Shown here: positions 1 through 64,000 of the stretch, in pieces | How positions within the stretch are numbered: the stretch's first letter is position 1 | Layout of the letters: each line of letters opens with the position of its first letter | Translations under genes and position numbers: made by a program | Notes under the pieces: model-generated | What the model was told of the DNA's origin: nothing | Seen by the model: the letters and a program-made list of their open reading frames with translations, nothing else | Databases searched by the model: none | Assembly (NCBI GenBank): GCA_016784025.1 | Contig: JADHVL010000001.1 | Location: 73,753 to 137,752 of the forward strand | Direction: 5' to 3' | Length of the DNA stretch: 64,000 bases | Source of the DNA: Fidelibacterota bacterium | GTDB lineage: Bacteria > Fidelibacterota > UBA8477 > JABMPR01

Positions 1-1380
1 GAATACTCCGATGGTATGGTCTGGATGAAGTCGGGTTATGGGATTCAGATTGATAATTGTTTGTTTCATCACTTCAGCTTTACCGGAATGGCACAAATGG
101 TTCTCATGGCCAACTCAAACAAGAACAGCCTCATGCAAAACTGCACCTTCCATACGAATGGCTCGAAGGTAATGGTGAAACACACTTCAATGGATGTAAC
201 AATGTGTAGCTTTTCAAAGTTTGGATATCTTCAATATGATGGTTGTGCCATGCAGTGTGCTGGTGGGGATGGACCCGGAGGTGGGAGTGATGGCAGGATT
301 CGTAGCTTCAACTGGCATTTCCAGGCCTTCAAGACGGGTTGTCGATGGGATGGGAATAGTGGCGTTAATGGTACTGACCACCATTTTGTCTCCTGGAAAG
401 TACCTGCCTCCATGCAGATCAAGGGTGATTATCATCATGTGATCAATAATACATCCCTGGAGATTCAGTCTGATGGTGAGCCAGGCATAAAAGTGCTGAC
501 TCCCACCGGGACTGACAACAATTCACATTCAAACATACATAACAATCTGGCCCAAGCCATATCATCGGATCGCCAGATATATCTCCCACTTACAGGAAAT
601 GAGAGTCATAACTGGAATGGATATATCACCGAGGAAAATGCAAGTTTACAGGTTCGGGATGTGCATAATTTTGATTTCAGACCCCGTTTCGACAGTGAAC
701 TCATAGATGCAGGCAGGGAATACGGAAGTATAACAGATGGATATGTGGGTGAGGCTCCAGACATCGGAGCGTACGAATATGGTGATATCAATTACTGGAT
801 TCCCGGCTATATGTATCCTCATGCATCGACACCCATTCCTCCAGATGCGTCGAACCATGTAATGAACGATGCAGACCTGATGTGGTTGAAGGGTAGGGAG
901 GCAACTAGTTTTAGCGTTTTTTTTGGAGAAAGCCCTGGTGATTTAGAACATGTCAGCACACAGGCGAATAATATCTATGAGCCCGGTTTGCTGGAAGAAG
1001 GACAATATTTCTGGCGAGTCGATTGTGTCACACCAGCTGGTGTTGTGATAGGAGAAGTATGGAGCTTCCAGGTAGGTACAACTGCAGCTGCAACTGGTGA
1101 CAGTGGAAATCACCCATTCCGATTCAATTTGGAAAAAAATTATCCCAATCCCTTTAATCCCAAAACCAGGATATCATTTTCCATCCCTGAGATGGATATG
1201 ACCAGCTTGATCTTGTTCAATATTCAAGGACGGTATATACGTACTCTGGTTGATGAGGAACTGATGAGGGGGGACCATTCATATGATTTGTACGCTGATG
1301 ATCTGGCATCGGGCATTTACTTTATTCAACTGGAAAGCGGCAATTCAAGGGCTGTCCAAAAATGTATACTCATAAAATAA
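1..1380 (+). CDS. 5'-truncated secreted right-handed beta-helix (pectate-lyase-fold) protein with T9SS-type C-terminal sorting domain
   Basis: The frame is open to base 1; the ORF track starts at internal Met 16. It aligns with the C-terminal ~450 aa of the downstream paralogue (IDNCLFHH, NWNGYITE, FDFRPR..LIDAG, APDIGAYEYG, YWIPG, STPIPP module). It ends in NYPNPFNPKTRISF...GIYFIQL...K, a type-A T9SS CTD signature. Confidence 0.7.
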   Translation, partial: EYSDGMVWMKSGYGIQIDNCLFHHFSFTGMAQMVLMANSNKNSLMQNCTFHTNGSKVMVKHTSMDVTMCSFSKFGYLQYDGCAMQCAGGDGPGGGSDGRIRSFNWHFQAFKTGCRWDGNSGVNGTDHHFVSWKVPASMQIKGDYHHVINNTSLEIQSDGEPGIKVLTPTGTDNNSHSNIHNNLAQAISSDRQIYLPLTGNESHNWNGYITEENASLQVRDVHNFDFRPRFDSELIDAGREYGSITDGYVGEAPDIGAYEYGDINYWIPGYMYPHASTPIPPDASNHVMNDADLMWLKGREATSFSVFFGESPGDLEHVSTQANNIYEPGLLEEGQYFWRVDCVTPAGVVIGEVWSFQVGTTAAATGDSGNHPFRFNLEKNYPNPFNPKTRISFSIPEMDMTSLILFNIQGRYIRTLVDEELMRGDHSYDLYADDLASGIYFIQLESGNSRAVQKCILIK

Positions 1381-3824
1381 TCCGATCTATAACCCTCCTT
1401 TTGTGGCTGATGACATGTTTGAATGCTACCGAATATTATGTAGCTGAACATGGCGATAATAACTCTGACGGTTCCATCAATATGCCCTTCCTGACCATTC
1501 AGAGGGCTGTCAATGAAATGACCAGTGGTGATATTTGCTACCTGAGAGAGGGGAGACATTATGGATTCACCACTATGGAAAACAAATCCAATCTTACCTT
1601 CAAGAGCTATCCTGGTGAAACGGGTATCATTGACGGGACAAAACTGATTACATCAGAATGGGTTCAACATCAGGGCAGCATTTACAAAACCACCGTCTCG
1701 GATACCATCTGGCAGCTTTTTGTCAATGATCGCATGATGCAAATGGCGCGTTGGCCAAACCTGGCTAATCCCACCAATCCAGATTACTCAAGTGGAGGAC
1801 ACCCCAATCCCAATTTTCCAGAACCGGGCAGTTTTTGGGACCAAGACTCCTGGGCTCATTGTACGAATGCATCATCTTTTGTTCATCAAGTGGGCGGTTA
1901 TGTCGTCAATGATGAGAGTGTCTATAGCCTGGCAAGTCTTAATGTTGATTTGACGGGAGCGCTGGCTGTTGGTAAACTGACGACTTCAGAGCATATCATT
2001 GTTGAGGAAGTTACGAGTCATTCACCTGGAACCAGCAGCTTTGAATGTACGGCAGACTATCTGGATGTTGATCGGGATTCAGATGGTGAAGCAGCGCGGT
2101 ACTGGTTTGAAGGGAAACTAGGTCTTCTGGATAGTCCCGGTGAATGGTTTTTTGATGCCAGCACCATGGAGATCTATGTGTGGTGCGAGGACAACGGGAA
2201 TCCAGCCTATCATGATGTTCGTGGCAGAACGCTGGATCGGGTTCTGGAAATGCTAAATTCCAACAATATTGTTTTCGAGGATCTACACATTTTTGCTGGA
2301 AATATGCTCCTGGTTCAAGGTGATCATCGCACCTTCAATCGATGCACTTTTAGCTATCCTTCTTATTCAAAACGTATGTTGGGTGTGCGTGAACAGCCCC
2401 TGAATATTGATCTGGATGGGGGGCAGGACGATACCTTTTATGATTGTGTCTTCGAGTATTCAGAAAATTGTGCCATTACCTTCCATAGTGCAGGGACAAG
2501 ACGGTATCGGATTGAGAACTGTCTCTTCCACCACATCCTGTGGGGTCAGGGTCGACAGGGTGCGGTTTATGGTCGTAAATCCGAAGATGACATTTTCAGA
2601 CGGAATACCATTCATACTATCGGGAAAGGTAATGGTCTCAAAGGAGGCAAGGCTGATCTGATCGAATTAAACAATATATACAACATTCATTACAGTATTG
2701 ATGGCTCAAATATTCAGATAGCTCCAGGTCAACAACCTGGGATGATCATTGGTTATAACTGGTGCTATGATACCAATAGCCACAATGTGATCCGTTTTGA
2801 TGGTGATCCAGGTGCTTATGATGGCACGATCCATCATTGCATTTCCATGAATGGTAATCGTGGTCTCAGAGTTAAGGGAACCGCTCACTTTATATACAAC
2901 AATACGGCCTTTGGTTGTGAACCGCGGAATGATATTCAGATCTCCATCGACAAAGGGGGCAACGATAGCACTTACACGCGCAATAACGCTGCGACCAAGC
3001 TTTCAGGAAGCAACAATGGCTTTACTGCTATCCCGGGTTTTCATGACCACAATTGGAATGGGTATGAAACCGGGACCGACTTGCGGGATGAGTTACGTGA
3101 TCCTTACAATTTTGATTTTCGACCCAAAGCGGGGTCAGCCCTTATTGATGCTGGCGTGGTCATTCCAGGGATAACAGAGGACTTTGTGGGAAATGCCCCG
3201 GATATCGGTGCCTATGAGTATGGTGACGATAACTACTGGATTCCAGGTAGACTCATTCATCAAGCCTCTACACCGATTCCACCGAATGGGGCTGAGAATG
3301 TAAAGACTGATGCCGATTTGATGTGGCTAAAGAGTCTCGATGCTACCAGCTTCAGGGTGTTCTTTGGGTCAGAGCCTGGACAACTCACAGAAGTGAGCTT
3401 GCAGACTAATAATATTTTTGATCCCGGTCTCCTGGTGGCAGGACAAAACTATTATTGGCGGATAGACTGCAATACGCCTGCAGGATTAATGACAGGGGAG
3501 GAATGGAATTTCCTTGTTGGTTCCTCACCATCTGATCTGAATGAGGGGACTGAATCACCATTCAAATTTCAATTAAATGATAATTACCCCAATCCTTTTA
3601 ATGCTCAGACCAGGATTCAATTCACTTTGCCCCAGGCTGGACCGGTAAAAATGCAATTGTTTAACCTGAGGGGTGGATTGGAGTTAACCCTGATTGACCG
3701 ATCCATGGTCATGGGACATCATAGTGTTGAATTACAGGCAGATCGATTGGCTTCCGGGGTGTATTTGTATCGCTTGAGTGCTAAAGGCTTCTCTGGGACA
3801 AAGAAACTCGTCTTAATCAAATAG
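1362..3824 (+). CDS. Secreted right-handed beta-helix protein (unclassified glycan-active candidate) with T9SS CTD
   Basis: 820 aa with a signal peptide (LLLWLMTCLNA). N-terminal YYV..G.D.N.G....PF.TIQRAV pattern and NCxF/HH repeat turns are typical of parallel beta-helix proteins. Conserved tail NWNGY..DFRP..LIDAG..APDIGAYEYG. CTD NYPNPFNAQTRIQF. Overlaps the upstream stop by 19 nt. Confidence 0.75.
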   Translation: MYTHKIIRSITLLLWLMTCLNATEYYVAEHGDNNSDGSINMPFLTIQRAVNEMTSGDICYLREGRHYGFTTMENKSNLTFKSYPGETGIIDGTKLITSEWVQHQGSIYKTTVSDTIWQLFVNDRMMQMARWPNLANPTNPDYSSGGHPNPNFPEPGSFWDQDSWAHCTNASSFVHQVGGYVVNDESVYSLASLNVDLTGALAVGKLTTSEHIIVEEVTSHSPGTSSFECTADYLDVDRDSDGEAARYWFEGKLGLLDSPGEWFFDASTMEIYVWCEDNGNPAYHDVRGRTLDRVLEMLNSNNIVFEDLHIFAGNMLLVQGDHRTFNRCTFSYPSYSKRMLGVREQPLNIDLDGGQDDTFYDCVFEYSENCAITFHSAGTRRYRIENCLFHHILWGQGRQGAVYGRKSEDDIFRRNTIHTIGKGNGLKGGKADLIELNNIYNIHYSIDGSNIQIAPGQQPGMIIGYNWCYDTNSHNVIRFDGDPGAYDGTIHHCISMNGNRGLRVKGTAHFIYNNTAFGCEPRNDIQISIDKGGNDSTYTRNNAATKLSGSNNGFTAIPGFHDHNWNGYETGTDLRDELRDPYNFDFRPKAGSALIDAGVVIPGITEDFVGNAPDIGAYEYGDDNYWIPGRLIHQASTPIPPNGAENVKTDADLMWLKSLDATSFRVFFGSEPGQLTEVSLQTNNIFDPGLLVAGQNYYWRIDCNTPAGLMTGEEWNFLVGSSPSDLNEGTESPFKFQLNDNYPNPFNAQTRIQFTLPQAGPVKMQLFNLRGGLELTLIDRSMVMGHHSVELQADRLASGVYLYRLSAKGFSGTKKLVLIK

Positions 3825-3881
3825 TCATAATTTGTAATAGGACAATGGCATGAGTCATGCTTGTTATTGGAGATGTCAAAA

Positions 3882-3896
3882 GTATATTAAGTATAC
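3882..3896. promoter_or_regulatory. Palindrome GTATA-TTAAG-TATAC, candidate operator/promoter element
   Basis: Perfect 5-bp inverted repeat with a 5-nt spacer, 126 nt upstream of the ATG at 4022. It is one of five such sites in intergenic DNA of this window. Confidence 0.5.
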
Positions 3897-4021
3897 TTAA
3901 CAAAATGTATTGCACAATATGAAAATTTGGATGCTAGAAAACATTTAAACCAGCCTTCTTCGAATACACGAAGGTTATAATATTTATTGGTAACCCAATA
4001 AGCGGTATAAGTGAGGCCTTA

Positions 4022-6943
4022 ATGAGAAGCATAAAAGCTTTCTTTCTGATCATAATCCTGATGACAAGTTGGGTATTTGCCGGCGTAACAGGTAAACTGG
4101 CAGGTGTCGTCATTAACCAGGAAACGAAAGAACCATTAATTGGTGCTTCCATTGTGGTCCCAACCACCTGGGTTGATGAATTTCAGGTGGAAATGCTCCA
4201 TCCTTTTGGGGCCGCAGCCAATGAAAAGGGCCAATATTTTATACTGAATCTTGAACCAGGCGATTATGACATGAAAGTCATGATGATGGGATACGCTACT
4301 GAGCTTAGAACCAGAGTTCGTGTAGATGCAGACCGTACAACCTGGGTGAATTTTGAGCTCAAACCTGAAGCCATTTTAGGAGAGGATGTAGTTGTTACCG
4401 CCTATCGGGCTGATGACATCCAAGTTGATCTTACCGCGACACGTCAAAATTATGCCATGTCTGAAATGGAAAACAATACAGCGATGTACGAAATTGACGA
4501 TGTAATAGCGTTACAGGCTGATGTTGTCGACGATCATTTTCGAGGGGGCCGTGAGAATGAGACCCTGTATCTGGTTGATGGCGGAACCATTGTAGACCCC
4601 ATGGAAAATGGTAAAGCCTACACACCTCTGGTAATCAGTATGGAACAGGTTCAAGTCGTCACGAGTGGATTTAGTGCTGAATATGGGAACACGCAGTCAG
4701 GCGTGGTGAACATGATACCAAAACAGGGTAAAAATAAGTGGCGTACGAATGTTCAGGTTGTTTATACCGCTCCACATGATTTGTATTGGGGTGGGAGCGT
4801 TTTCGATACCTCCAGGACTCCGTGGAACCTGTTTGCAAGTGGTCCCGATTTTTGGCTCACTTCAGTTACAGACGGTGAGAATCCCTATTTTCAAGAAACT
4901 GGTGGTGGCAAGTACAATGCACACACCTATGACGATACACTCAAGCAAGCCGCGCTGGCATATGCGCAATTCCGAAGTTTCTCCCGTCTGCTTGGTGGGA
5001 ACTATAATGATCTCTGGCAGGACATGAGAGTGAACTTTAGCAGCGGGGGTCCCATCACTGAGAATACCCGTATCTTTATGGCCCTGGGTAATCATTCAAA
5101 ACCCAATATCATGCCCTCCGAAGAACCGGATGTTCGACGCGATATCATGGTAAATCTTACCCACGATATAAGCAGTACCAACAAGCTGGTGATGGGTTAT
5201 GACTACAACTATAACTTTAGTAATACCATTGGTGTGAATAATTCGAGAGATCTCTTCTTCAGGGAAGAGGGCAACTCAAAAAGGATTCGGACCACCCAGA
5301 ATGTTCGTCTTCGCTGGGAACATGTTTTTTCTAAAGCTGCTTTTATGGATATAAATTTTCGGATCCTCTATAACCGTTCCTGGCAGCTCGCACCTATTCG
5401 TGATCCCTCTCAGCAAATACCACAATACGGTCCTGCCAATGCGATACCGTTCTTTTCACGATTAGGTCTCAATGGGATGTATAGTGATGAATTCGCCAAT
5501 TCCAGAAACCGCAATCAAAACATCACCTATTCTCTACTTGGACAGGTCTCCAATCAGATTACCAATTACAATCTGCTCAAGTTTGGCTTGCAGGTCTTTG
5601 CCTATGATATCAACAATTATAATGAAAATAATGTAACAAGTCAGACCAACTATGAGCTGAATGAATATAAAGTGAGACCGGTTGAAGGCGCACTTTACCT
5701 GGAAGACAAACTCGAGTTTGAGGGTATGATAGCCAATCTTGGTTTGAGATGGGATTTTTACGATTTTAATACGAGTTACTTCACGGATCGCTTCTCACCG
5801 ACACGCAATCCGGATTTTAATCCTGACCTACCCTACTTTGAGCAAACAGATTATTTGGACATAGAGAATGCCCTGCGTGAAGACACCAAGCCATTCTCTA
5901 GACTTCAACCCCGCCTGGGAATTGCTTTTCCCATTAATCTGGCGTCAGTAGTGCATATGAATTATGGTCAATTCGTCCAACGACCTGGCTTGAAGTATGT
6001 CTATGAACGTCGTATTGAAGAAACGGGTCGTGTAAACAGTCTGGGCAACCCTCGACTGCGTCCAGAGAAAACAAACTCTTATGACATTGGTGTCGTCCAG
6101 GGCTTTCCCTTTGGTATCAGGGTTGACCTGAGTCTCTATTACAAAGATGTAAAGGATCTCATCCAGGCTGTCACCTATATCGATGAAGAGACCAACGTCT
6201 ACCGCACCTATGACAATCGGGACTATGCCAATATCAAGGGCTTTCATGCCAGCATTGAAAAACGGAGTAAGCTTTTTACGGCAATTGTCCGCTATCGATA
6301 CCAAAAAGCAACGGGGAAATCAGCGACTCCTTTTGATGCACCTGTAACCTATCTGGAGCTGGACAGACTCTCCGGGCGAATAGATGTCGAATTACCCGAT
6401 CCAGAAGATATTCCTATGGACTATGAGCGTACACACCGTCTGGTTACCAGCTTTAATGTAAAAAGTCCCAAAAAATTCGGTCCTAAAATGTTTGGATCGC
6501 GACCGCTGGGTAGTTGGAACTTGAATATTCGTAACGACTGGATGACTGGCCGTCCCTACACTTTTGATCCTGAAATTGCGGGACAACGCTATAATCGCAG
6601 AACGCCAGATGAAAACAAGCTCCAGGCTCGTCTCCAGAAGACATTCCATATGAGAGCATACGAATACACGGTCTATTTCGAGGGTATGAATTTGCTGAAT
6701 GATAAGGTATTCAACTATTCAATATTCAGGGGGGATAGCGAGCGCAAATCTGATCTCCATGATTATGGCGTTGAAGGTGAATGGGAAAATATCTATGACG
6801 AAAATGGGGAATTGGTGGAGCAAATCTGGCATGATGGAGCCAGGGTTTATACCCTGAACGTGGATTACCCATATATCGAAGAAGCAGTCATATATAAGAA
6901 CAGCCCAGCCTATTACAGGATGGGTGTGAATATAAAGTTTTAG
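4022..6943 (+). CDS. TonB-dependent receptor-type outer-membrane barrel with N-terminal carboxypeptidase-regulatory-like domain (cassette 1, gene 1)
   Basis: 973 aa with a signal peptide. N-terminal GKLAGVVINQETKEPLIGASIVV...YFILNLEPGDYDMKVMMMGY (CarbopepD_reg-like). Plug-like LYLVDGG..VQVVTSGFSAEYGNTQSGVVNMIPKQG. Long barrel ending in aromatic ...YRMGVNIKF. RBS GTGAGG upstream. Confidence 0.85.
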   Translation: MRSIKAFFLIIILMTSWVFAGVTGKLAGVVINQETKEPLIGASIVVPTTWVDEFQVEMLHPFGAAANEKGQYFILNLEPGDYDMKVMMMGYATELRTRVRVDADRTTWVNFELKPEAILGEDVVVTAYRADDIQVDLTATRQNYAMSEMENNTAMYEIDDVIALQADVVDDHFRGGRENETLYLVDGGTIVDPMENGKAYTPLVISMEQVQVVTSGFSAEYGNTQSGVVNMIPKQGKNKWRTNVQVVYTAPHDLYWGGSVFDTSRTPWNLFASGPDFWLTSVTDGENPYFQETGGGKYNAHTYDDTLKQAALAYAQFRSFSRLLGGNYNDLWQDMRVNFSSGGPITENTRIFMALGNHSKPNIMPSEEPDVRRDIMVNLTHDISSTNKLVMGYDYNYNFSNTIGVNNSRDLFFREEGNSKRIRTTQNVRLRWEHVFSKAAFMDINFRILYNRSWQLAPIRDPSQQIPQYGPANAIPFFSRLGLNGMYSDEFANSRNRNQNITYSLLGQVSNQITNYNLLKFGLQVFAYDINNYNENNVTSQTNYELNEYKVRPVEGALYLEDKLEFEGMIANLGLRWDFYDFNTSYFTDRFSPTRNPDFNPDLPYFEQTDYLDIENALREDTKPFSRLQPRLGIAFPINLASVVHMNYGQFVQRPGLKYVYERRIEETGRVNSLGNPRLRPEKTNSYDIGVVQGFPFGIRVDLSLYYKDVKDLIQAVTYIDEETNVYRTYDNRDYANIKGFHASIEKRSKLFTAIVRYRYQKATGKSATPFDAPVTYLELDRLSGRIDVELPDPEDIPMDYERTHRLVTSFNVKSPKKFGPKMFGSRPLGSWNLNIRNDWMTGRPYTFDPEIAGQRYNRRTPDENKLQARLQKTFHMRAYEYTVYFEGMNLLNDKVFNYSIFRGDSERKSDLHDYGVEGEWENIYDENGELVEQIWHDGARVYTLNVDYPYIEEAVIYKNSPAYYRMGVNIKF

Positions 6944-6975
6944 CGCACCTTGTTGCTGAAAGGGCAAATAGAATT

Positions 6976-9339
6976 ATGGTGAAAATAGGAAGAACTGGGT
7001 TTGCGCTGATAATGATTCTTTCACTCATGGCAACATCGCTGTGGGCTCAAAGACGTGAATACAAGGTCATGCGCAGAGGCATGATGCGTGAATCACTCTA
7101 CAATAACGGAATTATCAGTACACCGTTTCATAATGATGGGATGGATATCGTGGATCACCCTCAGATGGAATGGCCCAAATATTCAAGTACGGTAGAGGGG
7201 ACCATTATTTATGATGGCCAACACAATACCATGGGTGGTGGTATACATATCTCAGGAAACATACATGACAAACCCTTTCAGGATGAACGTCACTTTTCCT
7301 TTTGTGGTCTTGTGGGAGGGGGCGGACCCGAGGAGACCATCGGTATCTGGAATTTCCCGGTAGAATTTCGTCGTATTGAAAATTATCCCATCCTGGCTGA
7401 TGGAAGTCTAAATCTGGAATATGATCCTGAAGAGGCAGAGGAAATCATTTACGCTAAATGGGCAACCAGTATGGGTGTCACAATCACACGGGTATCCAGA
7501 GCCTGGAGCTATCCTGACTATGACGATATGATTATCCATGAATACGAATTGGTGTTTGACGGAAATACCGATAGTGACCCTACTACTATTGAAGAAGTTG
7601 TCATCGAGCGCGGCTCTGGGGGAATAACCACACTCGATACCGTTCAAGTCTGGGAGGACTTTGTCGTATTCTTCGGTCAGAGCTGGGGTCCAAACATGTT
7701 TGCCTACCAGCGTCAACCTGAATATGGTGGGATATGGAATTGGAAACCGGGACTCATCAGCGATGGAAATCACCAGAGTTTTGACCATAAATTATGGACA
7801 CTTTTCAATTTTGATACTCAAACCAACGGTTCCTTAAACCGTAAGGCAAAACCTGAACCCAATCTGGATCTTTTTGAGGAATGGGCCAGAACCGGTAAAA
7901 ATGGTGGTGGGCTGCTAGCACCACAGGCAGTAGGTATGAGCATGCTGTACTACGACACAAAGCATCTCTCAGCAATCAATATTGCAACCGACACATCAGT
8001 CTATGACGGGGAAACCTCCTATGCCTGGAAAGCCAATGATCACGAACTGTTTCAGTTTCCAGATGAGCCGGATTCCAATGTATTCCGCATCAAGCAACCC
8101 TGGGAAATATACAAGAACAAAGGCTGGTTTGGCCTGAACAAGCTTTACGAAGGAGCTTCCAGTGAGACCGAGAAGCGAGGTAATCCTTTCGGTACAAGTT
8201 ATCTGGATGATCCACGAGTTGGTGAGACCTGGGTCGGTAGGGGAGCCTTCTCGTCTCAAAAGGCTAATGCCATGCCTCTCCAGGCCTTCGCATTTGGACC
8301 CTATACCATTCATCGCGGAGATACCGTTGAATTCAGTATGGCTCAAGTTGTGGGTTACGGAACCGATTCTCGTGAGATTATGGGAGGGGGATCCCATGAT
8401 CAAAGCGTCTTGTTTATGAAACCTGTTCACATTGATTCCTTTGATGTCATTCTTAAAAATGATGAGGGGAATGATGTACTCATGACCAGTCATTATATCT
8501 CTGATTACGGATACCCCGACTATGTCAATTCAGATGTGATCACAATTCAGGATGTATCACGCAAAGCCTATGAGATGTACACTGGAGATTCACTTGCACG
8601 AGTTGAAAGCTGGGGAACCGATGAATTCCGATATTGGCCTGAGAATAATGCAAGAGATGGAAAATATGTTGTTCAGGACATTCCCTGGCCTGCACCCGTG
8701 ATAGACGTTGCCAATACAGCCCTCCAGGGCGTGAGAGTTGCCTGGAATCGGGAGGTGGAGGATTTTCCGTATACAGTGAATGACCTTGGCGGATTCAATC
8801 TATATCGAGCCTATAATCCGCTTGGTCCCTGGAAATTGCTTGTCTCCAAGATAGTCGGAGATGTGAACTCAGATAACTCCTACGAATTCTTTGATGAAGA
8901 CACGACCTTGAAAATGGGTGAAGCTGTGTTTTACGCAGCGACAAGTTTTGATACTGAGGGCTTTGAATCTGGAAAATCCAATATCTTTCCTGATCCAGAT
9001 AATGCAGATGCACCGGCCTTCAGAAGAAGTCAGGGAGCAGTCGAGGAACTGGGTGATATTGTTGTGACACCCAATCCCTTCTTTGAAAAGTCTGGCTTCT
9101 CCGGAACTGGTGAAGATAATATGATTGGATTCTATGGATTGCCTGCAGTATGCACGATCAGGATCTATTCCTATTCTGGACAGCTGGTGGAAACACTGGA
9201 ACACGATTCTGATGCCTACAGTCATCAGTACTTTCAAGTAAGTCGAAACGATCAAATCATTGCAGCCGGTCTCTATTTCTTTTCAGTTTCAACCCCCGAC
9301 GGACAGACCACCGGCGGTAAATTTTTTATTATTAAGTGA
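6976..9339 (+). CDS. Orphan secreted protein with variant T9SS-like C-terminal domain (cassette 1, gene 2)
   Basis: 787 aa with a signal peptide (MILSLMATSLWAQ). I recognise no catalytic or binding domain. The C-terminus VVTPNPFFEKSGF...CTIRIYSYSGQLVETLEH...GLYFFSVSTPDGQTTGGKFFIIK resembles a CTD but deviates from the NYPNPFNP consensus. A paralogue lies at 33259..35538. Confidence 0.6.
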   Translation: MVKIGRTGFALIMILSLMATSLWAQRREYKVMRRGMMRESLYNNGIISTPFHNDGMDIVDHPQMEWPKYSSTVEGTIIYDGQHNTMGGGIHISGNIHDKPFQDERHFSFCGLVGGGGPEETIGIWNFPVEFRRIENYPILADGSLNLEYDPEEAEEIIYAKWATSMGVTITRVSRAWSYPDYDDMIIHEYELVFDGNTDSDPTTIEEVVIERGSGGITTLDTVQVWEDFVVFFGQSWGPNMFAYQRQPEYGGIWNWKPGLISDGNHQSFDHKLWTLFNFDTQTNGSLNRKAKPEPNLDLFEEWARTGKNGGGLLAPQAVGMSMLYYDTKHLSAINIATDTSVYDGETSYAWKANDHELFQFPDEPDSNVFRIKQPWEIYKNKGWFGLNKLYEGASSETEKRGNPFGTSYLDDPRVGETWVGRGAFSSQKANAMPLQAFAFGPYTIHRGDTVEFSMAQVVGYGTDSREIMGGGSHDQSVLFMKPVHIDSFDVILKNDEGNDVLMTSHYISDYGYPDYVNSDVITIQDVSRKAYEMYTGDSLARVESWGTDEFRYWPENNARDGKYVVQDIPWPAPVIDVANTALQGVRVAWNREVEDFPYTVNDLGGFNLYRAYNPLGPWKLLVSKIVGDVNSDNSYEFFDEDTTLKMGEAVFYAATSFDTEGFESGKSNIFPDPDNADAPAFRRSQGAVEELGDIVVTPNPFFEKSGFSGTGEDNMIGFYGLPAVCTIRIYSYSGQLVETLEHDSDAYSHQYFQVSRNDQIIAAGLYFFSVSTPDGQTTGGKFFIIK

Positions 9340-9351
9340 TGTGAGTGGAGT

Positions 9352-10419
9352 ATGAACATGAATAGAAAAATTGGCAGAACGAACCATGTCATGATCTGTC
9401 TGGCACTTTTCCTTTCCTCCCTGACAGCACAGGAGAAAGTGGGAACAACAGCATTTCAATTCCTGAAAGTCAATCCCACTGCCAGATCCGCGGCTATGGG
9501 TGATGCCACCTCATCGTTTGTTGATGGTGCATCCGCCATGTTTATCAATCCTGCAGGTCTAATGAATATTGACAAATTTGATATTTCAGCCTCTTATTTC
9601 AATTATTTCTTCGATGTAAAAACTTCAGCTTTTTCAGCAGCCTACAGCATCCCCAATTTTGGAACAGTTGGTGTGCTGGCTCAACTCACCGATTATGGTG
9701 AAATGAATGTTACTTCAGTTGAGGCTATGGGCTATCAAAATGGAGAGTTTAATCCAGGTTTTACCGGTGAGACATTCAATCCCGGACACCAGATCCTAGG
9801 TCTATCCTATGCCAATACACTTACAAACAAGTTTGCATTTGGTGTGACCGCGAAACACATCAAGGAAAATGCCGATTATTCCTGGAATGGCAGTGAGATG
9901 TCAGCTTCACTCATTGCCTTTGATACAGGACTGCAATACAGGACAGGTTATGAGTCTGTAAAAATTTCAATGGTCCTACGACATTTTGGTAAGGATGTAA
10001 GCTTTATAGAATATGAAGACACCCTGCGAATCTTTCATGATAGCACCTATACGGATGAAATCAGAACGGTAACCGGTAAACAATATCCCTTGCCCCAGAT
10101 TCTGGTTATGGGCATTTCAGGCTACATTTTTGGTCCAAAAGATGCGATTATCGCTACACCAGGCTCCAAATCAAGTCTACTATTCTCAGTGGATATGATG
10201 GCTCCCCGTGATTACGATCAGCAATTTAATTTTGGATTGGAATATGATTTTTCTAATCTTCTCTACTTACGGTCTGGCTACAAGCTGAACTACGATACAG
10301 AGAATTGGAGTCTTGGTTTTGGTCTCCATTATAAAGGTGTGCAGGTAGACTACTCGTTCAATAATTACGATTCATACCTTGGAACCATCAATCGATTTAC
10401 ACTTGGAATAGCCCTCTAA
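9352..10419 (+). CDS. PorV/PorQ-family outer-membrane beta-barrel (cassette 1, gene 3)
   Basis: 355 aa with a signal peptide. N-terminal GTTAFQFLKVNPTARSAAMGDA....ASAMFINPAGL matches the hallmark start of PorV/PorQ-family proteins. Alternating beta-strand pattern to the C-terminus. Confidence 0.7.
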   Translation: MNMNRKIGRTNHVMICLALFLSSLTAQEKVGTTAFQFLKVNPTARSAAMGDATSSFVDGASAMFINPAGLMNIDKFDISASYFNYFFDVKTSAFSAAYSIPNFGTVGVLAQLTDYGEMNVTSVEAMGYQNGEFNPGFTGETFNPGHQILGLSYANTLTNKFAFGVTAKHIKENADYSWNGSEMSASLIAFDTGLQYRTGYESVKISMVLRHFGKDVSFIEYEDTLRIFHDSTYTDEIRTVTGKQYPLPQILVMGISGYIFGPKDAIIATPGSKSSLLFSVDMMAPRDYDQQFNFGLEYDFSNLLYLRSGYKLNYDTENWSLGFGLHYKGVQVDYSFNNYDSYLGTINRFTLGIAL

Positions 10420-10438
10420 AGGTGCTCAGGATAATTTT

Positions 10439-11962
10439 ATGAAAGTACGTCATATACTTGTATCAATGGTTACGCTCTTAGCCCTACTTGTCCTTTCTGA
10501 CAGAGCGTTAGCACAGGGGAATGGGGCAGATCTTGGATTTCAGGGCCTGGGGCAAATCAGTCCCCAGAGCGTGAGAGGACTGGCTACTGGAAATGCATAT
10601 ACTGCCAGATCAGGTGATATTGAATCGATCTATTTTAATCCAGCTGGATTGAATGGAATCCAGGGATTTCAAGTCTCCTACTCTGCCAAAACCACCGAGA
10701 CAACCCTGTGGGAAAATAAAATGTGGGGAGATCAAGAATCTACACCCTTGCTTAGTATGATTATGGATTATCGTTTCGAAATTGATCCTGGACAATATGG
10801 CGTGACTGACGATTCACTCTGGTTGTTGATGGATATTGAGGATATAGGTATTCCTGAGCAAGGAGTTTATCATTACGAGCGGAGTGCTGCAAGTTGGATT
10901 GAAGAACGCTCAAAGCAGCTGCCCTTTAACTCAATCTCTGCTGTTTTACCAGTCACTCTATTCGATCAAGATTTTGTACTGGGTGGCTCTTATTCCAGTC
11001 AGTATAATGTGGATGATTATGATCGTAATGACAGTCATACCGATCCCTTCCTGGCCAACCGACCCTATATGCACTATAACTATGAAACGTCTGACGATAC
11101 TGCTCATGTTGTTTGGTCAAAATTCACCAGAAACCGTCAAGGTGTCATCAATTCAATGCGGTTTGCCCTGGGCTATAGTCTTGGGGAGGTCATTCAACTT
11201 GGTCTAGGGGTGAATAGTCTGTCAGGTGATACTGAGGATGAATTAATCCTCGATAAAATTGCATCCCTCGATTTATGGTCAAAAAGCTTTGTATTTACCC
11301 ACGATTCACTGGTGACCCGAACTTCTGGAACTTCAAGTTTTAGTGGTTTTAATCTGGATATGGGATTCATCTTTGATTTTTCCACAATAGATTTTGGACT
11401 GCATATCAAGCTACCCTATCGTCTGAATCGTGACTGGAGCTATACAAGGCAAATCACATCTCTTGATTCGATCTCATCAACACCTTCAAACGGTCAGGAT
11501 TTTGTGGACATTCCTGCCTCAGGTGCAGTTGGTATAAATATCCAAGCCACACAAGATTTGAGTATTGCCTTTGACATGGGCTTAATACCATACGAGTCAG
11601 CCACTTTTGAATATGCGGACTTTGGATATGGGGATATTGTCTCTGACTCGACTCAGTACCAATGGGTGGATGTATTGAGTTATCAAGTAGGTTTGACATA
11701 TGAGTTTTCAGACTTCTTGACACTAATGGGTGGGTATCGTTCAACGCCACTTCCTTATGTACCCTGGGGAGTTGCAGACAAATCTGAAGGTCCACGATCC
11801 ATGGGTCTGACCACAGGGATATCCATCTCTGTTATGAATATTCAGCTTGATGTTGCTTATGAATACCAGGAGTTAAAGTACTTAGAACCAGCTTATGCCT
11901 ACCTTAATTTCGTTACTCAGCTGAGGAACACATTCCTTGTTGGTTTGACATATGGGTTTTGA
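10439..11962 (+). CDS. FadL/PorV-like outer-membrane beta-barrel (cassette 1, gene 4)
   Basis: 507 aa with a signal peptide ending ALAQG. N-terminal RGLATGNAYTA..GDIESIYFNPAGL motif, as in FadL/UPF0164-type barrels. C-terminal beta-signal ...FLVGLTYGF. Confidence 0.6.
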   Translation: MKVRHILVSMVTLLALLVLSDRALAQGNGADLGFQGLGQISPQSVRGLATGNAYTARSGDIESIYFNPAGLNGIQGFQVSYSAKTTETTLWENKMWGDQESTPLLSMIMDYRFEIDPGQYGVTDDSLWLLMDIEDIGIPEQGVYHYERSAASWIEERSKQLPFNSISAVLPVTLFDQDFVLGGSYSSQYNVDDYDRNDSHTDPFLANRPYMHYNYETSDDTAHVVWSKFTRNRQGVINSMRFALGYSLGEVIQLGLGVNSLSGDTEDELILDKIASLDLWSKSFVFTHDSLVTRTSGTSSFSGFNLDMGFIFDFSTIDFGLHIKLPYRLNRDWSYTRQITSLDSISSTPSNGQDFVDIPASGAVGINIQATQDLSIAFDMGLIPYESATFEYADFGYGDIVSDSTQYQWVDVLSYQVGLTYEFSDFLTLMGGYRSTPLPYVPWGVADKSEGPRSMGLTTGISISVMNIQLDVAYEYQELKYLEPAYAYLNFVTQLRNTFLVGLTYGF

Positions 11963-11998
11963 AGCAGAGCAGGGAAACAACGATCAGAGGAAACATAA

Positions 11999-13909
11999 GT
12001 GTTTAAACGACTATTTATACTCATATCGATCAGCCTGACGTTGGGATTTTCCCAATGGGCTGAAGTTTCAGTGTCCAACCAGGGTGAAATTATTGAAGTC
12101 TGCACCCTCAATGATGGATTGGCATTTGCAGTTGTCCACAGTAACAGTGGTACAGAGGTCATCAAAACCACTGATTATGGTCAAAGTTGGATAGCAACAT
12201 CTAACCCCATTGATTGGATGAATGACGCCAAGACGATTGCCTTTAAAAATGAAAATGTGGGACTAGTTGGTGGTACAAATGGGATGTACATTTGGACTCT
12301 AGACGGTGGAACCAACTGGCAACAAAGTCAATTCGGGAATCAGGATGATATTACCTCAGCTCGCTGGATTGATACATCAGAATTGATTATCGCAACGGAA
12401 AACGGTTATGTCTGGTCAACCGACTATTTTGGAGCTGGTTGGGCTGTTAGTACGAGTCTAGAAGCAGCGTTGAATGAAATCAGTGCAAGAGCGAAGGCTT
12501 ATTCGCTAGAGATCATCGATCCGAACAACTGGCTTATCTGCGGCAAGAAAGGTGCAGTGCTTAAAACCAATGATCATGGGATGACCTGGACAGAATGTAA
12601 CCATTCCGCAGGAAAACCAATATTTTATGATATCTCAGCCCTAGATCTTGACAATTGGGTAGTTGTTGGGAATAATGGAAAGATGCTAAAAACTACGAAC
12701 GGGGGTACCAGTTTTTCCCTCATATATCCTGATCAGTCTCAATCGGTCACCTATGAAGCAGTGAGTTATTATGATCTTGATCATGTGATGGTTGGTGGTC
12801 AAGATGACTCAAATTCAGGAATCATTCAATCCTCTTCAGATGGTGGTCTCAACTGGACAGATGAACCTTATACACCGGGTAGTGAAAACACGATCATGAT
12901 TCATGATATCCACATGTACCGACACGACCATGCGATTGCTGTGGGCGACTTCAATCATAATAATCAATCAGCAGATTCTCGCATTTATCTCTATGGTGAA
13001 GCCCTGTTTTATGGTGACATTAATGGAGACAGCCAACTGGATGTGACAGACCTGACTCGGATGATAGAGCTGATTACCTATACAGGCGATCCCGGGCTGG
13101 AAACTGAATTGCGGGTTATGGATATGAATCGAGATGATTCAAATGATATTCTTGATGTGGTAATGCTTATTGAAAGCATTCTTGAGACACAAACGATGGC
13201 CAAGCAGACTGTTTTAGGCACCACCTTTTCTTCACAATCAATAACTCAGATTCATACCATTCTGGAATGGCAAAATGTCCCTGTTCACATCTCATATAAT
13301 GGTATGATATCAGGATTTCAAACAGATGTCAGTTATGATCCAACAGTTTTTGAAATCGGAATACCTGAATTAGCTCCAGGTAACGAGTCTGCCTCAATTT
13401 ATCATCGGACAGGAACTGGAAGTATGCGTGTACTGGGTGTGAATATTGGGGGTGGTCAGATTGATGTTGAATCGGGACTTCTGATGCAAATTCCCATACA
13501 GGCTATTGATGATTCCTATACGGGGCCAATAGAATTTAGTATTGATAATCTGATCCTGGCAGGACCAGGGGGGACTGAAATCCAGGCCGATATACTTTTG
13601 GGTGTTGACGATTCTAAGCCAGTGAATCCCCAGGTAAACAGATTACATCAAAACTTCCCCAATCCTTTTAATCCAAGCACCAGTATCCAATTTGCGATTT
13701 CACATGCTGGACCTGTTTCTCTGGTGGTATTTGACACGCAGGGGAAGCAAGTCGCAACCCTCAAGAATGGTCACCTTTCTACGGGTCATCATCAGGTTAG
13801 TTGGGATGGACTGAACAATAGGGGATATTCTGTAGATACGGGTATCTATTTTTGCCAGTTGAATTCATCAACTGGCTTAAAGACCATCAAAATGTTGCTG
13901 GTAAGATAG
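11999..13909 (+). CDS. BNR/Asp-box (Ycf48-like) beta-propeller protein with dockerin, cohesin-like module and T9SS CTD
   Basis: 636 aa, GTG start, signal peptide. Repeated SxDxGxTW-type blades (TTDYGQSW, TLDGGTNW, TNDHGMTW, TTNGGTSF, SSDGGLNW). Two EF-hand-like dockerin segments (GDINGDSQLDVTDL.., MDMNRDDSNDILDV..). Cohesin-like ISGFQTDVSYDPTVFEI region. CTD NFPNPFNPSTSIQF. Confidence 0.7.
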   Translation: MFKRLFILISISLTLGFSQWAEVSVSNQGEIIEVCTLNDGLAFAVVHSNSGTEVIKTTDYGQSWIATSNPIDWMNDAKTIAFKNENVGLVGGTNGMYIWTLDGGTNWQQSQFGNQDDITSARWIDTSELIIATENGYVWSTDYFGAGWAVSTSLEAALNEISARAKAYSLEIIDPNNWLICGKKGAVLKTNDHGMTWTECNHSAGKPIFYDISALDLDNWVVVGNNGKMLKTTNGGTSFSLIYPDQSQSVTYEAVSYYDLDHVMVGGQDDSNSGIIQSSSDGGLNWTDEPYTPGSENTIMIHDIHMYRHDHAIAVGDFNHNNQSADSRIYLYGEALFYGDINGDSQLDVTDLTRMIELITYTGDPGLETELRVMDMNRDDSNDILDVVMLIESILETQTMAKQTVLGTTFSSQSITQIHTILEWQNVPVHISYNGMISGFQTDVSYDPTVFEIGIPELAPGNESASIYHRTGTGSMRVLGVNIGGGQIDVESGLLMQIPIQAIDDSYTGPIEFSIDNLILAGPGGTEIQADILLGVDDSKPVNPQVNRLHQNFPNPFNPSTSIQFAISHAGPVSLVVFDTQGKQVATLKNGHLSTGHHQVSWDGLNNRGYSVDTGIYFCQLNSSTGLKTIKMLLVR

Positions 13910-14002
13910 CAACCTCAGGATACTGCTCTGAATTGATCTGAATCGAGCTGGATTCATTGACATATCGTCATGAAGTTTGACTTGCTTTTTTATGAAATAT
14001 AG

Positions 14003-14017
14003 GTATACTAAATATAC
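14003..14017. promoter_or_regulatory. Palindrome GTATA-CTAAA-TATAC, candidate operator/promoter element
   Basis: Perfect inverted repeat 114 nt upstream of the ATG at 14131. The 16-nt core GTATACTAAATATACA is identical to the site at 17713. Confidence 0.5.
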
Positions 14018-14130
14018 ACAAGATTGAAAAGTTAATGGATTTCACATATTACTATTTTTTGAATAGCAAAAGTGTCTAGAGCTGACAACTCGAGGTCAAA
14101 TATTTATTCAACATTATAAGGAGAAGGTGT

Positions 14131-15705
14131 ATGCTTAAAAAGTTACTCGTCTTAACAATCCTAAGCCTCTCATTTGGTTTTGCACAATGGGTGGAAGTTG
14201 TGATTGAACCGCTGGGAAAGATGAATCAAATTCAAGTATTGGATGATGGTCTGGCTTATGTGGCTCTGGGTGGAACTGGCCATAGTGGTGCTCTGAAAAC
14301 TACTGATTATGGAGCAACCTGGGATACACTAAATTATTATGCTGGCGAAGGCGCATCTTCCTTTTTGACGGTTGCTTTTAATAGTGCAGGTGTCGGATTT
14401 GTAGCTGGTCCAATCGGTTACATGGAAGTCAGTCTAGATGGTGGAGAAACATGGTCATCAGATATCAGCCCTGGCGGTCCTAATAAAATTAATAAAGTTC
14501 AGTGGGTCACTGAGACCAGATTTGTAGCCGCTGATTTTAAGGGTATTCTGTATTATACTGAAGATAATGGAGCGACCTGGACCGAGGATTATGCTCTCAA
14601 TACTGCATTGCTTGGTGTCCATGGCAGTGCCAATATTACAGCCCTTGAAATCGTGGATGAAAACAATTGGCTGGCCTGTGGTAAAAAAGGAGCGATCCTG
14701 AAATCCACAGACGGTGGTGTTTCCTGGACATCAGTAACGCATACTGTCGGGACGATCTTCTTCCAGGATATAACCGCAGTTGATGCAAATAACTGGTATG
14801 TAGTGAGTAACCAGGGTAAAGTTTTGTTTACCAGTGATGGCGGTCCAAATATTGCTGATACAGGTGCCAATCCGGAAGCCACAATTGACTGGTACTGTAT
14901 CGATAATTATGGCGCCAATGATATTATTCTTGGTGGAAAGTATATTGATGGTAACGGGGTTATCATGTCCTCAGCAGATGGTGGAACAACCTGGGTTGCT
15001 GAAACATATGCTGGAGCAGATTTATACAATTATAGTGCCCGTGATATCCACATGTTCAGTGCGACTGACGCTATTGTAGTCGGTGATGTTGGAACGACTG
15101 ATGGTTATGTTTATATCCTTGGTAATCCAGGTTCTGGAACTGGAAACGTTGCACCAACAGCCAACGCTGGTGATGATCAGATTGTTGATGAAGCAGGACC
15201 GGATCTTGGAGCAACTATCACACTTGACGGCTCTGGATCTTCAGATTCAGACGGAACCATCACAGCCTGGGATTGGTCTTGGGAAGGTGGCACAGCCTCA
15301 GGTGAAACTGCAGACGTTGAGCTAGCTGCAGGAACCTACACGGTAACACTCACAGTAACAGATGATGGTGGAGAAACAGCTACTGATGAAGTGAGTATTA
15401 CGGTTAACGTAGTTGTTTCTGTTGACGGTCGAATGAGTCCAATGACATTTGCTCTACATGCAAACTATCCTAACCCCTTCAATCCTTCCACGCAGATTAA
15501 TTATGATTTGACCGAAAGTGGTATAGTTGATTTGACCATTTACGATGTAAATGGTATCGAGGTTAGTAAGCTGGTACAGGGTTATCAAAGCGCTGGATCA
15601 CATTCATTAACCTTCAGTGCGAACAGCCTACCATCTGGTGTCTATGTTGCCAGATTAACTTCAGGTATGAATACTATGACCAGGAAAATGATCCTGATGA
15701 AATAA
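14131..15705 (+). CDS. BNR/Asp-box beta-propeller protein with PKD domain and T9SS CTD
   Basis: 524 aa, AAGGAG RBS, signal peptide. Blades KTTDYGATW, SLDGGETW, TEDNGATW, STDGGVSW, SADGGTTW. PKD-like ITLDGSGSSDSDGTITAWDWSW...TYTVTLTVTDDGG. CTD NYPNPFNPSTQINY. Confidence 0.75.
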   Translation: MLKKLLVLTILSLSFGFAQWVEVVIEPLGKMNQIQVLDDGLAYVALGGTGHSGALKTTDYGATWDTLNYYAGEGASSFLTVAFNSAGVGFVAGPIGYMEVSLDGGETWSSDISPGGPNKINKVQWVTETRFVAADFKGILYYTEDNGATWTEDYALNTALLGVHGSANITALEIVDENNWLACGKKGAILKSTDGGVSWTSVTHTVGTIFFQDITAVDANNWYVVSNQGKVLFTSDGGPNIADTGANPEATIDWYCIDNYGANDIILGGKYIDGNGVIMSSADGGTTWVAETYAGADLYNYSARDIHMFSATDAIVVGDVGTTDGYVYILGNPGSGTGNVAPTANAGDDQIVDEAGPDLGATITLDGSGSSDSDGTITAWDWSWEGGTASGETADVELAAGTYTVTLTVTDDGGETATDEVSITVNVVVSVDGRMSPMTFALHANYPNPFNPSTQINYDLTESGIVDLTIYDVNGIEVSKLVQGYQSAGSHSLTFSANSLPSGVYVARLTSGMNTMTRKMILMK

Positions 15706-15831
15706 TATGATCTATTGTTCCAAAGTTTGATGGTGAGGGGATAGAGTCTTGTGGGCTTTATCCCCTCATTTTGTTTAAGCAAGAAGATAATATTACTCAA
15801 AACAGATATAAATCGAGACAAGGGAGGAAAT

Positions 15832-17400
15832 ATGCTTAGACGATTAATGGTATCAACACTCTTACTGCTAACATTTGTGTTTGCCCAATGGACAGAAACT
15901 GAAATTGTGCCAGATGGGCGGTTGCAGGAGATAAGTATCCTGGATGATGGAACCGCCTACATTGCCATCGGTAATCAGGCAGATACACCCTATGGTGGTG
16001 TTTTGAAATCCACTGATTGGGGCGCAACCTGGGGCGAACTGGATTGTCCGGCAGCAACGACTCCAACCGGGATGCTTTCTGTTGATTTCTGGGATGCGAA
16101 TCTTGGAATTGTCACCGGCAAAGATCATATCGTCATGATAACTCGTGATAGTGGTGCCAGTTGGGAAACACCTGCGTTTGAGTCAGTAAATTCATTCTGG
16201 GTCGCAAAATGGTTGAGCGCTACCACAGTCGTTACAGTTGGGGATAGTGGAAAAGTCTTTATCAGCGAAGATGCAGGAGTGAATTGGACTACACAGCTCG
16301 GGCTTAGAGACATATGCCAGACAGTACATTCAAAAGCAGGCTGTTTCGATATGGCCTTTATTGATGAAAACAACTGGGTAAGTGTCGGCAAAAAAGGAGC
16401 TATGGCAAAAACTACAGATGCCGGTGCTACCTGGACTTTGCTTGCTCACACACTTGGGACACCTGTTTTTCAGGATATCGATTTCATCGACGCAGATAAC
16501 TGGATGATAGTTGGAACAAATGGATCTGCCTTAAAAACGACCGATGCAGGTGCCAGTTTCACAGTCATGTCCATCAACGCTGCTGCAAGATTTGAGGCTC
16601 TGGATTATCTGGATGCTAACAATGCCATGATAGGTGGACATGATGGGGGAGCTCCTACTGGCATTATTTATCAAACGACTGATGGTGGTGCCACCTGGAC
16701 AGATGCGAGCATACCAGCCACTACCGGTAATTCGGTTCGCGCCATCCACATGTTTGATGCAGCTACAGTGATTGCCCTGGGTGACTTAAACCCGGGTGGA
16801 CGAATATTTACTCTGGGCGTTCCAGGTTCTGGAACTGGAAATATTGCTCCAACAGCCAGTGCTGGTGTAGACCAGACTGTTGATGAAGCCGGACCAGGAC
16901 TTGGCGCCACAATCACTCTTGATGGTTCTGGATCATCGGATTCTGATGGTACAATCACAGCCTGGGATTGGTCCTGGGATGGTGGTACAGCTTCTGGTGA
17001 AACAGCTGATGTTGAATTTGCAGCGGGAACATATGCTGTGACACTCACAGTTACAGATGATGGTGGTGAAACAGCTACCGATGAAGTGATTATAGTAATC
17101 AACGTGGTCGTATCTGTTGATGGCCGAATGAGCCCACAGGCATTTGCACTGCATGCAAATTATCCTAACCCCTTCAATCCGACCACTCAGATTAGCTATG
17201 ATTTGGCTGAGAGTGGCTTGGTTGATTTGACGATTTACGATGTAAATGGCATCGAGGTTAGCAAGCTGGTACAGGGTTATAAAAGCGCAGGACATCACAC
17301 ATTGACTTTTTCAGCAGATAACCTGCCCTCTGGGATTTATGTTGCCAGATTATCTTCAGGTATTAAAAGTATGACCAGGAAAATGATTCTGATGAAGTAA
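15832..17400 (+). CDS. BNR/Asp-box beta-propeller protein with PKD domain and T9SS CTD (tandem paralogue)
   Basis: The ORF track begins at GTG 15751. I prefer ATG 15832, which has GGGAGG 6 nt upstream and gives a normal signal peptide (MLRRLMVSTLLLLTFVFAQW). Same architecture as 14131..15705. Confidence 0.75.
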   Translation: MLRRLMVSTLLLLTFVFAQWTETEIVPDGRLQEISILDDGTAYIAIGNQADTPYGGVLKSTDWGATWGELDCPAATTPTGMLSVDFWDANLGIVTGKDHIVMITRDSGASWETPAFESVNSFWVAKWLSATTVVTVGDSGKVFISEDAGVNWTTQLGLRDICQTVHSKAGCFDMAFIDENNWVSVGKKGAMAKTTDAGATWTLLAHTLGTPVFQDIDFIDADNWMIVGTNGSALKTTDAGASFTVMSINAAARFEALDYLDANNAMIGGHDGGAPTGIIYQTTDGGATWTDASIPATTGNSVRAIHMFDAATVIALGDLNPGGRIFTLGVPGSGTGNIAPTASAGVDQTVDEAGPGLGATITLDGSGSSDSDGTITAWDWSWDGGTASGETADVEFAAGTYAVTLTVTDDGGETATDEVIIVINVVVSVDGRMSPQAFALHANYPNPFNPTTQISYDLAESGLVDLTIYDVNGIEVSKLVQGYKSAGHHTLTFSADNLPSGIYVARLSSGIKSMTRKMILMK

Positions 17401-17427
17401 AATTAGAGTCATTCATTTTGACTTATC

Positions 17428-17466
17428 AGAGGCTGATTGCTGCAGAGTGGTCAGCCTCTTTTTGTT
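17428..17466 (+). terminator. Rho-independent terminator after the BNR-PKD gene
   Basis: AGAGGCTGA (17428-17436) pairs with TCAGCCTCT (17451-17459) and is followed by TTTTGTT, 28 nt after the stop at 17400. Confidence 0.7.
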
Positions 17467-17483
17467 CAGGGAGGAAAAGCCCC

Positions 17484-17660
17484 GGACATTGAGCATGCCT
17501 GCACTGAGCGATGTCGAAGTGTCGAAATGTCTTGGACCTTGGCATGATACCCTCCGACTTCGAGAGCCTCAGTCTCCGAAATCCCCTGGACATTGAGCTC
17601 GTCGAAATGTCCTTTGCCCTGGTGATTTCCTCTCCGACTTCGACAGGCTCAGCCTCCGAA
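17484..17660. repeat. Array of small hairpin repeats with conserved TGAGC(T/C)(T/C)GTCGAA core, in alternating orientation
   Basis: Units: 17484-17531 (GGACATT..ATGTC, expanded loop), 17556-17574 (reverse core TTCGAGAGCCTCA), 17588-17612 (GGACATT GAGCTCGTCGA AATGTCC, 7-bp stem), 17638-17652 (reverse core CTTCGACAGGCTCAG). Confidence 0.65.
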
Positions 17661-17712
17661 ACATTCCTGACATTACCTACGCAGTTATACCTTGCGATGA
17701 TTGAAAAATATA

Positions 17713-17727
17713 GTATACTAAATATAC
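17713..17727. promoter_or_regulatory. Palindrome GTATA-CTAAA-TATAC, candidate operator/promoter element
   Basis: Perfect inverted repeat 99 nt upstream of the ATG at 17826, immediately downstream of the hairpin-repeat array. Confidence 0.5.
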
Positions 17728-17825
17728 ATAATAGAGATTTTGCTTCTATGACAACAATGAGAATTATGAGTAAATCTAAAAAAATCATAAAGACAATAAT
17801 AATAGTATGATAGGATGATATTATC

Positions 17826-19193
17826 ATGTTGAATCAACTACATGATTTATGGAAACTGATCATACTTGCCTCAATAACGATTCCAATCTGCGCTCAGTGG
17901 AATGAAGTCTCTGTCCCAGAGGGTAGTATCAAGCTGAATGAGATTTCTATTCTGGATGACGGATTAGCTTTCATTGCATTGGGGGGAGCTCAAAATGGTG
18001 TCACCGAGGGTGGTGTTCTGAAAACATTGAATTATGGTGAGAGCTGGCAGCTGATAGCCAGTCCTGCCAGTGACTTCAGAAAATCCATGGTAACGGTTTC
18101 CTTCAAGAATGAACTGACCGGCTTTGTTGGTGGATCCGTAGAATTATTTTTGCGTACCATGAACGGTGGAGCAAGCTGGACCTATGATGCCTTTGATACA
18201 CCCGAATCCATTAGACGTGTCAGATGGTTAAATGACACCACTGTGGTAGTAATGGACAAGGCAGGAACACTTTGTTTTAGTTCCGATCTTGGGGAAAGCT
18301 GGGATATCGATACAACTCTGGCAGCTGCTGTTTCCAATTTCCATCAACGGGCCAATACCATGGCATTTGAAATTATCGATGAGTACAATTGGATTGCAGC
18401 CGGTAAGAAGGGTGCCTTGTTAAAAACGTCCAATGGGGGACAGAGTTGGTCAAACCTTTATCATCTGGCCGGAACCCCCGTCTTTCAAGACATAGATGCC
18501 CTTGATGTAAACAACTGGATCGTGGTAGGCACGAGTGGTTCCGCGCTCATGACCCAGGATGGAGGCGATCATTTCACCGAGCTTAATCTTGATCCTAACT
18601 ACACTGCTAAATTTCAGGCAGTTAGCTATGCTGATTCAGACAATATTATGATCGGCGGTATTACCGTATCCAGTACAGGATACGGTGTCATCAAGTCCAC
18701 TGCCGATGGAGGAATGACCTGGGAAGATGAAAATTTCGGTGGCAGTGATATCTATGGATTTGCCATCAGGGATCTTCATATGTACGAGCCAGGTCTGGCC
18801 ATTGCTATCGGAGATGCAAATCCAGGTGGTAAAGTCTACCTCCTCGGAGAGCATATTTATTATGGCGATGTTAATGCAGATAGCCTTTTGAATGTCCTTG
18901 ACTTGCAACGTCTCATGGAAATCGTGACCTTTGCAGGTGATGCTGCAAATGAAGACGAACTTCGCATTATTGATATGAATAGAGATTTCTCATATGATGT
19001 CCTGGATGCTGTGTTGTTGATTGAAGCAATTATGGCATTCAATGAGTCTACTGATAGCACATCACGATCAATTGGTTCAGTTGGACGTAGCGATAGTGAT
19101 TTGAACAGTGATGATGGGATTTCACTGGATCAGACAAAAGGTCACAGACTGAAAAGAATATTTGCTAACCACATGAGAAAAACCAGACTTTAA
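17826..19193 (+). CDS. BNR/Asp-box beta-propeller protein with dockerin, lacking T9SS CTD
   Basis: 455 aa. Blades LNYGESW, TMNGGASW, SSDLGESW, TSNGGQSW, TQDGGDHF, TADGGMTW. Dockerin segments GDVNADSLLNVLDL.. and IDMNRDFSYDVLDA... Ends in a Ser/Asp-rich tail with no NYPNPFNP signature. Confidence 0.65.
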   Translation: MLNQLHDLWKLIILASITIPICAQWNEVSVPEGSIKLNEISILDDGLAFIALGGAQNGVTEGGVLKTLNYGESWQLIASPASDFRKSMVTVSFKNELTGFVGGSVELFLRTMNGGASWTYDAFDTPESIRRVRWLNDTTVVVMDKAGTLCFSSDLGESWDIDTTLAAAVSNFHQRANTMAFEIIDEYNWIAAGKKGALLKTSNGGQSWSNLYHLAGTPVFQDIDALDVNNWIVVGTSGSALMTQDGGDHFTELNLDPNYTAKFQAVSYADSDNIMIGGITVSSTGYGVIKSTADGGMTWEDENFGGSDIYGFAIRDLHMYEPGLAIAIGDANPGGKVYLLGEHIYYGDVNADSLLNVLDLQRLMEIVTFAGDAANEDELRIIDMNRDFSYDVLDAVLLIEAIMAFNESTDSTSRSIGSVGRSDSDLNSDDGISLDQTKGHRLKRIFANHMRKTRL

Positions 19194-19218
19194 TTAATCC
19201 GCTTTAATTGGAGATGTT

Positions 19219-19569
19219 ATGATGAGCAATAGAAAAAGGTTTGGGAAAGTTGTTGAATTAAGGGAAGAGAAAATTCAAGAATACAAAGATCTCCATGCCA
19301 GTTCCAATGCTGGTGTGCGACACCTCCTATCAAAATACAATATTCACAACTACACGATCTACCTCCATCAATTGGATGATGGTAAATACTACCTGTTCAG
19401 CCATTTCGAATACTCAGGAGAGGATTTTGAAAAGGATATGGAATTATTGAGCGAGGAACCAGAGAACGTGGCCTGGTGGAAGCTCACTGATCCCTGTCAG
19501 GTTCCCATCAAGAATCGGCAAACGGGTGAACAATGGGCACGCATGGAAGAAGTTTATCATAACGATTAA
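19219..19569 (+). CDS. rhaM: L-rhamnose mutarotase family protein (RhaM/YiiL-like deoxyhexose mutarotase)
   Basis: 116 aa. The pattern ..V.L...KI.EY..LH......V...L.K.NIHNYTIYL...........FEY.G.DF..DM......P....WW..T.PC matches the RhaM fold family (HNYxIY, WW). Confidence 0.65.
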   Translation: MMSNRKRFGKVVELREEKIQEYKDLHASSNAGVRHLLSKYNIHNYTIYLHQLDDGKYYLFSHFEYSGEDFEKDMELLSEEPENVAWWKLTDPCQVPIKNRQTGEQWARMEEVYHND

Positions 19570-19635
19570 TCCCTGGTGGATTATCTTTTGAAAATTGATT
19601 TAAGCAATGGCACAATGATTAATCAAGGAGGAGTT

Positions 19636-21084
19636 ATGCGGAGAAATATCCCATCAAAACTAATGATTCTAGGACTCTTACTTTTTGCCCCAATTCTCAC
19701 AATGGGTCAGGCGGAGTTATTGCTGAACAATAGCTTTGAAACCTGGGACATAGCCGGGACAGACGGACCTCCAGACTACTGGAGAATCAACAATACTGAG
19801 AGAGTTAGTGCCAGCCAGGAGACGGAACTTGTTTATGATGGCGATTATAGTATCCGCCTCGATTATTTTAACACGGCAAATGGTGAGTTGATCCAGGATG
19901 ATGTACCCATCACGGGTGGCCAGGAGTATGTTTTCTCAATGTGGGCTCTGGATACAGACTCCACTATGTTCACAAAATTCCTTATTAAGTGGTTTGATGC
20001 AACAGGGAGTGCCTGTGGATCGACACATAACTCGGATCCCAGCCGGGATTCACTTGAATGGCAGGAAATCACCACGGGTGTCTTGGTGGCACCTGATTGT
20101 GCCACAAATATTCAATTTAAAATTAGAACGGTTGATGTGGATAGCTCCTGGACTGGGACTGGCTTCGTACACGTTGATAAAGCCTCAGTTATTATTCCCG
20201 GCGCTACCGGAATACCTGGCTGCACCGATGTGACAGCATGTAACTATGATCCGCGAGCTACAGAAGATGATGGGAGCTGCTTATACACCTGTACCTTCAT
20301 CGAACAAAACGGTAGCTTCGAGACCTGGGCAGATTCTGGTGATGCTGGACCTCCCGATTTCTGGGCTTTAAATAATCCAGAGGCTTTTACCGTATCAAAA
20401 GGAACGGAGCAGGTATTGGAGGGCGATTATTCTGCTGAAGCAAATGTGACCTCAGACGATGGTAATCGTGAAATGAATCAAAACTTCATTCCTGTTTTTG
20501 AAGGAGGAGAATATGAGTTTTCCAGCTGGTTTTACGACAGCGATCCCGGTGTGAAGATAAAACTATTGCTACGTTGGGATGATGTCGATTCGTTGTCAAT
20601 CGGATCAAGCCTGAATACAGCATTCACCACCGATTTACCTATCTGGCAAACCATTTCAACAGGTCTGCAAACTGCACCTGAAGGAGCGGTGTTCGCCAGC
20701 ATTAAAATCCGCTACATTTCCGATGATGGTTATGATGGGGATGCCACAACCTATGTTGATGGGGTTCGATTCAAGTCTATGGGTGATCCATCATCTATTG
20801 CTGAAAGCCGTTCACTCCCGGTGGGATTCAGACTGCTGAATAATTATCCAAATCCCTTCAATCCATCCACCATGATCCCCTTTGAATTGTATGAGAATTC
20901 GATTGTGGAGCTAGCTGTTTTTGATATGCAGGGAAATCATATGGAAACATTGGTGCATGGATCAATGGACGCCGGGTATCACGAGCTGAGCTTCTCACCT
21001 GATAATCTTGCCACCGGTATGTATTTTTATCGCCTCAGGGTGGGTACTCAGACGCTCAGTCAGAAATTGGTATATCTGAAGTAA
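19636..21084 (+). CDS. Secreted protein with two CBM-like jelly-roll modules, a Cys-rich linker and T9SS CTD
   Basis: The ORF track starts at GTG 19576. ATG 19636 has AGGAGG upstream and gives a signal peptide (LGLLLFAPILTMGQA). Internal duplication NNSFETWD..GPPDYW.. / NGSFETWAD..GPPDFW... Linker CTDVTACNYDPRATEDDGSCLYTC. CTD NYPNPFNPSTMIPF. Confidence 0.6.
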   Translation: MRRNIPSKLMILGLLLFAPILTMGQAELLLNNSFETWDIAGTDGPPDYWRINNTERVSASQETELVYDGDYSIRLDYFNTANGELIQDDVPITGGQEYVFSMWALDTDSTMFTKFLIKWFDATGSACGSTHNSDPSRDSLEWQEITTGVLVAPDCATNIQFKIRTVDVDSSWTGTGFVHVDKASVIIPGATGIPGCTDVTACNYDPRATEDDGSCLYTCTFIEQNGSFETWADSGDAGPPDFWALNNPEAFTVSKGTEQVLEGDYSAEANVTSDDGNREMNQNFIPVFEGGEYEFSSWFYDSDPGVKIKLLLRWDDVDSLSIGSSLNTAFTTDLPIWQTISTGLQTAPEGAVFASIKIRYISDDGYDGDATTYVDGVRFKSMGDPSSIAESRSLPVGFRLLNNYPNPFNPSTMIPFELYENSIVELAVFDMQGNHMETLVHGSMDAGYHELSFSPDNLATGMYFYRLRVGTQTLSQKLVYLK

Positions 21085-21128
21085 GCGATGATTCAAATTC
21101 AAAGTATCGTTACCGCAGGGACTCAGCA

Positions 21129-23276
21129 ATGATCCGTTTCAGTCCTTTTTTCCTGATGTGTGTGTTGGGATTGACCAACTTGAATGCGAATGAGTTTTAT
21201 GTCGCCCCATCAGGTTCCAATACCAATGCAGGTACGCTTGAATCACCCTTTGCAACCATACAATATGCTGTCAATACAAGCCAAACAGGAGATGTATGTA
21301 TCATTCGTGGGGGTACTTATCACGAAGAGGTTCAAATCTCAGGTAAATCACAACTCTCAGTTCGTCCCTTTCAAGATGAAGTTGTGATCCTGGACGGTAC
21401 AATCCCCATTAGTTCAAACTGGACAATTCATCAGGGATCCATCTACAAAACAACCCTGAATGAAGATATCTGGCAACTCTTTGTCGACCAGGATGAAATG
21501 GTCATGGCCAGATGGCCGAATGCCCGCTTTGATGATGGTTCGGTCTGGAATCAGGAGGAAAACTGGGCACATGGCGATGAGAACGCCAGTACCAACGGCT
21601 TCGAGGTGGATGATCCCCATGGTGATATCTCCTTAGCTGACCTTTCATTTAGCGTTGAAGGGGCACTTGCGATTCTGAATACGGGATCCTTTCGCTCCTA
21701 TACCAAAGAAGTGACAGATCATTCTCAGGGGAGTAGTACCTTCGGCTTTGACCCCGTACCTGAATCTGCTTATCGTACCAAGCACCATTATTATTTCCTG
21801 GAGAAAAAACTTGAATTTCTGGATCAAGCTGGTGAATGGTTCTATGATCATGAGACCATGGAACTCTATTTTTGGGCTCCAGAGGATGCCAACCCGAATG
21901 ACCTGAATGTTCGCGGGAAAACCCAAGCTTACTTTTTTGATGTTAGCAATTCCAACGTCTTCAAAATCAAGAGGTTTAATTTCTTTGGGACGACCATTAA
22001 AATAAACAACTCAAACTATTCTGAAGTGGACAGCTGTAATTTCTTATATCCCAGCTGCTACAAGCGAATGTTGGGTGTGACCGGTGTAGAACCTGAAATG
22101 ACCAGGATCAGTAGCAGCAGTGACTGTTTGGTGAAAAGATGTGCTTTCCAGTACACTGACGGGAGCGCGATTGAAACGGATGGTGGGAATAACACTATCC
22201 AAAATTGCTACTTTTACCACATCGATTATACAGTCACGGATCTATCATCTGTCATGACCACCATGAAAATGGGAGGAAGTGATAACATATTCCGTCAAAA
22301 TACGGTTCATAAGACGGGCGCTTCATCAGGGATTAATCCAGGAAACACAGCTCTAGTGGAGTATAATGACATGTATGATACGGGCTATCTCCAGAGCGAT
22401 GGGGCCATCATTCATTATATGGAAAATCAGCAAATCGATTCTGAGACCGCCTATAATTGGGTTCACGATAGTCCAAAATATGGAATTCGATACGATGGGG
22501 ATGGAGATGGTCACAGCGGGACTATGCATCATAATGTAACCTGGAATATCAAGTCAGGACATATGCTCAAAGGGCATGATCATCGGGTGGTCAATAACAC
22601 CAGCTTTAATAATTCAAACAATAGCATTATTGTCCTTATTGACCTTGGAGGAAATGAAGGAACCATCACGCGTAACAATGCTGCTGACAAAATTGCGGGG
22701 CATCGTTCGAGCTCCTATGAGTTATTTCCTGTACCAGGAATCTATGATCATAACTGGAATGGATATATCACAGAGGATTCCGTTGAGGACTATCTGGTTG
22801 ATCCACAGAACTATGATTTCAGACCCGTAGAAGGATCACCATTCATTGATGCAGGTGTTGAGATATCTGGAATCACCGATGGTTACCTGGGAGAGGCTCC
22901 TGATCTGGGGGCTTATGAATATGGAGGGGATTTTTGGAAAGCGGGTATCACCTGGGAGTTACAGGCGTTCCCAGTTGGGATTGATGCCAACGAAAACAGG
23001 GCGATTATCCCGGGTCAGATCAGATTGGAACAGAACTACCCCAATCCTTTTAATGGGAATACACAGATCAGATTCAGACTTGAGGATACGGAAAGTATCA
23101 GATTAAGTGTTTATTCGCTCACCGGACAACTTGTTGAGAATCTCATTGATCAAACCTTCACCAGGGGGGAGCATTCAATTGAATGGAATCCCCTGAACAT
23201 GAGTTCTGGTGTATACATGATACGACTTGAATCCGCTGGGATAGTGCAGGTGAAAAGATGTTTACTTCTAAAATGA
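21129..23276 (+). CDS. Secreted right-handed beta-helix protein with T9SS CTD (paralogue of 1362..3824)
   Basis: 715 aa. N-terminal FYVAPSGSNTNAGTLESPFATIQYAVN..GDVCIIRGGTYHE. Shared blocks WQLFV.....MARWPNA, FLYPSCYKRMLGV, NWNGYITE, DFRP..GSPFIDAG, APDLGAYEYG. CTD NYPNPFNGNTQIRF. Confidence 0.75.
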   Translation: MIRFSPFFLMCVLGLTNLNANEFYVAPSGSNTNAGTLESPFATIQYAVNTSQTGDVCIIRGGTYHEEVQISGKSQLSVRPFQDEVVILDGTIPISSNWTIHQGSIYKTTLNEDIWQLFVDQDEMVMARWPNARFDDGSVWNQEENWAHGDENASTNGFEVDDPHGDISLADLSFSVEGALAILNTGSFRSYTKEVTDHSQGSSTFGFDPVPESAYRTKHHYYFLEKKLEFLDQAGEWFYDHETMELYFWAPEDANPNDLNVRGKTQAYFFDVSNSNVFKIKRFNFFGTTIKINNSNYSEVDSCNFLYPSCYKRMLGVTGVEPEMTRISSSSDCLVKRCAFQYTDGSAIETDGGNNTIQNCYFYHIDYTVTDLSSVMTTMKMGGSDNIFRQNTVHKTGASSGINPGNTALVEYNDMYDTGYLQSDGAIIHYMENQQIDSETAYNWVHDSPKYGIRYDGDGDGHSGTMHHNVTWNIKSGHMLKGHDHRVVNNTSFNNSNNSIIVLIDLGGNEGTITRNNAADKIAGHRSSSYELFPVPGIYDHNWNGYITEDSVEDYLVDPQNYDFRPVEGSPFIDAGVEISGITDGYLGEAPDLGAYEYGGDFWKAGITWELQAFPVGIDANENRAIIPGQIRLEQNYPNPFNGNTQIRFRLEDTESIRLSVYSLTGQLVENLIDQTFTRGEHSIEWNPLNMSSGVYMIRLESAGIVQVKRCLLLK

Positions 23277-23335
23277 TTATGCGTATAGGATTTGAATAAT
23301 CTCCGCAATGAGTCATGAATTTCAAATATGCAGCA

Positions 23336-23409
23336 TGCTTCGAGAACCTCAGCAAGACAGCTCTGGTATACCAAATCACTCAGCTTGTCTCCCTGAGCTT
23401 GTCGAAGGG
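23336..23409. repeat. Two members of the TGAGCTTGTCGAA hairpin family plus a partial duplicate
   Basis: 23336-23354: TGC TTCGAGAACCTCA GCA (reverse core). 23391-23409: CCC TGAGCTTGTCGAA GGG. 23379-23389: CTCAGCTTGTC is a near-copy of the core's left part. Confidence 0.55.
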
Positions 23410-23521
23410 TAAAGCGGATCGAAGTTAAAGGCTGGTACAAAAGAACGTAATAAAGAGAGTAATAAATATACCACAAGTGCACACCAAGTAAACACAATGC
23501 AGAAATGCTATTCAAAATAGG

Positions 23522-25039
23522 ATGCTCAACATGAAAAAGACTCTCAATAGACGGCAGTTTTTAAGCAAGGCGGGTGTTGGATTGGCTGCCTTATCAATTC
23601 CACAATTAGCACATTCTGGAATCTTTGGTAAGAAAAGCAAATCTGGCAAGCGACCAAATATTGTGCTGATCATGTCGGATGATGTGAGCCCTGATCTTTA
23701 TGGATGTTATGGAAACACAGAGGTAAGGACTCCGAATATTGATAGAATTGCCCGAGAAGGCGTACAATTTGATACAGCCTGGTCCTGTGCGATTTGCAGC
23801 CCGACAAGAGCCATGATCATGACGGGTCGCTATGCTAATCGGACTGGTTTCTATCATAATAATTTCAAGTATCCTGTTTCAGAAAACAGCGAAGATCTGC
23901 ATGCTCATCATCACAGCTTTGGTAAATTGGCCCAACAGGCCGGGTATGCCACGGCCATCGCTGGGAAATGGCATCTTGGAAAAGGCACTCCTTATTCCCA
24001 AACGGGTGGATTTGATGAATACTGTCTGTGGGAATCCAGGGGAGAAATTAAAAAGCTGAAAGGTTCGCCAGAACATACTGGGGCCTGGGAGGATGAATCA
24101 ACCACATCCAGATACTGGCATCCCGGTATTGTCCAGAATCATAAACTTCTGAAAACCAAACCTGATGAATATGGACCACAGATATTCACAGATTTCGTCT
24201 GTGATTTCATGGACAGAAATAAAAAGGGACCTTTCTTGGCCTATTACCCTATGGTAGCGCCACATGGTACTCGAAAGGGACCTGCCACCACACCCCTGCG
24301 CGGAAAACAGGGCGAGATGGGTGAGGGGCTGGAATCAGGAGAGAAGCGAGCTCGATTTGCTGCTATGAATGAGTATATCGATGTTCTGGTGGGGCAAATT
24401 ATTAAACAGGCCGAGGATCTGGGTATCCTGGATAATACGATCATTATTTACTGCTCTGATAATGGAACGGGGTCCACAGCAAAATCCAGAGGAGTTGAGC
24501 GGGGATGTCGAGTGCCATTTGTGGCATTTGGTGGTCCAGTGAAGCAACGGGGTCTGACAGCAGAAATGACTGACCTCTCGGATATTCTTCCCACAGTAGT
24601 TGATTACGCTGGTGAGAATCTACCCCGTGGCTATGAAGTGGATGGCAAGAGCCTGAAACCCTTCCTCAATGGCGAAACTGATGAACACCGGGATTGGATT
24701 TATAGTGCTGTGGGAACGACACAACTCATGCGCACCAGGCGATATCTACTTGAGGCACTAAATCCGATTTTGGATATGCCGCGTGGTCGTTTTTATGATT
24801 GCGGTGATAGCCGAGACGGACAGGGATATAAAAATGTAACGGATTCTTCTGATCCCGAAGTTATAAAAGTCAGGAAATATTTTGATAAGGTGTTGGAGAA
24901 GTATCCACCGATACAGAAAGACGATCCTTTCTTCAAGACCAAAAAGGGCAAAAAGGTATGGAAATATTTTTCAAATGAAAAGTATGCCAAAAAGCATTTG
25001 CACAACCATCGGGATTATCAATTTTATGATGAAAGTTAG
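23522..25039 (+). CDS. Formylglycine-dependent sulfatase with Tat-type signal
   Basis: 505 aa. Signal NRRQFLSKAGVGLAAL. PNIVLIMSDD, then C-S-P-T-R in AICSPTRAMIMTGRY (the CxPxR sulfatase signature). Confidence 0.85.
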   Translation: MLNMKKTLNRRQFLSKAGVGLAALSIPQLAHSGIFGKKSKSGKRPNIVLIMSDDVSPDLYGCYGNTEVRTPNIDRIAREGVQFDTAWSCAICSPTRAMIMTGRYANRTGFYHNNFKYPVSENSEDLHAHHHSFGKLAQQAGYATAIAGKWHLGKGTPYSQTGGFDEYCLWESRGEIKKLKGSPEHTGAWEDESTTSRYWHPGIVQNHKLLKTKPDEYGPQIFTDFVCDFMDRNKKGPFLAYYPMVAPHGTRKGPATTPLRGKQGEMGEGLESGEKRARFAAMNEYIDVLVGQIIKQAEDLGILDNTIIIYCSDNGTGSTAKSRGVERGCRVPFVAFGGPVKQRGLTAEMTDLSDILPTVVDYAGENLPRGYEVDGKSLKPFLNGETDEHRDWIYSAVGTTQLMRTRRYLLEALNPILDMPRGRFYDCGDSRDGQGYKNVTDSSDPEVIKVRKYFDKVLEKYPPIQKDDPFFKTKKGKKVWKYFSNEKYAKKHLHNHRDYQFYDES

Positions 25040-25051
25040 TCTTATTCCCCT

Positions 25052-25387
25052 ATGAAGCTCATTCAACTGAAAAGTCTTGATCATCAGCCTGTCTCCCATA
25101 ACCCGCGGATTAAGAAGCAGGTTATGTTGGAGTATCATGAAATGGGTAACATTTCAACTCTGGCTCAATCGGTCTTTCCGCCAGGTGAAAGGGTGGGGGA
25201 ACACGTACATGAAGACCTGATTGAGATATTTATGGTCCTCAGCGGATCTGGAGTGATCACCATAGAGGAAAACGATTATGATCTCTTGACCGGTGTGACC
25301 GTGGTAGTTGAAGCGGGGGAAAGGCATGCACTTGAGAACACTGGATCAGAAGAATTGGTGTTACAGTATTTTGGAATAAGTTTATAG
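25052..25387 (+). CDS. Cupin-domain protein
   Basis: 111 aa. GERVGEHVHEDLIEIFMVLSG.G....E......L..G..VVVEAGERHALENTG matches the two-motif cupin_2 pattern G(X)5HxH...G(X)5PxG(X)2H(X)3N. Confidence 0.7.
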   Translation: MKLIQLKSLDHQPVSHNPRIKKQVMLEYHEMGNISTLAQSVFPPGERVGEHVHEDLIEIFMVLSGSGVITIEENDYDLLTGVTVVVEAGERHALENTGSEELVLQYFGISL

Positions 25388-25551
25388 GTTTTATTGGCAG
25401 TTGATACCGTTGAAACAGTTAATAAGTTGATAAATATTATCATCAATAATTTTCCACTACTACTGTTTTATTTTTCAACATAAATTAGCCTACCCTAATA
25501 ACTAAAGGCTTCCTGGGGAGGGAAAAATTTCGATTTTGCTGGATTGTATTC

Positions 25552-25566
25552 GTATAATTAGTATAC
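25552..25566. promoter_or_regulatory. Palindrome GTATA-ATTAG-TATAC, candidate operator/promoter element
   Basis: Perfect inverted repeat 72 nt upstream of the ATG at 25638. Confidence 0.5.
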
Positions 25567-25637
25567 TATTACCATTAAATATATGTAGTACAGCTATAGT
25601 AATCTGTTCAAGAATTTAATTCGAAGGAGAGAGAACC

Positions 25638-28600
25638 ATGTTTAGAAAGCTAACCATTTGTAGTTTGATTCTGGTTATGACTGTTTTTTGCAGTCTGGGT
25701 CAGGCAATAACCCATAACGTTGCAGTTGGCGAGAGTATTAATACCGCTATTGCTGGAGCTGCAGCAGGTGACACTGTCAGTGTAGCCGAAGGAGTATTCA
25801 CTGAACTGGTAACAGTGGGTGTGGATGTTGTGCTCATGGGTGCTGGACCTGATCTGACCATTATTCAGGGACAGGAAGTAGATCCAGTTGTGAATCCAGA
25901 TCTTGCCACCACCCTGGCCAATCATGTTGTTACTATTACTGGAGCTGCCAAGGTACAGGATTTAACTGTACGGCATGGTACCTATGGCTCAAGCAATGGT
26001 TCCGGAATTTCCACAAGTGGTGATGGAGCACATTTGTTCAATCTTCACGTTACCAAGAATTTAATCAATGCCGCCAAAAAGGGAGCTGGAATCCTTTTAG
26101 ATGGCCAAAATAATCTCGTTGAGAGTTGTACAATTGATAGCAATGAGTGCATTAGTCGAGGTGGCTCGGGACTATTTGCTGCCCAGAGAAATGGTCATCA
26201 GATAATTAATACGACGATTACCAACAATATCGGTACTGATGGTGCCCTGGAATTTTGGGGAAATTCAGACCAAACCGCTGAGATCATCAATTGCACAATA
26301 AGTGGCAACGAAGGTGGTGGGCTGCTTATTAGTGAACGGCGTGCTGGTGTCACTGGCTATATAAAAAATAACATCATCGCCAATAATACAGTATATGATG
26401 TGCTCGTCACTCATAAAGTAGAGGGTGTAAACACAGCGGATCTTGTCGGTGACAACAACATAATTGGTGATTCGACGGGATTGACCATCGAGTTGGGAAG
26501 CTATTCAAACATCTACGGTACTACAGATCTTAACCTGGCTACCATTCTTGCAGATAATAGTACACAGTATGGAACTCAAACTCTAGCATTGAATCCTGGA
26601 AGTATTGCCATTGATGCTGGAGATGCAACCGCCATTAATGGTGTTGATGTTCCACTCAATGATCAGAGAGGCTACCCCAGAATAAGTCCTATTGATATTG
26701 GCGCTTTTGAATATGGTGCTGATGGAGCTGGCGTTTTGGTCATCAGTGCACCCAATGGTGGCGAAATCTGGTTACAGGGAACTGCACATGATATTACCTG
26801 GTCCAGCGATAATGTAACAAACGCAAAACTAGAGTACTCAACAGATGCAGGAGCTACCTGGGTAGAAATAGCTGCCTCAGTAGATGCCAGTCTGGGAACC
26901 TATGCCTGGACACTTCCTATCGCGGATTCACCTACCTGTCTGGTTAAGATTACAGATGTTGATGATGCCACTGTCTCAGATGAATCTGATGCAGCTTTCT
27001 CAATCGTATCACCTTATGTCACTCTCACCGCTCCAAATGGTGGCGAAGAATGGCAAGTGGGAATGGATTACGAGATTACCTGGGATTATGGATTTATTTC
27101 CAATGTACAGATCGAGTATACCAGTGATGGTTCAACCTGGACTGAACTTGCTGCTACTGTAGACGCAACTCTAGGTACTTATACCTGGACAATTCCTAAC
27201 GACCTATCTGCCATTTGTAGTGTTCGTCTTACAGTAGTGGAAAATGGAACTGTATCCGATGCAAGTGATGCAGTCTTCTCGATAGTATTACCAGTCATTT
27301 CAATCGCCGATGCCCGTGCTGATGCAAATGCCGACCTGGTACCAGATAATCTTGGAAATTTAGTTCACGTAATCGGTGTAGTAACCTCACCTGACTATGG
27401 TGGCTATTACCGGGCTTATCATATTGGAGATGAAACCGCCGGAATCGTGCTGCATGCCTCTGGTACTGACCTTGAACTCCGGGTAGGAGATGAGGTCGAG
27501 GTCTTTGGTGAGGTCAGTCAATACAATGGTTTGACCCAACTTGAGGTAACTGCTGCTGACGTGACTGTCCTGAGTACACATAATGCCCGGACTGCTACAC
27601 TTATCACGCTGGATCAATTAGGTGAAGCAACTGAAGGATCCTTCGTGAAAGTGGATGACGTCTACCTCGTTGAGCCAGGCTTGTGGCCTGCTCATGGTGA
27701 TAGCGAAAGTCTTGATCTGACGGATGGAACCAATACGGTTACCCTGAGAATTGACAGTGATACACATCTGGATGGCTGGTATCCACCACAGGGACTTATG
27801 AGTATTCGTGGTGTCGTGTCTCAGTACGATTCAAGTGATCCACGTGATGGCGGCTATCAGTTGATGGGAACTCTCCGCCATGACTTTGTAGATATGGGAG
27901 CTGGCGGTAATGAAATTGAAGTCGCTGCAGGTATGTATGCCATATCAAACGCTCTGGCTACAGCTGGTGCAAGAGACATTCTTGTCCTGACAACCGATGG
28001 GGGTTTGTACACAGATACCACCTTTATAGTGAATAAGCCCATCACAATCAAAGCCGCTGACGGTCTTCTGGAGAAACCTGTACTGGAATTTGCCTACGGA
28101 GAAGGGGATACCACTGAGAACCTGATTCGTGCCTGGGCAGATCTGACTCTGGAGGGACTTGTTCTAGGTCAGCCTGATCTGACAACAGCTACCGACACAA
28201 TGGGTATTTTTGTTGTGTACAGTGATACACTCATGGATTGGGGACAACCAGGTATCAACAATCTTGTTGTCAATGATTGTGATTTCAGGAATGCTGACAA
28301 AGCCATCAGGCAGCAATTCTTGGAAAACACTTCGGATGGTACCACTCTGGATACACTGAGTATTACCAACAGTACTTTTTCAAATTTCTTGTTGGCCAGA
28401 CCCCTTGATTTTACTGGAGATAGTAACAATCCGAGCGAAATCTATACCATTCCTGCAGCCTCATATGTCCTCATAGAGGATTGCTCGTTCAGGAATATGA
28501 TCCTGCCAATAAGAATAGCGAACTATGACGATGGTAGCAGACCATCCTTGGTTACAATCAATCATTGTACCTTTTATAATACAGCCAATAACCATTGTAT

Positions 28601-30140
28601 GAAAATTTTTGGCAGTGACGAGGGATCATTTGTTGGAAACCTGATTTTCTCCAATGTTCAACGTTGGAATGTGACCAAAAATATAGTTGATCCAATTGAT
28701 GCCTATCCAGATTCACTCCATTATAGTGGCTGGTTTAATTTCGATTCACGCAACAATGATATGGTCGCTGCTGCAAGCAATTGTATCGGTGTGGCTGACC
28801 CCATGTTTGCCGATCCTCTGGCAGGTGATTTCCGTCTCGCAGTCGGATCCGCCTATATCGGTGCTGCCAGTGATGGTGACAATATTGGTGATCGCAACTG
28901 GGGTACCTTTGTATCGAATACTGCACCTGTGATCACAGACATTCCAGCTCAATTCACTGGTGAAGATACAATTCTGGTAGTTCCTATTGTTGTTGTTGAT
29001 GCTGAAGGGGATGCCTTACAGTATTCCGCGACTTCAGATGAAGCCAATGTAGTACCATCATTCCTGGTTGATGCCATGCTTACCCTGACACCTGCTGCAA
29101 ATTGGAGTGGTTCAGCTAATATCTCCGTTGTTGTAAGCGATGGTGTATTGGCGGACACGGCTAACTTTGTGCTCGTCGTTGGCCCAATCGATGACTTACC
29201 TGTAGTTGTCAGTCCCTTTGCAGATGTAATGGTTGATGAAGATGCTGCTGACCTGACTATTGGTGATCTCGATACCGTCTTTGTTGATGTAGATGAATCA
29301 CTTGGTTTTGAAGGTGTGAGTCTCAATGAAGATCTGGTGACTGCAAATATCACCGATGGTGTTGTTACATTACACTTTGTTGCGAATGCATGGGGGAGCA
29401 CTGAAGTTGTATTCATTGCTTCCAATCCCGTGACACGTGAAACAGCTTCAGATACCATGATGGTAACTGTAAATGCAATCAATGATGCTCCAACAGATTT
29501 CGCCTTGAATACACCAGAAGATGCTACTACGGTTACGATCACAGCAGCTTCATTGGGCGATACACTATGGTTTACCTGGACTGACCTTATCGATGTGGAT
29601 GGTGATGAGCTTGAGGTTACACTTGATGGCTCAGAAGCGTTAGGTTTCTTGAGCACCGACGTCATGTTCATGGGCGATTCGGCTGCCTACATCACCTATT
29701 CAGCCCTGGCAGATGCCCTTCCAGATAATGGTGTGGTATCAGGAAGTTGGACCCTGTCGATATCTGATAATATCTCTGATCCTGTAGGCGCATCGAATGG
29801 TCCACTTTCACTGAGTATCGATGCCACAGCTGTTGGTCTTCATGCATCAGGCATGATTCCTGATGAGTTTGTGCTTGAAGCGAATTATCCCAACCCCTTC
29901 AACCCTGCAACCACACTGAGCTTTGGTATTCCGGAAGCCTCACAGGTTGTATTGAGTATTTATGATCTCAAGGGTCGTATGGTATCAACGATTGTAAATG
30001 ATAATAAAGAAGCAGGTTATCATACAGCAATCTGGAATGGTACAAATCAAAATGGACAACCTGTTGGTGCTGGTATGTATATTTACCGCATCCAGGCAGG
30101 ATCATTTGGGCAAGCCCGGAAAATGATCCTTCTCAAATAA
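25638..30140 (+). CDS. Giant multidomain surface protein: two beta-helix modules, tandem Ig-like repeats, OB-like module, cadherin-like repeats, T9SS CTD
   Basis: 1500 aa, AAGGAG RBS, signal peptide. N-terminal beta-helix ending in LNDQRGYPR..IDIGAFEY. Two ~90-aa repeats (APNGGE.W..G....ITW). Second beta-helix (KPITIKAADGLLEKPVLEF). Acidic cadherin-like repeats. CTD NYPNPFNPATTLSF. Confidence 0.75.
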   Translation: MFRKLTICSLILVMTVFCSLGQAITHNVAVGESINTAIAGAAAGDTVSVAEGVFTELVTVGVDVVLMGAGPDLTIIQGQEVDPVVNPDLATTLANHVVTITGAAKVQDLTVRHGTYGSSNGSGISTSGDGAHLFNLHVTKNLINAAKKGAGILLDGQNNLVESCTIDSNECISRGGSGLFAAQRNGHQIINTTITNNIGTDGALEFWGNSDQTAEIINCTISGNEGGGLLISERRAGVTGYIKNNIIANNTVYDVLVTHKVEGVNTADLVGDNNIIGDSTGLTIELGSYSNIYGTTDLNLATILADNSTQYGTQTLALNPGSIAIDAGDATAINGVDVPLNDQRGYPRISPIDIGAFEYGADGAGVLVISAPNGGEIWLQGTAHDITWSSDNVTNAKLEYSTDAGATWVEIAASVDASLGTYAWTLPIADSPTCLVKITDVDDATVSDESDAAFSIVSPYVTLTAPNGGEEWQVGMDYEITWDYGFISNVQIEYTSDGSTWTELAATVDATLGTYTWTIPNDLSAICSVRLTVVENGTVSDASDAVFSIVLPVISIADARADANADLVPDNLGNLVHVIGVVTSPDYGGYYRAYHIGDETAGIVLHASGTDLELRVGDEVEVFGEVSQYNGLTQLEVTAADVTVLSTHNARTATLITLDQLGEATEGSFVKVDDVYLVEPGLWPAHGDSESLDLTDGTNTVTLRIDSDTHLDGWYPPQGLMSIRGVVSQYDSSDPRDGGYQLMGTLRHDFVDMGAGGNEIEVAAGMYAISNALATAGARDILVLTTDGGLYTDTTFIVNKPITIKAADGLLEKPVLEFAYGEGDTTENLIRAWADLTLEGLVLGQPDLTTATDTMGIFVVYSDTLMDWGQPGINNLVVNDCDFRNADKAIRQQFLENTSDGTTLDTLSITNSTFSNFLLARPLDFTGDSNNPSEIYTIPAASYVLIEDCSFRNMILPIRIANYDDGSRPSLVTINHCTFYNTANNHCMKIFGSDEGSFVGNLIFSNVQRWNVTKNIVDPIDAYPDSLHYSGWFNFDSRNNDMVAAASNCIGVADPMFADPLAGDFRLAVGSAYIGAASDGDNIGDRNWGTFVSNTAPVITDIPAQFTGEDTILVVPIVVVDAEGDALQYSATSDEANVVPSFLVDAMLTLTPAANWSGSANISVVVSDGVLADTANFVLVVGPIDDLPVVVSPFADVMVDEDAADLTIGDLDTVFVDVDESLGFEGVSLNEDLVTANITDGVVTLHFVANAWGSTEVVFIASNPVTRETASDTMMVTVNAINDAPTDFALNTPEDATTVTITAASLGDTLWFTWTDLIDVDGDELEVTLDGSEALGFLSTDVMFMGDSAAYITYSALADALPDNGVVSGSWTLSISDNISDPVGASNGPLSLSIDATAVGLHASGMIPDEFVLEANYPNPFNPATTLSFGIPEASQVVLSIYDLKGRMVSTIVNDNKEAGYHTAIWNGTNQNGQPVGAGMYIYRIQAGSFGQARKMILLK
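26738..27287 (+). repeat. Tandem duplication of a ~90-aa Ig-like domain inside the 1500-aa gene
   Basis: ISAPNGGEIWLQGTAHDITWSSDNVTNAKLEYSTDAGATWVEIAASVDASLGTYAWTLP.. is followed by LTAPNGGEEWQVGMDYEITWDYGFISNVQIEYTSDGSTWTELAATVDATLGTYTWTIP... Boundaries are approximate. Confidence 0.6.
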
Positions 30141-30168
30141 GTTGAGATAAAGGTTCAAAATTAAATAG

Positions 30169-30201
30169 GGGGCAGTCTTATTATTAGACTGCCTCTTTTT
30201 T
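30169..30201 (+). terminator. Rho-independent terminator after the 1500-aa gene
   Basis: GGGGCAGTCT (30169-30178) pairs with AGACTGCCTC (30186-30195), with loop TATTATT. A T-run follows to 30201. Confidence 0.8.
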
Positions 30202-30342
30202 GAAATTCATTAAATATTTGGTTTCCTCCTTTTTGAGGAACTCCAGAATTTGTCTTAAATGGGGTCTTATCGTAGTACAGATAATGCCCCTGAATGAATC
30301 GTATCCAAAGATTTATCACCTGGAATTTTAAGGAGAGGCAAT

Positions 30343-33249
30343 ATGCCACAATCCAGAATAATGACTAAGCTTATTAAAGGTGCCATACTATTGGCTTTGA
30401 TCATTCAAACCACAGTATTGGCTGATCAAACGGGTAAAATTTCTGGAATTGTTCGGGATATTGAAACTGAGGAAGGGCTGATTGGTGCCAACGTTGTCAT
30501 TAATGAGCGTTGGGTGGGGGGAGAGATCGAACCCATAAGTAGACCCAGGGGAGCCGCCACAGATTTGGATGGCCGCTTCTATATCATTAATCTTGAACCA
30601 GGTTTTTACAATGTGGAAGTCCATATGATGGGCTATCAGTCAAAAATGATTGAAAGGGTGCGCATAGACGTCGATAAAACTACTGAATTATTCTTTGATG
30701 TCAGTTCCGAAGCACTCCTTATGGATGATATTTTAGTTACTTCCTTCCGCTCAGATATGATCCAGCGGGATCTTACTGCGACCAAGCAGAATTACATCAT
30801 GTCAGAACTTGAAGAAGTCGCTGGAATAAGTGATGTTCAGGACATAATCGACTTAAACGCCGATATCGTTGACGATAATGTTCGAGGGGGTCGTGAAGCG
30901 GAAACTCAATACCTGATTGGTGGAGCCAGTATTGTAAACCCTCTATCGAATAAGGCTTCCTTTAAGCCCATGACATCAGGTTTGCAGGCTGTTGAAGTAT
31001 TTACCTCAGGTTTTTCAGCTGAATATGGAAACGCCCAATCCGGTGTCATTAATATGGTTCCCAAAACAGGCGGTAAACGCTGGAGTACCAAGGTTAATTA
31101 TTCCGGAACATTACCTCATTATAATCACTGGGGCGGATCGGCCTGGAGTGAGGATACCAGACCTCACGATCTGTTTGGCGGAGACGCTGAGAATTGGCTT
31201 CAGGTCAGTCAACAGGATTCCAGTCAATCCCTGATAAACTGGAATAGTAACGGCTCCTATGCCAATTACGTGGATCTTGAAAATGCTACCCATGAGGACA
31301 GTCTCAAAGTGGCCGAGTTTGCTCGGGCTCAATACCTGGCTTTTGCCAGACAGATTGGGTTGGCCTATGATGAAGTGACTGATTACCGGATTGATCTTTC
31401 TACTGGAGGACCTGTATCTGATAAGACAAGAATCTTTCTGGCCGTCAGACAACAGGTAGATGGTACCAAAGTTTTGACAGCCTTTCCAAATAAATCAAGA
31501 CAACTGATGACAAACTTTTCATGGGCTCCCTCTGTGGAAAACAAGTTCATCATCTCCATGAATTATTATACCTCCGAGAAACTCAACTGGAGCGTGGGGA
31601 GTAGGTATGTCAAAATCTTCAATCCTGACTATGGTCCCCATCGTGATCGAAACCAGGCTGCGGATTATGGACTTCGCTGGGAACATATATTTAGTCAAAA
31701 ATCCTATATGGAGATGAACCTGAGGAGTTTCACTACGGATTATGCTCACAGATATCCTATCCGTGATCCTGAATGGATGGGTTCAAATTGGGGTAGCAAT
31801 TTTAATACACCGATCTGGTTGCCTGGCGATCTGAATAATAAGGTTCTTGAGAATAACTATTCTGCCGAGAAGACCAAGACAGTGAGGTTTTATGGTTCCT
31901 GGAATAAGCAACTCAATATCAATAATTTGATGAAAGCTGGTTGGCAGCTGTTTACGTATGATCTGCACACAGAGCGGTCGGCTTCAGCCAGTTCACCCAA
32001 TGCCCAAATTCTGACATACCACGAGAAACCCTATGAGGGAGCATTCTATGTTCAGGACAAGATGGAGTTTGAGGGCCTGGTTGCGAATATTGGACTACGA
32101 TTTGACTTCTATAATTATAATTACAAGTATTTCACAAATCTTTTTCATCCCACAGCCAATCCAAATTATGATTCCAGTTTACCACCTGGCTTGCGAGGCC
32201 CTTTTAACGATCCTGAATTAGCAGAAACAAGCCAAACCGAATTGGTCTACCATCTGCAACCCAGGATGGGGTTTTCTTATCCGGTCAATGAGCGATCGGT
32301 GATTCATGTGAATTATGGAAGTTTTACGCAGCGTCCCAATTTTGACAAAATCTATCGACGCTACTATGATATTACAGGCAACGAGGTCGATGAACTGGGT
32401 AATGCCCGTCTGAAGCCAGAGCGAACCAACGCCTATGATTTTGGATTGGTCCAAGGACTTCCCTTTGGTTTCAGGATTGATGTCTCAACCTATTATAAGG
32501 ATGTGAAAAACCTGGTTCAGACAGTCTTTTACGAAGACTCAACAGGGTCAGACTATAAAGGATTTGCCAACCTGGATTACGCCAATATCAAAGGATTCAG
32601 TATGAACCTTGTGAAAAAAACGGGTAATCTAAAAGTGAGCGTGCGCTACAATTTTCAGAAAGCCGTAGGTAAAAATCCGACACCTTTTGATGCAACACTC
32701 TCTTATAAGGAAGGATCTGACGGGCGTTATGATTTTGATCATGAGAATAATCGAGCACCTGAACCTGAAGATGTGATCATGAACTATAATCGGCGAAACA
32801 GAATTATCACTAACATTCAATATAAAACACCTACAGAATTTGGACCACAGATCTTTGGAGGACTACCTTTCTCAGGTATCTCAATGAATGCTAAACTCAC
32901 ATATCAGGAAGGAAGACCATATACGTACTACGGACCCGATGAATCAATCGGTCCTCAGTTTAATAAAGTCGGTCCAGATGAGCATAATCTCCAATTTATG
33001 TTTGCTAAAAATATGCGCTTTGGTAAACAGAAGCTGGCCCTGAACCTTACCATCTTTAATGTTCTGAATGAGAAGGTGTTCGCCTATTCCTTGTTTAAAG
33101 ATTTTGAAGCGGTTGAAGAATATGAAGCAGGCGACATTGATGCTGTGATGGTTGAAAGTGATTATTCACCCATGGATTTCCCCCAGCACATCCGCTACTA
33201 TCAAAATGCACCTCGCTACTATCGCCTTGGCGTTCAGTGGACTTTTTAA
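30343..33249 (+). CDS. TonB-dependent receptor-type outer-membrane barrel with carboxypeptidase-regulatory-like domain (cassette 2, gene 1)
   Basis: 968 aa, AAGGAG RBS. Collinear with 4022..6943 (GKISGIVRDIETEEGLIGANVVI, FYIINLEPGFYNVEVHMMGY, VEVFTSGFSAEYGNAQSGVINMVPKTG). C-terminal ...YRLGVQWTF. Confidence 0.85.
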   Translation: MPQSRIMTKLIKGAILLALIIQTTVLADQTGKISGIVRDIETEEGLIGANVVINERWVGGEIEPISRPRGAATDLDGRFYIINLEPGFYNVEVHMMGYQSKMIERVRIDVDKTTELFFDVSSEALLMDDILVTSFRSDMIQRDLTATKQNYIMSELEEVAGISDVQDIIDLNADIVDDNVRGGREAETQYLIGGASIVNPLSNKASFKPMTSGLQAVEVFTSGFSAEYGNAQSGVINMVPKTGGKRWSTKVNYSGTLPHYNHWGGSAWSEDTRPHDLFGGDAENWLQVSQQDSSQSLINWNSNGSYANYVDLENATHEDSLKVAEFARAQYLAFARQIGLAYDEVTDYRIDLSTGGPVSDKTRIFLAVRQQVDGTKVLTAFPNKSRQLMTNFSWAPSVENKFIISMNYYTSEKLNWSVGSRYVKIFNPDYGPHRDRNQAADYGLRWEHIFSQKSYMEMNLRSFTTDYAHRYPIRDPEWMGSNWGSNFNTPIWLPGDLNNKVLENNYSAEKTKTVRFYGSWNKQLNINNLMKAGWQLFTYDLHTERSASASSPNAQILTYHEKPYEGAFYVQDKMEFEGLVANIGLRFDFYNYNYKYFTNLFHPTANPNYDSSLPPGLRGPFNDPELAETSQTELVYHLQPRMGFSYPVNERSVIHVNYGSFTQRPNFDKIYRRYYDITGNEVDELGNARLKPERTNAYDFGLVQGLPFGFRIDVSTYYKDVKNLVQTVFYEDSTGSDYKGFANLDYANIKGFSMNLVKKTGNLKVSVRYNFQKAVGKNPTPFDATLSYKEGSDGRYDFDHENNRAPEPEDVIMNYNRRNRIITNIQYKTPTEFGPQIFGGLPFSGISMNAKLTYQEGRPYTYYGPDESIGPQFNKVGPDEHNLQFMFAKNMRFGKQKLALNLTIFNVLNEKVFAYSLFKDFEAVEEYEAGDIDAVMVESDYSPMDFPQHIRYYQNAPRYYRLGVQWTF

Positions 33250-33258
33250 GGGACTCCT

Positions 33259-35538
33259 ATGAAGAATTATTTATATAACCAGAATTCTACTGAGAGTGCT
33301 ATTTCAAAATGCTTAAAGTTGGTATTGCTTATCACATTCCTGATGAGTTTTACATCAACATTATGGGCACAACGTGAACGTCTGGTTCATGATCGTGGCA
33401 CTCTCCATGAGACGTTTTATAACACGGGGGTTTTCGTGGCTCCATTCAAAAATAATGGAATTGAATCTACCAATACTCCCATGACTGAATGGCCAGCCTG
33501 GTCCAGGACTGTGATTGACAATATTGAATATTATGGTCAACACAACGGTCTGGGAGGGGGTATCCATATTGGTGTGAACCATCCAGGAAAGTTAGGTGTA
33601 GATCAAAAACACTTTTCCTTTGCCGGGATGGTTGGTTCAGGTGGTCCAGAGATGGAATATGAAGTTTGGTGCTGGCCTCTTGAATTCTGGAAAGAAACCA
33701 ACTATCCACTGCAGGATGATGGTAGTCTCAATCCGGATTTTGATCCCAATGAGGCCGAACAACTCATTCATACCAGATTTGCTACCAGTGTTGGTATGAC
33801 CGTGACGCGGGTCACTCGCCAATACAGCTATCCCAGGCTGGATGATATCATCTTCCACGAATACGAATTAGAATTTACTGGAAATACCGATTATGATGAA
33901 ACCACTATTGAGCAGGATTCAGTAGATACCTATGTGGATGCCCTGTTTGCATTTCATATGGCCATACCACCTAACATGATGAGCTTTCAGAGAACATTTG
34001 GGTCATGGTACTGGAAACCGGGCATTTTCAGAGGTGATGTATACAACAGCTTTGATACTGATTATGCGATGTTTTATTGTCAAAGCATCAGCACCCAGCA
34101 AGACCACTCCAAACCTTATCATCCTGAACCAGATGAAGATCTGTTCTGGGAGTTTGCGTCTACCGGTTTAAATGGTGGTGGATTGCTGGCACCCCAGGCT
34201 GCTGGTCATACTGCCCTGCATTGGGATAGGGAACATCTAACAGTTCTAGATACGACAGACACTACTTTTCATCTGACCACCATGGAGTATGCACAACATG
34301 CGTCCGACTTTGAATGGGATGAAGGCTTAACCATTAAGCAACCCTGGGGAATTATCCAGAATGCTGGTTGGTTTGTTTCTACTGGGCTCATCAATAAACC
34401 ACACTACAAGACGCATAACCGGGCCCAGGGTAAATTTCCCGAACTTGATGCGCCTGATCCAAATGAGCATCCAATGTTTTGGGTGGGAAGACCCAAGTTT
34501 ACACCTAGAAGTGCAGAAGCACCGGCCTCGTCTTTTATTTGTGGTCCTTATACCATCAACCGCGGTGATAAACTGAATTTTAGTTTTGCACAGGTTGTTG
34601 GATACGGCTCAGAACCAGGAAAAAGGGTATTTGGAGGTGGGCAGAAATCAGATCTATGGGGGACAGCCCCTGATATCAATGCTGAACTCACAGTAGGGGA
34701 TAGTACTTTCAGATATCTGGATACTTTTGGATATCCCGATTATGTAAATGCAGAAACCGGTGTTATCTCTGTACAGGATGTAGCTCGGGAAGCGTGGAAA
34801 GCCTATACTGGCTGGGATATTGAGCATGATTCCCTCTGGGCTGAAGATTCTGTGGTTTGTTGGCCAGATTGGACCGAGCCCCACGGCTTGTATGATGTCT
34901 ATATTCCAGTTCCAGCTCCAGGCTTAAAAGTGAGCAATGATGAAGAGGCCAATGTACACGTGACATGGTCTAGAGCTGTGGAAGATTTCACGCATGCTTC
35001 TTCCGCCCTGGACTCATTCTATGTGTTTAGAAGTTTCAATCGGCTGGGACCATGGAAACGTCTGGTCACTATTGCAGCCGGGGATGTCAATTCAGAGGAT
35101 TACTATGAATACATCGATGACAATCTGGACTTCGCCTTTACAGATGTAGCCTTCTATGCAGTGACCTCAGTTGATGTCAACGGAAATCAGAGTGGCAAAA
35201 CAAATATGACTCAACATCGAAGGGATATTGGACCTGAGGGTGATCTTGAAAATATTTTTATTGTCCCCAATCCCTTTATCCTGGAGAGTGGTTTTCAAAA
35301 TGCGGCACTTGCGAATGCAGTCAGCATTTTCGGACTTCCCGAGAAATGCTCTATCCGTGTCTATAGTTTTGCTGGCCAAAGGGTTCAGAGTATTGAGCAT
35401 GACAATTCTGAGAGTGGATCGCTCACATTTAATCTGGTAAATGAGAACAACATGCTCCTGGCTCCAGGTGTTTATTTTGTTGCCATTCAAACTCCAGAGG
35501 GACAACAGGCCATGACAAAATTTGTGATTATTCGCTAA
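33259..35538 (+). CDS. Orphan secreted protein with variant T9SS-like C-terminal domain (cassette 2, gene 2)
   Basis: 759 aa. Collinear with 6976..9339 (YYGQHNGLGGGIHIG, HFSFAGMVGSGGPE, DDIIFHEYELEFTGNTD, GGGLLAPQAAG, FAQVVGYGS). C-terminus IVPNPFILESGF...CSIRVYSFAGQRVQSIEH...GVYFVAIQTPEGQQAMTKFVIIR. Confidence 0.6.
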   Translation: MKNYLYNQNSTESAISKCLKLVLLITFLMSFTSTLWAQRERLVHDRGTLHETFYNTGVFVAPFKNNGIESTNTPMTEWPAWSRTVIDNIEYYGQHNGLGGGIHIGVNHPGKLGVDQKHFSFAGMVGSGGPEMEYEVWCWPLEFWKETNYPLQDDGSLNPDFDPNEAEQLIHTRFATSVGMTVTRVTRQYSYPRLDDIIFHEYELEFTGNTDYDETTIEQDSVDTYVDALFAFHMAIPPNMMSFQRTFGSWYWKPGIFRGDVYNSFDTDYAMFYCQSISTQQDHSKPYHPEPDEDLFWEFASTGLNGGGLLAPQAAGHTALHWDREHLTVLDTTDTTFHLTTMEYAQHASDFEWDEGLTIKQPWGIIQNAGWFVSTGLINKPHYKTHNRAQGKFPELDAPDPNEHPMFWVGRPKFTPRSAEAPASSFICGPYTINRGDKLNFSFAQVVGYGSEPGKRVFGGGQKSDLWGTAPDINAELTVGDSTFRYLDTFGYPDYVNAETGVISVQDVAREAWKAYTGWDIEHDSLWAEDSVVCWPDWTEPHGLYDVYIPVPAPGLKVSNDEEANVHVTWSRAVEDFTHASSALDSFYVFRSFNRLGPWKRLVTIAAGDVNSEDYYEYIDDNLDFAFTDVAFYAVTSVDVNGNQSGKTNMTQHRRDIGPEGDLENIFIVPNPFILESGFQNAALANAVSIFGLPEKCSIRVYSFAGQRVQSIEHDNSESGSLTFNLVNENNMLLAPGVYFVAIQTPEGQQAMTKFVIIR

Positions 35539-35558
35539 ACGCGACCCAGGGAGAAAGA

Positions 35559-36533
35559 ATGATGAAATTGAATCAAATCAAATCAATAGTCATGCCCTTG
35601 TGTCTGTTGTTAGCGTTTTCAACAATTGATGCTCAGACAACAAAAGAGGGGACAACCGCATTTCAATTCTTGAAGGTAAAACCAGATGCCCGGGCAAATG
35701 GAATGGGAGAGGCCTTCACGGCAGTGGCTGATAATGCTGATGGTGTCTATTACAACCCTGCTGGGCTAACCGACGCAGGCAAATATGAATTGTCTATGTC
35801 TATGTACAACTATTTTGCCGATGTCCGGAACATGGGAGGTGTGGCTCTAGTGGGAACTCGGTTAGGCACCTTTGCCATACAGTATCAATACAATGATATT
35901 GGTCAAATACTACATACAACCAATGTAACCAGCCTTGCGGATTACCAGGCACTCTCAAGTTCTCAGGATTATTTTAGTCCCAATCATCTTATGCTGGGTC
36001 TTACTTATGCCAGAGCCGTGACTGATAAATTCAGCTTTGGTATCACTACCAAGTTTGTACAGGAAGACTTGATCTATTCTAAAGAGGATCAAATCCTTTT
36101 TGATGGTGGTGTGCTCTATCGTTCAGGTTGGAGAACATTACGTACCAGTGCGGTCGTTCGTCATTTTGGAGATGACATCGTATTTGAAGAGAAAGGCTTT
36201 TCAGCACCTCAGGTCCTCATTCTCGGTTTTGGTGTTGAATGCTTTGGTCCTGAAGGTGGCTTGATCGGGACAAATTCGTTTCAGAGGCTTACACTTGCTG
36301 CAGATCTTCTGGCACCGCGTGATTATGATCAACAGTATAACATCGGTGCAGAGTGGGCTTTGAAAGAAAGGCTGTTCCTGCGCGGAGGATATAAAATTAA
36401 TTATATCACTGAGGGACTCAGCCTGGGAGCTGGAGTATCCCTGGGAAATTTTAAATTCGATTATGCATATAATGATTATGATGACTTCCTGCAATATGTT
36501 CAGCGTTTTAGTCTGAGCTATGTGATGAGATAG
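35559..36533 (+). CDS. PorV/PorQ-family outer-membrane beta-barrel (cassette 2, gene 3)
   Basis: 324 aa. GTTAFQFLKVKPDARANGMGEAFTAVADNADGVYYNPAGL is the hallmark N-terminus. Paralogue of 9352..10419. Confidence 0.7.
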   Translation: MMKLNQIKSIVMPLCLLLAFSTIDAQTTKEGTTAFQFLKVKPDARANGMGEAFTAVADNADGVYYNPAGLTDAGKYELSMSMYNYFADVRNMGGVALVGTRLGTFAIQYQYNDIGQILHTTNVTSLADYQALSSSQDYFSPNHLMLGLTYARAVTDKFSFGITTKFVQEDLIYSKEDQILFDGGVLYRSGWRTLRTSAVVRHFGDDIVFEEKGFSAPQVLILGFGVECFGPEGGLIGTNSFQRLTLAADLLAPRDYDQQYNIGAEWALKERLFLRGGYKINYITEGLSLGAGVSLGNFKFDYAYNDYDDFLQYVQRFSLSYVMR

Positions 36534-36545
36534 ACTGGATATAAG

Positions 36546-38063
36546 ATGAATAAAATTAAATCAATCGTCGTGATATTAACGCTAGTAAGCATTGCTTCTT
36601 TCCCTCTGGTGCTTATGGGGCAAGGGAATGGAGAAATGATTCTCTTGCATGGGATGGCAAACCTTGAAACCGAAACACCCTGGACTCTGGCAAGAGCCGG
36701 TGCAGGAGTTGCTGGGGATGGATCTCTGAATGATATCTTTCGCAATCCAGCAGGATTGGTCGGATTGAAGGGCTTTCAATTTCAATTTAATGGTCATCTC
36801 TCGCGACGAAATCAATTTGAAAATATGGTCATGATGGAAGATCGAGTTGACCCAATTATTCTGCGATTTATCGACCGGACCTATCAGCCCCTGCACAGCA
36901 ACAATGGTGTATGGGTAAATGATCTTTTCGCGGGAATGACTGTCGATGATATTACCGTAGATGATACAGGACTTGATTTCTGGCATCGCGGAGCTGGAGA
37001 CTGGCAGGAACAACTTGTCTCAGCTGGTGTCTCAAATGTGAGTCTGGGATTACCCGTTGAAGTTTTTGGTGGACGAACCATTGCATTTGGCCTCGCTTTT
37101 CGAAACCAGAATATCTACGATTACGATCGGAATGAAGCTTATCTCAATCCAGTAATAGGGGATTGGTCTGATCAAGGTCTTGAAACTGACGGTGATACTT
37201 TGGATTTGCATCAGTTCGAATACATCCGTAAAAGAGATGGTGATCTGACCATGCTTCAGGCGACAGTTGCTATTGAGTTGCTTGATTGGATGAACTTCGG
37301 GATTGGGCTAAAATCAGTTTCAGGAAACACTGCTGATAACATATCCTGGGCGCATTACGGTGATTACAGATGGCGTACTAATGGTGGATTTTCCTTTACA
37401 TATGACGATACCTCAGCGGCTTTAGCAAATTTTACTGAGAGTGAATGGTCCTCAAACATGATTGATCTGTCAGTTCAGTTTCATACACCAGATTTTTCAG
37501 CAGGATTTCAATTCGACCTTCCAACCAAAATGATACGGGACTATTCTGATGAGGATTGGTTCATCCAACCTGATGATTCCATGTTTGTATTGGATAGTGC
37601 TGATTTGACTATGGAAGTATCAATGCCCTTGAAAACCAGCTTTGGAATTGCCGTGAAACCTAAAGATGCGCTGGAAGTGTTTTTCGACCTCGTCTGGAAT
37701 CCTTTATCAGAGTCAGCGATCGATATGGGCGATACCAGTCTGGCACTGGATGGGTACCAGCCCTGGATTGATACCTTCACCATGAAGTTGGGGATTGTAT
37801 ATAAAATTGATGAGTATGCTAGAGTTGCAGCTGGATACCAGACAGGAACTCGTGAATTTCATGGTTGGCGTTCACCCTTCATTGATAGGGGACCAGAGCA
37901 AGATATGTTTACTGCAGGAATCTCGGTAGATGCGCTTATGGGGACAATCGATATTGGATACTCCTGGCAAACACTGAAGTATATTGATTACTTTGCTACC
38001 AGTATGCACTATGTGACCCAAAAGCACAATCGGATCATGCTGGGGTATACTCTTAAGCTCTAA
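36546..38063 (+). CDS. FadL/PorV-like outer-membrane beta-barrel (cassette 2, gene 4)
   Basis: 505 aa with a signal peptide. ARAGAGVAGDGSLNDIFRNPAGL motif. C-terminal ...IMLGYTLKL. Same position and size as 10439..11962. Confidence 0.55.
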   Translation: MNKIKSIVVILTLVSIASFPLVLMGQGNGEMILLHGMANLETETPWTLARAGAGVAGDGSLNDIFRNPAGLVGLKGFQFQFNGHLSRRNQFENMVMMEDRVDPIILRFIDRTYQPLHSNNGVWVNDLFAGMTVDDITVDDTGLDFWHRGAGDWQEQLVSAGVSNVSLGLPVEVFGGRTIAFGLAFRNQNIYDYDRNEAYLNPVIGDWSDQGLETDGDTLDLHQFEYIRKRDGDLTMLQATVAIELLDWMNFGIGLKSVSGNTADNISWAHYGDYRWRTNGGFSFTYDDTSAALANFTESEWSSNMIDLSVQFHTPDFSAGFQFDLPTKMIRDYSDEDWFIQPDDSMFVLDSADLTMEVSMPLKTSFGIAVKPKDALEVFFDLVWNPLSESAIDMGDTSLALDGYQPWIDTFTMKLGIVYKIDEYARVAAGYQTGTREFHGWRSPFIDRGPEQDMFTAGISVDALMGTIDIGYSWQTLKYIDYFATSMHYVTQKHNRIMLGYTLKL

Positions 38064-38073
38064 CAAGACCCTC

Positions 38074-38180
38074 GGACATTGAGTTCACTTGTCAGGTCAC
38101 AGTTCGCAGAACGACGACTGATCGAAATGTCCAGTCCTTCGGCTGGTTAAACTCCGACCTCGACAGGCTCAGTATCCAGA
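38074..38180. repeat. Hairpin-family members downstream of cassette 2
   Basis: 38074-38131: GGACATT GAG[44-nt loop]TCGA AATGTCC has the same 7-bp stem as 17588-17612 but an expanded loop. 38152-38180: CTCCGACCTCGACAGGCTCAGTATCCAGA carries the reverse core. Confidence 0.55.
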
Positions 38181-38220
38181 ATCAATTCACCCCGAATTCA
38201 CTTGAAAACCCTTTGTTATA

Positions 38221-38236
38221 GTATATATTAGTATAC
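38221..38236. promoter_or_regulatory. Palindrome GTATA-TATTAG-TATAC (6-nt spacer), candidate operator/promoter element
   Basis: Inverted repeat directly upstream of the sulfatase gene, and downstream of the hairpin repeats as at 17.7 kb. Confidence 0.45.
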
Positions 38237-38274
38237 CAATTATACCTAAAGTGAATGAGGGATACAATTATTCC

Positions 38275-39822
38275 ATGTCACATCAATTAAAAACTGAATC
38301 CAAATCAATGTCTCGCCGCGAATTCATGGCGGGGATTATTGCAGCTGGAAGCCTTGTCGCCTGTGGTGGTAGTTCTGTGCTCAGGAGCACAAAAAAAACA
38401 CCTGAAATTAGAAAACGACCCAACATAATTCTAATGATGACAGACGATATGGGTTGGGGTGATGTTGGCTGGAATGGAAATACTATTATTAAAACTCCCA
38501 ATCTGGATAGCCTAGCTACTGCCGGAGTTCGTTTGGATCGTTTTTATTCAGGTGCACCGGTTTGCTCGCCTACACGCGCTACTTGCCTTACAGGACGCCA
38601 TTATTTTAGATATGGGATATGGAAAGCAAACCAGGGTGCGCTTCCGGTACAAGAAGTTACGCTTCCCAAATTGCTCAAACAAGCAGGGTATGCCACCGGT
38701 CACTATGGAAAATGGCATATGGGTAGCCCAAACCGTAATTATACAGGCAAAAATTCAGGCGATAAACATCTCGCCCTGCCGGAATGGTTTGGGTACGATG
38801 AATATTTTGTCACCCATCATGCCGTAGCCACCTGGGATCCTTACGGACCTAAAGGCGAACGAGCCGCAACGACTGAAAACCCGTATTGGCAAAATGGTGA
38901 ACGCGTACTAGAGAATGTTAGCGGTGATGATAGTCGTATCATGATGGATAGAATCCTACCCTTTGTTAATCAAGCCGTTGAGGATGAGAAACCATTTTTT
39001 ACAGTGGTCTGGTTCCATGCTCCACACACCCCCATCAAAGCTGGACCTGAATATCGCGAGATGTACAGCAAGTACTCAGAACTTGAGCAGAATTATTATG
39101 GTTGCATTACTGCACTGGATGATCAGGTCGGTCGGTTAAAAAATGAATTAGCAAAACTCGGTGTGCTTGATGATACCATGTTATGGTTTTGTAGCGATAA
39201 TGGACCTGAACGCAGGAATCCAGGAATAACTGGGGGCCACCGTGGGAGAAAACGAAGCCTATTCACCGGAGGGGTAGGATCACCGGCCTTTATGCATTGG
39301 CCAAATGGTCCTGGAAAGGCCGGGAGCATAATGGATAGACCAGCATCTACACTGGATTATCTGCCCACTATTCTCGAAACAGTTGGTGTTAAATATCCAG
39401 ATACACGTCCTCTGGATGGATTGAATATTCTGCCACTTCTGGCTGGGACACAATCCAAACGAGATAAACCGATTCCCTTCAGATATCAGTCTGCAAAGGG
39501 AACTATGTTTGATTCGCCTACAGCGGGAATGATTGATGATCAGTTTAAATTTCTGACCAACTATTCTGATTCAGGTGAAGAAGATTTATTGTTTGACCTC
39601 TATGCAGATCGTTTTGAAGAAAATAATGTTATTAAGGATCATCCAGAACACGCTCGGAAGTTAAAAAAGGAGTTATCTGCCTTCTTAACCTCTGCTGAAA
39701 ATAGCCATGCCGGGGGAGACTATGCTGATCCTGATTTTGAACCCCTGGGCAAGTGGAGTCCCACGCTTGGTGGTTGGAAAGTCAGCAACAGACAAAGAAA
39801 TAAGAAGAAAAAGAATAACTAG
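38275..39822 (+). CDS. Formylglycine-dependent sulfatase, Tat signal plus lipobox
   Basis: The start is uncertain: the ORF track gives GTG 38251, and ATG 38275 and ATG 38308 are also possible. SRREFMAGIIAAGSLVACGG, PNIILMMTDDMGWGD, and C-S-P-T-R in PVCSPTRATCLTGRH. Confidence 0.85.
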   Translation: MSHQLKTESKSMSRREFMAGIIAAGSLVACGGSSVLRSTKKTPEIRKRPNIILMMTDDMGWGDVGWNGNTIIKTPNLDSLATAGVRLDRFYSGAPVCSPTRATCLTGRHYFRYGIWKANQGALPVQEVTLPKLLKQAGYATGHYGKWHMGSPNRNYTGKNSGDKHLALPEWFGYDEYFVTHHAVATWDPYGPKGERAATTENPYWQNGERVLENVSGDDSRIMMDRILPFVNQAVEDEKPFFTVVWFHAPHTPIKAGPEYREMYSKYSELEQNYYGCITALDDQVGRLKNELAKLGVLDDTMLWFCSDNGPERRNPGITGGHRGRKRSLFTGGVGSPAFMHWPNGPGKAGSIMDRPASTLDYLPTILETVGVKYPDTRPLDGLNILPLLAGTQSKRDKPIPFRYQSAKGTMFDSPTAGMIDDQFKFLTNYSDSGEEDLLFDLYADRFEENNVIKDHPEHARKLKKELSAFLTSAENSHAGGDYADPDFEPLGKWSPTLGGWKVSNRQRNKKKKNN

Positions 39823-39851
39823 TCACCGAATCAAGAAATTGAGGAAATGAA

Positions 39852-41462
39852 ATGAGATCATTAATTACCAGAGTCGCCATTGCATCAATTCTAGTGCTCA
39901 TATTGCTAACTGCCTGTATGCCTCCTAAAGCTACTCCAGAGCCAACTTCTGAAGCTCCGATAGCTCCTACGGTAGCACCAAAAGTCATGACAGGTGCGTA
40001 TGAACCTAACTGGGAATCCCTGGCACAAAATGATATCCCTGAATGGATAAAAGATGCCAAGTTTGGTGTTTACACCCATTGGGGCGTGTACTCGGTCATT
40101 GCTAAAGGTGGAGCTGGTGCACCACTAAAATCAATCTACAAAGAGGGTCAGGGTAAAAAAGAAACCTATGATCACTATCTAAAGAATTTTGGTAAAGCTG
40201 AAGATGTTGGCTATGTAGATATCATTCCCATGTTTACTGCTGAGAAATTCGATGCAGAGGAGTGGGTGGATGTCATGGCGGATGCCGGAGCCAAATTTGG
40301 TGGCATCTGTGTTGTTCATCACGATGGCTTTCTGCTCTGGGATTCGAAAGTAAATCGCTGGAACTCAAAAAATATGGGTCCTAAAAGAGACATCTTTGGT
40401 GAAATTACCAAAGCAGTCCGTGCTCGCGGAGATATGAAACTGGCGGCAACCTTTCATCATGGCCGAACCTATGGATTTGCCACAGGTGGAAAACTGGATA
40501 TTTGGACTGAAGAAGAAAGAGCCAAATTTGACCTGTTCGATCCTCAGTACAAAGATTTTTACTGGCATGATGGTCATTCTGACCGTGCAGAATTTTCCAA
40601 ACAATGGCGTGCAAAGGTCATCGAGGTTGTAGATAAATATGATCCTGATTTTCTGTGGTTTGATGGTTTGAATACTTCAATGAAAAATGACACACCTCCC
40701 GTCTCATATGTTCAGGACGCTATCTCTCACTTCTTCAATAAAGCCGAGAAATCGGGGAAAGAGGTTGTGGTTGCCAACAAAAACGCAGGGGGCAAGTTCA
40801 ATTTTCCAGATGATTTCGGACTTCTCAGTTATGAAAATGGTCGTGATATGGCCGGCGATGTACAACCCTGGTTCCTCATCGATCGTGCCATTGGTTATCC
40901 CTGGGCTTATGAAGCAGACAAGAAATATAGAGATGGTCCAGAGTATCATACTCGCAGTCTCATCGATCTGGTGAGTCGTGGTGGAGTATTTCTGCTATCC
41001 CTGACTCCAAAAGGTGATGGCTCTATCCCAGCACGTGAAAAAGAGATCATGGCCGGAATTGGCGATTGGTTGGAAATTAATGGAGAAGCGATATATAATA
41101 CCCGTCCCTGGAAGCTATATGGGGAAGGACCTACAGATCTGACTGCCATGAAAAAAACCGGCAAGGGTACCTTGAAGCCAGGTTGGAATTATCGCAAAAA
41201 ACTCACTTCTCAGGATATTAGATTTACACAATCAAAAGATGGCAAAACCCTCTACGCAACGGCTTTGGAATGGCCTGAAAATGGCAAAATAGTTGTCACT
41301 TCACTCAGGGATGGTTCTGAGCTATACCCAGGAAAGATCAACTCAGTTGAAATGTTGTCCAGTTCGGAAAAAGTTAAATGGTCCAGGACATCAGAGGGAC
41401 TGGAGATTCAATTTCCTCAGGAAAAGCCGTGCACCACAGCTTACGCATTTAGAATTAATTAA
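39852..41462 (+). CDS. GH29-type alpha-L-fucosidase, lipoprotein
   Basis: 536 aa. Lipobox LLTAC. FGVYTHWGVYSV, KFGGICVVHHDGFLLWDS, DFLWFDG and SKNGVFLLSL-type blocks are typical of GH29. Confidence 0.8.
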   Translation: MRSLITRVAIASILVLILLTACMPPKATPEPTSEAPIAPTVAPKVMTGAYEPNWESLAQNDIPEWIKDAKFGVYTHWGVYSVIAKGGAGAPLKSIYKEGQGKKETYDHYLKNFGKAEDVGYVDIIPMFTAEKFDAEEWVDVMADAGAKFGGICVVHHDGFLLWDSKVNRWNSKNMGPKRDIFGEITKAVRARGDMKLAATFHHGRTYGFATGGKLDIWTEEERAKFDLFDPQYKDFYWHDGHSDRAEFSKQWRAKVIEVVDKYDPDFLWFDGLNTSMKNDTPPVSYVQDAISHFFNKAEKSGKEVVVANKNAGGKFNFPDDFGLLSYENGRDMAGDVQPWFLIDRAIGYPWAYEADKKYRDGPEYHTRSLIDLVSRGGVFLLSLTPKGDGSIPAREKEIMAGIGDWLEINGEAIYNTRPWKLYGEGPTDLTAMKKTGKGTLKPGWNYRKKLTSQDIRFTQSKDGKTLYATALEWPENGKIVVTSLRDGSELYPGKINSVEMLSSSEKVKWSRTSEGLEIQFPQEKPCTTAYAFRIN

Positions 41463-41471
41463 GAGGCCGAT

Positions 41472-43076
41472 GTGATCATGCCAATTACGAGTAAACTCAC
41501 GAAACTGCTTTCGGTTGTTATATTTCTTGGAATCATAGCATCCTGCGCCCCCGAAAAAGCTGAGCAGACTGTTGTACCAGAACCTGTGATCGCCCAAGAA
41601 CAGGTTAGCGGACCATACGAACCCAATTGGGAATCTCTATCTCAGGATGAAATTCCAGAATGGATGAAAGATGCCAAATTTGGTGTCTATACCCATTGGG
41701 GTATCTACTCCGTTGTGGCCAATGGTGGTCCCGCAGCACCGCTCAAATCAATGTATAAACGTGAGTTCAATAAACCTGAGATCCATGACTACATGACCGA
41801 GACCTATGGGAAACCTGAAGACTTTGGTTATATCGACCTCATTCCGCAATTCACTGCAGATAAATTTGATGCTGAAGAATGGGTGGATGTCATGGCTGAT
41901 GCTGGTGCCAAATTTGGTGGTATCTGTGTCGTTCACCATGATGGTTTCCTTTTATGGGATAGCAAAGTCAATCGCTGGAATTCTAAGAATATGGGACCCA
42001 AACGTGATATTTTTGGGGAAATCACAAAGGCAGTGCGGGCCAGGGGAGATATGAAGCTTGCTGCAACATTCCATCATGGACGGACCTACGGTTTTGCAAC
42101 AGGTGGCAAGATGGATAAATGGACGGAAGAGGATCGCAAAAAGTTTGATCTCTTTGATCCACAATACAGTGATTTTTACTGGCACGATGGTCATTCAACA
42201 CGCGAAGATTTCTCAAATCAATGGCGCGCTAAAATTATCGAAGTTGTAGATAATTACCAGCCTGACTTTATCTGGTTTGATGGACTCAATACCTCTATGA
42301 AGAATGATACACCGCCCGTTTCCTATGTCCAGGAAGCCATCGCACATTTTTTTAATACTGCAGCTGCACGTGGACAGGAAGTCGTCGTGGCCAACAAGCA
42401 TGCTGGAAAATTTAACTTCCCAGCTGAATTTGGTTTGCTGAGTTATGAAAATGGAAGAGATATGCTCGAGGATGTGGAACCCTGGTTTCTTATTGACCGA
42501 GCCATTGCTTATCCCTGGGCTTATGAGCACAATAAAAATTATAAGGACAAAGCTGATTATCACACCCGTAGCCTGATTGACCTGGTCAGTCGTGGTGGCG
42601 TGTTCTTGCTTTCCCTGACACCCAAAGGCGATGGATCCATCCCTGAGGAGGAAAAGGAAATCATGGCTGGCATTGGTGCCTGGCTGAAAGTTAATGGCGA
42701 AGCCATATACAGCACCAGACCCTGGAAAATATTTGGTGAAGGTCCCACAAAGCTGGCCACCATGAAACCCACCCAGAAAGGTGTCATGAAACCAGGTTGG
42801 AATTATCGTCAGGAATTTTCACCGCAGGATATCAGATTTACCCAATCCAAGGATGGGAAGACTCTGTATGCCACAAGCCTGAACTGGCCGGAAAGTGGAA
42901 AAATAATTGTTCATTCATTGAGTGAAGGATCCGATTACTTCCCTGGTGAAATCAGCAGTGTTGAGATGTTAGGAAATAAAGATAAAATTAAATGGAGCAG
43001 AACTGGATCGGGTCTTGAAATTACCTTTCCTGATGAAAAGCCCTGTGATATCGCCTATTCATTTAGGATTCAATAA
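41472..43076 (+). CDS. GH29-type alpha-L-fucosidase, lipoprotein (tandem paralogue)
   Basis: 534 aa (GTG 41472 or ATG 41478). Lipobox IIASC. Same GH29 blocks. An 83-aa stretch is identical to the upstream paralogue. Confidence 0.8.
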   Translation: MIMPITSKLTKLLSVVIFLGIIASCAPEKAEQTVVPEPVIAQEQVSGPYEPNWESLSQDEIPEWMKDAKFGVYTHWGIYSVVANGGPAAPLKSMYKREFNKPEIHDYMTETYGKPEDFGYIDLIPQFTADKFDAEEWVDVMADAGAKFGGICVVHHDGFLLWDSKVNRWNSKNMGPKRDIFGEITKAVRARGDMKLAATFHHGRTYGFATGGKMDKWTEEDRKKFDLFDPQYSDFYWHDGHSTREDFSNQWRAKIIEVVDNYQPDFIWFDGLNTSMKNDTPPVSYVQEAIAHFFNTAAARGQEVVVANKHAGKFNFPAEFGLLSYENGRDMLEDVEPWFLIDRAIAYPWAYEHNKNYKDKADYHTRSLIDLVSRGGVFLLSLTPKGDGSIPEEEKEIMAGIGAWLKVNGEAIYSTRPWKIFGEGPTKLATMKPTQKGVMKPGWNYRQEFSPQDIRFTQSKDGKTLYATSLNWPESGKIIVHSLSEGSDYFPGEISSVEMLGNKDKIKWSRTGSGLEITFPDEKPCDIAYSFRIQ

Positions 43077-43114
43077 AATCAGATGATTACAATAGTGACA
43101 CAAAGGAGAGTTGT

Positions 43115-44827
43115 ATGAAGAAAATGTTAATGTGCATTCTAGTGATAGCCATGACAGTGCCTGCACTGGCTACAGATATCATGGTCCAACCCGGAGAAAA
43201 CACCATCAAGGCTGCACTTGTCACAGCTGCAGCAGGTGACAGGCTCATTCTTGAGCAGGAGGGTGTCTATGCCAATGATCCTTTGTTCATTTATGTGCCA
43301 CTTACAATAAAAGCGGCTGAAGGTCTAACTAGCAAACCAGTGATTTCTTTTCTCTGGAATGCTGACACTGCGGTCGCTCAAACTCAGGAAGCAACTCTAT
43401 TCTTCACTTATGCCTCCTTGACCGTTGCTGATATTGAGTTAACGATGGATGGTGAACCCGAAGCAAAAACAACTCGTATGTTTCGCAATCGGGCTAATGT
43501 TGATGTGAACTGGAAGTTTTATAACCTGGACATGCACCATGCCCATCAACTCACAATGAGCGTCACTGGAGTTCCAGATACACTTATTCTTGCTGATGGT
43601 TCAATGTTTTTTGATGGAATTGATTATGTAGATAACGCTGGTGTTTTCATTGATGGTGTTCAAGTAGCTGCGGACGGAGCTCAGGGTGTCCTGGATACTC
43701 TAATCTTTGATGGATGTAACATATCAGATCTTGATGGTACCGGGGGTCGGAAAATTAATCATTCAGACGACAACCGCGGGCTCAGGTATTTATTTCAGTT
43801 TACAAATAGTTCGGTCTGGAATACAACCAACTCAGCAATTTTCCTCAAAATGCAGGATCCAGATGGTATTGCAGATGGAAGGGTAATTATAGATCACAGC
43901 ACCTTTGACCACATTGGAATCCCAGGTGAAAATCATGATGGTTTTGTCGTCAAATTTGCATCTACAGATTCCTATGTTAAAAATTCAACATTTACAAATG
44001 TGGCGGATGAACCCTGTAAAACAACAGGTGGAACAACAACTAGTGCTGTAGCTGTTGACTATTGCAACTGGTTCAATAATGGGATCGACGGTGTTACCCC
44101 TGTTGGAGGTACACAGGGTGCAAATAATCTGCAGCTCGATCCACTATTTGTAGATGCGGATAATGGAGATTTAACCCTACAGGCTGGTTCACCCCTGATT
44201 GGAGCTGGAGAGGGCGGCACATCAATTGGTGATCCTCGCTGGGCTCCAACCGCTACACCCGTAGACCCAACATCAACATTCACAACAGATGTGAATTCAG
44301 GGGATGCACCACTCACAGTTACATTCACCAATACATCAGATCTGGGATCAGGCACTCTGGTTTCATATGCCTGGACTTTTGGTGATGGAGGAACCTCCTC
44401 CGATGAGAATCCTGTCTATGAATACACAACACATGGTGTTTACAATGCTGTTCTTGTCGTTGAAACTTCAGTTGGTTCCTCTACATCAGAGGCTACAGTT
44501 ATCACAGTAAATGAGGTAGTTTCTGTTAATCAGCAAACACTCACTCCCGATACATATAGTCTGAGTCAGAACTATCCCAATCCGTTCAATCCAAGCACTT
44601 CAATTGAGTTTGGTGTACCGGAACAGGGCCAGATTTCAATTCTCATATATAATGATCTGGGTCAGCTTGTACGCACCCTTGGTTCAAATGTTGTCAGCTC
44701 TGGATTTCATACTGTTACCTGGGATGGAACGGATAATTCAGGGGCATTTGTTCCAAGCGGCGTTTACATCTATCAATTGTCTGCACCCGGAGTATCGCTA
44801 ACGAATAAAATGGTGCTAATGAAATAG
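43115..44827 (+). CDS. Secreted beta-helix-like protein with PKD domain and T9SS CTD
   Basis: 570 aa, AAGGAG RBS, signal peptide. The N-terminus resembles the second helix module of the 1500-aa protein (PLTIKAAEGLTSKPVISF). PKD motif YAWTFGDGGTS. CTD NYPNPFNPSTSIEF. Confidence 0.7.
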   Translation: MKKMLMCILVIAMTVPALATDIMVQPGENTIKAALVTAAAGDRLILEQEGVYANDPLFIYVPLTIKAAEGLTSKPVISFLWNADTAVAQTQEATLFFTYASLTVADIELTMDGEPEAKTTRMFRNRANVDVNWKFYNLDMHHAHQLTMSVTGVPDTLILADGSMFFDGIDYVDNAGVFIDGVQVAADGAQGVLDTLIFDGCNISDLDGTGGRKINHSDDNRGLRYLFQFTNSSVWNTTNSAIFLKMQDPDGIADGRVIIDHSTFDHIGIPGENHDGFVVKFASTDSYVKNSTFTNVADEPCKTTGGTTTSAVAVDYCNWFNNGIDGVTPVGGTQGANNLQLDPLFVDADNGDLTLQAGSPLIGAGEGGTSIGDPRWAPTATPVDPTSTFTTDVNSGDAPLTVTFTNTSDLGSGTLVSYAWTFGDGGTSSDENPVYEYTTHGVYNAVLVVETSVGSSTSEATVITVNEVVSVNQQTLTPDTYSLSQNYPNPFNPSTSIEFGVPEQGQISILIYNDLGQLVRTLGSNVVSSGFHTVTWDGTDNSGAFVPSGVYIYQLSAPGVSLTNKMVLMK

Positions 44828-44857
44828 CGTTTCATGTACTTTCTCACTTGGTTTGAT

Positions 44858-44889
44858 CGTGAAAGGGTGTGGAACAACGCCCTTTCACG
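44858..44889 (+). terminator. Perfect 10-bp hairpin after the PKD protein gene (terminator-like, no U-tract)
   Basis: CGTGAAAGGG (44858-44867) pairs with CCCTTTCACG (44880-44889) across a 12-nt loop. It contains the GTG at 44869 that the ORF track uses as a start. Confidence 0.4.
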
Positions 44890-44940
44890 AGAGGAAGTAA
44901 GAATTTAATAATTCAAATCGCTCAATTAAGGCCTTCCACG

Positions 44941-47364
44941 GTGACAACTGATCCCATTACGCCAATCCGAATTAATACAATCACCGTGCATACTCTATTC
45001 ATTCTGGGACTCCTGTTTGCAACATTTTCACAAATCCAAGCTCAGGAAAGGGAAAATGAATTCAGGGGAGTGATTAAAGGTCAACTACTTGATGCATCGA
45101 ATCAGCAACCCATAATTGGCGCAAATATCCTGGTATATTCGCATGAGGATTCGGTTTTAATTTCAGGTACTACTTCAGATTTAAAAGGTGAGTTCATCAT
45201 ATCAAATCTTCCATTTTCTATATTTAATCTTGAAATCAAATATATGGGGTACGGGTCGTTAAAACTTGAAAACCAATCCACGTCACCCATCCCGGTGGAC
45301 ATCGGTGTTGTCTACCTCGAGCAAATATCCATTGATACACAAGAAGTGCTGGCTACTGCACAAGCACCAGAAGTGAGATTCGAGCCGGGGAAAACAGTGA
45401 TTACTGTTGGTGATTCTGCTGCAGTAGAGGGGGAGTCCGCTGCAGACCTGCTGGAAAATGCCCCCAGTGTTTCTATTGAAGACGGCGAATCAGTAAGCAT
45501 TCGAGGGCAGAACGCAGCCATTTATATTGACGGTGTCAAAACAAATCTCGAAGATGTACTATCCCAAATTCCTGCAGGCTCAATTGAATCCATAGAAGTC
45601 ATTCCGAATCCTTCAGCCAAGTATGAATCTTCTGCAGGTGGTGTTATTGACATTAAGCTCAAAAAGCATAAAAGGAAGGGTAGCAACGGTCGTTTTCGGG
45701 TTGGTTATCATGATTCTGGTGACTATCAGATATCTGCAAATGCCTCTACAAATGTGAAGGGATTTAACGCATTTGGTGAATTCTCAGACAGACTATTTAC
45801 GCGATCAAGTGAGACCCGGTATTGGAGAGAAACCTATTCAGACAATCCGTGGTTTCTGAATCTGTCAGGGGGGAATGACAAGCAGAGTCTAACGCGACAA
45901 TATCGAATGGGCACAAGATGGTCTCCCTCTAATAGACATGCCTTTAAGCTCACCTATCTAAAAAATTTACGATTGAAAGATCAAACAGGCTCAACAGTCT
46001 CTGATCGTCTTGATAGTACCCAAACGCTCCAAAGATATACAGAAAAGGATAAAGAATCCTCAGATACAAGAGAACGAGACGAAATTTCACTGATCTATAA
46101 TTTTGATGCAAAAAAAACTCGATCCAATTTGAATGTGCTATTCACTCACTCGCTCACAGCCTCGCAGCGTGATGGTAGTGATTATAAGCAGAACTATGAT
46201 CCGGAGGGATTTGTCTCAGGTAATCTGAAGAGTGACTCTCTGCGAAGTGAGGATGATCGGGGTCAAACAACGATTAAAATAGATTGGTCCCTGCCTTCAC
46301 TTGGGGATCATGAAGTCGATCTGGGATATCAATTTCGCTCTGATGACAATTCACTTCAGAATAATTATTATTCGTTATTAGTAGATGAATCGGATTGGGA
46401 TGAGGACAGCCTCCGGGGAGGACCCTTTTCATACGCTGAAATAATGCATGGATCTTATATCACCTACCGCTACTCAACTAAACGATACCAGCTGAACCTG
46501 GGAACACGTCTGGAATCAATTACCAATGAATCGGTCCATAACGATACAGGGACGGTAAATAATAGATATGACCAAATCCTGCCCTCACTTCAGTTAATCA
46601 GGATGATTACACCACTACAAACACTGCAATTTAGTTATTCCCGTCGAATATCATCACCAGCCTACAACAGGTTGAATCCCCAGGTCATCAACACCTCAAC
46701 CTATTTCTTAAAAACGGGTAATCCTTATTTGAAGCCTGAGCAAATTGATAACTATGAGTTGCAGTATATCTGGAGAAACGATAAGCACAATGTGAGCAGC
46801 TCAATATTTTATCGAGAAATTGATGACATCATTGGCAACCAGATTGAAATTGTTGCTGATAGTATAACCCACATATATCCAGATAATCTCTCCTCAGGTG
46901 AAGCAATTGGTGGAGATGTTAACTGGGTTTACAAGCCTGCCACATTCATGAAAATATCCAGCAGTATTGTACACTTTAACAGCATGCTGTTGAGTGAAGG
47001 GATTGAGTCCCTGAAGAAACGCCAAAAGGTTACCACTTCAGCAAAAATCAAACTTGACCTGAACTTGAACAAGAAATACTTCTTGCAAATCATTCACAAG
47101 TACGATTCCCCCCGTATTACCTGGCAGGGGAGCAATGCCACCCGGCAATTCACGGATGTTTCGCTTAAGACTTATCTGTGGGATCGTAAGGTGAGTATGA
47201 GTATGAAAGTATCGGATGTGTTTGATACGCTTAGAGATGAAAAAGAAATTGATTATCGAACAGACTTCTTCGCTAGAAACATCTCTGAGTATGATTCCAG
47301 ACGATTAATTATGTCCATATCATATACGTTTAATAACAAATGGAAGAAAAATGATAAAAAGTAA
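44941..47364 (+). CDS. TonB-dependent receptor-like outer-membrane beta-barrel family protein
   Basis: The ORF is open from 44869, but that GTG sits in a hairpin loop. In-frame GTGs at 44941 and 44986 precede the hydrophobic signal LFILGLLFATFSQIQAQ, so the start is uncertain. CarbopepD_reg-like GVIKGQLLDASNQQPIIGANILV, plug-like SIRGQNAAIYIDGV, long barrel. Confidence 0.7.
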   Translation: MTTDPITPIRINTITVHTLFILGLLFATFSQIQAQERENEFRGVIKGQLLDASNQQPIIGANILVYSHEDSVLISGTTSDLKGEFIISNLPFSIFNLEIKYMGYGSLKLENQSTSPIPVDIGVVYLEQISIDTQEVLATAQAPEVRFEPGKTVITVGDSAAVEGESAADLLENAPSVSIEDGESVSIRGQNAAIYIDGVKTNLEDVLSQIPAGSIESIEVIPNPSAKYESSAGGVIDIKLKKHKRKGSNGRFRVGYHDSGDYQISANASTNVKGFNAFGEFSDRLFTRSSETRYWRETYSDNPWFLNLSGGNDKQSLTRQYRMGTRWSPSNRHAFKLTYLKNLRLKDQTGSTVSDRLDSTQTLQRYTEKDKESSDTRERDEISLIYNFDAKKTRSNLNVLFTHSLTASQRDGSDYKQNYDPEGFVSGNLKSDSLRSEDDRGQTTIKIDWSLPSLGDHEVDLGYQFRSDDNSLQNNYYSLLVDESDWDEDSLRGGPFSYAEIMHGSYITYRYSTKRYQLNLGTRLESITNESVHNDTGTVNNRYDQILPSLQLIRMITPLQTLQFSYSRRISSPAYNRLNPQVINTSTYFLKTGNPYLKPEQIDNYELQYIWRNDKHNVSSSIFYREIDDIIGNQIEIVADSITHIYPDNLSSGEAIGGDVNWVYKPATFMKISSSIVHFNSMLLSEGIESLKKRQKVTTSAKIKLDLNLNKKYFLQIIHKYDSPRITWQGSNATRQFTDVSLKTYLWDRKVSMSMKVSDVFDTLRDEKEIDYRTDFFARNISEYDSRRLIMSISYTFNNKWKKNDKK

Positions 47365-49525
47365 ATCTATGATTATATCCAGCATCCTCAGGGCTTTGTT
47401 GTTGTTGGTCCTGGCTCAACCCGCATTGGCGGAAAATGTATATCTATCAGTAGATGGTAGCGATCGTAACAAGGGCGATATAAAGGCACCCTTCGCAAGC
47501 CTGAAAAAAGCATTCCTGACCATGCAGGCTGGAGATACCTGTTTTGTAAGAGAGGGTTCTTATCATTTTGAGAGCCAATTAAAAAACATTGAAGGTTCAA
47601 AAGAAACGCCACTGGTAGTTCTAGCTTATCCTGGGGAAAAGGTTGTCATTGATGGAACAATCCAGGTCAAGGGTCGCTGGAAAAAACATCAGAAAAACAT
47701 CTATAAGTTGAAAGTAAAACAGGATATCTGGCAGCTCTTCTGGAACGATGAAATGGTCGTTCCTGCAAGATGGCCTAATGCACAGTATGCCGATAATTCT
47801 GTTTGGGATCAGAAGAAAACCTGGGCTAAGGGACTTCATAAGCAGGACACCAGGGAAAAACTTTATAATGATCCTGAAACACCCCATCAGTTAAAAGATC
47901 TCGATTTTTCCATAACTGGGGCCATGGCAATTCTCAATGTGGGCTCATTTACAACGACTACCCGTATGGTTCAGTCACACGAAAAAGGTGAAAACCATTT
48001 TAGTTTTAAAAAAGTGAAGGGCTATCGACCCAAACATCATTACTACTATCTTGAAGGGAAACTGGAGTTTTTAGACTCAGAGAATGAATGGTTCTACGAT
48101 AAGAAATCTCGAACGATCTATCTCTGGCAACCCGGTGGAGGCAAACCCAAAGCTGATCTCCGTGGCAAGGTCCAGACTTATGCAGCTGATTTTAACAATA
48201 GTCACTTCATCACCATCAAGGGGATTGACTTTTATGGGACAACCTTAAAATTTACGAATTGTACGAACATTCAACTGGAAGATTGTGATTTCCTGTATCC
48301 AAGCTATACCCGGAGACTGCTGGGTGATGAAGTCCATGAGGAATCCACTGCATTTTTTCAGAAAAATCCCAAAAAAGCAGCCAATAACACCATCCTGAAC
48401 TGTTCTTTTGCCTATACAGATGGACACGCTCTCTATATGGAAGGCACCCACAATCGGGTGGAGAATTCTCTTTTTCATGACATCGATTATTCAGTATCCG
48501 GTACACCCGGACTCCAGGTATCCATCCTCCTGAAAGGCAAGCACAATATATTTCGGAGAAATACGGTTCATACATGTGCCGCATCCTCAACCATAAGTGC
48601 CGGGGGCATCCCATTAGTAGAATTGAATCATGTATGGAATACGGGCTTTTTGCAGAGTGATGGTTCTATCACCCAGGTGAAGATCACTGGCCAGACCGGA
48701 TCAATCATACGTAATAACTGGTTCCGAAATACGGTTAAAAGTGGTGCTCGGTTTGACTCACCCATTCCACCCGTACGCTGGGGAAATGGCGGTCAGATGA
48801 ATCATAATGTCATGTGGGAATCTGAACGAGGAATCATGATCAAAGGTGAGCGACATTTCTGTTTTAACAACACCACATTTGAAATGGGATTAAATGGAAT
48901 CATTATCCTAGATGATTCTGGTGTGAAGGGAGGGGCGAATAAGGGCACTGTCACTCGCAACAACCTTTCTGGTAAACTCTCAGGTCATCGCAAGAATTAC
49001 ACACCGGTACCTGGAATTGTAGATCACAACTGGAACGCTTATGAAAATAAGGGCGATTACCACAAACAACTCAGGGATCCGGATAACTGGGATTTCAGAC
49101 CAAAGGCTGGCGCTGAAATTATTGATGGGGGAGCTGTTGTTAAAGATCGCTCTGAAAAATATATAGGGAATGCACCTGATATTGGCGCATATGAATTTGG
49201 CGAGAAGAATTATTGGATTCCAGGTAGACAAGAAACAACCAGCAGCATACCCATTCCTCGAGACAAAAATATTGCAGCAAAATCGGATGCTGATATCATG
49301 TGGTTACCTGCCTATAAAAGCAAGACAAGTCTGGTTTATTTTGGTGAATCCATTGATGTGGTCCAGAAAGCTACAAAAAAGTCGAAGGAATATAAGGGCT
49401 CACAGAACAATAATATCTTTACTCCAGGTCCATTAAAGTCGGGAAAAACCTATTTCTGGAGAATAGACAGCATCGTTGGAAAAAAGGTCATAAAAGGACC
49501 CGTCTGGAGCTTCACAGTTGAGTAA
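47351..49525 (+). CDS. Right-handed beta-helix protein, paralogue of 1362..3824 and 21129..23276, without T9SS CTD
   Basis: 724 aa with a signal peptide (LLLLVLAQPALA). Shared blocks VYLSVDGSDRNKGDIKAPFASLKKAF, WQLFWNDEMVVPARWPNA, FLYPSYTRRLLG, NWNAY, DFRPKAGAEIIDGG, APDIGAYEFG, YWIPG. It keeps the SIPIP..FWRID module but ends without a NYPNPFNP domain. Confidence 0.75.
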   Translation: MIKSKSMIISSILRALLLLVLAQPALAENVYLSVDGSDRNKGDIKAPFASLKKAFLTMQAGDTCFVREGSYHFESQLKNIEGSKETPLVVLAYPGEKVVIDGTIQVKGRWKKHQKNIYKLKVKQDIWQLFWNDEMVVPARWPNAQYADNSVWDQKKTWAKGLHKQDTREKLYNDPETPHQLKDLDFSITGAMAILNVGSFTTTTRMVQSHEKGENHFSFKKVKGYRPKHHYYYLEGKLEFLDSENEWFYDKKSRTIYLWQPGGGKPKADLRGKVQTYAADFNNSHFITIKGIDFYGTTLKFTNCTNIQLEDCDFLYPSYTRRLLGDEVHEESTAFFQKNPKKAANNTILNCSFAYTDGHALYMEGTHNRVENSLFHDIDYSVSGTPGLQVSILLKGKHNIFRRNTVHTCAASSTISAGGIPLVELNHVWNTGFLQSDGSITQVKITGQTGSIIRNNWFRNTVKSGARFDSPIPPVRWGNGGQMNHNVMWESERGIMIKGERHFCFNNTTFEMGLNGIIILDDSGVKGGANKGTVTRNNLSGKLSGHRKNYTPVPGIVDHNWNAYENKGDYHKQLRDPDNWDFRPKAGAEIIDGGAVVKDRSEKYIGNAPDIGAYEFGEKNYWIPGRQETTSSIPIPRDKNIAAKSDADIMWLPAYKSKTSLVYFGESIDVVQKATKKSKEYKGSQNNNIFTPGPLKSGKTYFWRIDSIVGKKVIKGPVWSFTVE

Positions 49526-49565
49526 AAACTATCTGGACGCGCGGAGCCTACCTGGGATCACGAGC

Positions 49566-49704
49566 GTCTCCCTGAGGCTCTCGAAGGGGGAGACGTATAG
49601 AGATTATCATCCTTCGAGAACCTCAGGATGACAAACTGATGCAGCACAAAGATTGACAAATAGAGCACACACCCTAAACCGGACACTGAGCTTGTCGAAG
49701 TGTC
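49566..49704. repeat. Three hairpin-family members with different stems
   Basis: 49566-49594: GTCTCCC TGAGGCTCTCGAA(GG)GGGAGAC. 49607-49631: TCATCC TTCGAGAACCTCA GGATGA (reverse core). 49682-49704: GACAC TGAGCTTGTCGAA GTGTC. Confidence 0.65.
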
Positions 49705-49745
49705 AACACCACTCAAATTTTACATGATATGATTGTAAGGCATGA

Positions 49746-51395
49746 ATGCAGAAAATGAGAGATATGATGAATACTAAATCAACATCCCTATCCCGCAGAA
49801 AATTCATGAAGCAGATCGCAATAGGTGGCCTTGCTCTGGCAGGTTCATCCCCCTTGCTTTCTTGTATCTCCAGCAAGAAGTCCCTTAAGAAGAAACCTAA
49901 TATCCTGTACATCATGTCAGATGATCATGCGGCGAATGCCATCAGTGCCTACAAGGGCTGGTTGAGCGAAACACTTCCAACCCCCAATATTGATCGTATC
50001 GCCAGTCAGGGAATGCGATTTGATAATTGCTTTTGTACCAATTCAATCTGTACTCCAAGCAGAGCCAGTATTCTCACCGGACAATATGGTCATTTAAATG
50101 GAGTAAGAACTCTGGATGATCCATTGCCAGCAGGCACCAAGCATGTTGCGCATGAATTGCAGAAATCTGGCTATGAGACCGCCATTATCGGTAAATATCA
50201 CCTCCACGGGGATCCCCAGGGTTTCGATCACTGGAATGTCCTCACGGGTGTGCTGGGGCAGGGAACCTACTTCGATCCGGTCATGAAAAATCAGGACGGT
50301 GACGAAAAGGTCCATCCAGGGTATGCCACTGATGTGGTCACCGATGAAACATTGAAGTGGCTCGAGGCTAGAGATGAAGAAAAACCATTCTTTCTTCTCT
50401 GTCAGCACAAAGCACCCCACGGTCTCTGGGAATACCCTCCACACTATGAACATCTGCTTGATGACATCGAAGTACCTGAACCTCCCAGCTTCTGGGAAGA
50501 TAAATCTCACCGGTCCGAATCAACCCAGGGCTATGGTTCCAATCTGTATAAGCTCGGGAAGCGTATGGAGAGGGGCAGCGCGGGCAAGGAATGGCCCACA
50601 GGTGCTCTGGATGCCTCAGGAATGGACGCAGATCAAATAAAGAAGGCTGGATACCAGAAATACATACGGGACTATCTCCGTTGTGTTGCGGCCATTGATG
50701 AAAATGTTGGTCGTATACTTGATTATCTGGACCAGAGTGGTTTGGCTGAAAATACAGTGGTTATTTATACCTCCGATCAGGGTCAATTTCTTGGAGAACA
50801 CGATTACTACGACAAACGTTGGATGTATGAAGATTCCCTGAGAATGCCGTTCCTGATTCAATATCCTGGTGTAACTCAGCCCGCAAGTTTCGATGAAAGT
50901 CTCATACTAAATATTGATTTTGCACCCCTGTTTCTGGATATAGCCGGTGGAGAAAAATCTATGGGGATGCAGGGTCAATCATTTCTTCCTCAATTAGGTG
51001 GGGAAGTTCCAGGTGACTGGCGGAAATCCATGTACTATCGCTACTGGATGCATATGGCTCACCATAACGTCCCCGCTCACTATGGGATCAGGACGGAGCG
51101 CTATAAACTTATCTTTTTCTATGGCCTGGGTCTGGGTCTGGTTGGTGAAAAAACATCCGAAACCATGGATAAAACAACCGAAGCCCTGGATCACTATCGA
51201 CCCAGTCCTCCAGGATGGGAACTCTATGATCTGAAAGAAGATCCGGGTGAGTTGAACAATGTCTATGATGATCCTCAATACTCAGATGTGATCAAAAAAC
51301 TCAAAGTTGAATTACTAGCGTTGAAAGAGCAATATGGTGACACAGATGATATATATCCAGACCTGATGAAAGTCAGACACGAAGCCTGGGATTAG
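49746..51395 (+). CDS. Formylglycine-dependent sulfatase, Tat signal plus lipobox
   Basis: 549 aa. SRRKFMKQIAIGGLALAGSSPLLSC, PNILYIMSDDH, and C-T-P-S-R in SICTPSRASILTGQY. Confidence 0.85.
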   Translation: MQKMRDMMNTKSTSLSRRKFMKQIAIGGLALAGSSPLLSCISSKKSLKKKPNILYIMSDDHAANAISAYKGWLSETLPTPNIDRIASQGMRFDNCFCTNSICTPSRASILTGQYGHLNGVRTLDDPLPAGTKHVAHELQKSGYETAIIGKYHLHGDPQGFDHWNVLTGVLGQGTYFDPVMKNQDGDEKVHPGYATDVVTDETLKWLEARDEEKPFFLLCQHKAPHGLWEYPPHYEHLLDDIEVPEPPSFWEDKSHRSESTQGYGSNLYKLGKRMERGSAGKEWPTGALDASGMDADQIKKAGYQKYIRDYLRCVAAIDENVGRILDYLDQSGLAENTVVIYTSDQGQFLGEHDYYDKRWMYEDSLRMPFLIQYPGVTQPASFDESLILNIDFAPLFLDIAGGEKSMGMQGQSFLPQLGGEVPGDWRKSMYYRYWMHMAHHNVPAHYGIRTERYKLIFFYGLGLGLVGEKTSETMDKTTEALDHYRPSPPGWELYDLKEDPGELNNVYDDPQYSDVIKKLKVELLALKEQYGDTDDIYPDLMKVRHEAWD

Positions 51396-51425
51396 ATCGT
51401 AATTTGAATCAATGAAGGAAAGAAC

Positions 51426-53663
51426 ATGAAACTAAAAGTTATTCTATTAGCCCTAGTCATACTGCTCAATAGTTGTGATGAAAAATCTATCTCAATATAC
51501 ATCTCACCCGATGGTGCTGACGCGAATGCAGGGAGTATCGAAGCCCCTGTTGCTACCATGACAAAAGCTAAGTTCTTGGTGCAGGAAGCCCTGGAACAAG
51601 GGTACACAGGCGATATCTCGGTCGTTCTAAAGGGGGGTGTATACCGTCTGGATGAAACACTGGTTCTGGGATTGAAGGATGGTGCCAGTGAGGGTCAAAC
51701 GATCAGTTGGGAAGCAGCAGATGGTGAACAGCCAGTTATCACTTCCACCAAAGTACTTTCCGGGTGGCAAAAACTTTCTGGCTCAGTTGAGGGTTTACCA
51801 ACCGTTGCTGAGGGGAAAATATATGTTGTTGATTTGAAAGGTCAGGGTCCAGAATCCTGGAATTTTAAAACTCTGTATGATGGAGAAACACTTCTACCCA
51901 GAGCCAGGACCAAAGGCTTTCAGCCCACGACAGCCTGTCCCACACCCACTTTGGCAAACCGCTGGGAAGATCTCCAAACCCTCCATTTTCCAGAAGGAAC
52001 CATCCGAAATTGGTCCAATCTATCAGATGTTGAAATATTTATTCGACCGACCCATCAGTGGCTGGTCAACTATTTGACTCTTGAAAGTGTTGATGAAGAA
52101 AATCTGGTGGCAAAAACAACCATTCCCGGCACTTACCGACTCTGTCAGGTGAAGAACAAACCATGGAAAGAAACCTGCTGGGTTGAAAATGTCTTTGAAG
52201 GACTTGACCAACCTGGTGAATGGGTTTTGGACTCTAAAGCTGGTAAACTTTACCTGTGGCCAACGAAAGGCGATCCTGGTGATAATATTCAGGCACCAAC
52301 CCTACCGACATTGGTACGGGTAGAAGGCAAAAATGTCTACGAAGTTGAGGGGGATATACCCGTAAAAGGAATCCAATTCAAGGGCTTAACTTTCACTGGT
52401 ACAGATCGTGACACCTGGACAAAAGAAGATCGCGGAATCCAGCACGACTGGGATATGTATGACAAAGACAATACACTGCTTCGTTTCAGATCTGCAGCGG
52501 ATTGTAAAGTCATAGCATGTGATTTTCGAAACGCCGGGAGTGGGGGTATACGAATAGATCTTTACGGTCAGAATATAGAGATCCGTTCCAATAAGATTCA
52601 TAACCTGGGCGGTACGGGCATTCTACTGTCAGGCTATGGACCTGGGGTAAAAGATGTAAACTTTGGCCACAGTATCGTGGATAACGAGATGTCCAGGATT
52701 GGTCAACTCTATCTACATAGTCCTGGAATTTTTGTCTGGCAATCCGGTGAAAATAAAATTCTGAATAATTACATTCACGACTTGCCTTACGATGCCATTG
52801 TTCTCAGTGGTGTCCGTCCCCGTTATTTCGGCATCATGGATCCAGTGAAGTGGACCGGCTACGCTATTCCCAGAAGAATTCGTGAAAATATGCAGGTGAT
52901 CCGCTGGGAAGAGACCGGTGATCCCAAAACAGCTGAGGATGCTCTGAAATTCGCCCATGCGCGCAATAATCTGGTACAGGATAATGAATTTCACAATGTC
53001 ATGGAAGTCCTGGGAGATGGAAATGCCATTTATCTATCCTGCGCAGGGAAAGGCAATATAATCAAGCGTAACCTGATCTATAAGACCACCAAAGCAGCCA
53101 ACGAAATACGCTTTGATGATGATCAGGAAGAATCCTATGTGGAACAGAATATTGTCTTTGGAAATGGTATCAAACTGAAACACACCAACTACATACTCAA
53201 CAACGTCATTATTGGTGGAGGGATATCCATCAGACCTGAGACTGCAGTCGGTGCAAAAGTGAACAAGAATATCACCTACGGTATCGGTACTCCCGTCAGA
53301 TTTTATAACACAAATGTTGAAAAGAAGCTGAAGGGACTACTGGACCTGGCAAATCCTGATTACAATCTCTTTTATGCTGATAATGTGGAAGCCGGTCGCA
53401 AATCACTTCAGCAAGTTCAGGCTCTGGGTCATGAAGCTCATGGAATATTTGGTGATCCCCTGTTTAAAGATTTAGCCAGGGGAGATGTTCGTCTTACTGA
53501 GTATTCACCAGCACGATCATTGGGCATTGCATCTATAGATATCATGAAAATTGGATTACTTAATGAGCCCAGTTTTGAAAGAATCTGGAAAAATAACACT
53601 GAACTCTGGAGCGCAGAATCTCTGGAAGACCATTCAGGAGAAAATCTGCAACTTGTGAAATAG
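51426..53663 (+). CDS. Right-handed parallel beta-helix repeat lipoprotein
   Basis: 745 aa. Lipobox LLNSC. PbH1-like repeats (CDFRNAGSGGIRIDLYGQNIEIRSNKIHNLGGTGILLSG, NNYIHDLPYDAIVLSG). No CTD. Confidence 0.7.
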   Translation: MKLKVILLALVILLNSCDEKSISIYISPDGADANAGSIEAPVATMTKAKFLVQEALEQGYTGDISVVLKGGVYRLDETLVLGLKDGASEGQTISWEAADGEQPVITSTKVLSGWQKLSGSVEGLPTVAEGKIYVVDLKGQGPESWNFKTLYDGETLLPRARTKGFQPTTACPTPTLANRWEDLQTLHFPEGTIRNWSNLSDVEIFIRPTHQWLVNYLTLESVDEENLVAKTTIPGTYRLCQVKNKPWKETCWVENVFEGLDQPGEWVLDSKAGKLYLWPTKGDPGDNIQAPTLPTLVRVEGKNVYEVEGDIPVKGIQFKGLTFTGTDRDTWTKEDRGIQHDWDMYDKDNTLLRFRSAADCKVIACDFRNAGSGGIRIDLYGQNIEIRSNKIHNLGGTGILLSGYGPGVKDVNFGHSIVDNEMSRIGQLYLHSPGIFVWQSGENKILNNYIHDLPYDAIVLSGVRPRYFGIMDPVKWTGYAIPRRIRENMQVIRWEETGDPKTAEDALKFAHARNNLVQDNEFHNVMEVLGDGNAIYLSCAGKGNIIKRNLIYKTTKAANEIRFDDDQEESYVEQNIVFGNGIKLKHTNYILNNVIIGGGISIRPETAVGAKVNKNITYGIGTPVRFYNTNVEKKLKGLLDLANPDYNLFYADNVEAGRKSLQQVQALGHEAHGIFGDPLFKDLARGDVRLTEYSPARSLGIASIDIMKIGLLNEPSFERIWKNNTELWSAESLEDHSGENLQLVK

Positions 53664-53672
53664 GATCCCAAC

Positions 53673-55214
53673 ATGAACCGAATAGGAATAATTAGTCTGA
53701 TCTGTGTAAGCTGTATTGGATTTGTCCTGAATTGTCAGACCAAAACATTACCTGTACCAGAGACCGCCACCGTGGAGCCTTTCGAGGATAGCTGGGAATC
53801 CCTGGTGAAACACGAAGACCCCGTCTGGTTCAGAGATGCAAAATTTGGAATCTATACCCATTGGGGTGTTTATTCGGTACCAGCGTGGGGTCATGAATGG
53901 TACCCTCGCAAGATGTATATCGAGAAAGACCACCGACGTGGGAATTATTTTACGCATCATGCTGAAACCTGGGGTGATCAAACTGAGTTCGGTTATAGCG
54001 ATTTTGTACCTCTGTTTACAGCTGAAAAATTTGATGCTGAGGAATGGGCAGATCTGTTCAAGCGTTCTGGTGCCCAGTTTGCCGGACCGGTCGCCGAGCA
54101 TCATGATGGTTTTGCCATGTGGGATAGCGATCTCACCGAGTGGGACGCTGTCGATAAAGGTCCCAAACGAGACATCGTTGGTGAACTTGCCACAGCTATC
54201 CGTGCCCAGGATATGAAATTCATGGCTTCACTGCACCATGCCCGAAAATGGTGGTATTTCGAGCCGTCTTTTCGTGAGGATCACCGCTTTGATACACAGA
54301 ATCCTGAATTAGCTGGGCCCTATGGAATGTTTCCGCCCATCCATGAGGCAGGGGATGCACCAACACCAGCCTATATGAAAGCCTGGGAAGAGAAGACCGT
54401 GGAAGTTATAGATAAATATGCACCCGACCTTCTCTGGTTTGATTCGGGTCTTGAGCGTGAAAAATTCTGGCGTGAATCCCGAGATGAATTTCAGGCTTAT
54501 AAGAAGCGTTTTCTTGCCCACTATTACAATGATGCTGTCAGCAAGGGAAAAGAAGTTGGTGTTGCCTATAAACATAATGATCTACCTGTTGGAGCTGGAA
54601 TCCTGGATTTTGAACGAGGGCGCATGGATAGTCTGGCATCCTTCCCCTGGTTGACAGATACTTCAATTGACAACGTTTCCTGGAGTCATGTCGAAAATTC
54701 AGATTATCGTTCAGTCAACGAGCTCATCGATGTGTTGGTAGATATTGTGAGTAAGAATGGCTGTCTCTTACTGAACGTGGGTCCACGGGCAGATGGATCT
54801 ATCCCTGAAGGAGCTCAGGAAACCCTGCTAGGAATGGGAGAATGGCTTAGAATCAACGGTGAAGCAATTTTTGGTACTAGACCCTGGGTTAAATACGGGG
54901 AAGGTCCTACGAAGGAAATCGGTGGGGCGTTCAGTGAACGGAAAAACAAAGTGAGTTATGTTCCACAGGATATTCGCTTTACTACGAGAGATGATGTGCT
55001 CTATGCCATTGCCATGGGATGGGATGATTCAGGACAGCTCAACATCAACTCATTGGCGAAAGGTGCAGAACACGTTAAACCTATACGCGGAATATCACTA
55101 CTGGGTTATGATGGGGATATCAGCTGGGAAGCCACGACTGAACAATTGGCCATCCAACTCCCAAAAAAGCAAATAGGGCAGCATGCTTTTGTGTATAAGA
55201 TTGATTTTAAGTAG
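53673..55214 (+). CDS. GH29-type alpha-L-fucosidase, lipoprotein
   Basis: 513 aa. Lipobox VLNC. FGIYTHWGVYSVPAWG, QFAGPVAEHHDGFAMWDS, DLLWFDS, SKNGCLLLNVGP. Confidence 0.8.
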   Translation: MNRIGIISLICVSCIGFVLNCQTKTLPVPETATVEPFEDSWESLVKHEDPVWFRDAKFGIYTHWGVYSVPAWGHEWYPRKMYIEKDHRRGNYFTHHAETWGDQTEFGYSDFVPLFTAEKFDAEEWADLFKRSGAQFAGPVAEHHDGFAMWDSDLTEWDAVDKGPKRDIVGELATAIRAQDMKFMASLHHARKWWYFEPSFREDHRFDTQNPELAGPYGMFPPIHEAGDAPTPAYMKAWEEKTVEVIDKYAPDLLWFDSGLEREKFWRESRDEFQAYKKRFLAHYYNDAVSKGKEVGVAYKHNDLPVGAGILDFERGRMDSLASFPWLTDTSIDNVSWSHVENSDYRSVNELIDVLVDIVSKNGCLLLNVGPRADGSIPEGAQETLLGMGEWLRINGEAIFGTRPWVKYGEGPTKEIGGAFSERKNKVSYVPQDIRFTTRDDVLYAIAMGWDDSGQLNINSLAKGAEHVKPIRGISLLGYDGDISWEATTEQLAIQLPKKQIGQHAFVYKIDFK

Positions 55215-55243
55215 AAGTTAGTAATTAAAGGGAAGATAGACTT

Positions 55244-56065
55244 ATGATAAAAACTTTAATATCAAAACAAGCTAGAATTTTCATAGCGTTATCAGTTCTC
55301 ATCAGTGTCTTTTGGTTGAACGCTTGCATGGAATCAACAGCGGGTACAGTGACGGCAGCACCCGAGGTAAAAAATCAAAAGCCTGCAGCACTATCCAGCG
55401 AAAAAACTATTTACACGGATCAGGAATTGTGGACTTCAAGTTTGAAAAAGAAGCAGCTCAAACAACCCGCCTTTGCTTTTGTGAAAGCAGATCCATCCTT
55501 GCCTAACGTTCTGCTAATGGGCGGACCAATATCAGTCGGCTACACACCCTCAGTTCGTGAAGAATTGGCTGGTTTAGCAAATGTTTATCGCATTCCTGCA
55601 AGTGGAGGGGATACCAAATCAGCCCTGAAAAATCTTGAGAAATGGCTGGCAGGTAGTCATTGGAAAGTCATTCATTTTAACTGGGGTATGAATGATCTTA
55701 AAAGAAGAAAGAAAACTGAATCGGGTGAAACACCACCAAACCGTGTGATGGTTGAACAATACGCCAATAACCTGGAACAAATCGTTTCAAAATTAGAAAA
55801 ATCTGCTGAATCACTCATCTGGGCCTCCACAACGATTATCCCGGATAGCGCAAAAAGTCGCGTTGCAGGTGATGAAGTTATCTACAATCAGGCTGCGCTT
55901 GAAGTGATTGAAAAACATCCTGCTGTCAAACTTGATGATCAGTACTCTCTTTCCAGGAATAACCCTGAGGATCAAAAACCCGGGAGCGTCAGCTTTAAAA
56001 AAGAAGGTCAACAACGACAGGGTCTTCAAGTGGCTAATAGCATTAAGAATGTATTAGGTGAATAA
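55244..56065 (+). CDS. SGNH/GDSL-like hydrolase lipoprotein (possible carbohydrate esterase)
   Basis: 273 aa. Lipobox WLNAC. Block-III-like HFNWGMNDL. The block-I region LLMGGPISVGY deviates from GDS and I could not find a clear DxxH, so the assignment is weak. Confidence 0.4.
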   Translation: MIKTLISKQARIFIALSVLISVFWLNACMESTAGTVTAAPEVKNQKPAALSSEKTIYTDQELWTSSLKKKQLKQPAFAFVKADPSLPNVLLMGGPISVGYTPSVREELAGLANVYRIPASGGDTKSALKNLEKWLAGSHWKVIHFNWGMNDLKRRKKTESGETPPNRVMVEQYANNLEQIVSKLEKSAESLIWASTTIIPDSAKSRVAGDEVIYNQAALEVIEKHPAVKLDDQYSLSRNNPEDQKPGSVSFKKEGQQRQGLQVANSIKNVLGE

Positions 56066-56106
56066 CATAACTAGCTGTGTATCAGCTAAATAGAAAGATC
56101 ATATAA

Positions 56107-57531
56107 ATGAAATACACACTGTTTTCAATTCTCCTCATTATAAGCTTCATTATGATCGGGTGTGCACCGACACAAGTCGAGGTAACACCAGAAACGACAC
56201 CCATTCCCTTAGAAGATCGTCGTGCTACCACTGAAACCATGGAGAAATGGAATGATTGGAAGTTTGGTCTCTTTGTTCATTGGGGACCCTGGTCACAAAC
56301 CGAGATTGGAGCAATCTGGAAGATTGTTAAAACCGACACACCTGAAGAACGGGAACAAAGATTCGAACTTTATAAAACGTTCGATCCAGTAAACTTTGAT
56401 GCCAGTGAGTGGGCTCAGATTGCCAAAGACGCTGGCATGAAATACATGGTTTTCACGACCAAACATCACGACGGTTTCTGTAATTTTGAAACAGCGGTTA
56501 CAGATTTTAAAATTACCAACCCAGACTGCCCCCATAGTAGATCAGCAAATCCTGACATAACGGGTGAGCTGGTTAAGGCATTTCGCAATGAGGGCATGGG
56601 CATCGGGCATTATTACTCTCATATCGATTGGTACCACCCCCAGGGCAAATATTTTTCAAGACGTCACTGGGAGTACGATGAGTCCAAAATTGATTCGGAT
56701 CCAGAGGCATGGAAGAAATTCGTTGGATTTGAGAAAACCCAGGTTAAAGAATTAATGACCCAGTACGGTGATATCGATATCATGTGGTTTGATATTCGTT
56801 GGCCAGGTTCCACTCGCAACGATAATGGTATTCATCATCGGATCAAACATCCCGTCGTTAAAGAAGATGTTATAGATATGGTTACCATGATGAGAGATCT
56901 GCATCCTGGACTTATCATTAACGATCGTGGTGTACACAGTTATGGCGATTTTGCCACTCCCGAACAGAAAATTCCCGAAGTTGCTCCAAAAGGCTATTGG
57001 GAAACCAATATGACAGTCTCTGATCCCAATCGACGTAAGGCAGGCGGTTTCTGGTACAAAGGACCTGATGCACTTTACAAATCTCAGGAAGAACTTCTCA
57101 GAGTTATGGCGGAAGTCTTTTCCAAGGGCGGTAACTTTCTACTCAACGTAGGACCACAACCCGACGGGAAGATTCCAGCAGGGGAAGTCGCAGCCTTGAA
57201 GGGAATCGGAGATTGGTTGGAAGTAAATGGGGAGGCCGTCTATGGTAGTAAACGTAGTCCACTTTCAGTAGTACCTGAATGGGGCTTCATCACTCGCAAA
57301 GCCAATACACTTTATTTATATGTATTCGATTGGCCTGGTGAGGGAGCCCAGATAACTCTAGGCGTATCCAATAAAGTGCTGAGTACCAGGTTGTTAGGGA
57401 GTGATCATCAAGTAGATACCAGCATATCTGAGGCTGGTGTAAATATCATCTTCCCCAAAGAAAAATTGCATCCTGTAGTTTCCGTAGTGGCTATCGAGCT
57501 GGATGGGAATGCAGTAGAAATAATGCCATAA
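56107..57531 (+). CDS. GH29-type alpha-L-fucosidase, lipoprotein
   Basis: 474 aa. Lipobox IMIGC. FGLFVHWGPWS, KYMVFTTKHHDGFCNFET, IMWFD, SKGGNFLLNVGP. Confidence 0.8.
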   Translation: MKYTLFSILLIISFIMIGCAPTQVEVTPETTPIPLEDRRATTETMEKWNDWKFGLFVHWGPWSQTEIGAIWKIVKTDTPEEREQRFELYKTFDPVNFDASEWAQIAKDAGMKYMVFTTKHHDGFCNFETAVTDFKITNPDCPHSRSANPDITGELVKAFRNEGMGIGHYYSHIDWYHPQGKYFSRRHWEYDESKIDSDPEAWKKFVGFEKTQVKELMTQYGDIDIMWFDIRWPGSTRNDNGIHHRIKHPVVKEDVIDMVTMMRDLHPGLIINDRGVHSYGDFATPEQKIPEVAPKGYWETNMTVSDPNRRKAGGFWYKGPDALYKSQEELLRVMAEVFSKGGNFLLNVGPQPDGKIPAGEVAALKGIGDWLEVNGEAVYGSKRSPLSVVPEWGFITRKANTLYLYVFDWPGEGAQITLGVSNKVLSTRLLGSDHQVDTSISEAGVNIIFPKEKLHPVVSVVAIELDGNAVEIMP

Positions 57532-57552
57532 TTGATTCTCAGGACTTTTTGA

Positions 57553-59076
57553 TTGAATAATTCGACTTCAAAAAATCTGGTCGAAATGATCAGTATACGT
57601 AAAGAATTCCCAGGGGTTCTAGCTCTGGATGATGTTGATTTTGACGTGAGGGCAGGCGAAGTACATGCCCTTCTGGGTGAAAATGGAGCAGGCAAAAGCA
57701 CCTTGATAAAAGTCTTGAGTGGCGCTCAACCTTGTGAGAGTGGGAAAATAACCATCGGAGGTGAGGAGATTGTGATCTCAGATCCACGGATAGCACTCTC
57801 CATGGGTCTTCGCTTTATTTATCAGGAGATCAATCTGGTTCCAGATATTGATATCGCTAGAAACATGTTTCTGGGAGCGGAACCCACTCATTCAGGCTTG
57901 TTAGCTACGGTTGATCATTCCATGCTATATACTAGGACAGCAGAGCTTTTGGAATCATTCCATATTGATTTGAATCCGCGGACAATTGTATCTGACCTGA
58001 GTGTCACCCAGCAGAAGATGGTGGAAATTGCTCGTGCACTCATCTCGAAAGCGAAAGTGATTATCCTTGATGAGCCCACTGACGTGCTTGAAGACAGATC
58101 AAGGCAGGATCTCTTTGAGGTGATTCGAAAGCTAAAGCATGAGCAGGCTGTGGGCTTCATATATATATCCCATCGTTACCAGGAAGTCTATGAGATCGGG
58201 GACAGAGTTACCATTCTACGTGATGGTCACAAAATGGGTACCTGGGATATAGATGATCTCTCAATGGACCAATTGATTGAAAAGCTGGTTGGGGGAGACG
58301 CAACTCACAATTTCCCCGATTTACCCTCGCCCCAGAATGATATTGCTCTGAGAGTAACTAAGCTGTGTAGCGGTACGCGCTGTCGTGGAAATTCATTTGA
58401 TCTGAAAAAAGGTGAGATATTGGGGGTCACCGGTCTCATGGGCTCAGGCAAGACAGAGCTTGGTCGTGCCATTGCAGGTATCGACCCCATATCCTCTGGA
58501 CATATAGATATTCATAATAAACCAGCCGGAGAGCAGAACCCACGCCATCGAATCAAGGCTGGGATTGTATATCTCACAGAGGATCGTAAACAGGAAGGTC
58601 TTATCATTGATCAAAGCATTCGCGACAATTATGCCCTACCAAATATAGATCGGTTATCATCGCATAACCTACTGTCACATAGTGAGATAGATGCGGAAGT
58701 TGATGTAAAGATAAATGAGTTTAACATCAAAACAGTGGATCGAAATTCTCTGGCTGGACACCTGTCTGGTGGGAATCAGCAGAAGCTCATGCTGGCCAGG
58801 TGGTTAGGAACCCAGTGCAAGGTCTTCATCATCGATGAACCAACCCGGGGGATCGATATCAAGGGTCGCTTTGAAGTCTATCGGTTTATGGTTGAACTCC
58901 TTAATCAGGGGGTTTCCATTCTTATGCTGACGTCTGACTATGCGGAAGCCCTGGCCATGAGTCATAGAGTTTTAGTTCTGCATAGGGGCGAAATTGCTGA
59001 TGTCGTTGATCCTGAAAATACCAGCGAAGAGCAGGTATTAAAAATTGCCATTGGAGCGGAAGGTTTAGACGTATGA
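57553..59076 (+). CDS. Sugar ABC transporter ATP-binding protein (RbsA/MglA-like, two ABC domains)
   Basis: 507 aa (TTG 57553 or ATG 57586). Walker A GENGAGKST, signature LSVTQQKMVEIARAL. Second half GLMGSGKTE, LSGGNQQK. Confidence 0.85.
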   Translation: MNNSTSKNLVEMISIRKEFPGVLALDDVDFDVRAGEVHALLGENGAGKSTLIKVLSGAQPCESGKITIGGEEIVISDPRIALSMGLRFIYQEINLVPDIDIARNMFLGAEPTHSGLLATVDHSMLYTRTAELLESFHIDLNPRTIVSDLSVTQQKMVEIARALISKAKVIILDEPTDVLEDRSRQDLFEVIRKLKHEQAVGFIYISHRYQEVYEIGDRVTILRDGHKMGTWDIDDLSMDQLIEKLVGGDATHNFPDLPSPQNDIALRVTKLCSGTRCRGNSFDLKKGEILGVTGLMGSGKTELGRAIAGIDPISSGHIDIHNKPAGEQNPRHRIKAGIVYLTEDRKQEGLIIDQSIRDNYALPNIDRLSSHNLLSHSEIDAEVDVKINEFNIKTVDRNSLAGHLSGGNQQKLMLARWLGTQCKVFIIDEPTRGIDIKGRFEVYRFMVELLNQGVSILMLTSDYAEALAMSHRVLVLHRGEIADVVDPENTSEEQVLKIAIGAEGLDV

Positions 59077-60017
59077 AAGAACAAATATTAGCTCAAACCA
59101 GAAAGGGACTTCAGGCTGGGCTGGGTCTCCTACTAATCACCATTGTCTTTATGATTCTTGCTCCCAGCTATCGCCAGTTCGATAATTTTGCTGGTATTTT
59201 CGCCCAATCGGCAGTGCTGGCAATCATGGCTCTGGGAACAACAATTGTACTCATCTCAGGTGGTCTGGATTTATCAGTGGGATCGATTCTAGCACTATCT
59301 GCAGTTGTAGCAGGTCGAGTTCTGAGTGGAGGTGATCCCGTATGGATGGCCATTCTGGCTGGTGTCAGCGCAGGTGCTTTCATCGGGCTGATTAATGGAT
59401 TTACAGTTGTTACAACTAAAGTACCACCCTTCATTGCCACCATGGGTATGATGATGATTGCCCGAGGGCTGGCTGAAATGTTGGGCCGGGGCAGGGATAT
59501 GTCCTATTTCCCTGAATCTTTCAAAATGCTGGGATCAGGGTGGATTGTACCCAGTCTGATTGCCGGGCTGGCTCTGGCTGCAACTATGTTCATGCTTGGC
59601 AAAACTAAATTAGGATTCCACAGTTTTGCCATTGGAGGCAATGAGGAAGTCGCCCGACTATCGGGTGTGCCCATTCTCAGAAATAAATTGATTTATTACA
59701 GTATTGGTGGCTTCCTGGCTGGACTGGCCGGTGTTGTAGAAGCCGCCAGACTCAATTATGTAGAACCGAATTATGGAATAGGTTGGGAATTGCAGGCGAT
59801 TGCCGGTGCGGTTATCGGCGGCACCAGTCTGTTTGGTGGCATGGGAGGGGTTGGGAGGACTATAATTGGTGTCCTCATCATTCGCTCATTATATGCGGGC
59901 CTGGTCCAGATTGGTGTCGATTCATACTGGCAGCAGGTTGCCATCGGTGCAGTTATAATTATAGCTGTCTGGATAGATACAGTTAATCGTAAACGAGCCG
60001 TCGAAAAAAGCAGATAG
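59073..60017 (+). CDS. Sugar ABC transporter permease (RbsC-like)
   Basis: 314 aa, very hydrophobic. GGLDLSVGSILAL and GG.S..GG.G motifs are typical of the BPD_transp_2 ribose-type permeases. The ATGA overlap with the upstream gene suggests translational coupling. Confidence 0.8.
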   Translation: MKEQILAQTRKGLQAGLGLLLITIVFMILAPSYRQFDNFAGIFAQSAVLAIMALGTTIVLISGGLDLSVGSILALSAVVAGRVLSGGDPVWMAILAGVSAGAFIGLINGFTVVTTKVPPFIATMGMMMIARGLAEMLGRGRDMSYFPESFKMLGSGWIVPSLIAGLALAATMFMLGKTKLGFHSFAIGGNEEVARLSGVPILRNKLIYYSIGGFLAGLAGVVEAARLNYVEPNYGIGWELQAIAGAVIGGTSLFGGMGGVGRTIIGVLIIRSLYAGLVQIGVDSYWQQVAIGAVIIIAVWIDTVNRKRAVEKSR

Positions 60018-60033
60018 TATAAGGAGTCATACA

Positions 60034-60984
60034 TTGAAATCGATAATTAGAAAAGTTCTATTGGGACTGCTTGTAAGTATTTTCATGTTTTCATGTGGGG
60101 AGAAGGAGATAGCGTCTAAGAACATTGAATCAGATAACACCCACACAATTGCCTATATCGGTTATTCCTCCACCAATCCCTTCTGGAATGCACTGGCGTC
60201 AAGTGCACAGGAGTCTGCTAAATCGCTGAATGTCAAGTTTTTAGACTTGACCGCTTCAACCCCTGAAATGGCCCAGCAGAAGATGGCAATTGATAATGCC
60301 ATTATCAAACGAGTGGATGGGCTTGTAGTTGGGGCGGTGGATTCAAGAGGGTTGGGAGACTCATTTGATAAAGCGCAAAAAGCTGGTATCCCAATTGTCA
60401 CCGTAGATACGCGAGTCGACCATCCTGCCGTTGTGAGTCATATTGCCACTGACAATATCGCTGCAGCCCGCCTGGCTGGTGAATTCATCGCAAACAAGCT
60501 TAACAATAAGGGCAAAGTTCTGGTACTTGGCGGATCAACTGGTTCACAAACTGCCGATGATCGTCAGAAAGGTGTTGAAGAGATTCTTGAACAGCACGAG
60601 GGAGTGGAGGTGATATTCAGAGTCGCCAATTGGGATGCCAAACAGGCCAATGAAATCACCAATAATATTTTGAGTTCACATGATGATCTGGGTGCTGTTT
60701 TCGCAGCCTGCGACCCCATGATATTTACGGCCATGCAGGCAGTGAAAAGCAAAGAGATGCTAGGTGATGTTGTGTTGGTCGGGTTTGATGCAATTCCCGC
60801 CGTGCTCAAGGCCATTAATCAAAACGAGATTGATGCTACTGTACGTCAGGATCCAGGTCGAATGGGTCTAGAAGGCGTAAAATTATTGGTGAGTCATCTC
60901 AATGGTGAACAAACTCCTGCATACATCCCCATTTCGGCAGAAATAGTGCATCATGAGAATATCAAGGAATACATTTCTCAATAA
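60034..60984 (+). CDS. Sugar ABC transporter substrate-binding lipoprotein (RbsB-like)
   Basis: 316 aa. TTG start 7 nt after AAGGAG. Lipobox MFSCG. IAYIGYSSTNPFWNAL... and VDGLVVGAVDS are typical of periplasmic-binding-protein type I sugar binders. Confidence 0.75.
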   Translation: MKSIIRKVLLGLLVSIFMFSCGEKEIASKNIESDNTHTIAYIGYSSTNPFWNALASSAQESAKSLNVKFLDLTASTPEMAQQKMAIDNAIIKRVDGLVVGAVDSRGLGDSFDKAQKAGIPIVTVDTRVDHPAVVSHIATDNIAAARLAGEFIANKLNNKGKVLVLGGSTGSQTADDRQKGVEEILEQHEGVEVIFRVANWDAKQANEITNNILSSHDDLGAVFAACDPMIFTAMQAVKSKEMLGDVVLVGFDAIPAVLKAINQNEIDATVRQDPGRMGLEGVKLLVSHLNGEQTPAYIPISAEIVHHENIKEYISQ

Positions 60985-61238
60985 AGTTTTATAACTCAAA
61001 GGTCAACGAACCAAATCAAGTGGATAATTCTACTCAAATATGATTCTCAGATCGGAACCTGTGAATCTATATGCTCCATCCGGAAATACATTTTCACAAA
61101 ACGATACTAAGATGAGAACTGTGTCAAAATAATGTCAAAGAATATGGCATGTGGTGGCGTGAAATGTCTCAAAAAGTGCCACTGTGTGCACTAGCATATC
61201 AGCGTGTTAATGACACCTAAGTTATTGTAAAACAAGAG

Positions 61239-61325
61239 CGGAGAGGGAGGGATTCGAACCCCCGGTACCCGAAGGTACGCTGCATTTCGAGTGCAGTGCA
61301 TTCAGCCGGACTCTGCCACCTCTCC
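61239..61325 (-). tRNA. tRNA-Ser (anticodon CGA), class II with long variable arm
   Basis: The reverse complement reads GGAGAGG-TG-GCAGAGTCCGGCTGAATGC-A-CTGCA-CTCGAAA-TGCAG-CGTACCTTCGGGTACC-GGGGG-TTCGAAT-CCCTC-CCTCTCC-G. All four stems pair, the T-loop is TTCGAAT, and CCA is not encoded. Confidence 0.9.
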
Positions 61326-61327
61326 GA

Positions 61328-61358
61328 GCAAAAGTTCATACTGCGTATGAACTTTTGC
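61328..61358. other. Perfect 14-bp hairpin abutting the tRNA 5' end
   Basis: GCAAAAGTTCATAC (61328-61341), loop TGC, GTATGAACTTTTGC (61345-61358). It lies 2 nt from the mature tRNA 5' end. There is no U-tract on either strand. Confidence 0.6.
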
Positions 61359-61403
61359 GAGTCACGTCGTAGCTCGTTAGAGCGAAGACGGACAAAAAAA
61401 TAT
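61355..61403. repeat. Copy 1 of a ~47-nt direct repeat containing a conserved imperfect hairpin
   Basis: TTGCGAGTCA CGTCGTAGCTC gtta GAGCGAAGACG GACAAAAAAATAT (hairpin 61365-61390). Confidence 0.6.
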
Positions 61404-61440
61404 TTACAAAGAACGAAACTCCTACCTGCGGTAAGACCAA

Positions 61441-61487
61441 TTGCGAGTCACGCCGTAGCCTGCAAGGCGAAGGCGGACAACAAATAT
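61441..61487. repeat. Copy 2 of the ~47-nt direct repeat
   Basis: TTGCGAGTCA CGCCGTAGCCT gca AGGCGAAGGCG GACAACAAATAT (hairpin 61451-61475). Confidence 0.6.
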
Positions 61488-61565
61488 CAAAAAAACGATG
61501 AACCTACAACTCAATAAAAATAAGCTCTATCAGGCAACAACGCCTTAAGAATCGAGATATAGCTT

Positions 61566-62060
61566 TTACTTACGGGTCGCCTTAAAAAAACTATCCAAAA
61601 TGCCCTTGCATTTGCTCTCAAGTATCCCACCGATAATTTCAACTTTGTGATTAAGGAATTTTCCTGAACAAAGTTGAACCGCACCCCCGCAACCTCCATG
61701 TTCATGGTCATCAGCACCAAATACCACCTTGGGAATCCTGGCATTCAGAATAGCCCCAGCACACATGGGGCAGGGTTCCAGGGTCACATAAATGGTTGCA
61801 TCCTTCAAACGCCAATCCTCAATGTGATTGGCAGCGGCTGTTATCGCCAGAATTTCTGCGTGGGCCGTAGGATCCTTGAGAGATTCGCGCTGATTGTGGC
61901 CTTTGCCAACGATCTGATTGTTCAAAACCACCACGGCTCCAACTGGAACTTCCTTGCGAGCAAATGCTTTTTCTGCTTCTCTAAAGGCCTGTTCCATCCA
62001 ATGTGCATGGGAATCAGTGTTTAAGAGGGAAATGCCTTGAGTATCTTGATCCATATCCAC
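61566..62060 (-). CDS. tadA: tRNA adenosine(34) deaminase
   Basis: 164 aa. HAEILAI and TLEPCPMCAGAI zinc-binding CDA motifs, with typical TadA size and layout. Confidence 0.85.
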   Translation of the reverse strand: MDMDQDTQGISLLNTDSHAHWMEQAFREAEKAFARKEVPVGAVVVLNNQIVGKGHNQRESLKDPTAHAEILAITAAANHIEDWRLKDATIYVTLEPCPMCAGAILNARIPKVVFGADDHEHGGCGGAVQLCSGKFLNHKVEIIGGILESKCKGILDSFFKATRK

Positions 62061-62061
62061 A

Positions 62062-62694
62062 TCAATTTTTATTTAGTGCTGGATTGAAAGGGTGGGCCTT
62101 GATCTGTCCGTGTGAAAGTTCATGAAGATCCCATGAGAAGGCATCCGCCTTATCTTTCTTTATCCTCAACCGAATCTTTACACTTTCACCATAATCCTGA
62201 TCAAGCAGTCGGGCTTCGTAGGTTTCAATCAGTCGATACACCAGATTGGCATGCTCAAAATCACATTCACACTCCAATGAGATCCGGGGAACAAAGGTCC
62301 TTTTCCTTAGCAGCGGCAGAGCTTCATGAACAACGCCACCATAGGCACGCATCAAACCGCCTTTGCCCAGCTTGGTGCCACCAAAATATCGAGTTACTAC
62401 AGCCAGAACGTTAGTCAGATTCGCACCAACTAAAGTTTGATAAATAGGTTTTCCCGCTGTTCCTGCTGGCTCACCATCATCGCTGACACGCCAGATTTCT
62501 TCGTCTCCAACGCCAATACGCCAGGCAAAACAATGATGATTTGCGGTATACTCCCGTTTCTTAACCTCAGTGAGCAATAACGGAATTTCCTCTTCAGTTT
62601 TGAGAGGGAAGATGTCGGCAATAAATCTGGAAGCTTTTATTTTGGACTGGTGCTGGCAAGTTTCAATGGGTTGAACCCAACTTGTTTCGCTCAT
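62062..62694 (-). CDS. yigZ: YigZ/IMPACT-family (UPF0029) protein
   Basis: 210 aa. SKIKASRFIA, HHCFAWRIG, DDGEPAGTAGKPI, VVTRYFGGTKLGKGGLMRAYG are hallmark YigZ blocks. Confidence 0.8.
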   Translation of the reverse strand: MSETSWVQPIETCQHQSKIKASRFIADIFPLKTEEEIPLLLTEVKKREYTANHHCFAWRIGVGDEEIWRVSDDGEPAGTAGKPIYQTLVGANLTNVLAVVTRYFGGTKLGKGGLMRAYGGVVHEALPLLRKRTFVPRISLECECDFEHANLVYRLIETYEARLLDQDYGESVKIRLRIKKDKADAFSWDLHELSHGQIKAHPFNPALNKN

Positions 62695-64000
62695 CTCAAC
62701 ACCGTAATTTTTCTTGTCATCACCGCATCGGCTGTCTCTATCTGAACAAAATAGAATCCAGCGGGGCTGGATATGGGTACCTGCAAATCAATCAATTTTA
62801 CACCTTCGGAACGTTGCATGCGTTTGCTGTACACTGTTTGTCCGAGGAGGTTGAAAATTTTCAAATCTACCCAGCCTGGTTCAGCCAGTGTGAAGCTTAA
62901 TTGCGGTTGGGCAATCCGGGGTATAGTTGGATTTGGCCACAGAGTTTGAATAAGATTTTCAAGAGGGGGAGTGCTTCCCTCAAAAGTGAGCGTATAGGTA
63001 AAATCTGAATTGCGGTTGCCATTTACCATGGGAAATATAAGGTAATCCAGGCTACTCACATTTTCACAAAGGGTCAAATAATCTCCTATAGCCGATTTAA
63101 GCGAAGATCCATTCTCAAAACTGTGATAGGTAAGTAGAACTCGCTGATCTACCGTCAACTCGTCTCCCCGGACATGAAAATTACTATAACTGGGGATGGT
63201 GAACTTGCGAAAGGATATCTCAAATGGATCCATGAAGAAATCGAACTCAATGGGATAAGTGAGGGGTAAAGCATATTCATGAAGCCCGACTTCACTCAAG
63301 TCTGCTGCATCTGGATAATACATATTGTTGACAGCCCTGGAACCTGTAAAAACGTTATAGAGTGCATATTTCCCTAAAGCATCAGATAAACTGGAATTCC
63401 AGGTAGATGAGCTGAGCACAATATCCAGATTATCTGTCGCCTCTCGGCCAGACAATTCCTCCCAGATATCCAGCATGATATGTTTCCCATCGGTAGTACC
63501 ATATTCTATGTCAAGGATTTGACCGAATAGACCATGACCATAGGAAAAAGCGAATCCATATCTATCATCATTGAGGTTGGGAAAATTGGTTTGTCTGAAA
63601 TTATCTTCAACATAGGCATGATAATCATCGATCCCTGGATAGCACTTTTCTTCCATCCAGGTACTGGAGATTTCGTACCAGTATGCATTGGAGGATACCG
63701 GTGCAAAGGGATATGCATATCTCAACTGCACCATATGGAAGAATTCATGGGCGATAGTGACACGGAGGGCGGCAAGTCCACTGGTAGCATAACTACTCTC
63801 AGTGTAATCATTGTCAATAACAAGATAGGTCATTGATGGTGCAGAATTTCCAAAATAGGTCATTCCATAATAGGACCCATTCCAATCCCTTATATATACA
63901 TCCAACTCATCTCCATCTATGCCATTGTCAGGCAGAGGAGGGAGGAAACCAAGATTATTCACCAACACGGTATAGGCTGAGTCTGCTGCCAGAGCAGCTT
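62691..64000 (-). CDS. Secreted zinc metalloprotease-like protein (HEFFH) with T9SS-like CTD, 5' end outside or near window edge
   Basis: HExxH in VTIAHEFFHMVQL. C-terminal LWPNPT...LKIFNLLGQTVYS...GFYFVQIETADAVMTRKITVLR is CTD-like. The ORF track starts at 63968, but the frame appears open to base 64000. A 4-nt overlap (ATGA) with yigZ. Confidence 0.6.
   Translation of the reverse strand, partial: AALAADSAYTVLVNNLGFLPPLPDNGIDGDELDVYIRDWNGSYYGMTYFGNSAPSMTYLVIDNDYTESSYATSGLAALRVTIAHEFFHMVQLRYAYPFAPVSSNAYWYEISSTWMEEKCYPGIDDYHAYVEDNFRQTNFPNLNDDRYGFAFSYGHGLFGQILDIEYGTTDGKHIMLDIWEELSGREATDNLDIVLSSSTWNSSLSDALGKYALYNVFTGSRAVNNMYYPDAADLSEVGLHEYALPLTYPIEFDFFMDPFEISFRKFTIPSYSNFHVRGDELTVDQRVLLTYHSFENGSSLKSAIGDYLTLCENVSSLDYLIFPMVNGNRNSDFTYTLTFEGSTPPLENLIQTLWPNPTIPRIAQPQLSFTLAEPGWVDLKIFNLLGQTVYSKRMQRSEGVKLIDLQVPISSPAGFYFVQIETADAVMTRKITVLR

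What the first reader, a model, noticed from the sequence alone, without database searches (positions are those of the whole stretch)
30343..38063. Second, diverged copy of the same cassette in identical gene order
Genes at 30343, 33259, 35559 and 36546 repeat the order and approximate sizes of cassette 1 (968/759/324/505 aa versus 973/787/355/507 aa). By-eye alignment shows collinear conserved blocks in every member, for example YDGQHNTMGGGIHI versus YYGQHNGLGGGIHI, and GTTAFQFLKVNPTARSAAMG versus GTTAFQFLKVKPDARANGMG. There is also substantial divergence everywhere. All four genes have been kept together through an old duplication, which argues that they work as one unit. The two copies may recognise different oligosaccharide products.
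Basis: partly seen in the sequence, partly recalled or inferred. Interest (0 to 1): 0.7.

Follow-up and report, generated by a model that had tools for sequence, protein, structure and literature searches.

The report
Duplicated TonB/T9SS-anchored outer-membrane uptake cassette
The window carries two old, intact copies of a four-gene outer-membrane cassette: a TonB-dependent transporter, an uncharacterised type-IX-secreted surface protein, and two PorV/FadL-type barrels. The same cassette sits in polysaccharide-degradation loci of several bacterial phyla that lack SusD, so it probably does there what SusC/SusD does in Bacteroidota, built from different parts.

Summary
Genes at 30343, 33259, 35559 and 36546 are collinear paralogues of those at 4022, 6976, 9352 and 10439 (38/40/38/24 % identity; 662/528/223/160 bits against at most 28 bits for shuffled copies).

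The cassette consists of:
- a SusC-sized TonB-dependent transporter;
- "X", a family with no Pfam model, made of a new N-domain, an FN3-like domain and a T9SS C-terminal domain (CTD);
- a PorV/PorQ-family barrel;
- a BamG/FadL-like barrel.

The order is identical in 55 complete loci from Marinimicrobia, Ignavibacteria, Calditrichia and KSB1. These usually sit beside polysaccharide lyases. A TBDT–X–PorV-like core also occurs in Gemmatimonadota and Latescibacterota.

In all four component trees the two copies fall in one Marinimicrobia clade (93–100 % bootstrap). All eight genes are under purifying selection (dN/dS 0.03–0.11).

X's N-domain co-evolves with the transporter, while its CTD co-evolves with the two barrels. 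A neighbouring cargo's CTD does not.

Best model: X is exported by the T9SS, held on its cognate barrels by a retained CTD, and serves the transporter as a SusD-like partner. I found no description of this in the literature. It is a new variant of a known kind.

The parts
30343..33249 (+). Cassette 2, gene 1: TonB-dependent transporter, 968 aa. It has a signal peptide, an N-terminal CarboxypepD_reg domain, a divergent plug and a 22-strand-type barrel.
   Evidence: Pfam hits: PF00593 63 bits (cut-off 27), PF13715 and PF13620 42-43 bits. There is no SusC/RagA (TIGR04056) hit at E<=0.01. It is 38 % identical to 4022-6943.
30724..30744 (+). TonB-box-like motif DDILVTS (residues 128-134), directly after the CarboxypepD_reg domain.
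   Evidence: Read by eye from the alignment. Its cassette-1 counterpart is EDVVVTA. This is an inference, not a model-based test.
33259..35538 (+). Cassette 2, gene 2 ('X'): 759 aa, Sec signal peptide without a lipobox cysteine, no Pfam family.
   Evidence: No Pfam family above cut-off. TIGR04183 type-A CTD scores 26.0 bits (cut-off 23), and the C-terminus matches the PorZ C-terminus (NF052228, E 6e-7). The A1 profile finds nothing in PDB sequences. It is 40 % identical to 6976-9339.
33322..34902 (+). X N-terminal domain (residues 22-548): beta-rich, fold unassigned. It holds about 90 invariant residues, including the QHN..G.G, WSYPD(Y/F)DD and GYPDY(V/I)N motifs.
   Evidence: Alignment A1. 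The full-length model has pLDDT 80-89 over residues about 100-235 but below 50 over the highly conserved residues 46-97. The truncated model was poor (pLDDT 49) and Foldseek found nothing significant. Its pairwise distances track the transporter (r 0.93; partial r 0.87).
34903..35238 (+). X FN3-like domain (residues 549-660).
   Evidence: pLDDT 85-96. Foldseek matches FN3 tandems at probability 1.0.
35239..35538 (+). X C-terminal T9SS sorting domain (CTD, residues 661-759), proposed to be retained as the anchor.
   Evidence: Matches TIGR04183 and the PorZ C-terminus. Foldseek hits PorZ 5m11. It is as conserved as the N-domain (0.71 against 0.69). Its distances track the two barrels (r 0.80 and 0.82; partial r 0.63 and 0.61) but not the transporter (partial r 0.07).
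35559..36533 (+). Cassette 2, gene 3: PorV/PorQ-family outer-membrane barrel, 324 aa.
   Evidence: NF033709 PorV_fam scores 159 bits (cut-off 90). PorQ and PorV equivalogs score below cut-off (92 against 220; 68 against 250). Profile A3 hits PorV 6h3i_F at E 1.8e-17. It is 38 % identical to 9352-10419.
36546..38063 (+). Cassette 2, gene 4: larger FadL-superfamily barrel (505 aa), BamG-like, and a distant paralogue of gene 3 with an insertion of about 110 residues.
   Evidence: hhalign of A2 against A3 gives probability 97.9 %, E 3.7e-13. The best solved relative is chain F of the Bacteroidota BAM structures 9HIV/9HJM (E 8.7e-10). The PDB names this chain only 'Outer membrane protein'; I take it to be BamG from its length of 431-434 aa and the NCBIfam BamG hit. 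One search confirms only that these entries are the Bt/Pg BAM complexes. Toluene_X and BamG HMM hits are weak and below cut-off. It is 24 % identical to 10439-11962, E 1e-47.
4022..6943 (+). Cassette 1, gene 1: TonB-dependent transporter, 973 aa.
   Evidence: PF00593 76.8 bits, CarboxypepD_reg domains, weak Plug hit (16.9 bits, cut-off 23.9). TonB-box-like EDVVVTA at residues 121-127 (by eye).
6976..9339 (+). Cassette 1, gene 2 (X), 787 aa.
   Evidence: No Pfam family. TIGR04183 scores 18.2 bits, below cut-off. Homologous over its whole length to 33259-35538.
9352..10419 (+). Cassette 1, gene 3: PorV/PorQ-family barrel, 355 aa.
   Evidence: NF033709 scores 161.9 bits (cut-off 90).
10439..11962 (+). 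Cassette 1, gene 4: BamG/FadL-like barrel, 507 aa.
   Evidence: Toluene_X 28.2 bits (cut-off 29.7). BamG NF053685 E 8e-10, and an N-terminal motif matching PorV_fam.
43115..44827 (+). Probable displaced 'fifth gene' of cassette 2: DUF5123 beta-helix + PKD + CTD cargo protein, 570 aa.
   Evidence: In 42 other loci a homologous DUF4957/DUF5123 + CTD gene directly follows gene 4, and this window ORF is its best window match. In the copy-2-type relatives L088 and L089 it follows gene 4 directly and precedes the same OMP_b-brl_3 transporter, beta-helix protein and sulfatase as in window 44869-51395.
38251..43076 (+). Sulfatase and two GH29 alpha-L-fucosidases, lying between cassette 2 and its probable fifth gene. 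They are context that points to a sulfated-fucan substrate.
   Evidence: Pfam Sulfatase 188 bits; Alpha_L_fucos 268 and 278 bits. These genes are absent at this position in L088 and L089.

Best explanation
Cassette 2 (30343-38063) and cassette 1 (4022-11962) are two functional paralogues of a conserved four-gene outer-membrane nutrient-uptake module. They lie in a fucoidan-type degradation locus of a Candidatus Marinimicrobia (Neomarinimicrobiota) genome.

Proposed mechanism:
- The 970-aa TonB-dependent transporter (TBDT) imports oligosaccharides.
- X's C-terminal sorting domain (CTD) is not cleaved. It stays bound to the dedicated PorV/PorQ-family barrel encoded next to it, as PorZ stays on PorQ and PorU on PorV. 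The second, BamG/FadL-like barrel is part of the same anchoring platform.
- X's large N-domain sits on the transporter as its surface partner for substrate capture or as a lid.

Functionally this corresponds to SusC/SusD, but it uses T9SS anchoring instead of a surface lipoprotein.

Origin: the two copies arose by duplication of the whole unit within the Marinimicrobia lineage, long before the window genome split from SI053_bin15. Both have been kept under purifying selection. Different substrate specificities are the presumed reason.

Shown here: homology, family assignments, synteny, the tree placements, purifying selection and domain-specific co-evolution. Inferred: T9SS export, CTD retention, physical complexes, glycan import and different specificities.
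For: - **Family assignments.** TBDT with a CarboxypepD_reg N-domain. PorV_fam hit of 159-162 bits against a cut-off of 90. X's C-terminus matches the type-A CTD and the PorZ C-terminus. Gene 4 is homologous to gene 3 (97.9 % hhalign probability), and its closest solved relative is chain F of the Bacteroidota BAM complexes, taken to be BamG.
- **Export signals.** All eight proteins have signal peptides without a lipobox cysteine.
- **Synteny.** The order TBDT-X-PorV-FadL holds on one strand in every one of 80 loci where the contig allows, giving 55 complete cassettes. The only apparent exception, L071, is flanked by 100-N scaffold gaps.
- **Wider core.** Six of six sampled distant X-like proteins (25-28 % identity in the two compared) are followed directly by a PorV-like barrel. 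Five of the six are preceded by a recognisable TBDT. For three of the six, members of the same 90 %-identity cluster are labelled Gemmatimonadota, Latescibacterota or Handelsmanbacteria.
- **Genomic context.** Of 52 second-downstream genes, 20 are Chondroitinase_B, 5 Alginate_lyase, 3 Hepar_II_III_C and 27 DUF5123. In the window the neighbours are sulfatases, four GH29 fucosidases and many T9SS cargo proteins, with no SusD-family hit anywhere.
- **Co-evolution.** X N-domain tracks the TBDT (r 0.93; partial 0.87). X CTD tracks PorV-like and FadL-like (r 0.80 and 0.82; partial 0.63 and 0.61). X CTD against TBDT gives partial r 0.07. The pattern repeats without the window copies.
- **Control.** The CTD of the neighbouring DUF5123 cargo shows r about 0 with every component.
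- **Duplication as a unit.** The joint clade has 100/100/93/95 % support, and copy-1 and copy-2 clades are sisters at 98 %.
- **Selection.** dN/dS is 0.03-0.11 for all eight genes.
- **Precedent.** Retained CTDs bound to cognate PorV-like barrels (PorZ-PorQ, PorU-PorV, type-B CTD with PorP/SprF): PMC10202324, PMC9143113, PMC12618676. A FadL-type barrel serving as attachment platform (BamG): PMC12578637.
Against: - There is no direct evidence of a complex, of CTD retention or of transport.
- X's N-domain has no recognisable fold or ligand site. The truncated model has pLDDT 49 and gives no Foldseek hit. X could therefore be an enzyme rather than a binding lid.
- Mirror-tree correlations can arise from shared history or shared evolutionary rates rather than physical contact, and the sequences are phylogenetically related.
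- The TBDT subtree is weakly discordant: three copy-2-type relatives group with copy 1 at 63 %. The PorV subtree is unresolved.
- Trees are NJ on corrected p-distances, not maximum likelihood.
- The T9SS core genes are not in the window, so their presence is inferred from about ten CTD-bearing cargo genes.
- X's CTD scores only near the cut-off (26.0 and 18.2 bits against 23).
Confidence: 0.6

Rival explanations
1. The unit is the same, but X has a different job. X is a cell-surface enzyme, such as a new polysaccharide lyase, hydrolase or other processing activity. It is anchored beside the transporter rather than acting as a SusD-like binding lid.
For: X has about 90 invariant residues, including many acidic and aromatic ones: E165/E167, D195/D196/E201, D227, D266, and the QHN and GYPDY motifs. 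It has no SusD-like TPR fold; the model is beta-rich. The weak, non-significant Foldseek matches of the N-domain are all to carbohydrate-active enzymes: GH94, GH116, GH174 and a polysaccharide lyase.
Against: The same invariant residues are kept in cassettes next to alginate/PL6-type genes and next to fucoidan-type genes. That fits a structural or partner-binding role better than a substrate-specific active site. The N-domain co-evolves very tightly with the TBDT (r 0.93). The Foldseek matches have E>0.005 and TM<0.25 on a model with pLDDT 49, so they carry no weight.
Confidence: 0.2
2. The cassette is a specialised T9SS sorting or attachment module, an analogue of PorU/V/Q/Z, that handles the many CTD cargo proteins of the locus. 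The TBDT is only a co-regulated neighbour.
For: It has two PorV/FadL-type barrels plus a CTD protein whose C-terminus resembles that of PorZ. The locus is packed with CTD cargo genes.
Against: The TBDT is invariably the first gene and is the component that co-evolves most tightly with X. The neighbouring cargo's CTD shows no co-evolution with either barrel (r about 0). X lacks any PorU peptidase hit or full-length PorZ hit; only the C-terminal 100 aa match. Distant triads also occur outside cargo-rich loci.
Confidence: 0.08
3. The two cassettes were acquired independently by horizontal transfer of two different family members, rather than by duplication within the lineage.
For: By raw distance, each copy is about as far from the other (1.07-1.16, and 2.1 for gene 4) as from cassettes in Ignavibacteria or Calditrichia. 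The TBDT subtree is weakly discordant.
Against: All four trees unite both copies and their marine Marinimicrobia relatives in one clade (100/100/93/95 %; 98 %). GC content is uniform across the window at 0.41-0.47. Both copies lie in one co-oriented locus that is conserved in SI053_bin15.
Confidence: 0.07
4. One copy is redundant and decaying, or the resemblance is only domain-level similarity shared by any TBDT operon.
For: Gene 4 is only 24 % identical between the copies and is the fastest-evolving member, at 73-80 % identity to its orthologue against 85-94 % for the other genes.
Against: All ORFs are intact. dN/dS is 0.03-0.11 in both cassettes. Alignments are full-length and collinear, with bit scores 6- to 24-fold above the best shuffled score. 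The third TBDT in the window (44869-47364) belongs to a different family and has no X or PorV partners.
Confidence: 0.02

Closest known systems
SusC/SusD (RagA/RagB) pairs of Bacteroidota polysaccharide utilisation loci
   Same: - A roughly 1000-aa TonB-dependent transporter with an N-terminal carboxypeptidase-regulatory-like domain is encoded first.
- It is followed directly by a gene for a surface-exposed partner.
- The pair is multi-copy, embedded in CAZyme/sulfatase loci, and duplicated within a locus.
- Transporter and partner co-evolve tightly (r 0.93).
   Different: - No SusD/RagB-family protein occurs anywhere in the window.
- The transporter does not hit the SusC/RagA model.
- The partner X is a beta-rich protein with no lipobox and a T9SS C-terminal domain, not an alpha-helical TPR lipoprotein.
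- Two FadL-superfamily barrels are obligatory members of the cassette.
PorQ-PorZ and PorV-PorU pairs of the Porphyromonas gingivalis T9SS attachment complex
   Same: A CTD-bearing surface protein is paired with a PorV/PorQ-family 14-strand barrel, and in the known pairs the CTD is retained and bound to the barrel (PMC10202324, PMC10947112). X's C-terminus is most similar to that of PorZ. Gene 3 is a PorV_fam member.
   Different: - Gene 3 scores far below the PorQ and PorV equivalog cut-offs.
- X shares only the C-terminal FN3/CTD region with PorZ.
- The pair is encoded with a TBDT in nutrient-utilisation loci and is multi-copy, not a single housekeeping T9SS component.
- CTD retention is inferred here, not shown.
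Type-B CTD cargo with cognate PorP/SprF-like shuttle or anchor barrels (SprB-SprF, PG1035-PorP)
   Same: A T9SS cargo gene is genetically linked to a gene for a dedicated PorV-like barrel that determines its final surface location (PMC9143113, PMC12618676).
   Different: X's CTD is type-A-like (TIGR04183), not type B. The barrels belong to the PorV/PorQ and FadL/BamG families, not PorP/SprF. The known cargoes are adhesins or motility proteins, not transporter partners.
BamG of the Bacteroidota BAM complex (taken to be chain F of PDB 9HIV/9HJ3/9HJM)
   Same: It is the closest solved relative of gene 4 (E 8.7e-10; NCBIfam BamG hit). BamG is a FadL-type barrel that acts as an attachment platform for surface proteins rather than as a channel (PMC12578637).
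   Different: - Gene 4 scores 18-38 bits against an equivalog cut-off of 250.
- It is about 75 aa longer, with an insertion of about 110 residues relative to gene 3.
- It is encoded in the uptake cassette rather than with BAM genes.
- It co-evolves with X's CTD.

Membership tests
TonB-dependent receptor (gene 1) | 22-strand barrel domain, PF00593, above the gathering score | tested here: met
   76.8 bits (copy 1) and 63 bits (copy 2) against a cut-off of 27.
TonB-dependent receptor (gene 1) | Plug domain PF07715 and a TonB box | tested here: inconclusive
   The Plug hit for copy 1 is 16.9 bits, below the cut-off of 23.9, and copy 2 has no listed hit. NCBIfam TBDT models do align the plug region at residues 152-259. 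TonB-box-like EDVVVTA and DDILVTS were seen by eye. Distant family members do hit Plug.
SusC/RagA family (gene 1) | Match to the SusC/RagA signature model (TIGR04056) | tested here: not met
   The model is not among the NCBIfam hits at E<=0.01 for either copy.
SusC/SusD-type PUL | A SusD/RagB-family lipoprotein gene adjacent to the transporter gene | tested here: not met
   No SusD-family Pfam hit occurs in any of the 37 ORFs of at least 150 aa. The adjacent gene X has no lipobox cysteine and a beta-rich model.
T9SS type-A CTD cargo (gene 2, X) | C-terminal sorting domain matching TIGR04183 / PF18962 | tested here: inconclusive
   TIGR04183 scores 26.0 bits for copy 2 (cut-off 23, met) and 18.2 bits for copy 1 (not met). 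Pfam PF18962 scores 17.7 bits, below 27. Structurally, Foldseek matches the PorZ 5m11 C-terminus at probability 1.0. Secretion itself cannot be tested with these tools.
PorZ (gene 2, X) | Full-length match to the PorZ equivalog NF052228 | tested here: not met
   28.2 bits against a cut-off of 260, and only residues 661-758 align.
PorV/PorQ family (gene 3) | Match to NF033709 PorV_fam above cut-off | tested here: met
   161.9 and 159.1 bits against a cut-off of 90, over the full length. The profile hits PorV 6h3i_F at E 1.8e-17.
PorQ proper / PorV proper (gene 3) | Equivalog models NF033711 (PorQ) and NF033710 (PorV) above cut-off | tested here: not met
   PorQ scores 88.6 and 92.3 bits against 220. 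PorV scores 58.4 and 67.9 bits against 250.
FadL/Toluene_X superfamily (gene 4) | Homology to FadL-type 14-strand barrels | tested here: inconclusive
   PF03349 scores 28.2 bits (copy 1) and 17 bits (copy 2) against a cut-off of 29.7. At profile level the homology is clear: hhalign 97.9 % to the gene-3 family; BAM chain F at E 8.7e-10, and CymD, TbuX and TodX at E 1e-4 to 4e-3. Strand number was not determined.
BamG (gene 4) | Equivalog NF053685 above cut-off, and association with BamA | tested here: not met
   38.3 and 18.5 bits against a cut-off of 250. The genomic context is the uptake cassette, not BAM genes.

The most novel reading that the evidence does not exclude
The TBDT-X-PorV-like core, here with an extra BamG-like barrel, is a previously undescribed and widespread class of outer-membrane nutrient-uptake complex. 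It occurs across the FCB-group phyla outside Bacteroidota: Marinimicrobia, Ignavibacteria, Calditrichota, KSB1, Latescibacterota and Gemmatimonadota. [quoted passage not shown] It would be an evolutionarily independent solution to the problem that Bacteroidota solve with the SusD surface lipoprotein. It would also be a new, non-secretory role for the T9SS CTD/PorV pairing.
Probability: 0.5. Interest if true: 0.85.

Novelty: new variant of a known kind. Interest (0 to 1): 0.68.

Why it matters
SusC/SusD pairs are the accepted genomic marker for polysaccharide utilisation loci, and they exist only in Bacteroidota. Marinimicrobia (SAR406), Ignavibacteria, Calditrichota, KSB1, Latescibacterota and Gemmatimonadota are abundant in oceans, sediments and soils. 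They carry many CAZymes and sulfatases but no SusD, so it has been unclear how they capture and import glycans.

A conserved TBDT-X-PorV-like cassette would help in three ways:
- It gives a searchable marker for their PUL-like loci. The X profile finds 2131 cluster representatives at E<=1e-10.
- It gives a concrete structural hypothesis for the uptake machine.
- It gives the T9SS and the PorV family a role in building transporters, not only in secreting enzymes and adhesins.

For this window specifically, it shows that a marine Marinimicrobia fucoidan-type locus carries two anciently diverged, selectively maintained import units. That is the expected pattern if different fucoidan-derived oligosaccharides need different importers.

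Tried and rejected
1. **Fold of the X N-domain.** In the full-length AlphaFold2 model (pLDDT 72.5), Foldseek matched only the FN3 and CTD parts. A truncated model on 12 sequences was poor (pLDDT 49) and gave no significant match. The fold remains unassigned, and I draw nothing from the weak CAZyme-like hits.
2. **Sequence search for solved relatives of X.** The profile search against PDB found nothing. The single-sequence search with the TBDT found only PhuR at E 1e-3.
3. **Sigma-70 promoter and intrinsic terminator scan of 29800-38500.** The counts were no higher than in shuffled sequence, and FCB-type promoters are not covered. It was uninformative.
4. **dN/dS between copy 1 and copy 2.** dS is saturated, so I used orthologue comparisons instead.
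5. **Metagenome scan for more copy-1-type cassettes.** It returned only near-identical (93 %) or distant (35-37 %) loci, so the TBDT and PorV subtrees could not be resolved further.
6. **Literature.** Ten searches combined PorV, PorQ, T9SS and TonB with Marinimicrobia, SAR406, Ignavibacteria, Melioribacter, Calditrichota, SusD and fucoidan. They found background on the T9SS and BAM but no description of this cassette. The library holds only open-access papers, so this is not proof that none exists.
7. **Is the second barrel the anchor for the fifth-gene cargo?** I rejected this because that cargo's CTD shows r about 0 with both barrels.
8. **Simple physical linkage or recombination as the cause of the domain-specific correlations.** This is unlikely. 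The block formed by X-CTD, PorV and FadL lies between two blocks that share the other evolutionary history: TBDT plus X-N on one side, and the fifth-gene body on the other.

Full report
**Observation.**
The window has 37 ORFs of at least 150 aa, and all but three are on the + strand. They are separated by gaps of 9-20 nt. They mirror 4022-6943, 6976-9339, 9352-10419 and 10439-11962, which give 973/787/355/507 aa.

BLASTP alignments are full-length and collinear:

| Gene pair | Identity | Score |
|---|---|---|
| 1 (transporter) | 38 % | 662 bits |
| 2 (X) | 40 % | 528 bits |
| 3 (PorV-like) | 38 % | 223 bits |
| 4 (FadL-like) | 24 % | 160 bits, E 1e-47 |

Two hundred shuffles of each cassette-2 protein never exceeded 28 bits. 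DNA similarity is reduced to four short patches.

**What the genes are.**
- **Gene 1** is a TonB-dependent transporter (TBDT). It has an N-terminal CarboxypepD_reg domain, a divergent plug and a barrel (PF00593, 63-77 bits). A TonB-box-like EDVVVTA / DDILVTS follows the N-domain. It does not match the SusC/RagA model.
- **Gene 2** ("X") matches no Pfam family. Only its last 100 residues or so match the T9SS type-A sorting domain, and they match the C-terminus of PorZ best. Its model (pLDDT 72.5, pTM 0.76) shows a beta-rich N-domain of about 520 residues, an FN3-like domain and a C-terminal sorting domain (CTD). Foldseek recognises only the FN3 and CTD parts, including PorZ 5m11. Profile search of PDB sequences finds nothing.
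- **Gene 3** is a clear PorV/PorQ-family barrel (NF033709, 159-162 bits, cut-off 90). It is neither PorQ nor PorV proper. Its closest solved relative is PorV 6h3i_F.
- **Gene 4** is a larger FadL-superfamily barrel. It is a distant paralogue of gene 3 (hhalign 97.9 %, E 3.7e-13). Its closest solved relative is chain F of the Bacteroidota BAM complexes 9HIV/9HJM. I take that chain to be BamG, from its length and the NCBIfam BamG hit.

All eight proteins have Sec signal peptides and no lipobox cysteine.

**Surroundings and organism.**
The window is one co-oriented degradation locus. It holds about ten T9SS cargo proteins (BNR/sortilin propellers, dockerin, PKD, CBM4_9, GH141-like and other beta-helix proteins). 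It also holds three sulfatases, four GH29 fucosidases, a third TBDT of a different family (OMP_b-brl_3) and an ABC sugar importer. No SusD-family protein is present.

The exact cassette-2 X sequence is deposited as MBC8375939.1 / MBL7120409.1, labelled "FCB group bacterium". Its 90 %-identity cluster is from Candidatus Marinimicrobia / Neomarinimicrobiota. The near-twin genome SI053_bin15 carries both cassettes at the same spacing.

**The cassette is a conserved unit far beyond this genome.**
A profile of X found 257 relatives among one-genome-per-species contigs, and the best 80 loci were fetched. Wherever the contig allows, the order TBDT-X-PorV-like-FadL-like on one strand is kept. This gave 55 complete cassettes, from Neomarinimicrobiota, Ignavibacteria/Melioribacteraceae, Calditrichia, KSB1 and loosely labelled MAGs. 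The one apparent exception is flanked by 100-N scaffold gaps.

Genes downstream are on the same strand in 111 of 112 cases. In 42 loci the fifth gene is a DUF4957/DUF5123 beta-helix protein with a CTD. Of 52 sixth genes, 20 are Chondroitinase_B (PL6-type), 5 are Alginate_lyase and 3 are Hepar_II_III_C. GntR/FCD regulators are common upstream, and short-chain dehydrogenases occur on either side. The cassette is therefore the transport module of PUL-like loci in lineages that lack SusD.

Searching 1.84 billion cluster representatives with the X profile gave 6596 hits at E<=1e-3, 2131 at E<=1e-10 and 114 at E<=1e-30. I sampled six distant members. All six are followed directly by a PorV-like barrel of 313-331 aa. 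Five of the six are preceded by a recognisable TBDT with CarboxypepD_reg and/or Plug domains; four of those are complete at 1015-1048 aa, and one is a fragment matched only by BLAST. The sixth has an unannotated upstream fragment. Some of them come from clusters labelled Gemmatimonadota, Latescibacterota or Handelsmanbacteria. In these distant loci the fourth gene varies (for example a GWxTD-domain protein). The TBDT-X-PorV-like triad is therefore the core, and the BamG-like barrel marks the subfamily seen here.

NJ trees with bootstraps on 57 cassettes put copy 1 with its SI053 orthologue, sister to copy 2 with its orthologue, in all four components (100/100/78/58 %). Both are long branches, so I added closer relatives.

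- With 120 homologues of X, a copy-1 clade and a copy-2 clade are each supported at 100 % and are sisters at 98 %.
- After fetching four metagenomic cassettes of these clades, the joint Marinimicrobia clade has 100/100/93/95 % support for TBDT/X/PorV/FadL.
- The two subclades are recovered for X (98/98 %) and FadL (98/76 %). PorV is unresolved.
- The TBDTs of three copy-2-type relatives group weakly (63 %) with copy 1.

Pairwise-distance (mirror-tree) correlations between components are 0.67-0.93.

dN/dS against the SI053 orthologues is 0.03-0.11 for all eight genes. dS between the two copies is saturated.

The evidence therefore supports duplication of the whole unit within the lineage, older than the radiation of the copy-2 clade (46-50 % identity among its members). 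Both copies have since been maintained by purifying selection. Different substrate specificity remains untested.

**How it probably works.**
I split X into domains and compared pairwise distances across cassettes.

| X domain | Against TBDT | Against PorV-like | Against FadL-like |
|---|---|---|---|
| N-domain, r | 0.93 | 0.64 | 0.79 |
| N-domain, partial r given the CTD | 0.87 | 0.17 | 0.51 |
| CTD, r | 0.68 | 0.80 | 0.82 |
| CTD, partial r given the N-domain | 0.07 | 0.63 | 0.61 |

The pattern holds in 36 loci that exclude the window copies: partial r is 0.86 for N-domain with TBDT, 0.74 for CTD with PorV-like and 0.69 for CTD with FadL-like.

As a control, I treated the fifth-gene cargo the same way. 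Its CTD shows r about 0 with every component, while its body tracks the TBDT and X (0.82-0.84). X's CTD is also as conserved as its N-domain (0.71 against 0.69). In the control cargo both parts score 0.58.

Simple physical linkage does not explain this. The block formed by X-CTD, PorV and FadL lies between two blocks that share the other evolutionary history.

Published work supplies precedent. PorZ and PorU keep their CTDs and stay bound to PorQ and PorV. Type-B cargo is anchored on cognate PorP/SprF barrels. BamG is a FadL-type attachment platform (PMC10202324, PMC9143113, PMC12618676, PMC12578637).

Together these support the following model. X is exported by the T9SS. It is held at the surface by its retained CTD on its own PorV-like and BamG-like barrels. 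Its N-domain works on the transporter as its surface partner. The most conserved N-terminal stretch of X (residues about 38-101, with 16 invariant positions) is modelled with pLDDT below 50 in the monomer. That is compatible with a segment that folds only against a partner, but this is only a hint. Complex formation, CTD retention and glycan transport are all inferences.

**Comparison with known systems and novelty.**
The cassette works like SusC/SusD but fails both defining membership tests: there is no SusD-family partner and no SusC signature. It resembles PorQ-PorZ in its anchoring logic but is not those proteins. Ten literature searches found no description of a TBDT with a T9SS-anchored partner (see "tried and rejected"). 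NCBI labels X "hypothetical protein" or "T9SS type A sorting domain-containing protein".

I rate it a new variant of a known kind: a TonB-dependent uptake machine with a surface accessory protein. A duplicated transporter cassette inside a degradation locus is ordinary in itself. What the cassette is made of is what deserves attention.

**Limits.**
- Trees are NJ on corrected p-distances.
- Taxon labels of many MAGs are unreliable.
- The 80 loci are the ones most similar to X copy 2, so they over-represent one subfamily (mostly alginate-type loci).
- The fold of the X N-domain is unknown.
- No experiment supports the mechanism.

Noticed in passing
L006 779-2161; L007 779-2176; L088 8602-10008; L089 8527-9933; L091 8523-10004: In the copy-2-type cassettes of related marine Marinimicrobia, an extra gene lies between the transporter and X. 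It encodes a 468-493 aa leucine-rich-repeat protein with a lipoprotein-type signal (…FIAC / …WISC). It is absent from both window cassettes, where the gap between those genes is only 9-32 nt.
   Followed up: partly
window 43115-51395 (compare L088 14865-22274 and L089 14786-22199): This is a second transport block: a DUF5123/PKD/CTD protein, an OMP_b-brl_3-type TonB-dependent transporter (44869-47364), a beta-helix GH141-like protein that overlaps it by 14 nt, and a sulfatase. In relatives this block follows cassette 2 directly. In the window, a sulfatase and two GH29 genes (38251-43076) have been inserted between them.
   Followed up: partly
window 11999-19193: Four consecutive paralogous BNR/sortilin-type beta-propeller proteins lie directly after cassette 1. 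Two carry type I dockerin domains (11999-13909 and 17826-19193) and two carry PKD domains. Three have a T9SS CTD and the fourth has none. Dockerins are unexpected in a Marinimicrobia genome.
   Followed up: no
L085 6351-9728; L099 4938-6965: In distant TBDT-X-PorV-like triads, the fourth-gene position is not a FadL-like barrel. L085 (its X-like protein's cluster is labelled Gemmatimonadota/Latescibacterota) has a GWxTD-domain protein followed by a DUF6785 protein. L099 (cluster labelled Handelsmanbacteria) has a DUF6785 protein directly after the barrel. The accessory genes of the core triad therefore vary by lineage.
   Followed up: partly
window 10439-11962 and 36546-38063: The FadL/BamG-like barrel is by far the fastest-evolving member of the cassette. 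It is 79 % and 73 % identical to its SI053_bin15 orthologues, against 85-94 % for the other genes, yet its dN/dS is still about 0.1.
   Followed up: partly
window 33349-33561 (X copy 2, residues about 31-101): The most conserved N-terminal stretch of X has 16 invariant positions, including the EWP and GQHN..G.G motifs. It is the least confidently modelled part of the monomer (pLDDT 29-48).
   Followed up: no
L048 1-3007, minus strand: A Bacteroidetes-labelled MAG has, next to its canonical cassette, a divergent PorV-like gene (27 % identity) followed by a TBDT on the opposite strand, with no X-like gene between them. This may be another arrangement of the same theme.
   Followed up: no
window 57553-60984: An ABC sugar importer (ATPase, permease, periplasmic binding protein) lies at the end of the locus. 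It is probably the inner-membrane step for the released monosaccharide.
   Followed up: no
window 16-3824 and 25638-30140: Two overlapping CTD proteins (454 and 820 aa) have no other recognisable domain. A 1500-aa beta-helix/Big_9/cadherin-like CTD protein lies just upstream of cassette 2, and its homologue is in the same position in L088.
   Followed up: no

Follow-up and report, generated by a model that had tools for sequence, protein, structure and literature searches.

A short hairpin-forming sequence stands twice beside the tRNA-Ser(CGA) gene of a Fidelibacterota bacterium, and its two copies differ by changes that leave the stem paired. What has kept this structure: an RNA gene, a leader function of the neighbouring tRNA, or DNA that has served its own spread? 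The copies lie in a window of 64,000 nucleotides, by which we mean the whole stretch of DNA analysed (positions 73,753 to 137,752 of contig JADHVL010000001.1, assembly GCA_016784025.1); the organism it comes from, a bacterium of a marine metagenome, encodes proteins with T9SS tails. A sequence-only reading of the window had proposed a structured RNA transcribed from the plus strand. The analysis described here leads us to a different answer. We think that the element, called E below, is a relic of a selfish palindrome that targets tRNA genes, duplicated in tandem and now carried in the leader of pre-tRNA-Ser, and we place the probability of this reading at about 0.55.

The duplicated hairpin and its place before tRNA-Ser

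Both copies announced by the sequence-only reading are present (Table 1). The 19-nt left part of the repeat, TTGCGAGTCACGYCGTAGC, occurs exactly twice in the window and not at all in 100 shuffles. Each copy forms the hairpin that had been described, with a GTC-A-CGYC arm, a GTA/GAA internal loop and a 4-bp inner stem; the three double, compensatory differences between the copies are correct, as is the retention of the GTA/GAA loop in both. Two dimensions had to be revised. The described stem forms but had been undercounted: it is extended by 3 more pairs, GTC with GAC, beyond a bulged A. The duplication is also real, but the repeated unit is a tandem of ~86 nt, 71% identical between the two units, and not 47 nt long. 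Each unit includes a second hairpin with a TGC loop, termed B1 and B2. Hairpin B1 lies 2 nt from the tRNA 5′ end and is an inverted copy of the tRNA-proximal leader; it was detected by an inverted-repeat search and is also part of the predicted minus-strand leader fold. The identification of B2 is based on a terminator-like scan match, on the alignment of the units and on the fold. The left flank of copy 2, CAATTG, resembles what might be left of a tRNA D-loop in antisense orientation.

Table 1 Features of the tRNA-Ser(CGA)/tadA spacer and its borders, in positions of the window
Feature	Position	Strand	Description
tRNA-Ser(CGA) gene	61238..61325	-	ARAGORN; Rfam tRNA, 54.7 bits
Two tandem ~86-nt units (hairpin B + element + A/T-rich tail)	61326..61498	-	Direct repeats, 85-86 nt spacing
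Hairpin B1	61328..61358		Perfect 14-bp inverted repeat GCAAAAGTTCATAC / GTATGAACTTTTGC, 3-nt loop
Copy 1	61355..61395 (hairpin proper 61361-61393)	+	GTC-A-CGTC-GTA-GCTC-gtta-GAGC-GAA-GACG-GAC
Hairpin B2	61420..61436		TCCTACC-tgc-GGTAAGA, 7-bp; unit-2 counterpart of B1
Copy 2	61441..61480 (hairpin proper 61447-61478)	+	GTC-A-CGCC-GTA-GCCT-gca-AGGC-GAA-GGCG-GAC
Likely -10 region of the tRNA-Ser promoter	61512..61521	-	Plus-strand caataaaaat = ATTTTTATTG on the tRNA strand
tadA-like tRNA adenosine deaminase gene	61566..62060	-	ORF; Pfam MafB19-deam + dCMP_cyt_deam_1

The hairpin can form on either strand. Plus-strand folding energies are -17.2 and -17.6 kcal/mol for copies 1 and 2 (z -3.9 and -3.2), and on the minus strand the same hairpin forms and is almost as stable (-14.0 and -17.1 kcal/mol). 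The purine-mismatch strand of the GTA/GAA loop in copy 1 is the plus strand, which is antisense to tRNA-Ser. Three other identities were considered for the repeat and rejected: a transcription terminator, because neither strand has a T-run; an archaeal-type bulge-helix-bulge intron, because the two 3-nt loops face each other and are not staggered; and attachment-site repeats of an island, because the repeats are 5′ of the tRNA and contain no tRNA-Ser sequence.

The statement that no annotated gene explains the element needs qualifying, as tRNA-Ser(CGA) is only 30 nt away on the minus strand and the end of tadA, its upstream neighbour on the same strand, lies 86 nt away on the opposite side. 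The likely -10 region of the tRNA-Ser promoter is probably the counterpart of a (c/g)aatataaa(t/a) box that is conserved in 17 related genomes, where it reads as a TATATT-like -10 on the tRNA strand and resembles the TATATT box upstream of other tRNAs in the source genome. Both copies are situated between this box and the mature tRNA 5′ end, and are therefore part of the pre-tRNA leader on the minus strand. Their place downstream of the -10 box makes the minus strand the one most likely to be transcribed at this locus. The minus-strand leader is predicted to fold into four clean hairpins followed by the tRNA (z -2.9). In two metatranscriptome assemblies the spacer is present over its full length, with 100% identity and without a break between tadA and the tRNA, and in one of them a 126-nt contig that spans B1 and copy 1 is about four times as deep as tadA; these contigs are unstranded, reflect RNA (or contaminating DNA) coverage, are silent on strand and give by their depth a poor measure of RNA level.

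This arrangement bears on the claim that a plus-strand transcript is the better candidate, that is, a small RNA (or a pair of them) whose internal loop would bind a protein in the manner of loop E/sarcin-ricin motifs. The slightly more stable plus-strand fold agrees with it, as do the G·A and A·G positions, which are invariant across the family described below, and the excess of G·T over A·C on the purine strand, here the plus strand (18 to 8, p 0.08, a count skewed by the model with which the copies were searched). But a scan of the plus strand at the locus returned neither a sigma-70-like promoter nor a terminator, and the position of the -10 box favours the minus strand; a plus-strand RNA would be antisense to the tRNA leader, and the unstranded RNA contigs run on continuously from tadA to the tRNA. 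Nor did the locus match an RNA family other than tRNA, since an Rfam cmscan of 60900-61700 at E≤10 returned the tRNA and sub-threshold noise only, and the same search of 12 other E loci returned nothing. The likeness to loop E consists of G·A and A·G oppositions that flank a U-A in a helix. In loop E/sarcin-ricin motifs AGUA/GAA is conserved, a G is bulged and the U·A does not vary, whereas the loop here is a symmetric 3×3 in which the middle position varies freely and the bulged G is absent; the analogy does not hold. Finally, the element belongs to a family of palindromic repeats that is dispersed in ~47 copies over many contexts, and is probably not an RNA gene of its own. A plus-strand small RNA is thus very unlikely.

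A dispersed family of imperfect palindromes

The two copies represent a local tandem duplication of one member of E, a lineage-restricted family of imperfect palindromes of ~32-40 nt. Read on the purine strand, its members conform to C(C/T)TGTC-N-CGYC-G(T/A)A-G[stem-loop]C-G(T/A)A-GRCG-GA as a consensus. A relaxed search of the whole assembly returned ~20 further hairpins with a CGTAG...CGAAG core, usually preceded by (T/C)TGC-CTG, and a 15-sequence alignment of such look-alikes was used to build a covariance model, R1. Under the proposed structure, 87.8% of the cells of this alignment are paired and 8 of its 11 pairs change on both sides; none of 500 shuffles reached these values, and controls with slid partners gave only 25-41% pairing. 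R1 scores copies 1 and 2 at 47.5 bits (E 1.3e-7) and 47.9 bits (E 1.1e-7), respectively. In the source genome it finds 64 matches at E≤1 and 47 at E≤0.02, and it misses the long-loop forms of E. With a cut-off of E≤1e-4, E is present in each of the other 22 species of the genus (1-32 matches each), compared with 6 matches in the sister genus and 0-1 in 17 more distant genomes; many of the matches in related genomes are at contig ends, as expected for dispersed repeats. When the pattern GTCGTAG-N7-16-CGAAGACGG was searched in GTDB genomes, the matches listed were only chance ones in high-GC genomes.

The G·A and A·G mismatches that had been noted as conserved between the two copies prove to be an invariant feature of the whole family. 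The G and the A of the internal loop are kept on both arms, and the middle base is T or A irrespective of pairing, so that T-A, A-T, T·T and A·A oppositions all occur. By type, the loop is GTA/GAA in 20 copies, GTA/GTA in 11, GAA/GTA in 5 and GAA/GAA in 4. The two CGWAG motifs of an element are separated by 9 to >40 nt. Generic hairpins with a GTA/GAA 3×3 loop are not in excess (30, against 10-54 in permuted-loop controls), which means that the specificity of E lies in the CGWAG core with its flanks and not in the loop alone.

That the hairpin is under constraint, as had been claimed, is borne out by homologues with preserved structure and compensatory changes, both elsewhere in the source genome and at the orthologous locus of relatives. 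The further step of taking covariation as the signature of a selected RNA (or ssDNA) structure stands only in part. Covariation is general across E, but it also arises in palindromic families of DNA repeats and is typical of REP-like elements and their sub-families (PMC3733652); therefore, covariation alone is no proof of RNA.

REP and BIME sequences, which are palindromic repeats tagged with GTAG or CGTC (Di Nocera et al. 2013, PMC3733652), are also the obvious family to which E could belong, as an element mobilised by a RAYT or an IS200-like Y1 transposase. Like them, E is a small GC-rich imperfect palindrome of 30-40 nt that is intergenic, lineage-restricted and present in tens of copies; with 47 at E≤0.02, 44 of them intergenic, it falls at the low end of REP family sizes. 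Its sub-families are set apart by stem changes that preserve complementarity, CGTC and GTAG strings occur in it as they do in REPs (PMC3733652), it is often co-transcribed with its neighbours, and clustered units are repeated along with flanking DNA. Y1_Tnp genes exist in the source genome and in 19 of the 23 genomes of the genus. However, the hairpins flanking the two Y1 genes of the source genome belong to other families, R1 gives only weak matches at the 31 Y1 loci of the genus (≤29 bits versus 38-52 for true copies), with none of them bracketing the gene, and the copy numbers of E and of Y1 genes are uncorrelated (rho 0.21, p 0.35). On these three grounds we rejected mobilisation by RAYT or IS200-type enzymes, and no RAYT gene is flanked by E. 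The structure differs as well: the G(T/A)A of E lies within the stem on both arms, as a symmetric 3×3 loop flanked by 4-7 further pairs, and GTAG faces GAAG there instead of forming an unpaired terminal tag. The head-to-tail arrangement found at this locus is rare in REPs, and E is strongly tied to tRNA genes and to partial tRNA copies. We consider it improbable that E is a REP-type element.

The family data also speak to the idea that E is a site in double-stranded DNA, with CGWAG repeated directly inside a palindrome, to which a regulator or a nucleoid protein binds at tRNA promoters. The direct repetition of CGWAG on both arms, the palindromic remainder and the concentration of copies near tRNA promoters are in its favour. 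But the stems vary freely as long as they stay complementary, which is unexpected for a duplex recognition site, the distance between the CGWAG motifs is far from fixed, and many copies are located between convergent genes or downstream of tRNAs; we give this idea very little weight. E is also found nested inside another E and in the loop of another repeat family, GGACATTGAGC...TCGAAATGTCC. A short form of the latter repeat is present in the window at 17588-17612. No identical solo copies of E were seen at unrelated loci, so that recent transposition is not supported.

E at tRNA genes and at the orthologous locus of relatives

Fourteen of the 47 copies lie within 250 nt of a tRNA gene, versus 0.35 expected (P~3e-18), and 12 of the 45 tRNA genes are touched by E. 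The tRNA-linked copies are mostly antisense to the tRNA (12 of 14). Those between co-directional protein genes show the same preference (12 antisense versus 4 sense), giving 24 of 30 antisense to neighbouring tRNAs or genes when combined (p 0.0014). Other copies are found between convergent protein genes, and some are downstream of tRNAs.

The tRNA-linked copies often interrupt a partial copy of the 5′ end of the neighbouring tRNA itself, at one fixed position of the D-arm. On the tRNA strand the junction reads ...TAGCT^E'^CAGTTGG..., at or adjoining T12/C13. In the source genome it occurs upstream of Pro-GGG, Ala-GGC, Ala-CGC, Arg-ACG, Arg-CCG and Val-CAC, where the partial copies are 17-30 nt long and are separated by 6-120 nt from the intact tRNA downstream. 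Related species have the same junction upstream of Met, Asp, Arg-ACG, Phe and Val, and also in a fragment like Arg-TCT, for which the stretch fetched contains no intact tRNA. At tRNA-Met of G020, E is contained in two tandem 84-nt units; at tRNA-Arg(ACG) of related species, the partial copy and its inverted copy match the species' own tRNA sequence. Partial copies of the 3′ end also exist downstream of tRNAs, and E is sense-oriented in them (G001:C226 and G013:C20, and likewise the 3′ fragment of G008:C104).

The tRNA-Ser(CGA)/tadA spacer was compared in 17 related genomes; the G013 locus was also fetched, and its contig ends just past the -10 box. Six species (G004, G011, G007, G006, G014 and G002) have an empty site, with a short spacer and the tRNA directly behind the -10 box, at a distance of 12-40 nt. 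The site is filled in 11 species, and E always lies between the box and the tRNA, with the box upstream of E. In four of them (G018, G012, G020 and G003), one side of E is bordered by CCACCTCTCC, the exact 10-nt 5′ end of tRNA-Ser, which stands at the normal distance from the -10 box, and three of these four have a piece of the tRNA-Ser D-loop on the other side of E. The G018 junction is exactly G10^C11, with no target bases lost or duplicated; this absence of a target duplication, and the fact that E itself is one palindrome, distinguish it from MITEs, which have terminal inverted repeats and duplicate their target site.

The tRNA-derived flanks have decayed in G009, G008, G021, G005, G023 and the source genome, whose own locus has no recognisable tRNA-Ser copy in the flanks of E. 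At these loci, with the exception of G005, the tRNA is directly preceded by a perfect hairpin, which consists of the tRNA-proximal leader copied in inverted form: G009 shares hairpin B1, and different perfect hairpins occupy the same place in G008, G021 and G023. The stem of copy 1 is of the same variant as that of the orthologous E in G005, and the stem of copy 2 agrees with the one in G009. The three compensatory changes are thus two variants of the family and not recent paired mutations. DNA metagenome contigs of related populations include forms that skip 190 or 295 nt, which is a weak hint of one-copy and no-copy forms; because their sides are short and their likeness is <95%, they are taken only as consistent with such forms.

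The filled and empty sites also allow a quite different reading, in which E, whatever its origin, has been exapted as a cis-acting RNA structure of tRNA precursors and is kept by selection. The stems, which have UUC/UAC loops when read on the tRNA strand, and the perfect hairpin at the tRNA 5′ end would then control leader processing (by RNase P, RNase III or RNase E), stability or transcription. This would suit the constant placement of E between the -10 box and the tRNA, the four clean hairpins of the leader fold, and the representation of the region in metatranscriptome assemblies, including the deeper contig over B1 and copy 1. It would also account for three observations that count against the selfish reading. 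First, the hairpins are intact, with compensatory changes in 11 species, while the neighbouring tRNA-derived sequence has decayed, which could reflect selection at the RNA level. Second, the strong hairpin always abuts the tRNA 5′ end in species with decayed flanks, and it abuts or includes that end in G009, G008, G021, G023 and the source genome. Third, the bias of 24 in 30 against the direction of transcription could equally stem from selection on transcripts. The selfish reading, in addition, leaves the origin of the first partial tRNA copy unaccounted for.

On the other hand, a short unstructured leader suffices in the six congeners with an empty site. E occurs in both orientations in tRNA transcripts, being sense in the three 3′ fragments cited above, as well as between convergent protein genes and nested in other repeats; its invariant purines are mostly on the non-transcribed strand; and contig depth is a poor, unstranded gauge of RNA level. 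We judge exaptation as leader RNA to be rather unlikely, and favour a constraint on the hairpin at the DNA level, for recognition during spread, over one at the RNA level for a leader function.

Two known systems of tRNA-linked DNA help to place the selfish reading. Integrase-borne islands enter tRNA genes, regenerate an intact gene and leave a partial copy. Insertion of E would likewise leave an intact tRNA gene with a partial copy, but E has no integrase, the insert measures tens of nucleotides instead of kilobases, the 5′ side of the gene is affected and not the 3′ side, and the hairpin is inside the partial copy. The tRNA-linked repeats (TLRs) of E. coli reportedly go back to work by Egan and Landy in 1978 and by Rudd in 1999. 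As summarised in PMC8144298, they are units within tRNA transcription units in which the last nucleotides of the neighbouring tRNA are repeated; they may undergo tandem amplification, and most are without a known function. E resembles TLRs in its location inside tRNA transcription units, in its tandem amplification and, at other loci, in the copying of an end of the adjacent tRNA. They differ in that TLRs copy 18-19 nt of the 3′ end, downstream of the gene, whereas the E-linked copies are of the 5′ end (10-30 nt), upstream, and split by a hairpin; these are seen in relatives and at other tRNAs, the tRNA-derived flanks being no longer recognisable in this window. A closer analogue of TLRs is a cassette on contig C14 of the source genome, in which 10 nt of a tRNA-Arg 3′ end are repeated. 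E therefore fits neither REPs nor TLRs fully, though both are the closest things described. Our search of the literature on tRNA fragments with palindromes, and on GIY-YIG proteins with tRNAs in bacteria, did not find the stub-plus-hairpin arrangement described.

Candidate mobilisers and a proposed mode of entry

The C14 cassette also points to a candidate partner. The source genome has ORFs of 79-90 aa that match Pfam GIY-YIG; their closest solved relatives are the UPF0213 structures 1zg2 and 1ywl, with SLX1 as a distant one, and they consist of a UPF0213-type catalytic domain without a DNA-binding domain. On C14, the order after tRNA-Arg(CCG) is E', a 90-aa GIY-YIG ORF, a repeated piece of the tRNA 3′ end and a second E', the two strong E copies being part of 109-nt direct repeats that start with the last 10 nt of tRNA-Arg(CCG). 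On C47, tRNA-Leu(CAA) is followed by a 79-aa GIY-YIG ORF between 128-nt direct repeats, which start at the tRNA-Leu(CAA) 3′ end and whose ends form a long-loop E-type stem. In G008:C104, tRNA-Ser(TGA) is followed by the series [E-ORF]x2-E. A nuclease gene adjoins or is bracketed by E on C9 of the source genome as well, and none does so at the tRNA-Ser(CGA) locus. A tRNA is near 9 of the 18 GIY-YIG ORF loci examined.

Free-standing GIY-YIG homing endonucleases are found at tRNA genes, phage T4 SegB being an example. The likeness is that small GIY-YIG genes lie next to tRNA genes and that tRNA sequence is duplicated locally around these nuclease genes; the differences are that the ORFs here are 79-90-aa UPF0213-type proteins without a DNA-binding domain, which are not known to have an activity, and that the hairpin partner has no counterpart in Seg systems. 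These small GIY-YIG genes appear to fit better than the Y1 transposases as mobilisers of E. Across the genus, E counts rise with GIY-YIG counts, in a weak correlation confounded by genome completeness (rho 0.45, p 0.03); small GIY-YIG genes occur throughout the phylum, far beyond the range of E, and an E-like hairpin lies within 400 nt of only about half of those in the source genome. Given this spread, the many genes with no such hairpin and the weakness of the correlation, we treat the link to the nuclease as an inference.

Based on the above data, we propose the following scheme for E. E would be, or would have been, a selfish and site-specific mobile DNA that enters tRNA genes, and the tRNA gene would survive the insertion because the tRNA end is duplicated during entry. 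The hairpin may be the structure recognised, in single-stranded or cruciform DNA, with a small GIY-YIG nuclease of the UPF0213 type, some of whose genes are bracketed by E beside tRNAs, as a plausible recogniser. In the source genome, the tRNA-derived flanks have decayed, and the unit, composed of E and the perfect hairpin derived from the leader, is present in duplicate, probably by unequal recombination between repeated unit sequences. On the minus strand, E is presumably co-transcribed in the pre-tRNA-Ser leader and discarded at RNase P cleavage.

More tentatively, and in a reading that is less likely than not, E and the UPF0213-type mini GIY-YIG nucleases may together constitute an undescribed structure-guided homing system. 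The nuclease would have two targets, E in its G·A-mismatched hairpin or cruciform form and, in tRNA genes, the conserved DNA of the D-arm (or T-arm), and E would enter at the fixed T12^C13 position. Repair of the break would then duplicate the tRNA end and leave an intact gene behind a promoter-proximal stub, and the perfect hairpins beside E, which are inverted copies of its flank, would be the scars of fold-back repair. Such a system would pair lineage-specific hairpins with a nuclease family that is spread across the phylum.

These results make a candidate structured small RNA at the tRNA-Ser locus very unlikely, and they illustrate that clean compensatory changes between two copies can arise from a palindromic DNA repeat family. 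For annotation, stubs and hairpins alter tRNA leader sequences, and they break metagenome assemblies, because many copies sit at contig ends. For the lineage itself, the E family documents a recurrent and orderly invasion of essential tRNA genes without their inactivation, in which the hairpin occupies one fixed position of the D-arm within a dead stub close to the promoter, with a working gene restored further downstream. Should the small GIY-YIG nucleases indeed be linked to E, this would provide a function for the widespread UPF0213 proteins, an explanation for tRNA-linked repeats that have long been unexplained, and a new class of self-healing mobile DNA.

E at the ends of tRNA genes

Two tRNA genes of this genome stand beside small GIY-YIG ORFs, candidate recognisers of the hairpin of E, the dispersed imperfect palindrome with a G.A-mismatched internal loop. 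The ORF following tRNA-Arg(CCG) is flanked on either side by 109-nt direct repeats that are 92% identical. Each of them opens with the tRNA gene's final 10 nt and an E hairpin, for which the TACCA end of the tRNA itself supplies the outer stem. Upstream of the same gene, another E lies within a tRNA-Arg 5' stub, that is, a partial copy of the tRNA 5' end. At tRNA-Leu(CAA), the ORF has a 128-nt direct repeat on each side; the termini of these repeats show E-like pairing with a loop of about 100 nt. The arrangement is kept beside tRNA-Leu(CAA) in at least five species of the genus (this genome, G009, G005, G015 and G011). CCA is not encoded by most tRNA genes of the genome. Arg-CCG and Leu-TAA, the two genes with an E-like hairpin fused to their 3' end, do encode it.

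Most of the tRNA genes share a promoter-like signature, TATATT and then (C/G)CGCGCTTTT, located 10-20 nt upstream of the tRNA 5' end. The leader of tRNA-Pro(CGG) opens, directly behind its promoter box, with 10 nt copied from the 5' end of the tRNA (CGGGGTGTGG), and it also holds a degenerate half of E. The arrangement in which a tRNA 5' copy is combined with E seems to be present here in an older and more decayed form.

Features in the genome (G000) and in the window
Feature	Location	Position relative to the window	Orientation
tRNA-Arg(CCG), then 90-aa GIY-YIG ORF	C14:11158-11742	outside	
tRNA-Leu(CAA), then 79-aa GIY-YIG ORF	C47:149320-149830	outside	
tRNA-Pro(CGG) leader with 5'-end copy and half E	C4:29100-29230		
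E sub-family with different flanks, in tandem	C26:74449-74600; C16:140893-140933		
Hairpin-repeat array, GGACATTGAGC-(YYG)-TCGAAATGTCC	window 17484-17660	inside	both
Weak Y1-transposase-like ORF amid palindromes	C29:61600-62500	outside	

Other palindromes of the genome

The flank-variant sub-family of E follows the pattern GGATAAT-CSCGR-CGTAG...CGAAG-NYGG-ATAA. In the array within the window, a tandem G.A/A.G (UGAG/CGAA) closes the stem of each repeat, and at other sites of the genome E is nested in the loop of this repeat. Several CCAGGATTCGAATCCTGG-type palindromes, which have the appearance of tRNA T-arms, surround the Y1-transposase-like ORF; they are a repeat family distinct from E, and possibly the ORF's own REP set.

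Possible origin of E

Family-wide, a core of the form GTA-GCTC-loop-GAGC-G is found in about 14 of the 47 copies of E in the genome. It resembles a tRNA D-arm with a shortened loop, the corresponding positions being U8 A9 G10 C11 U12 C13 ... G22 A23 G24 C25 R26. E might derive from a D-arm hairpin.
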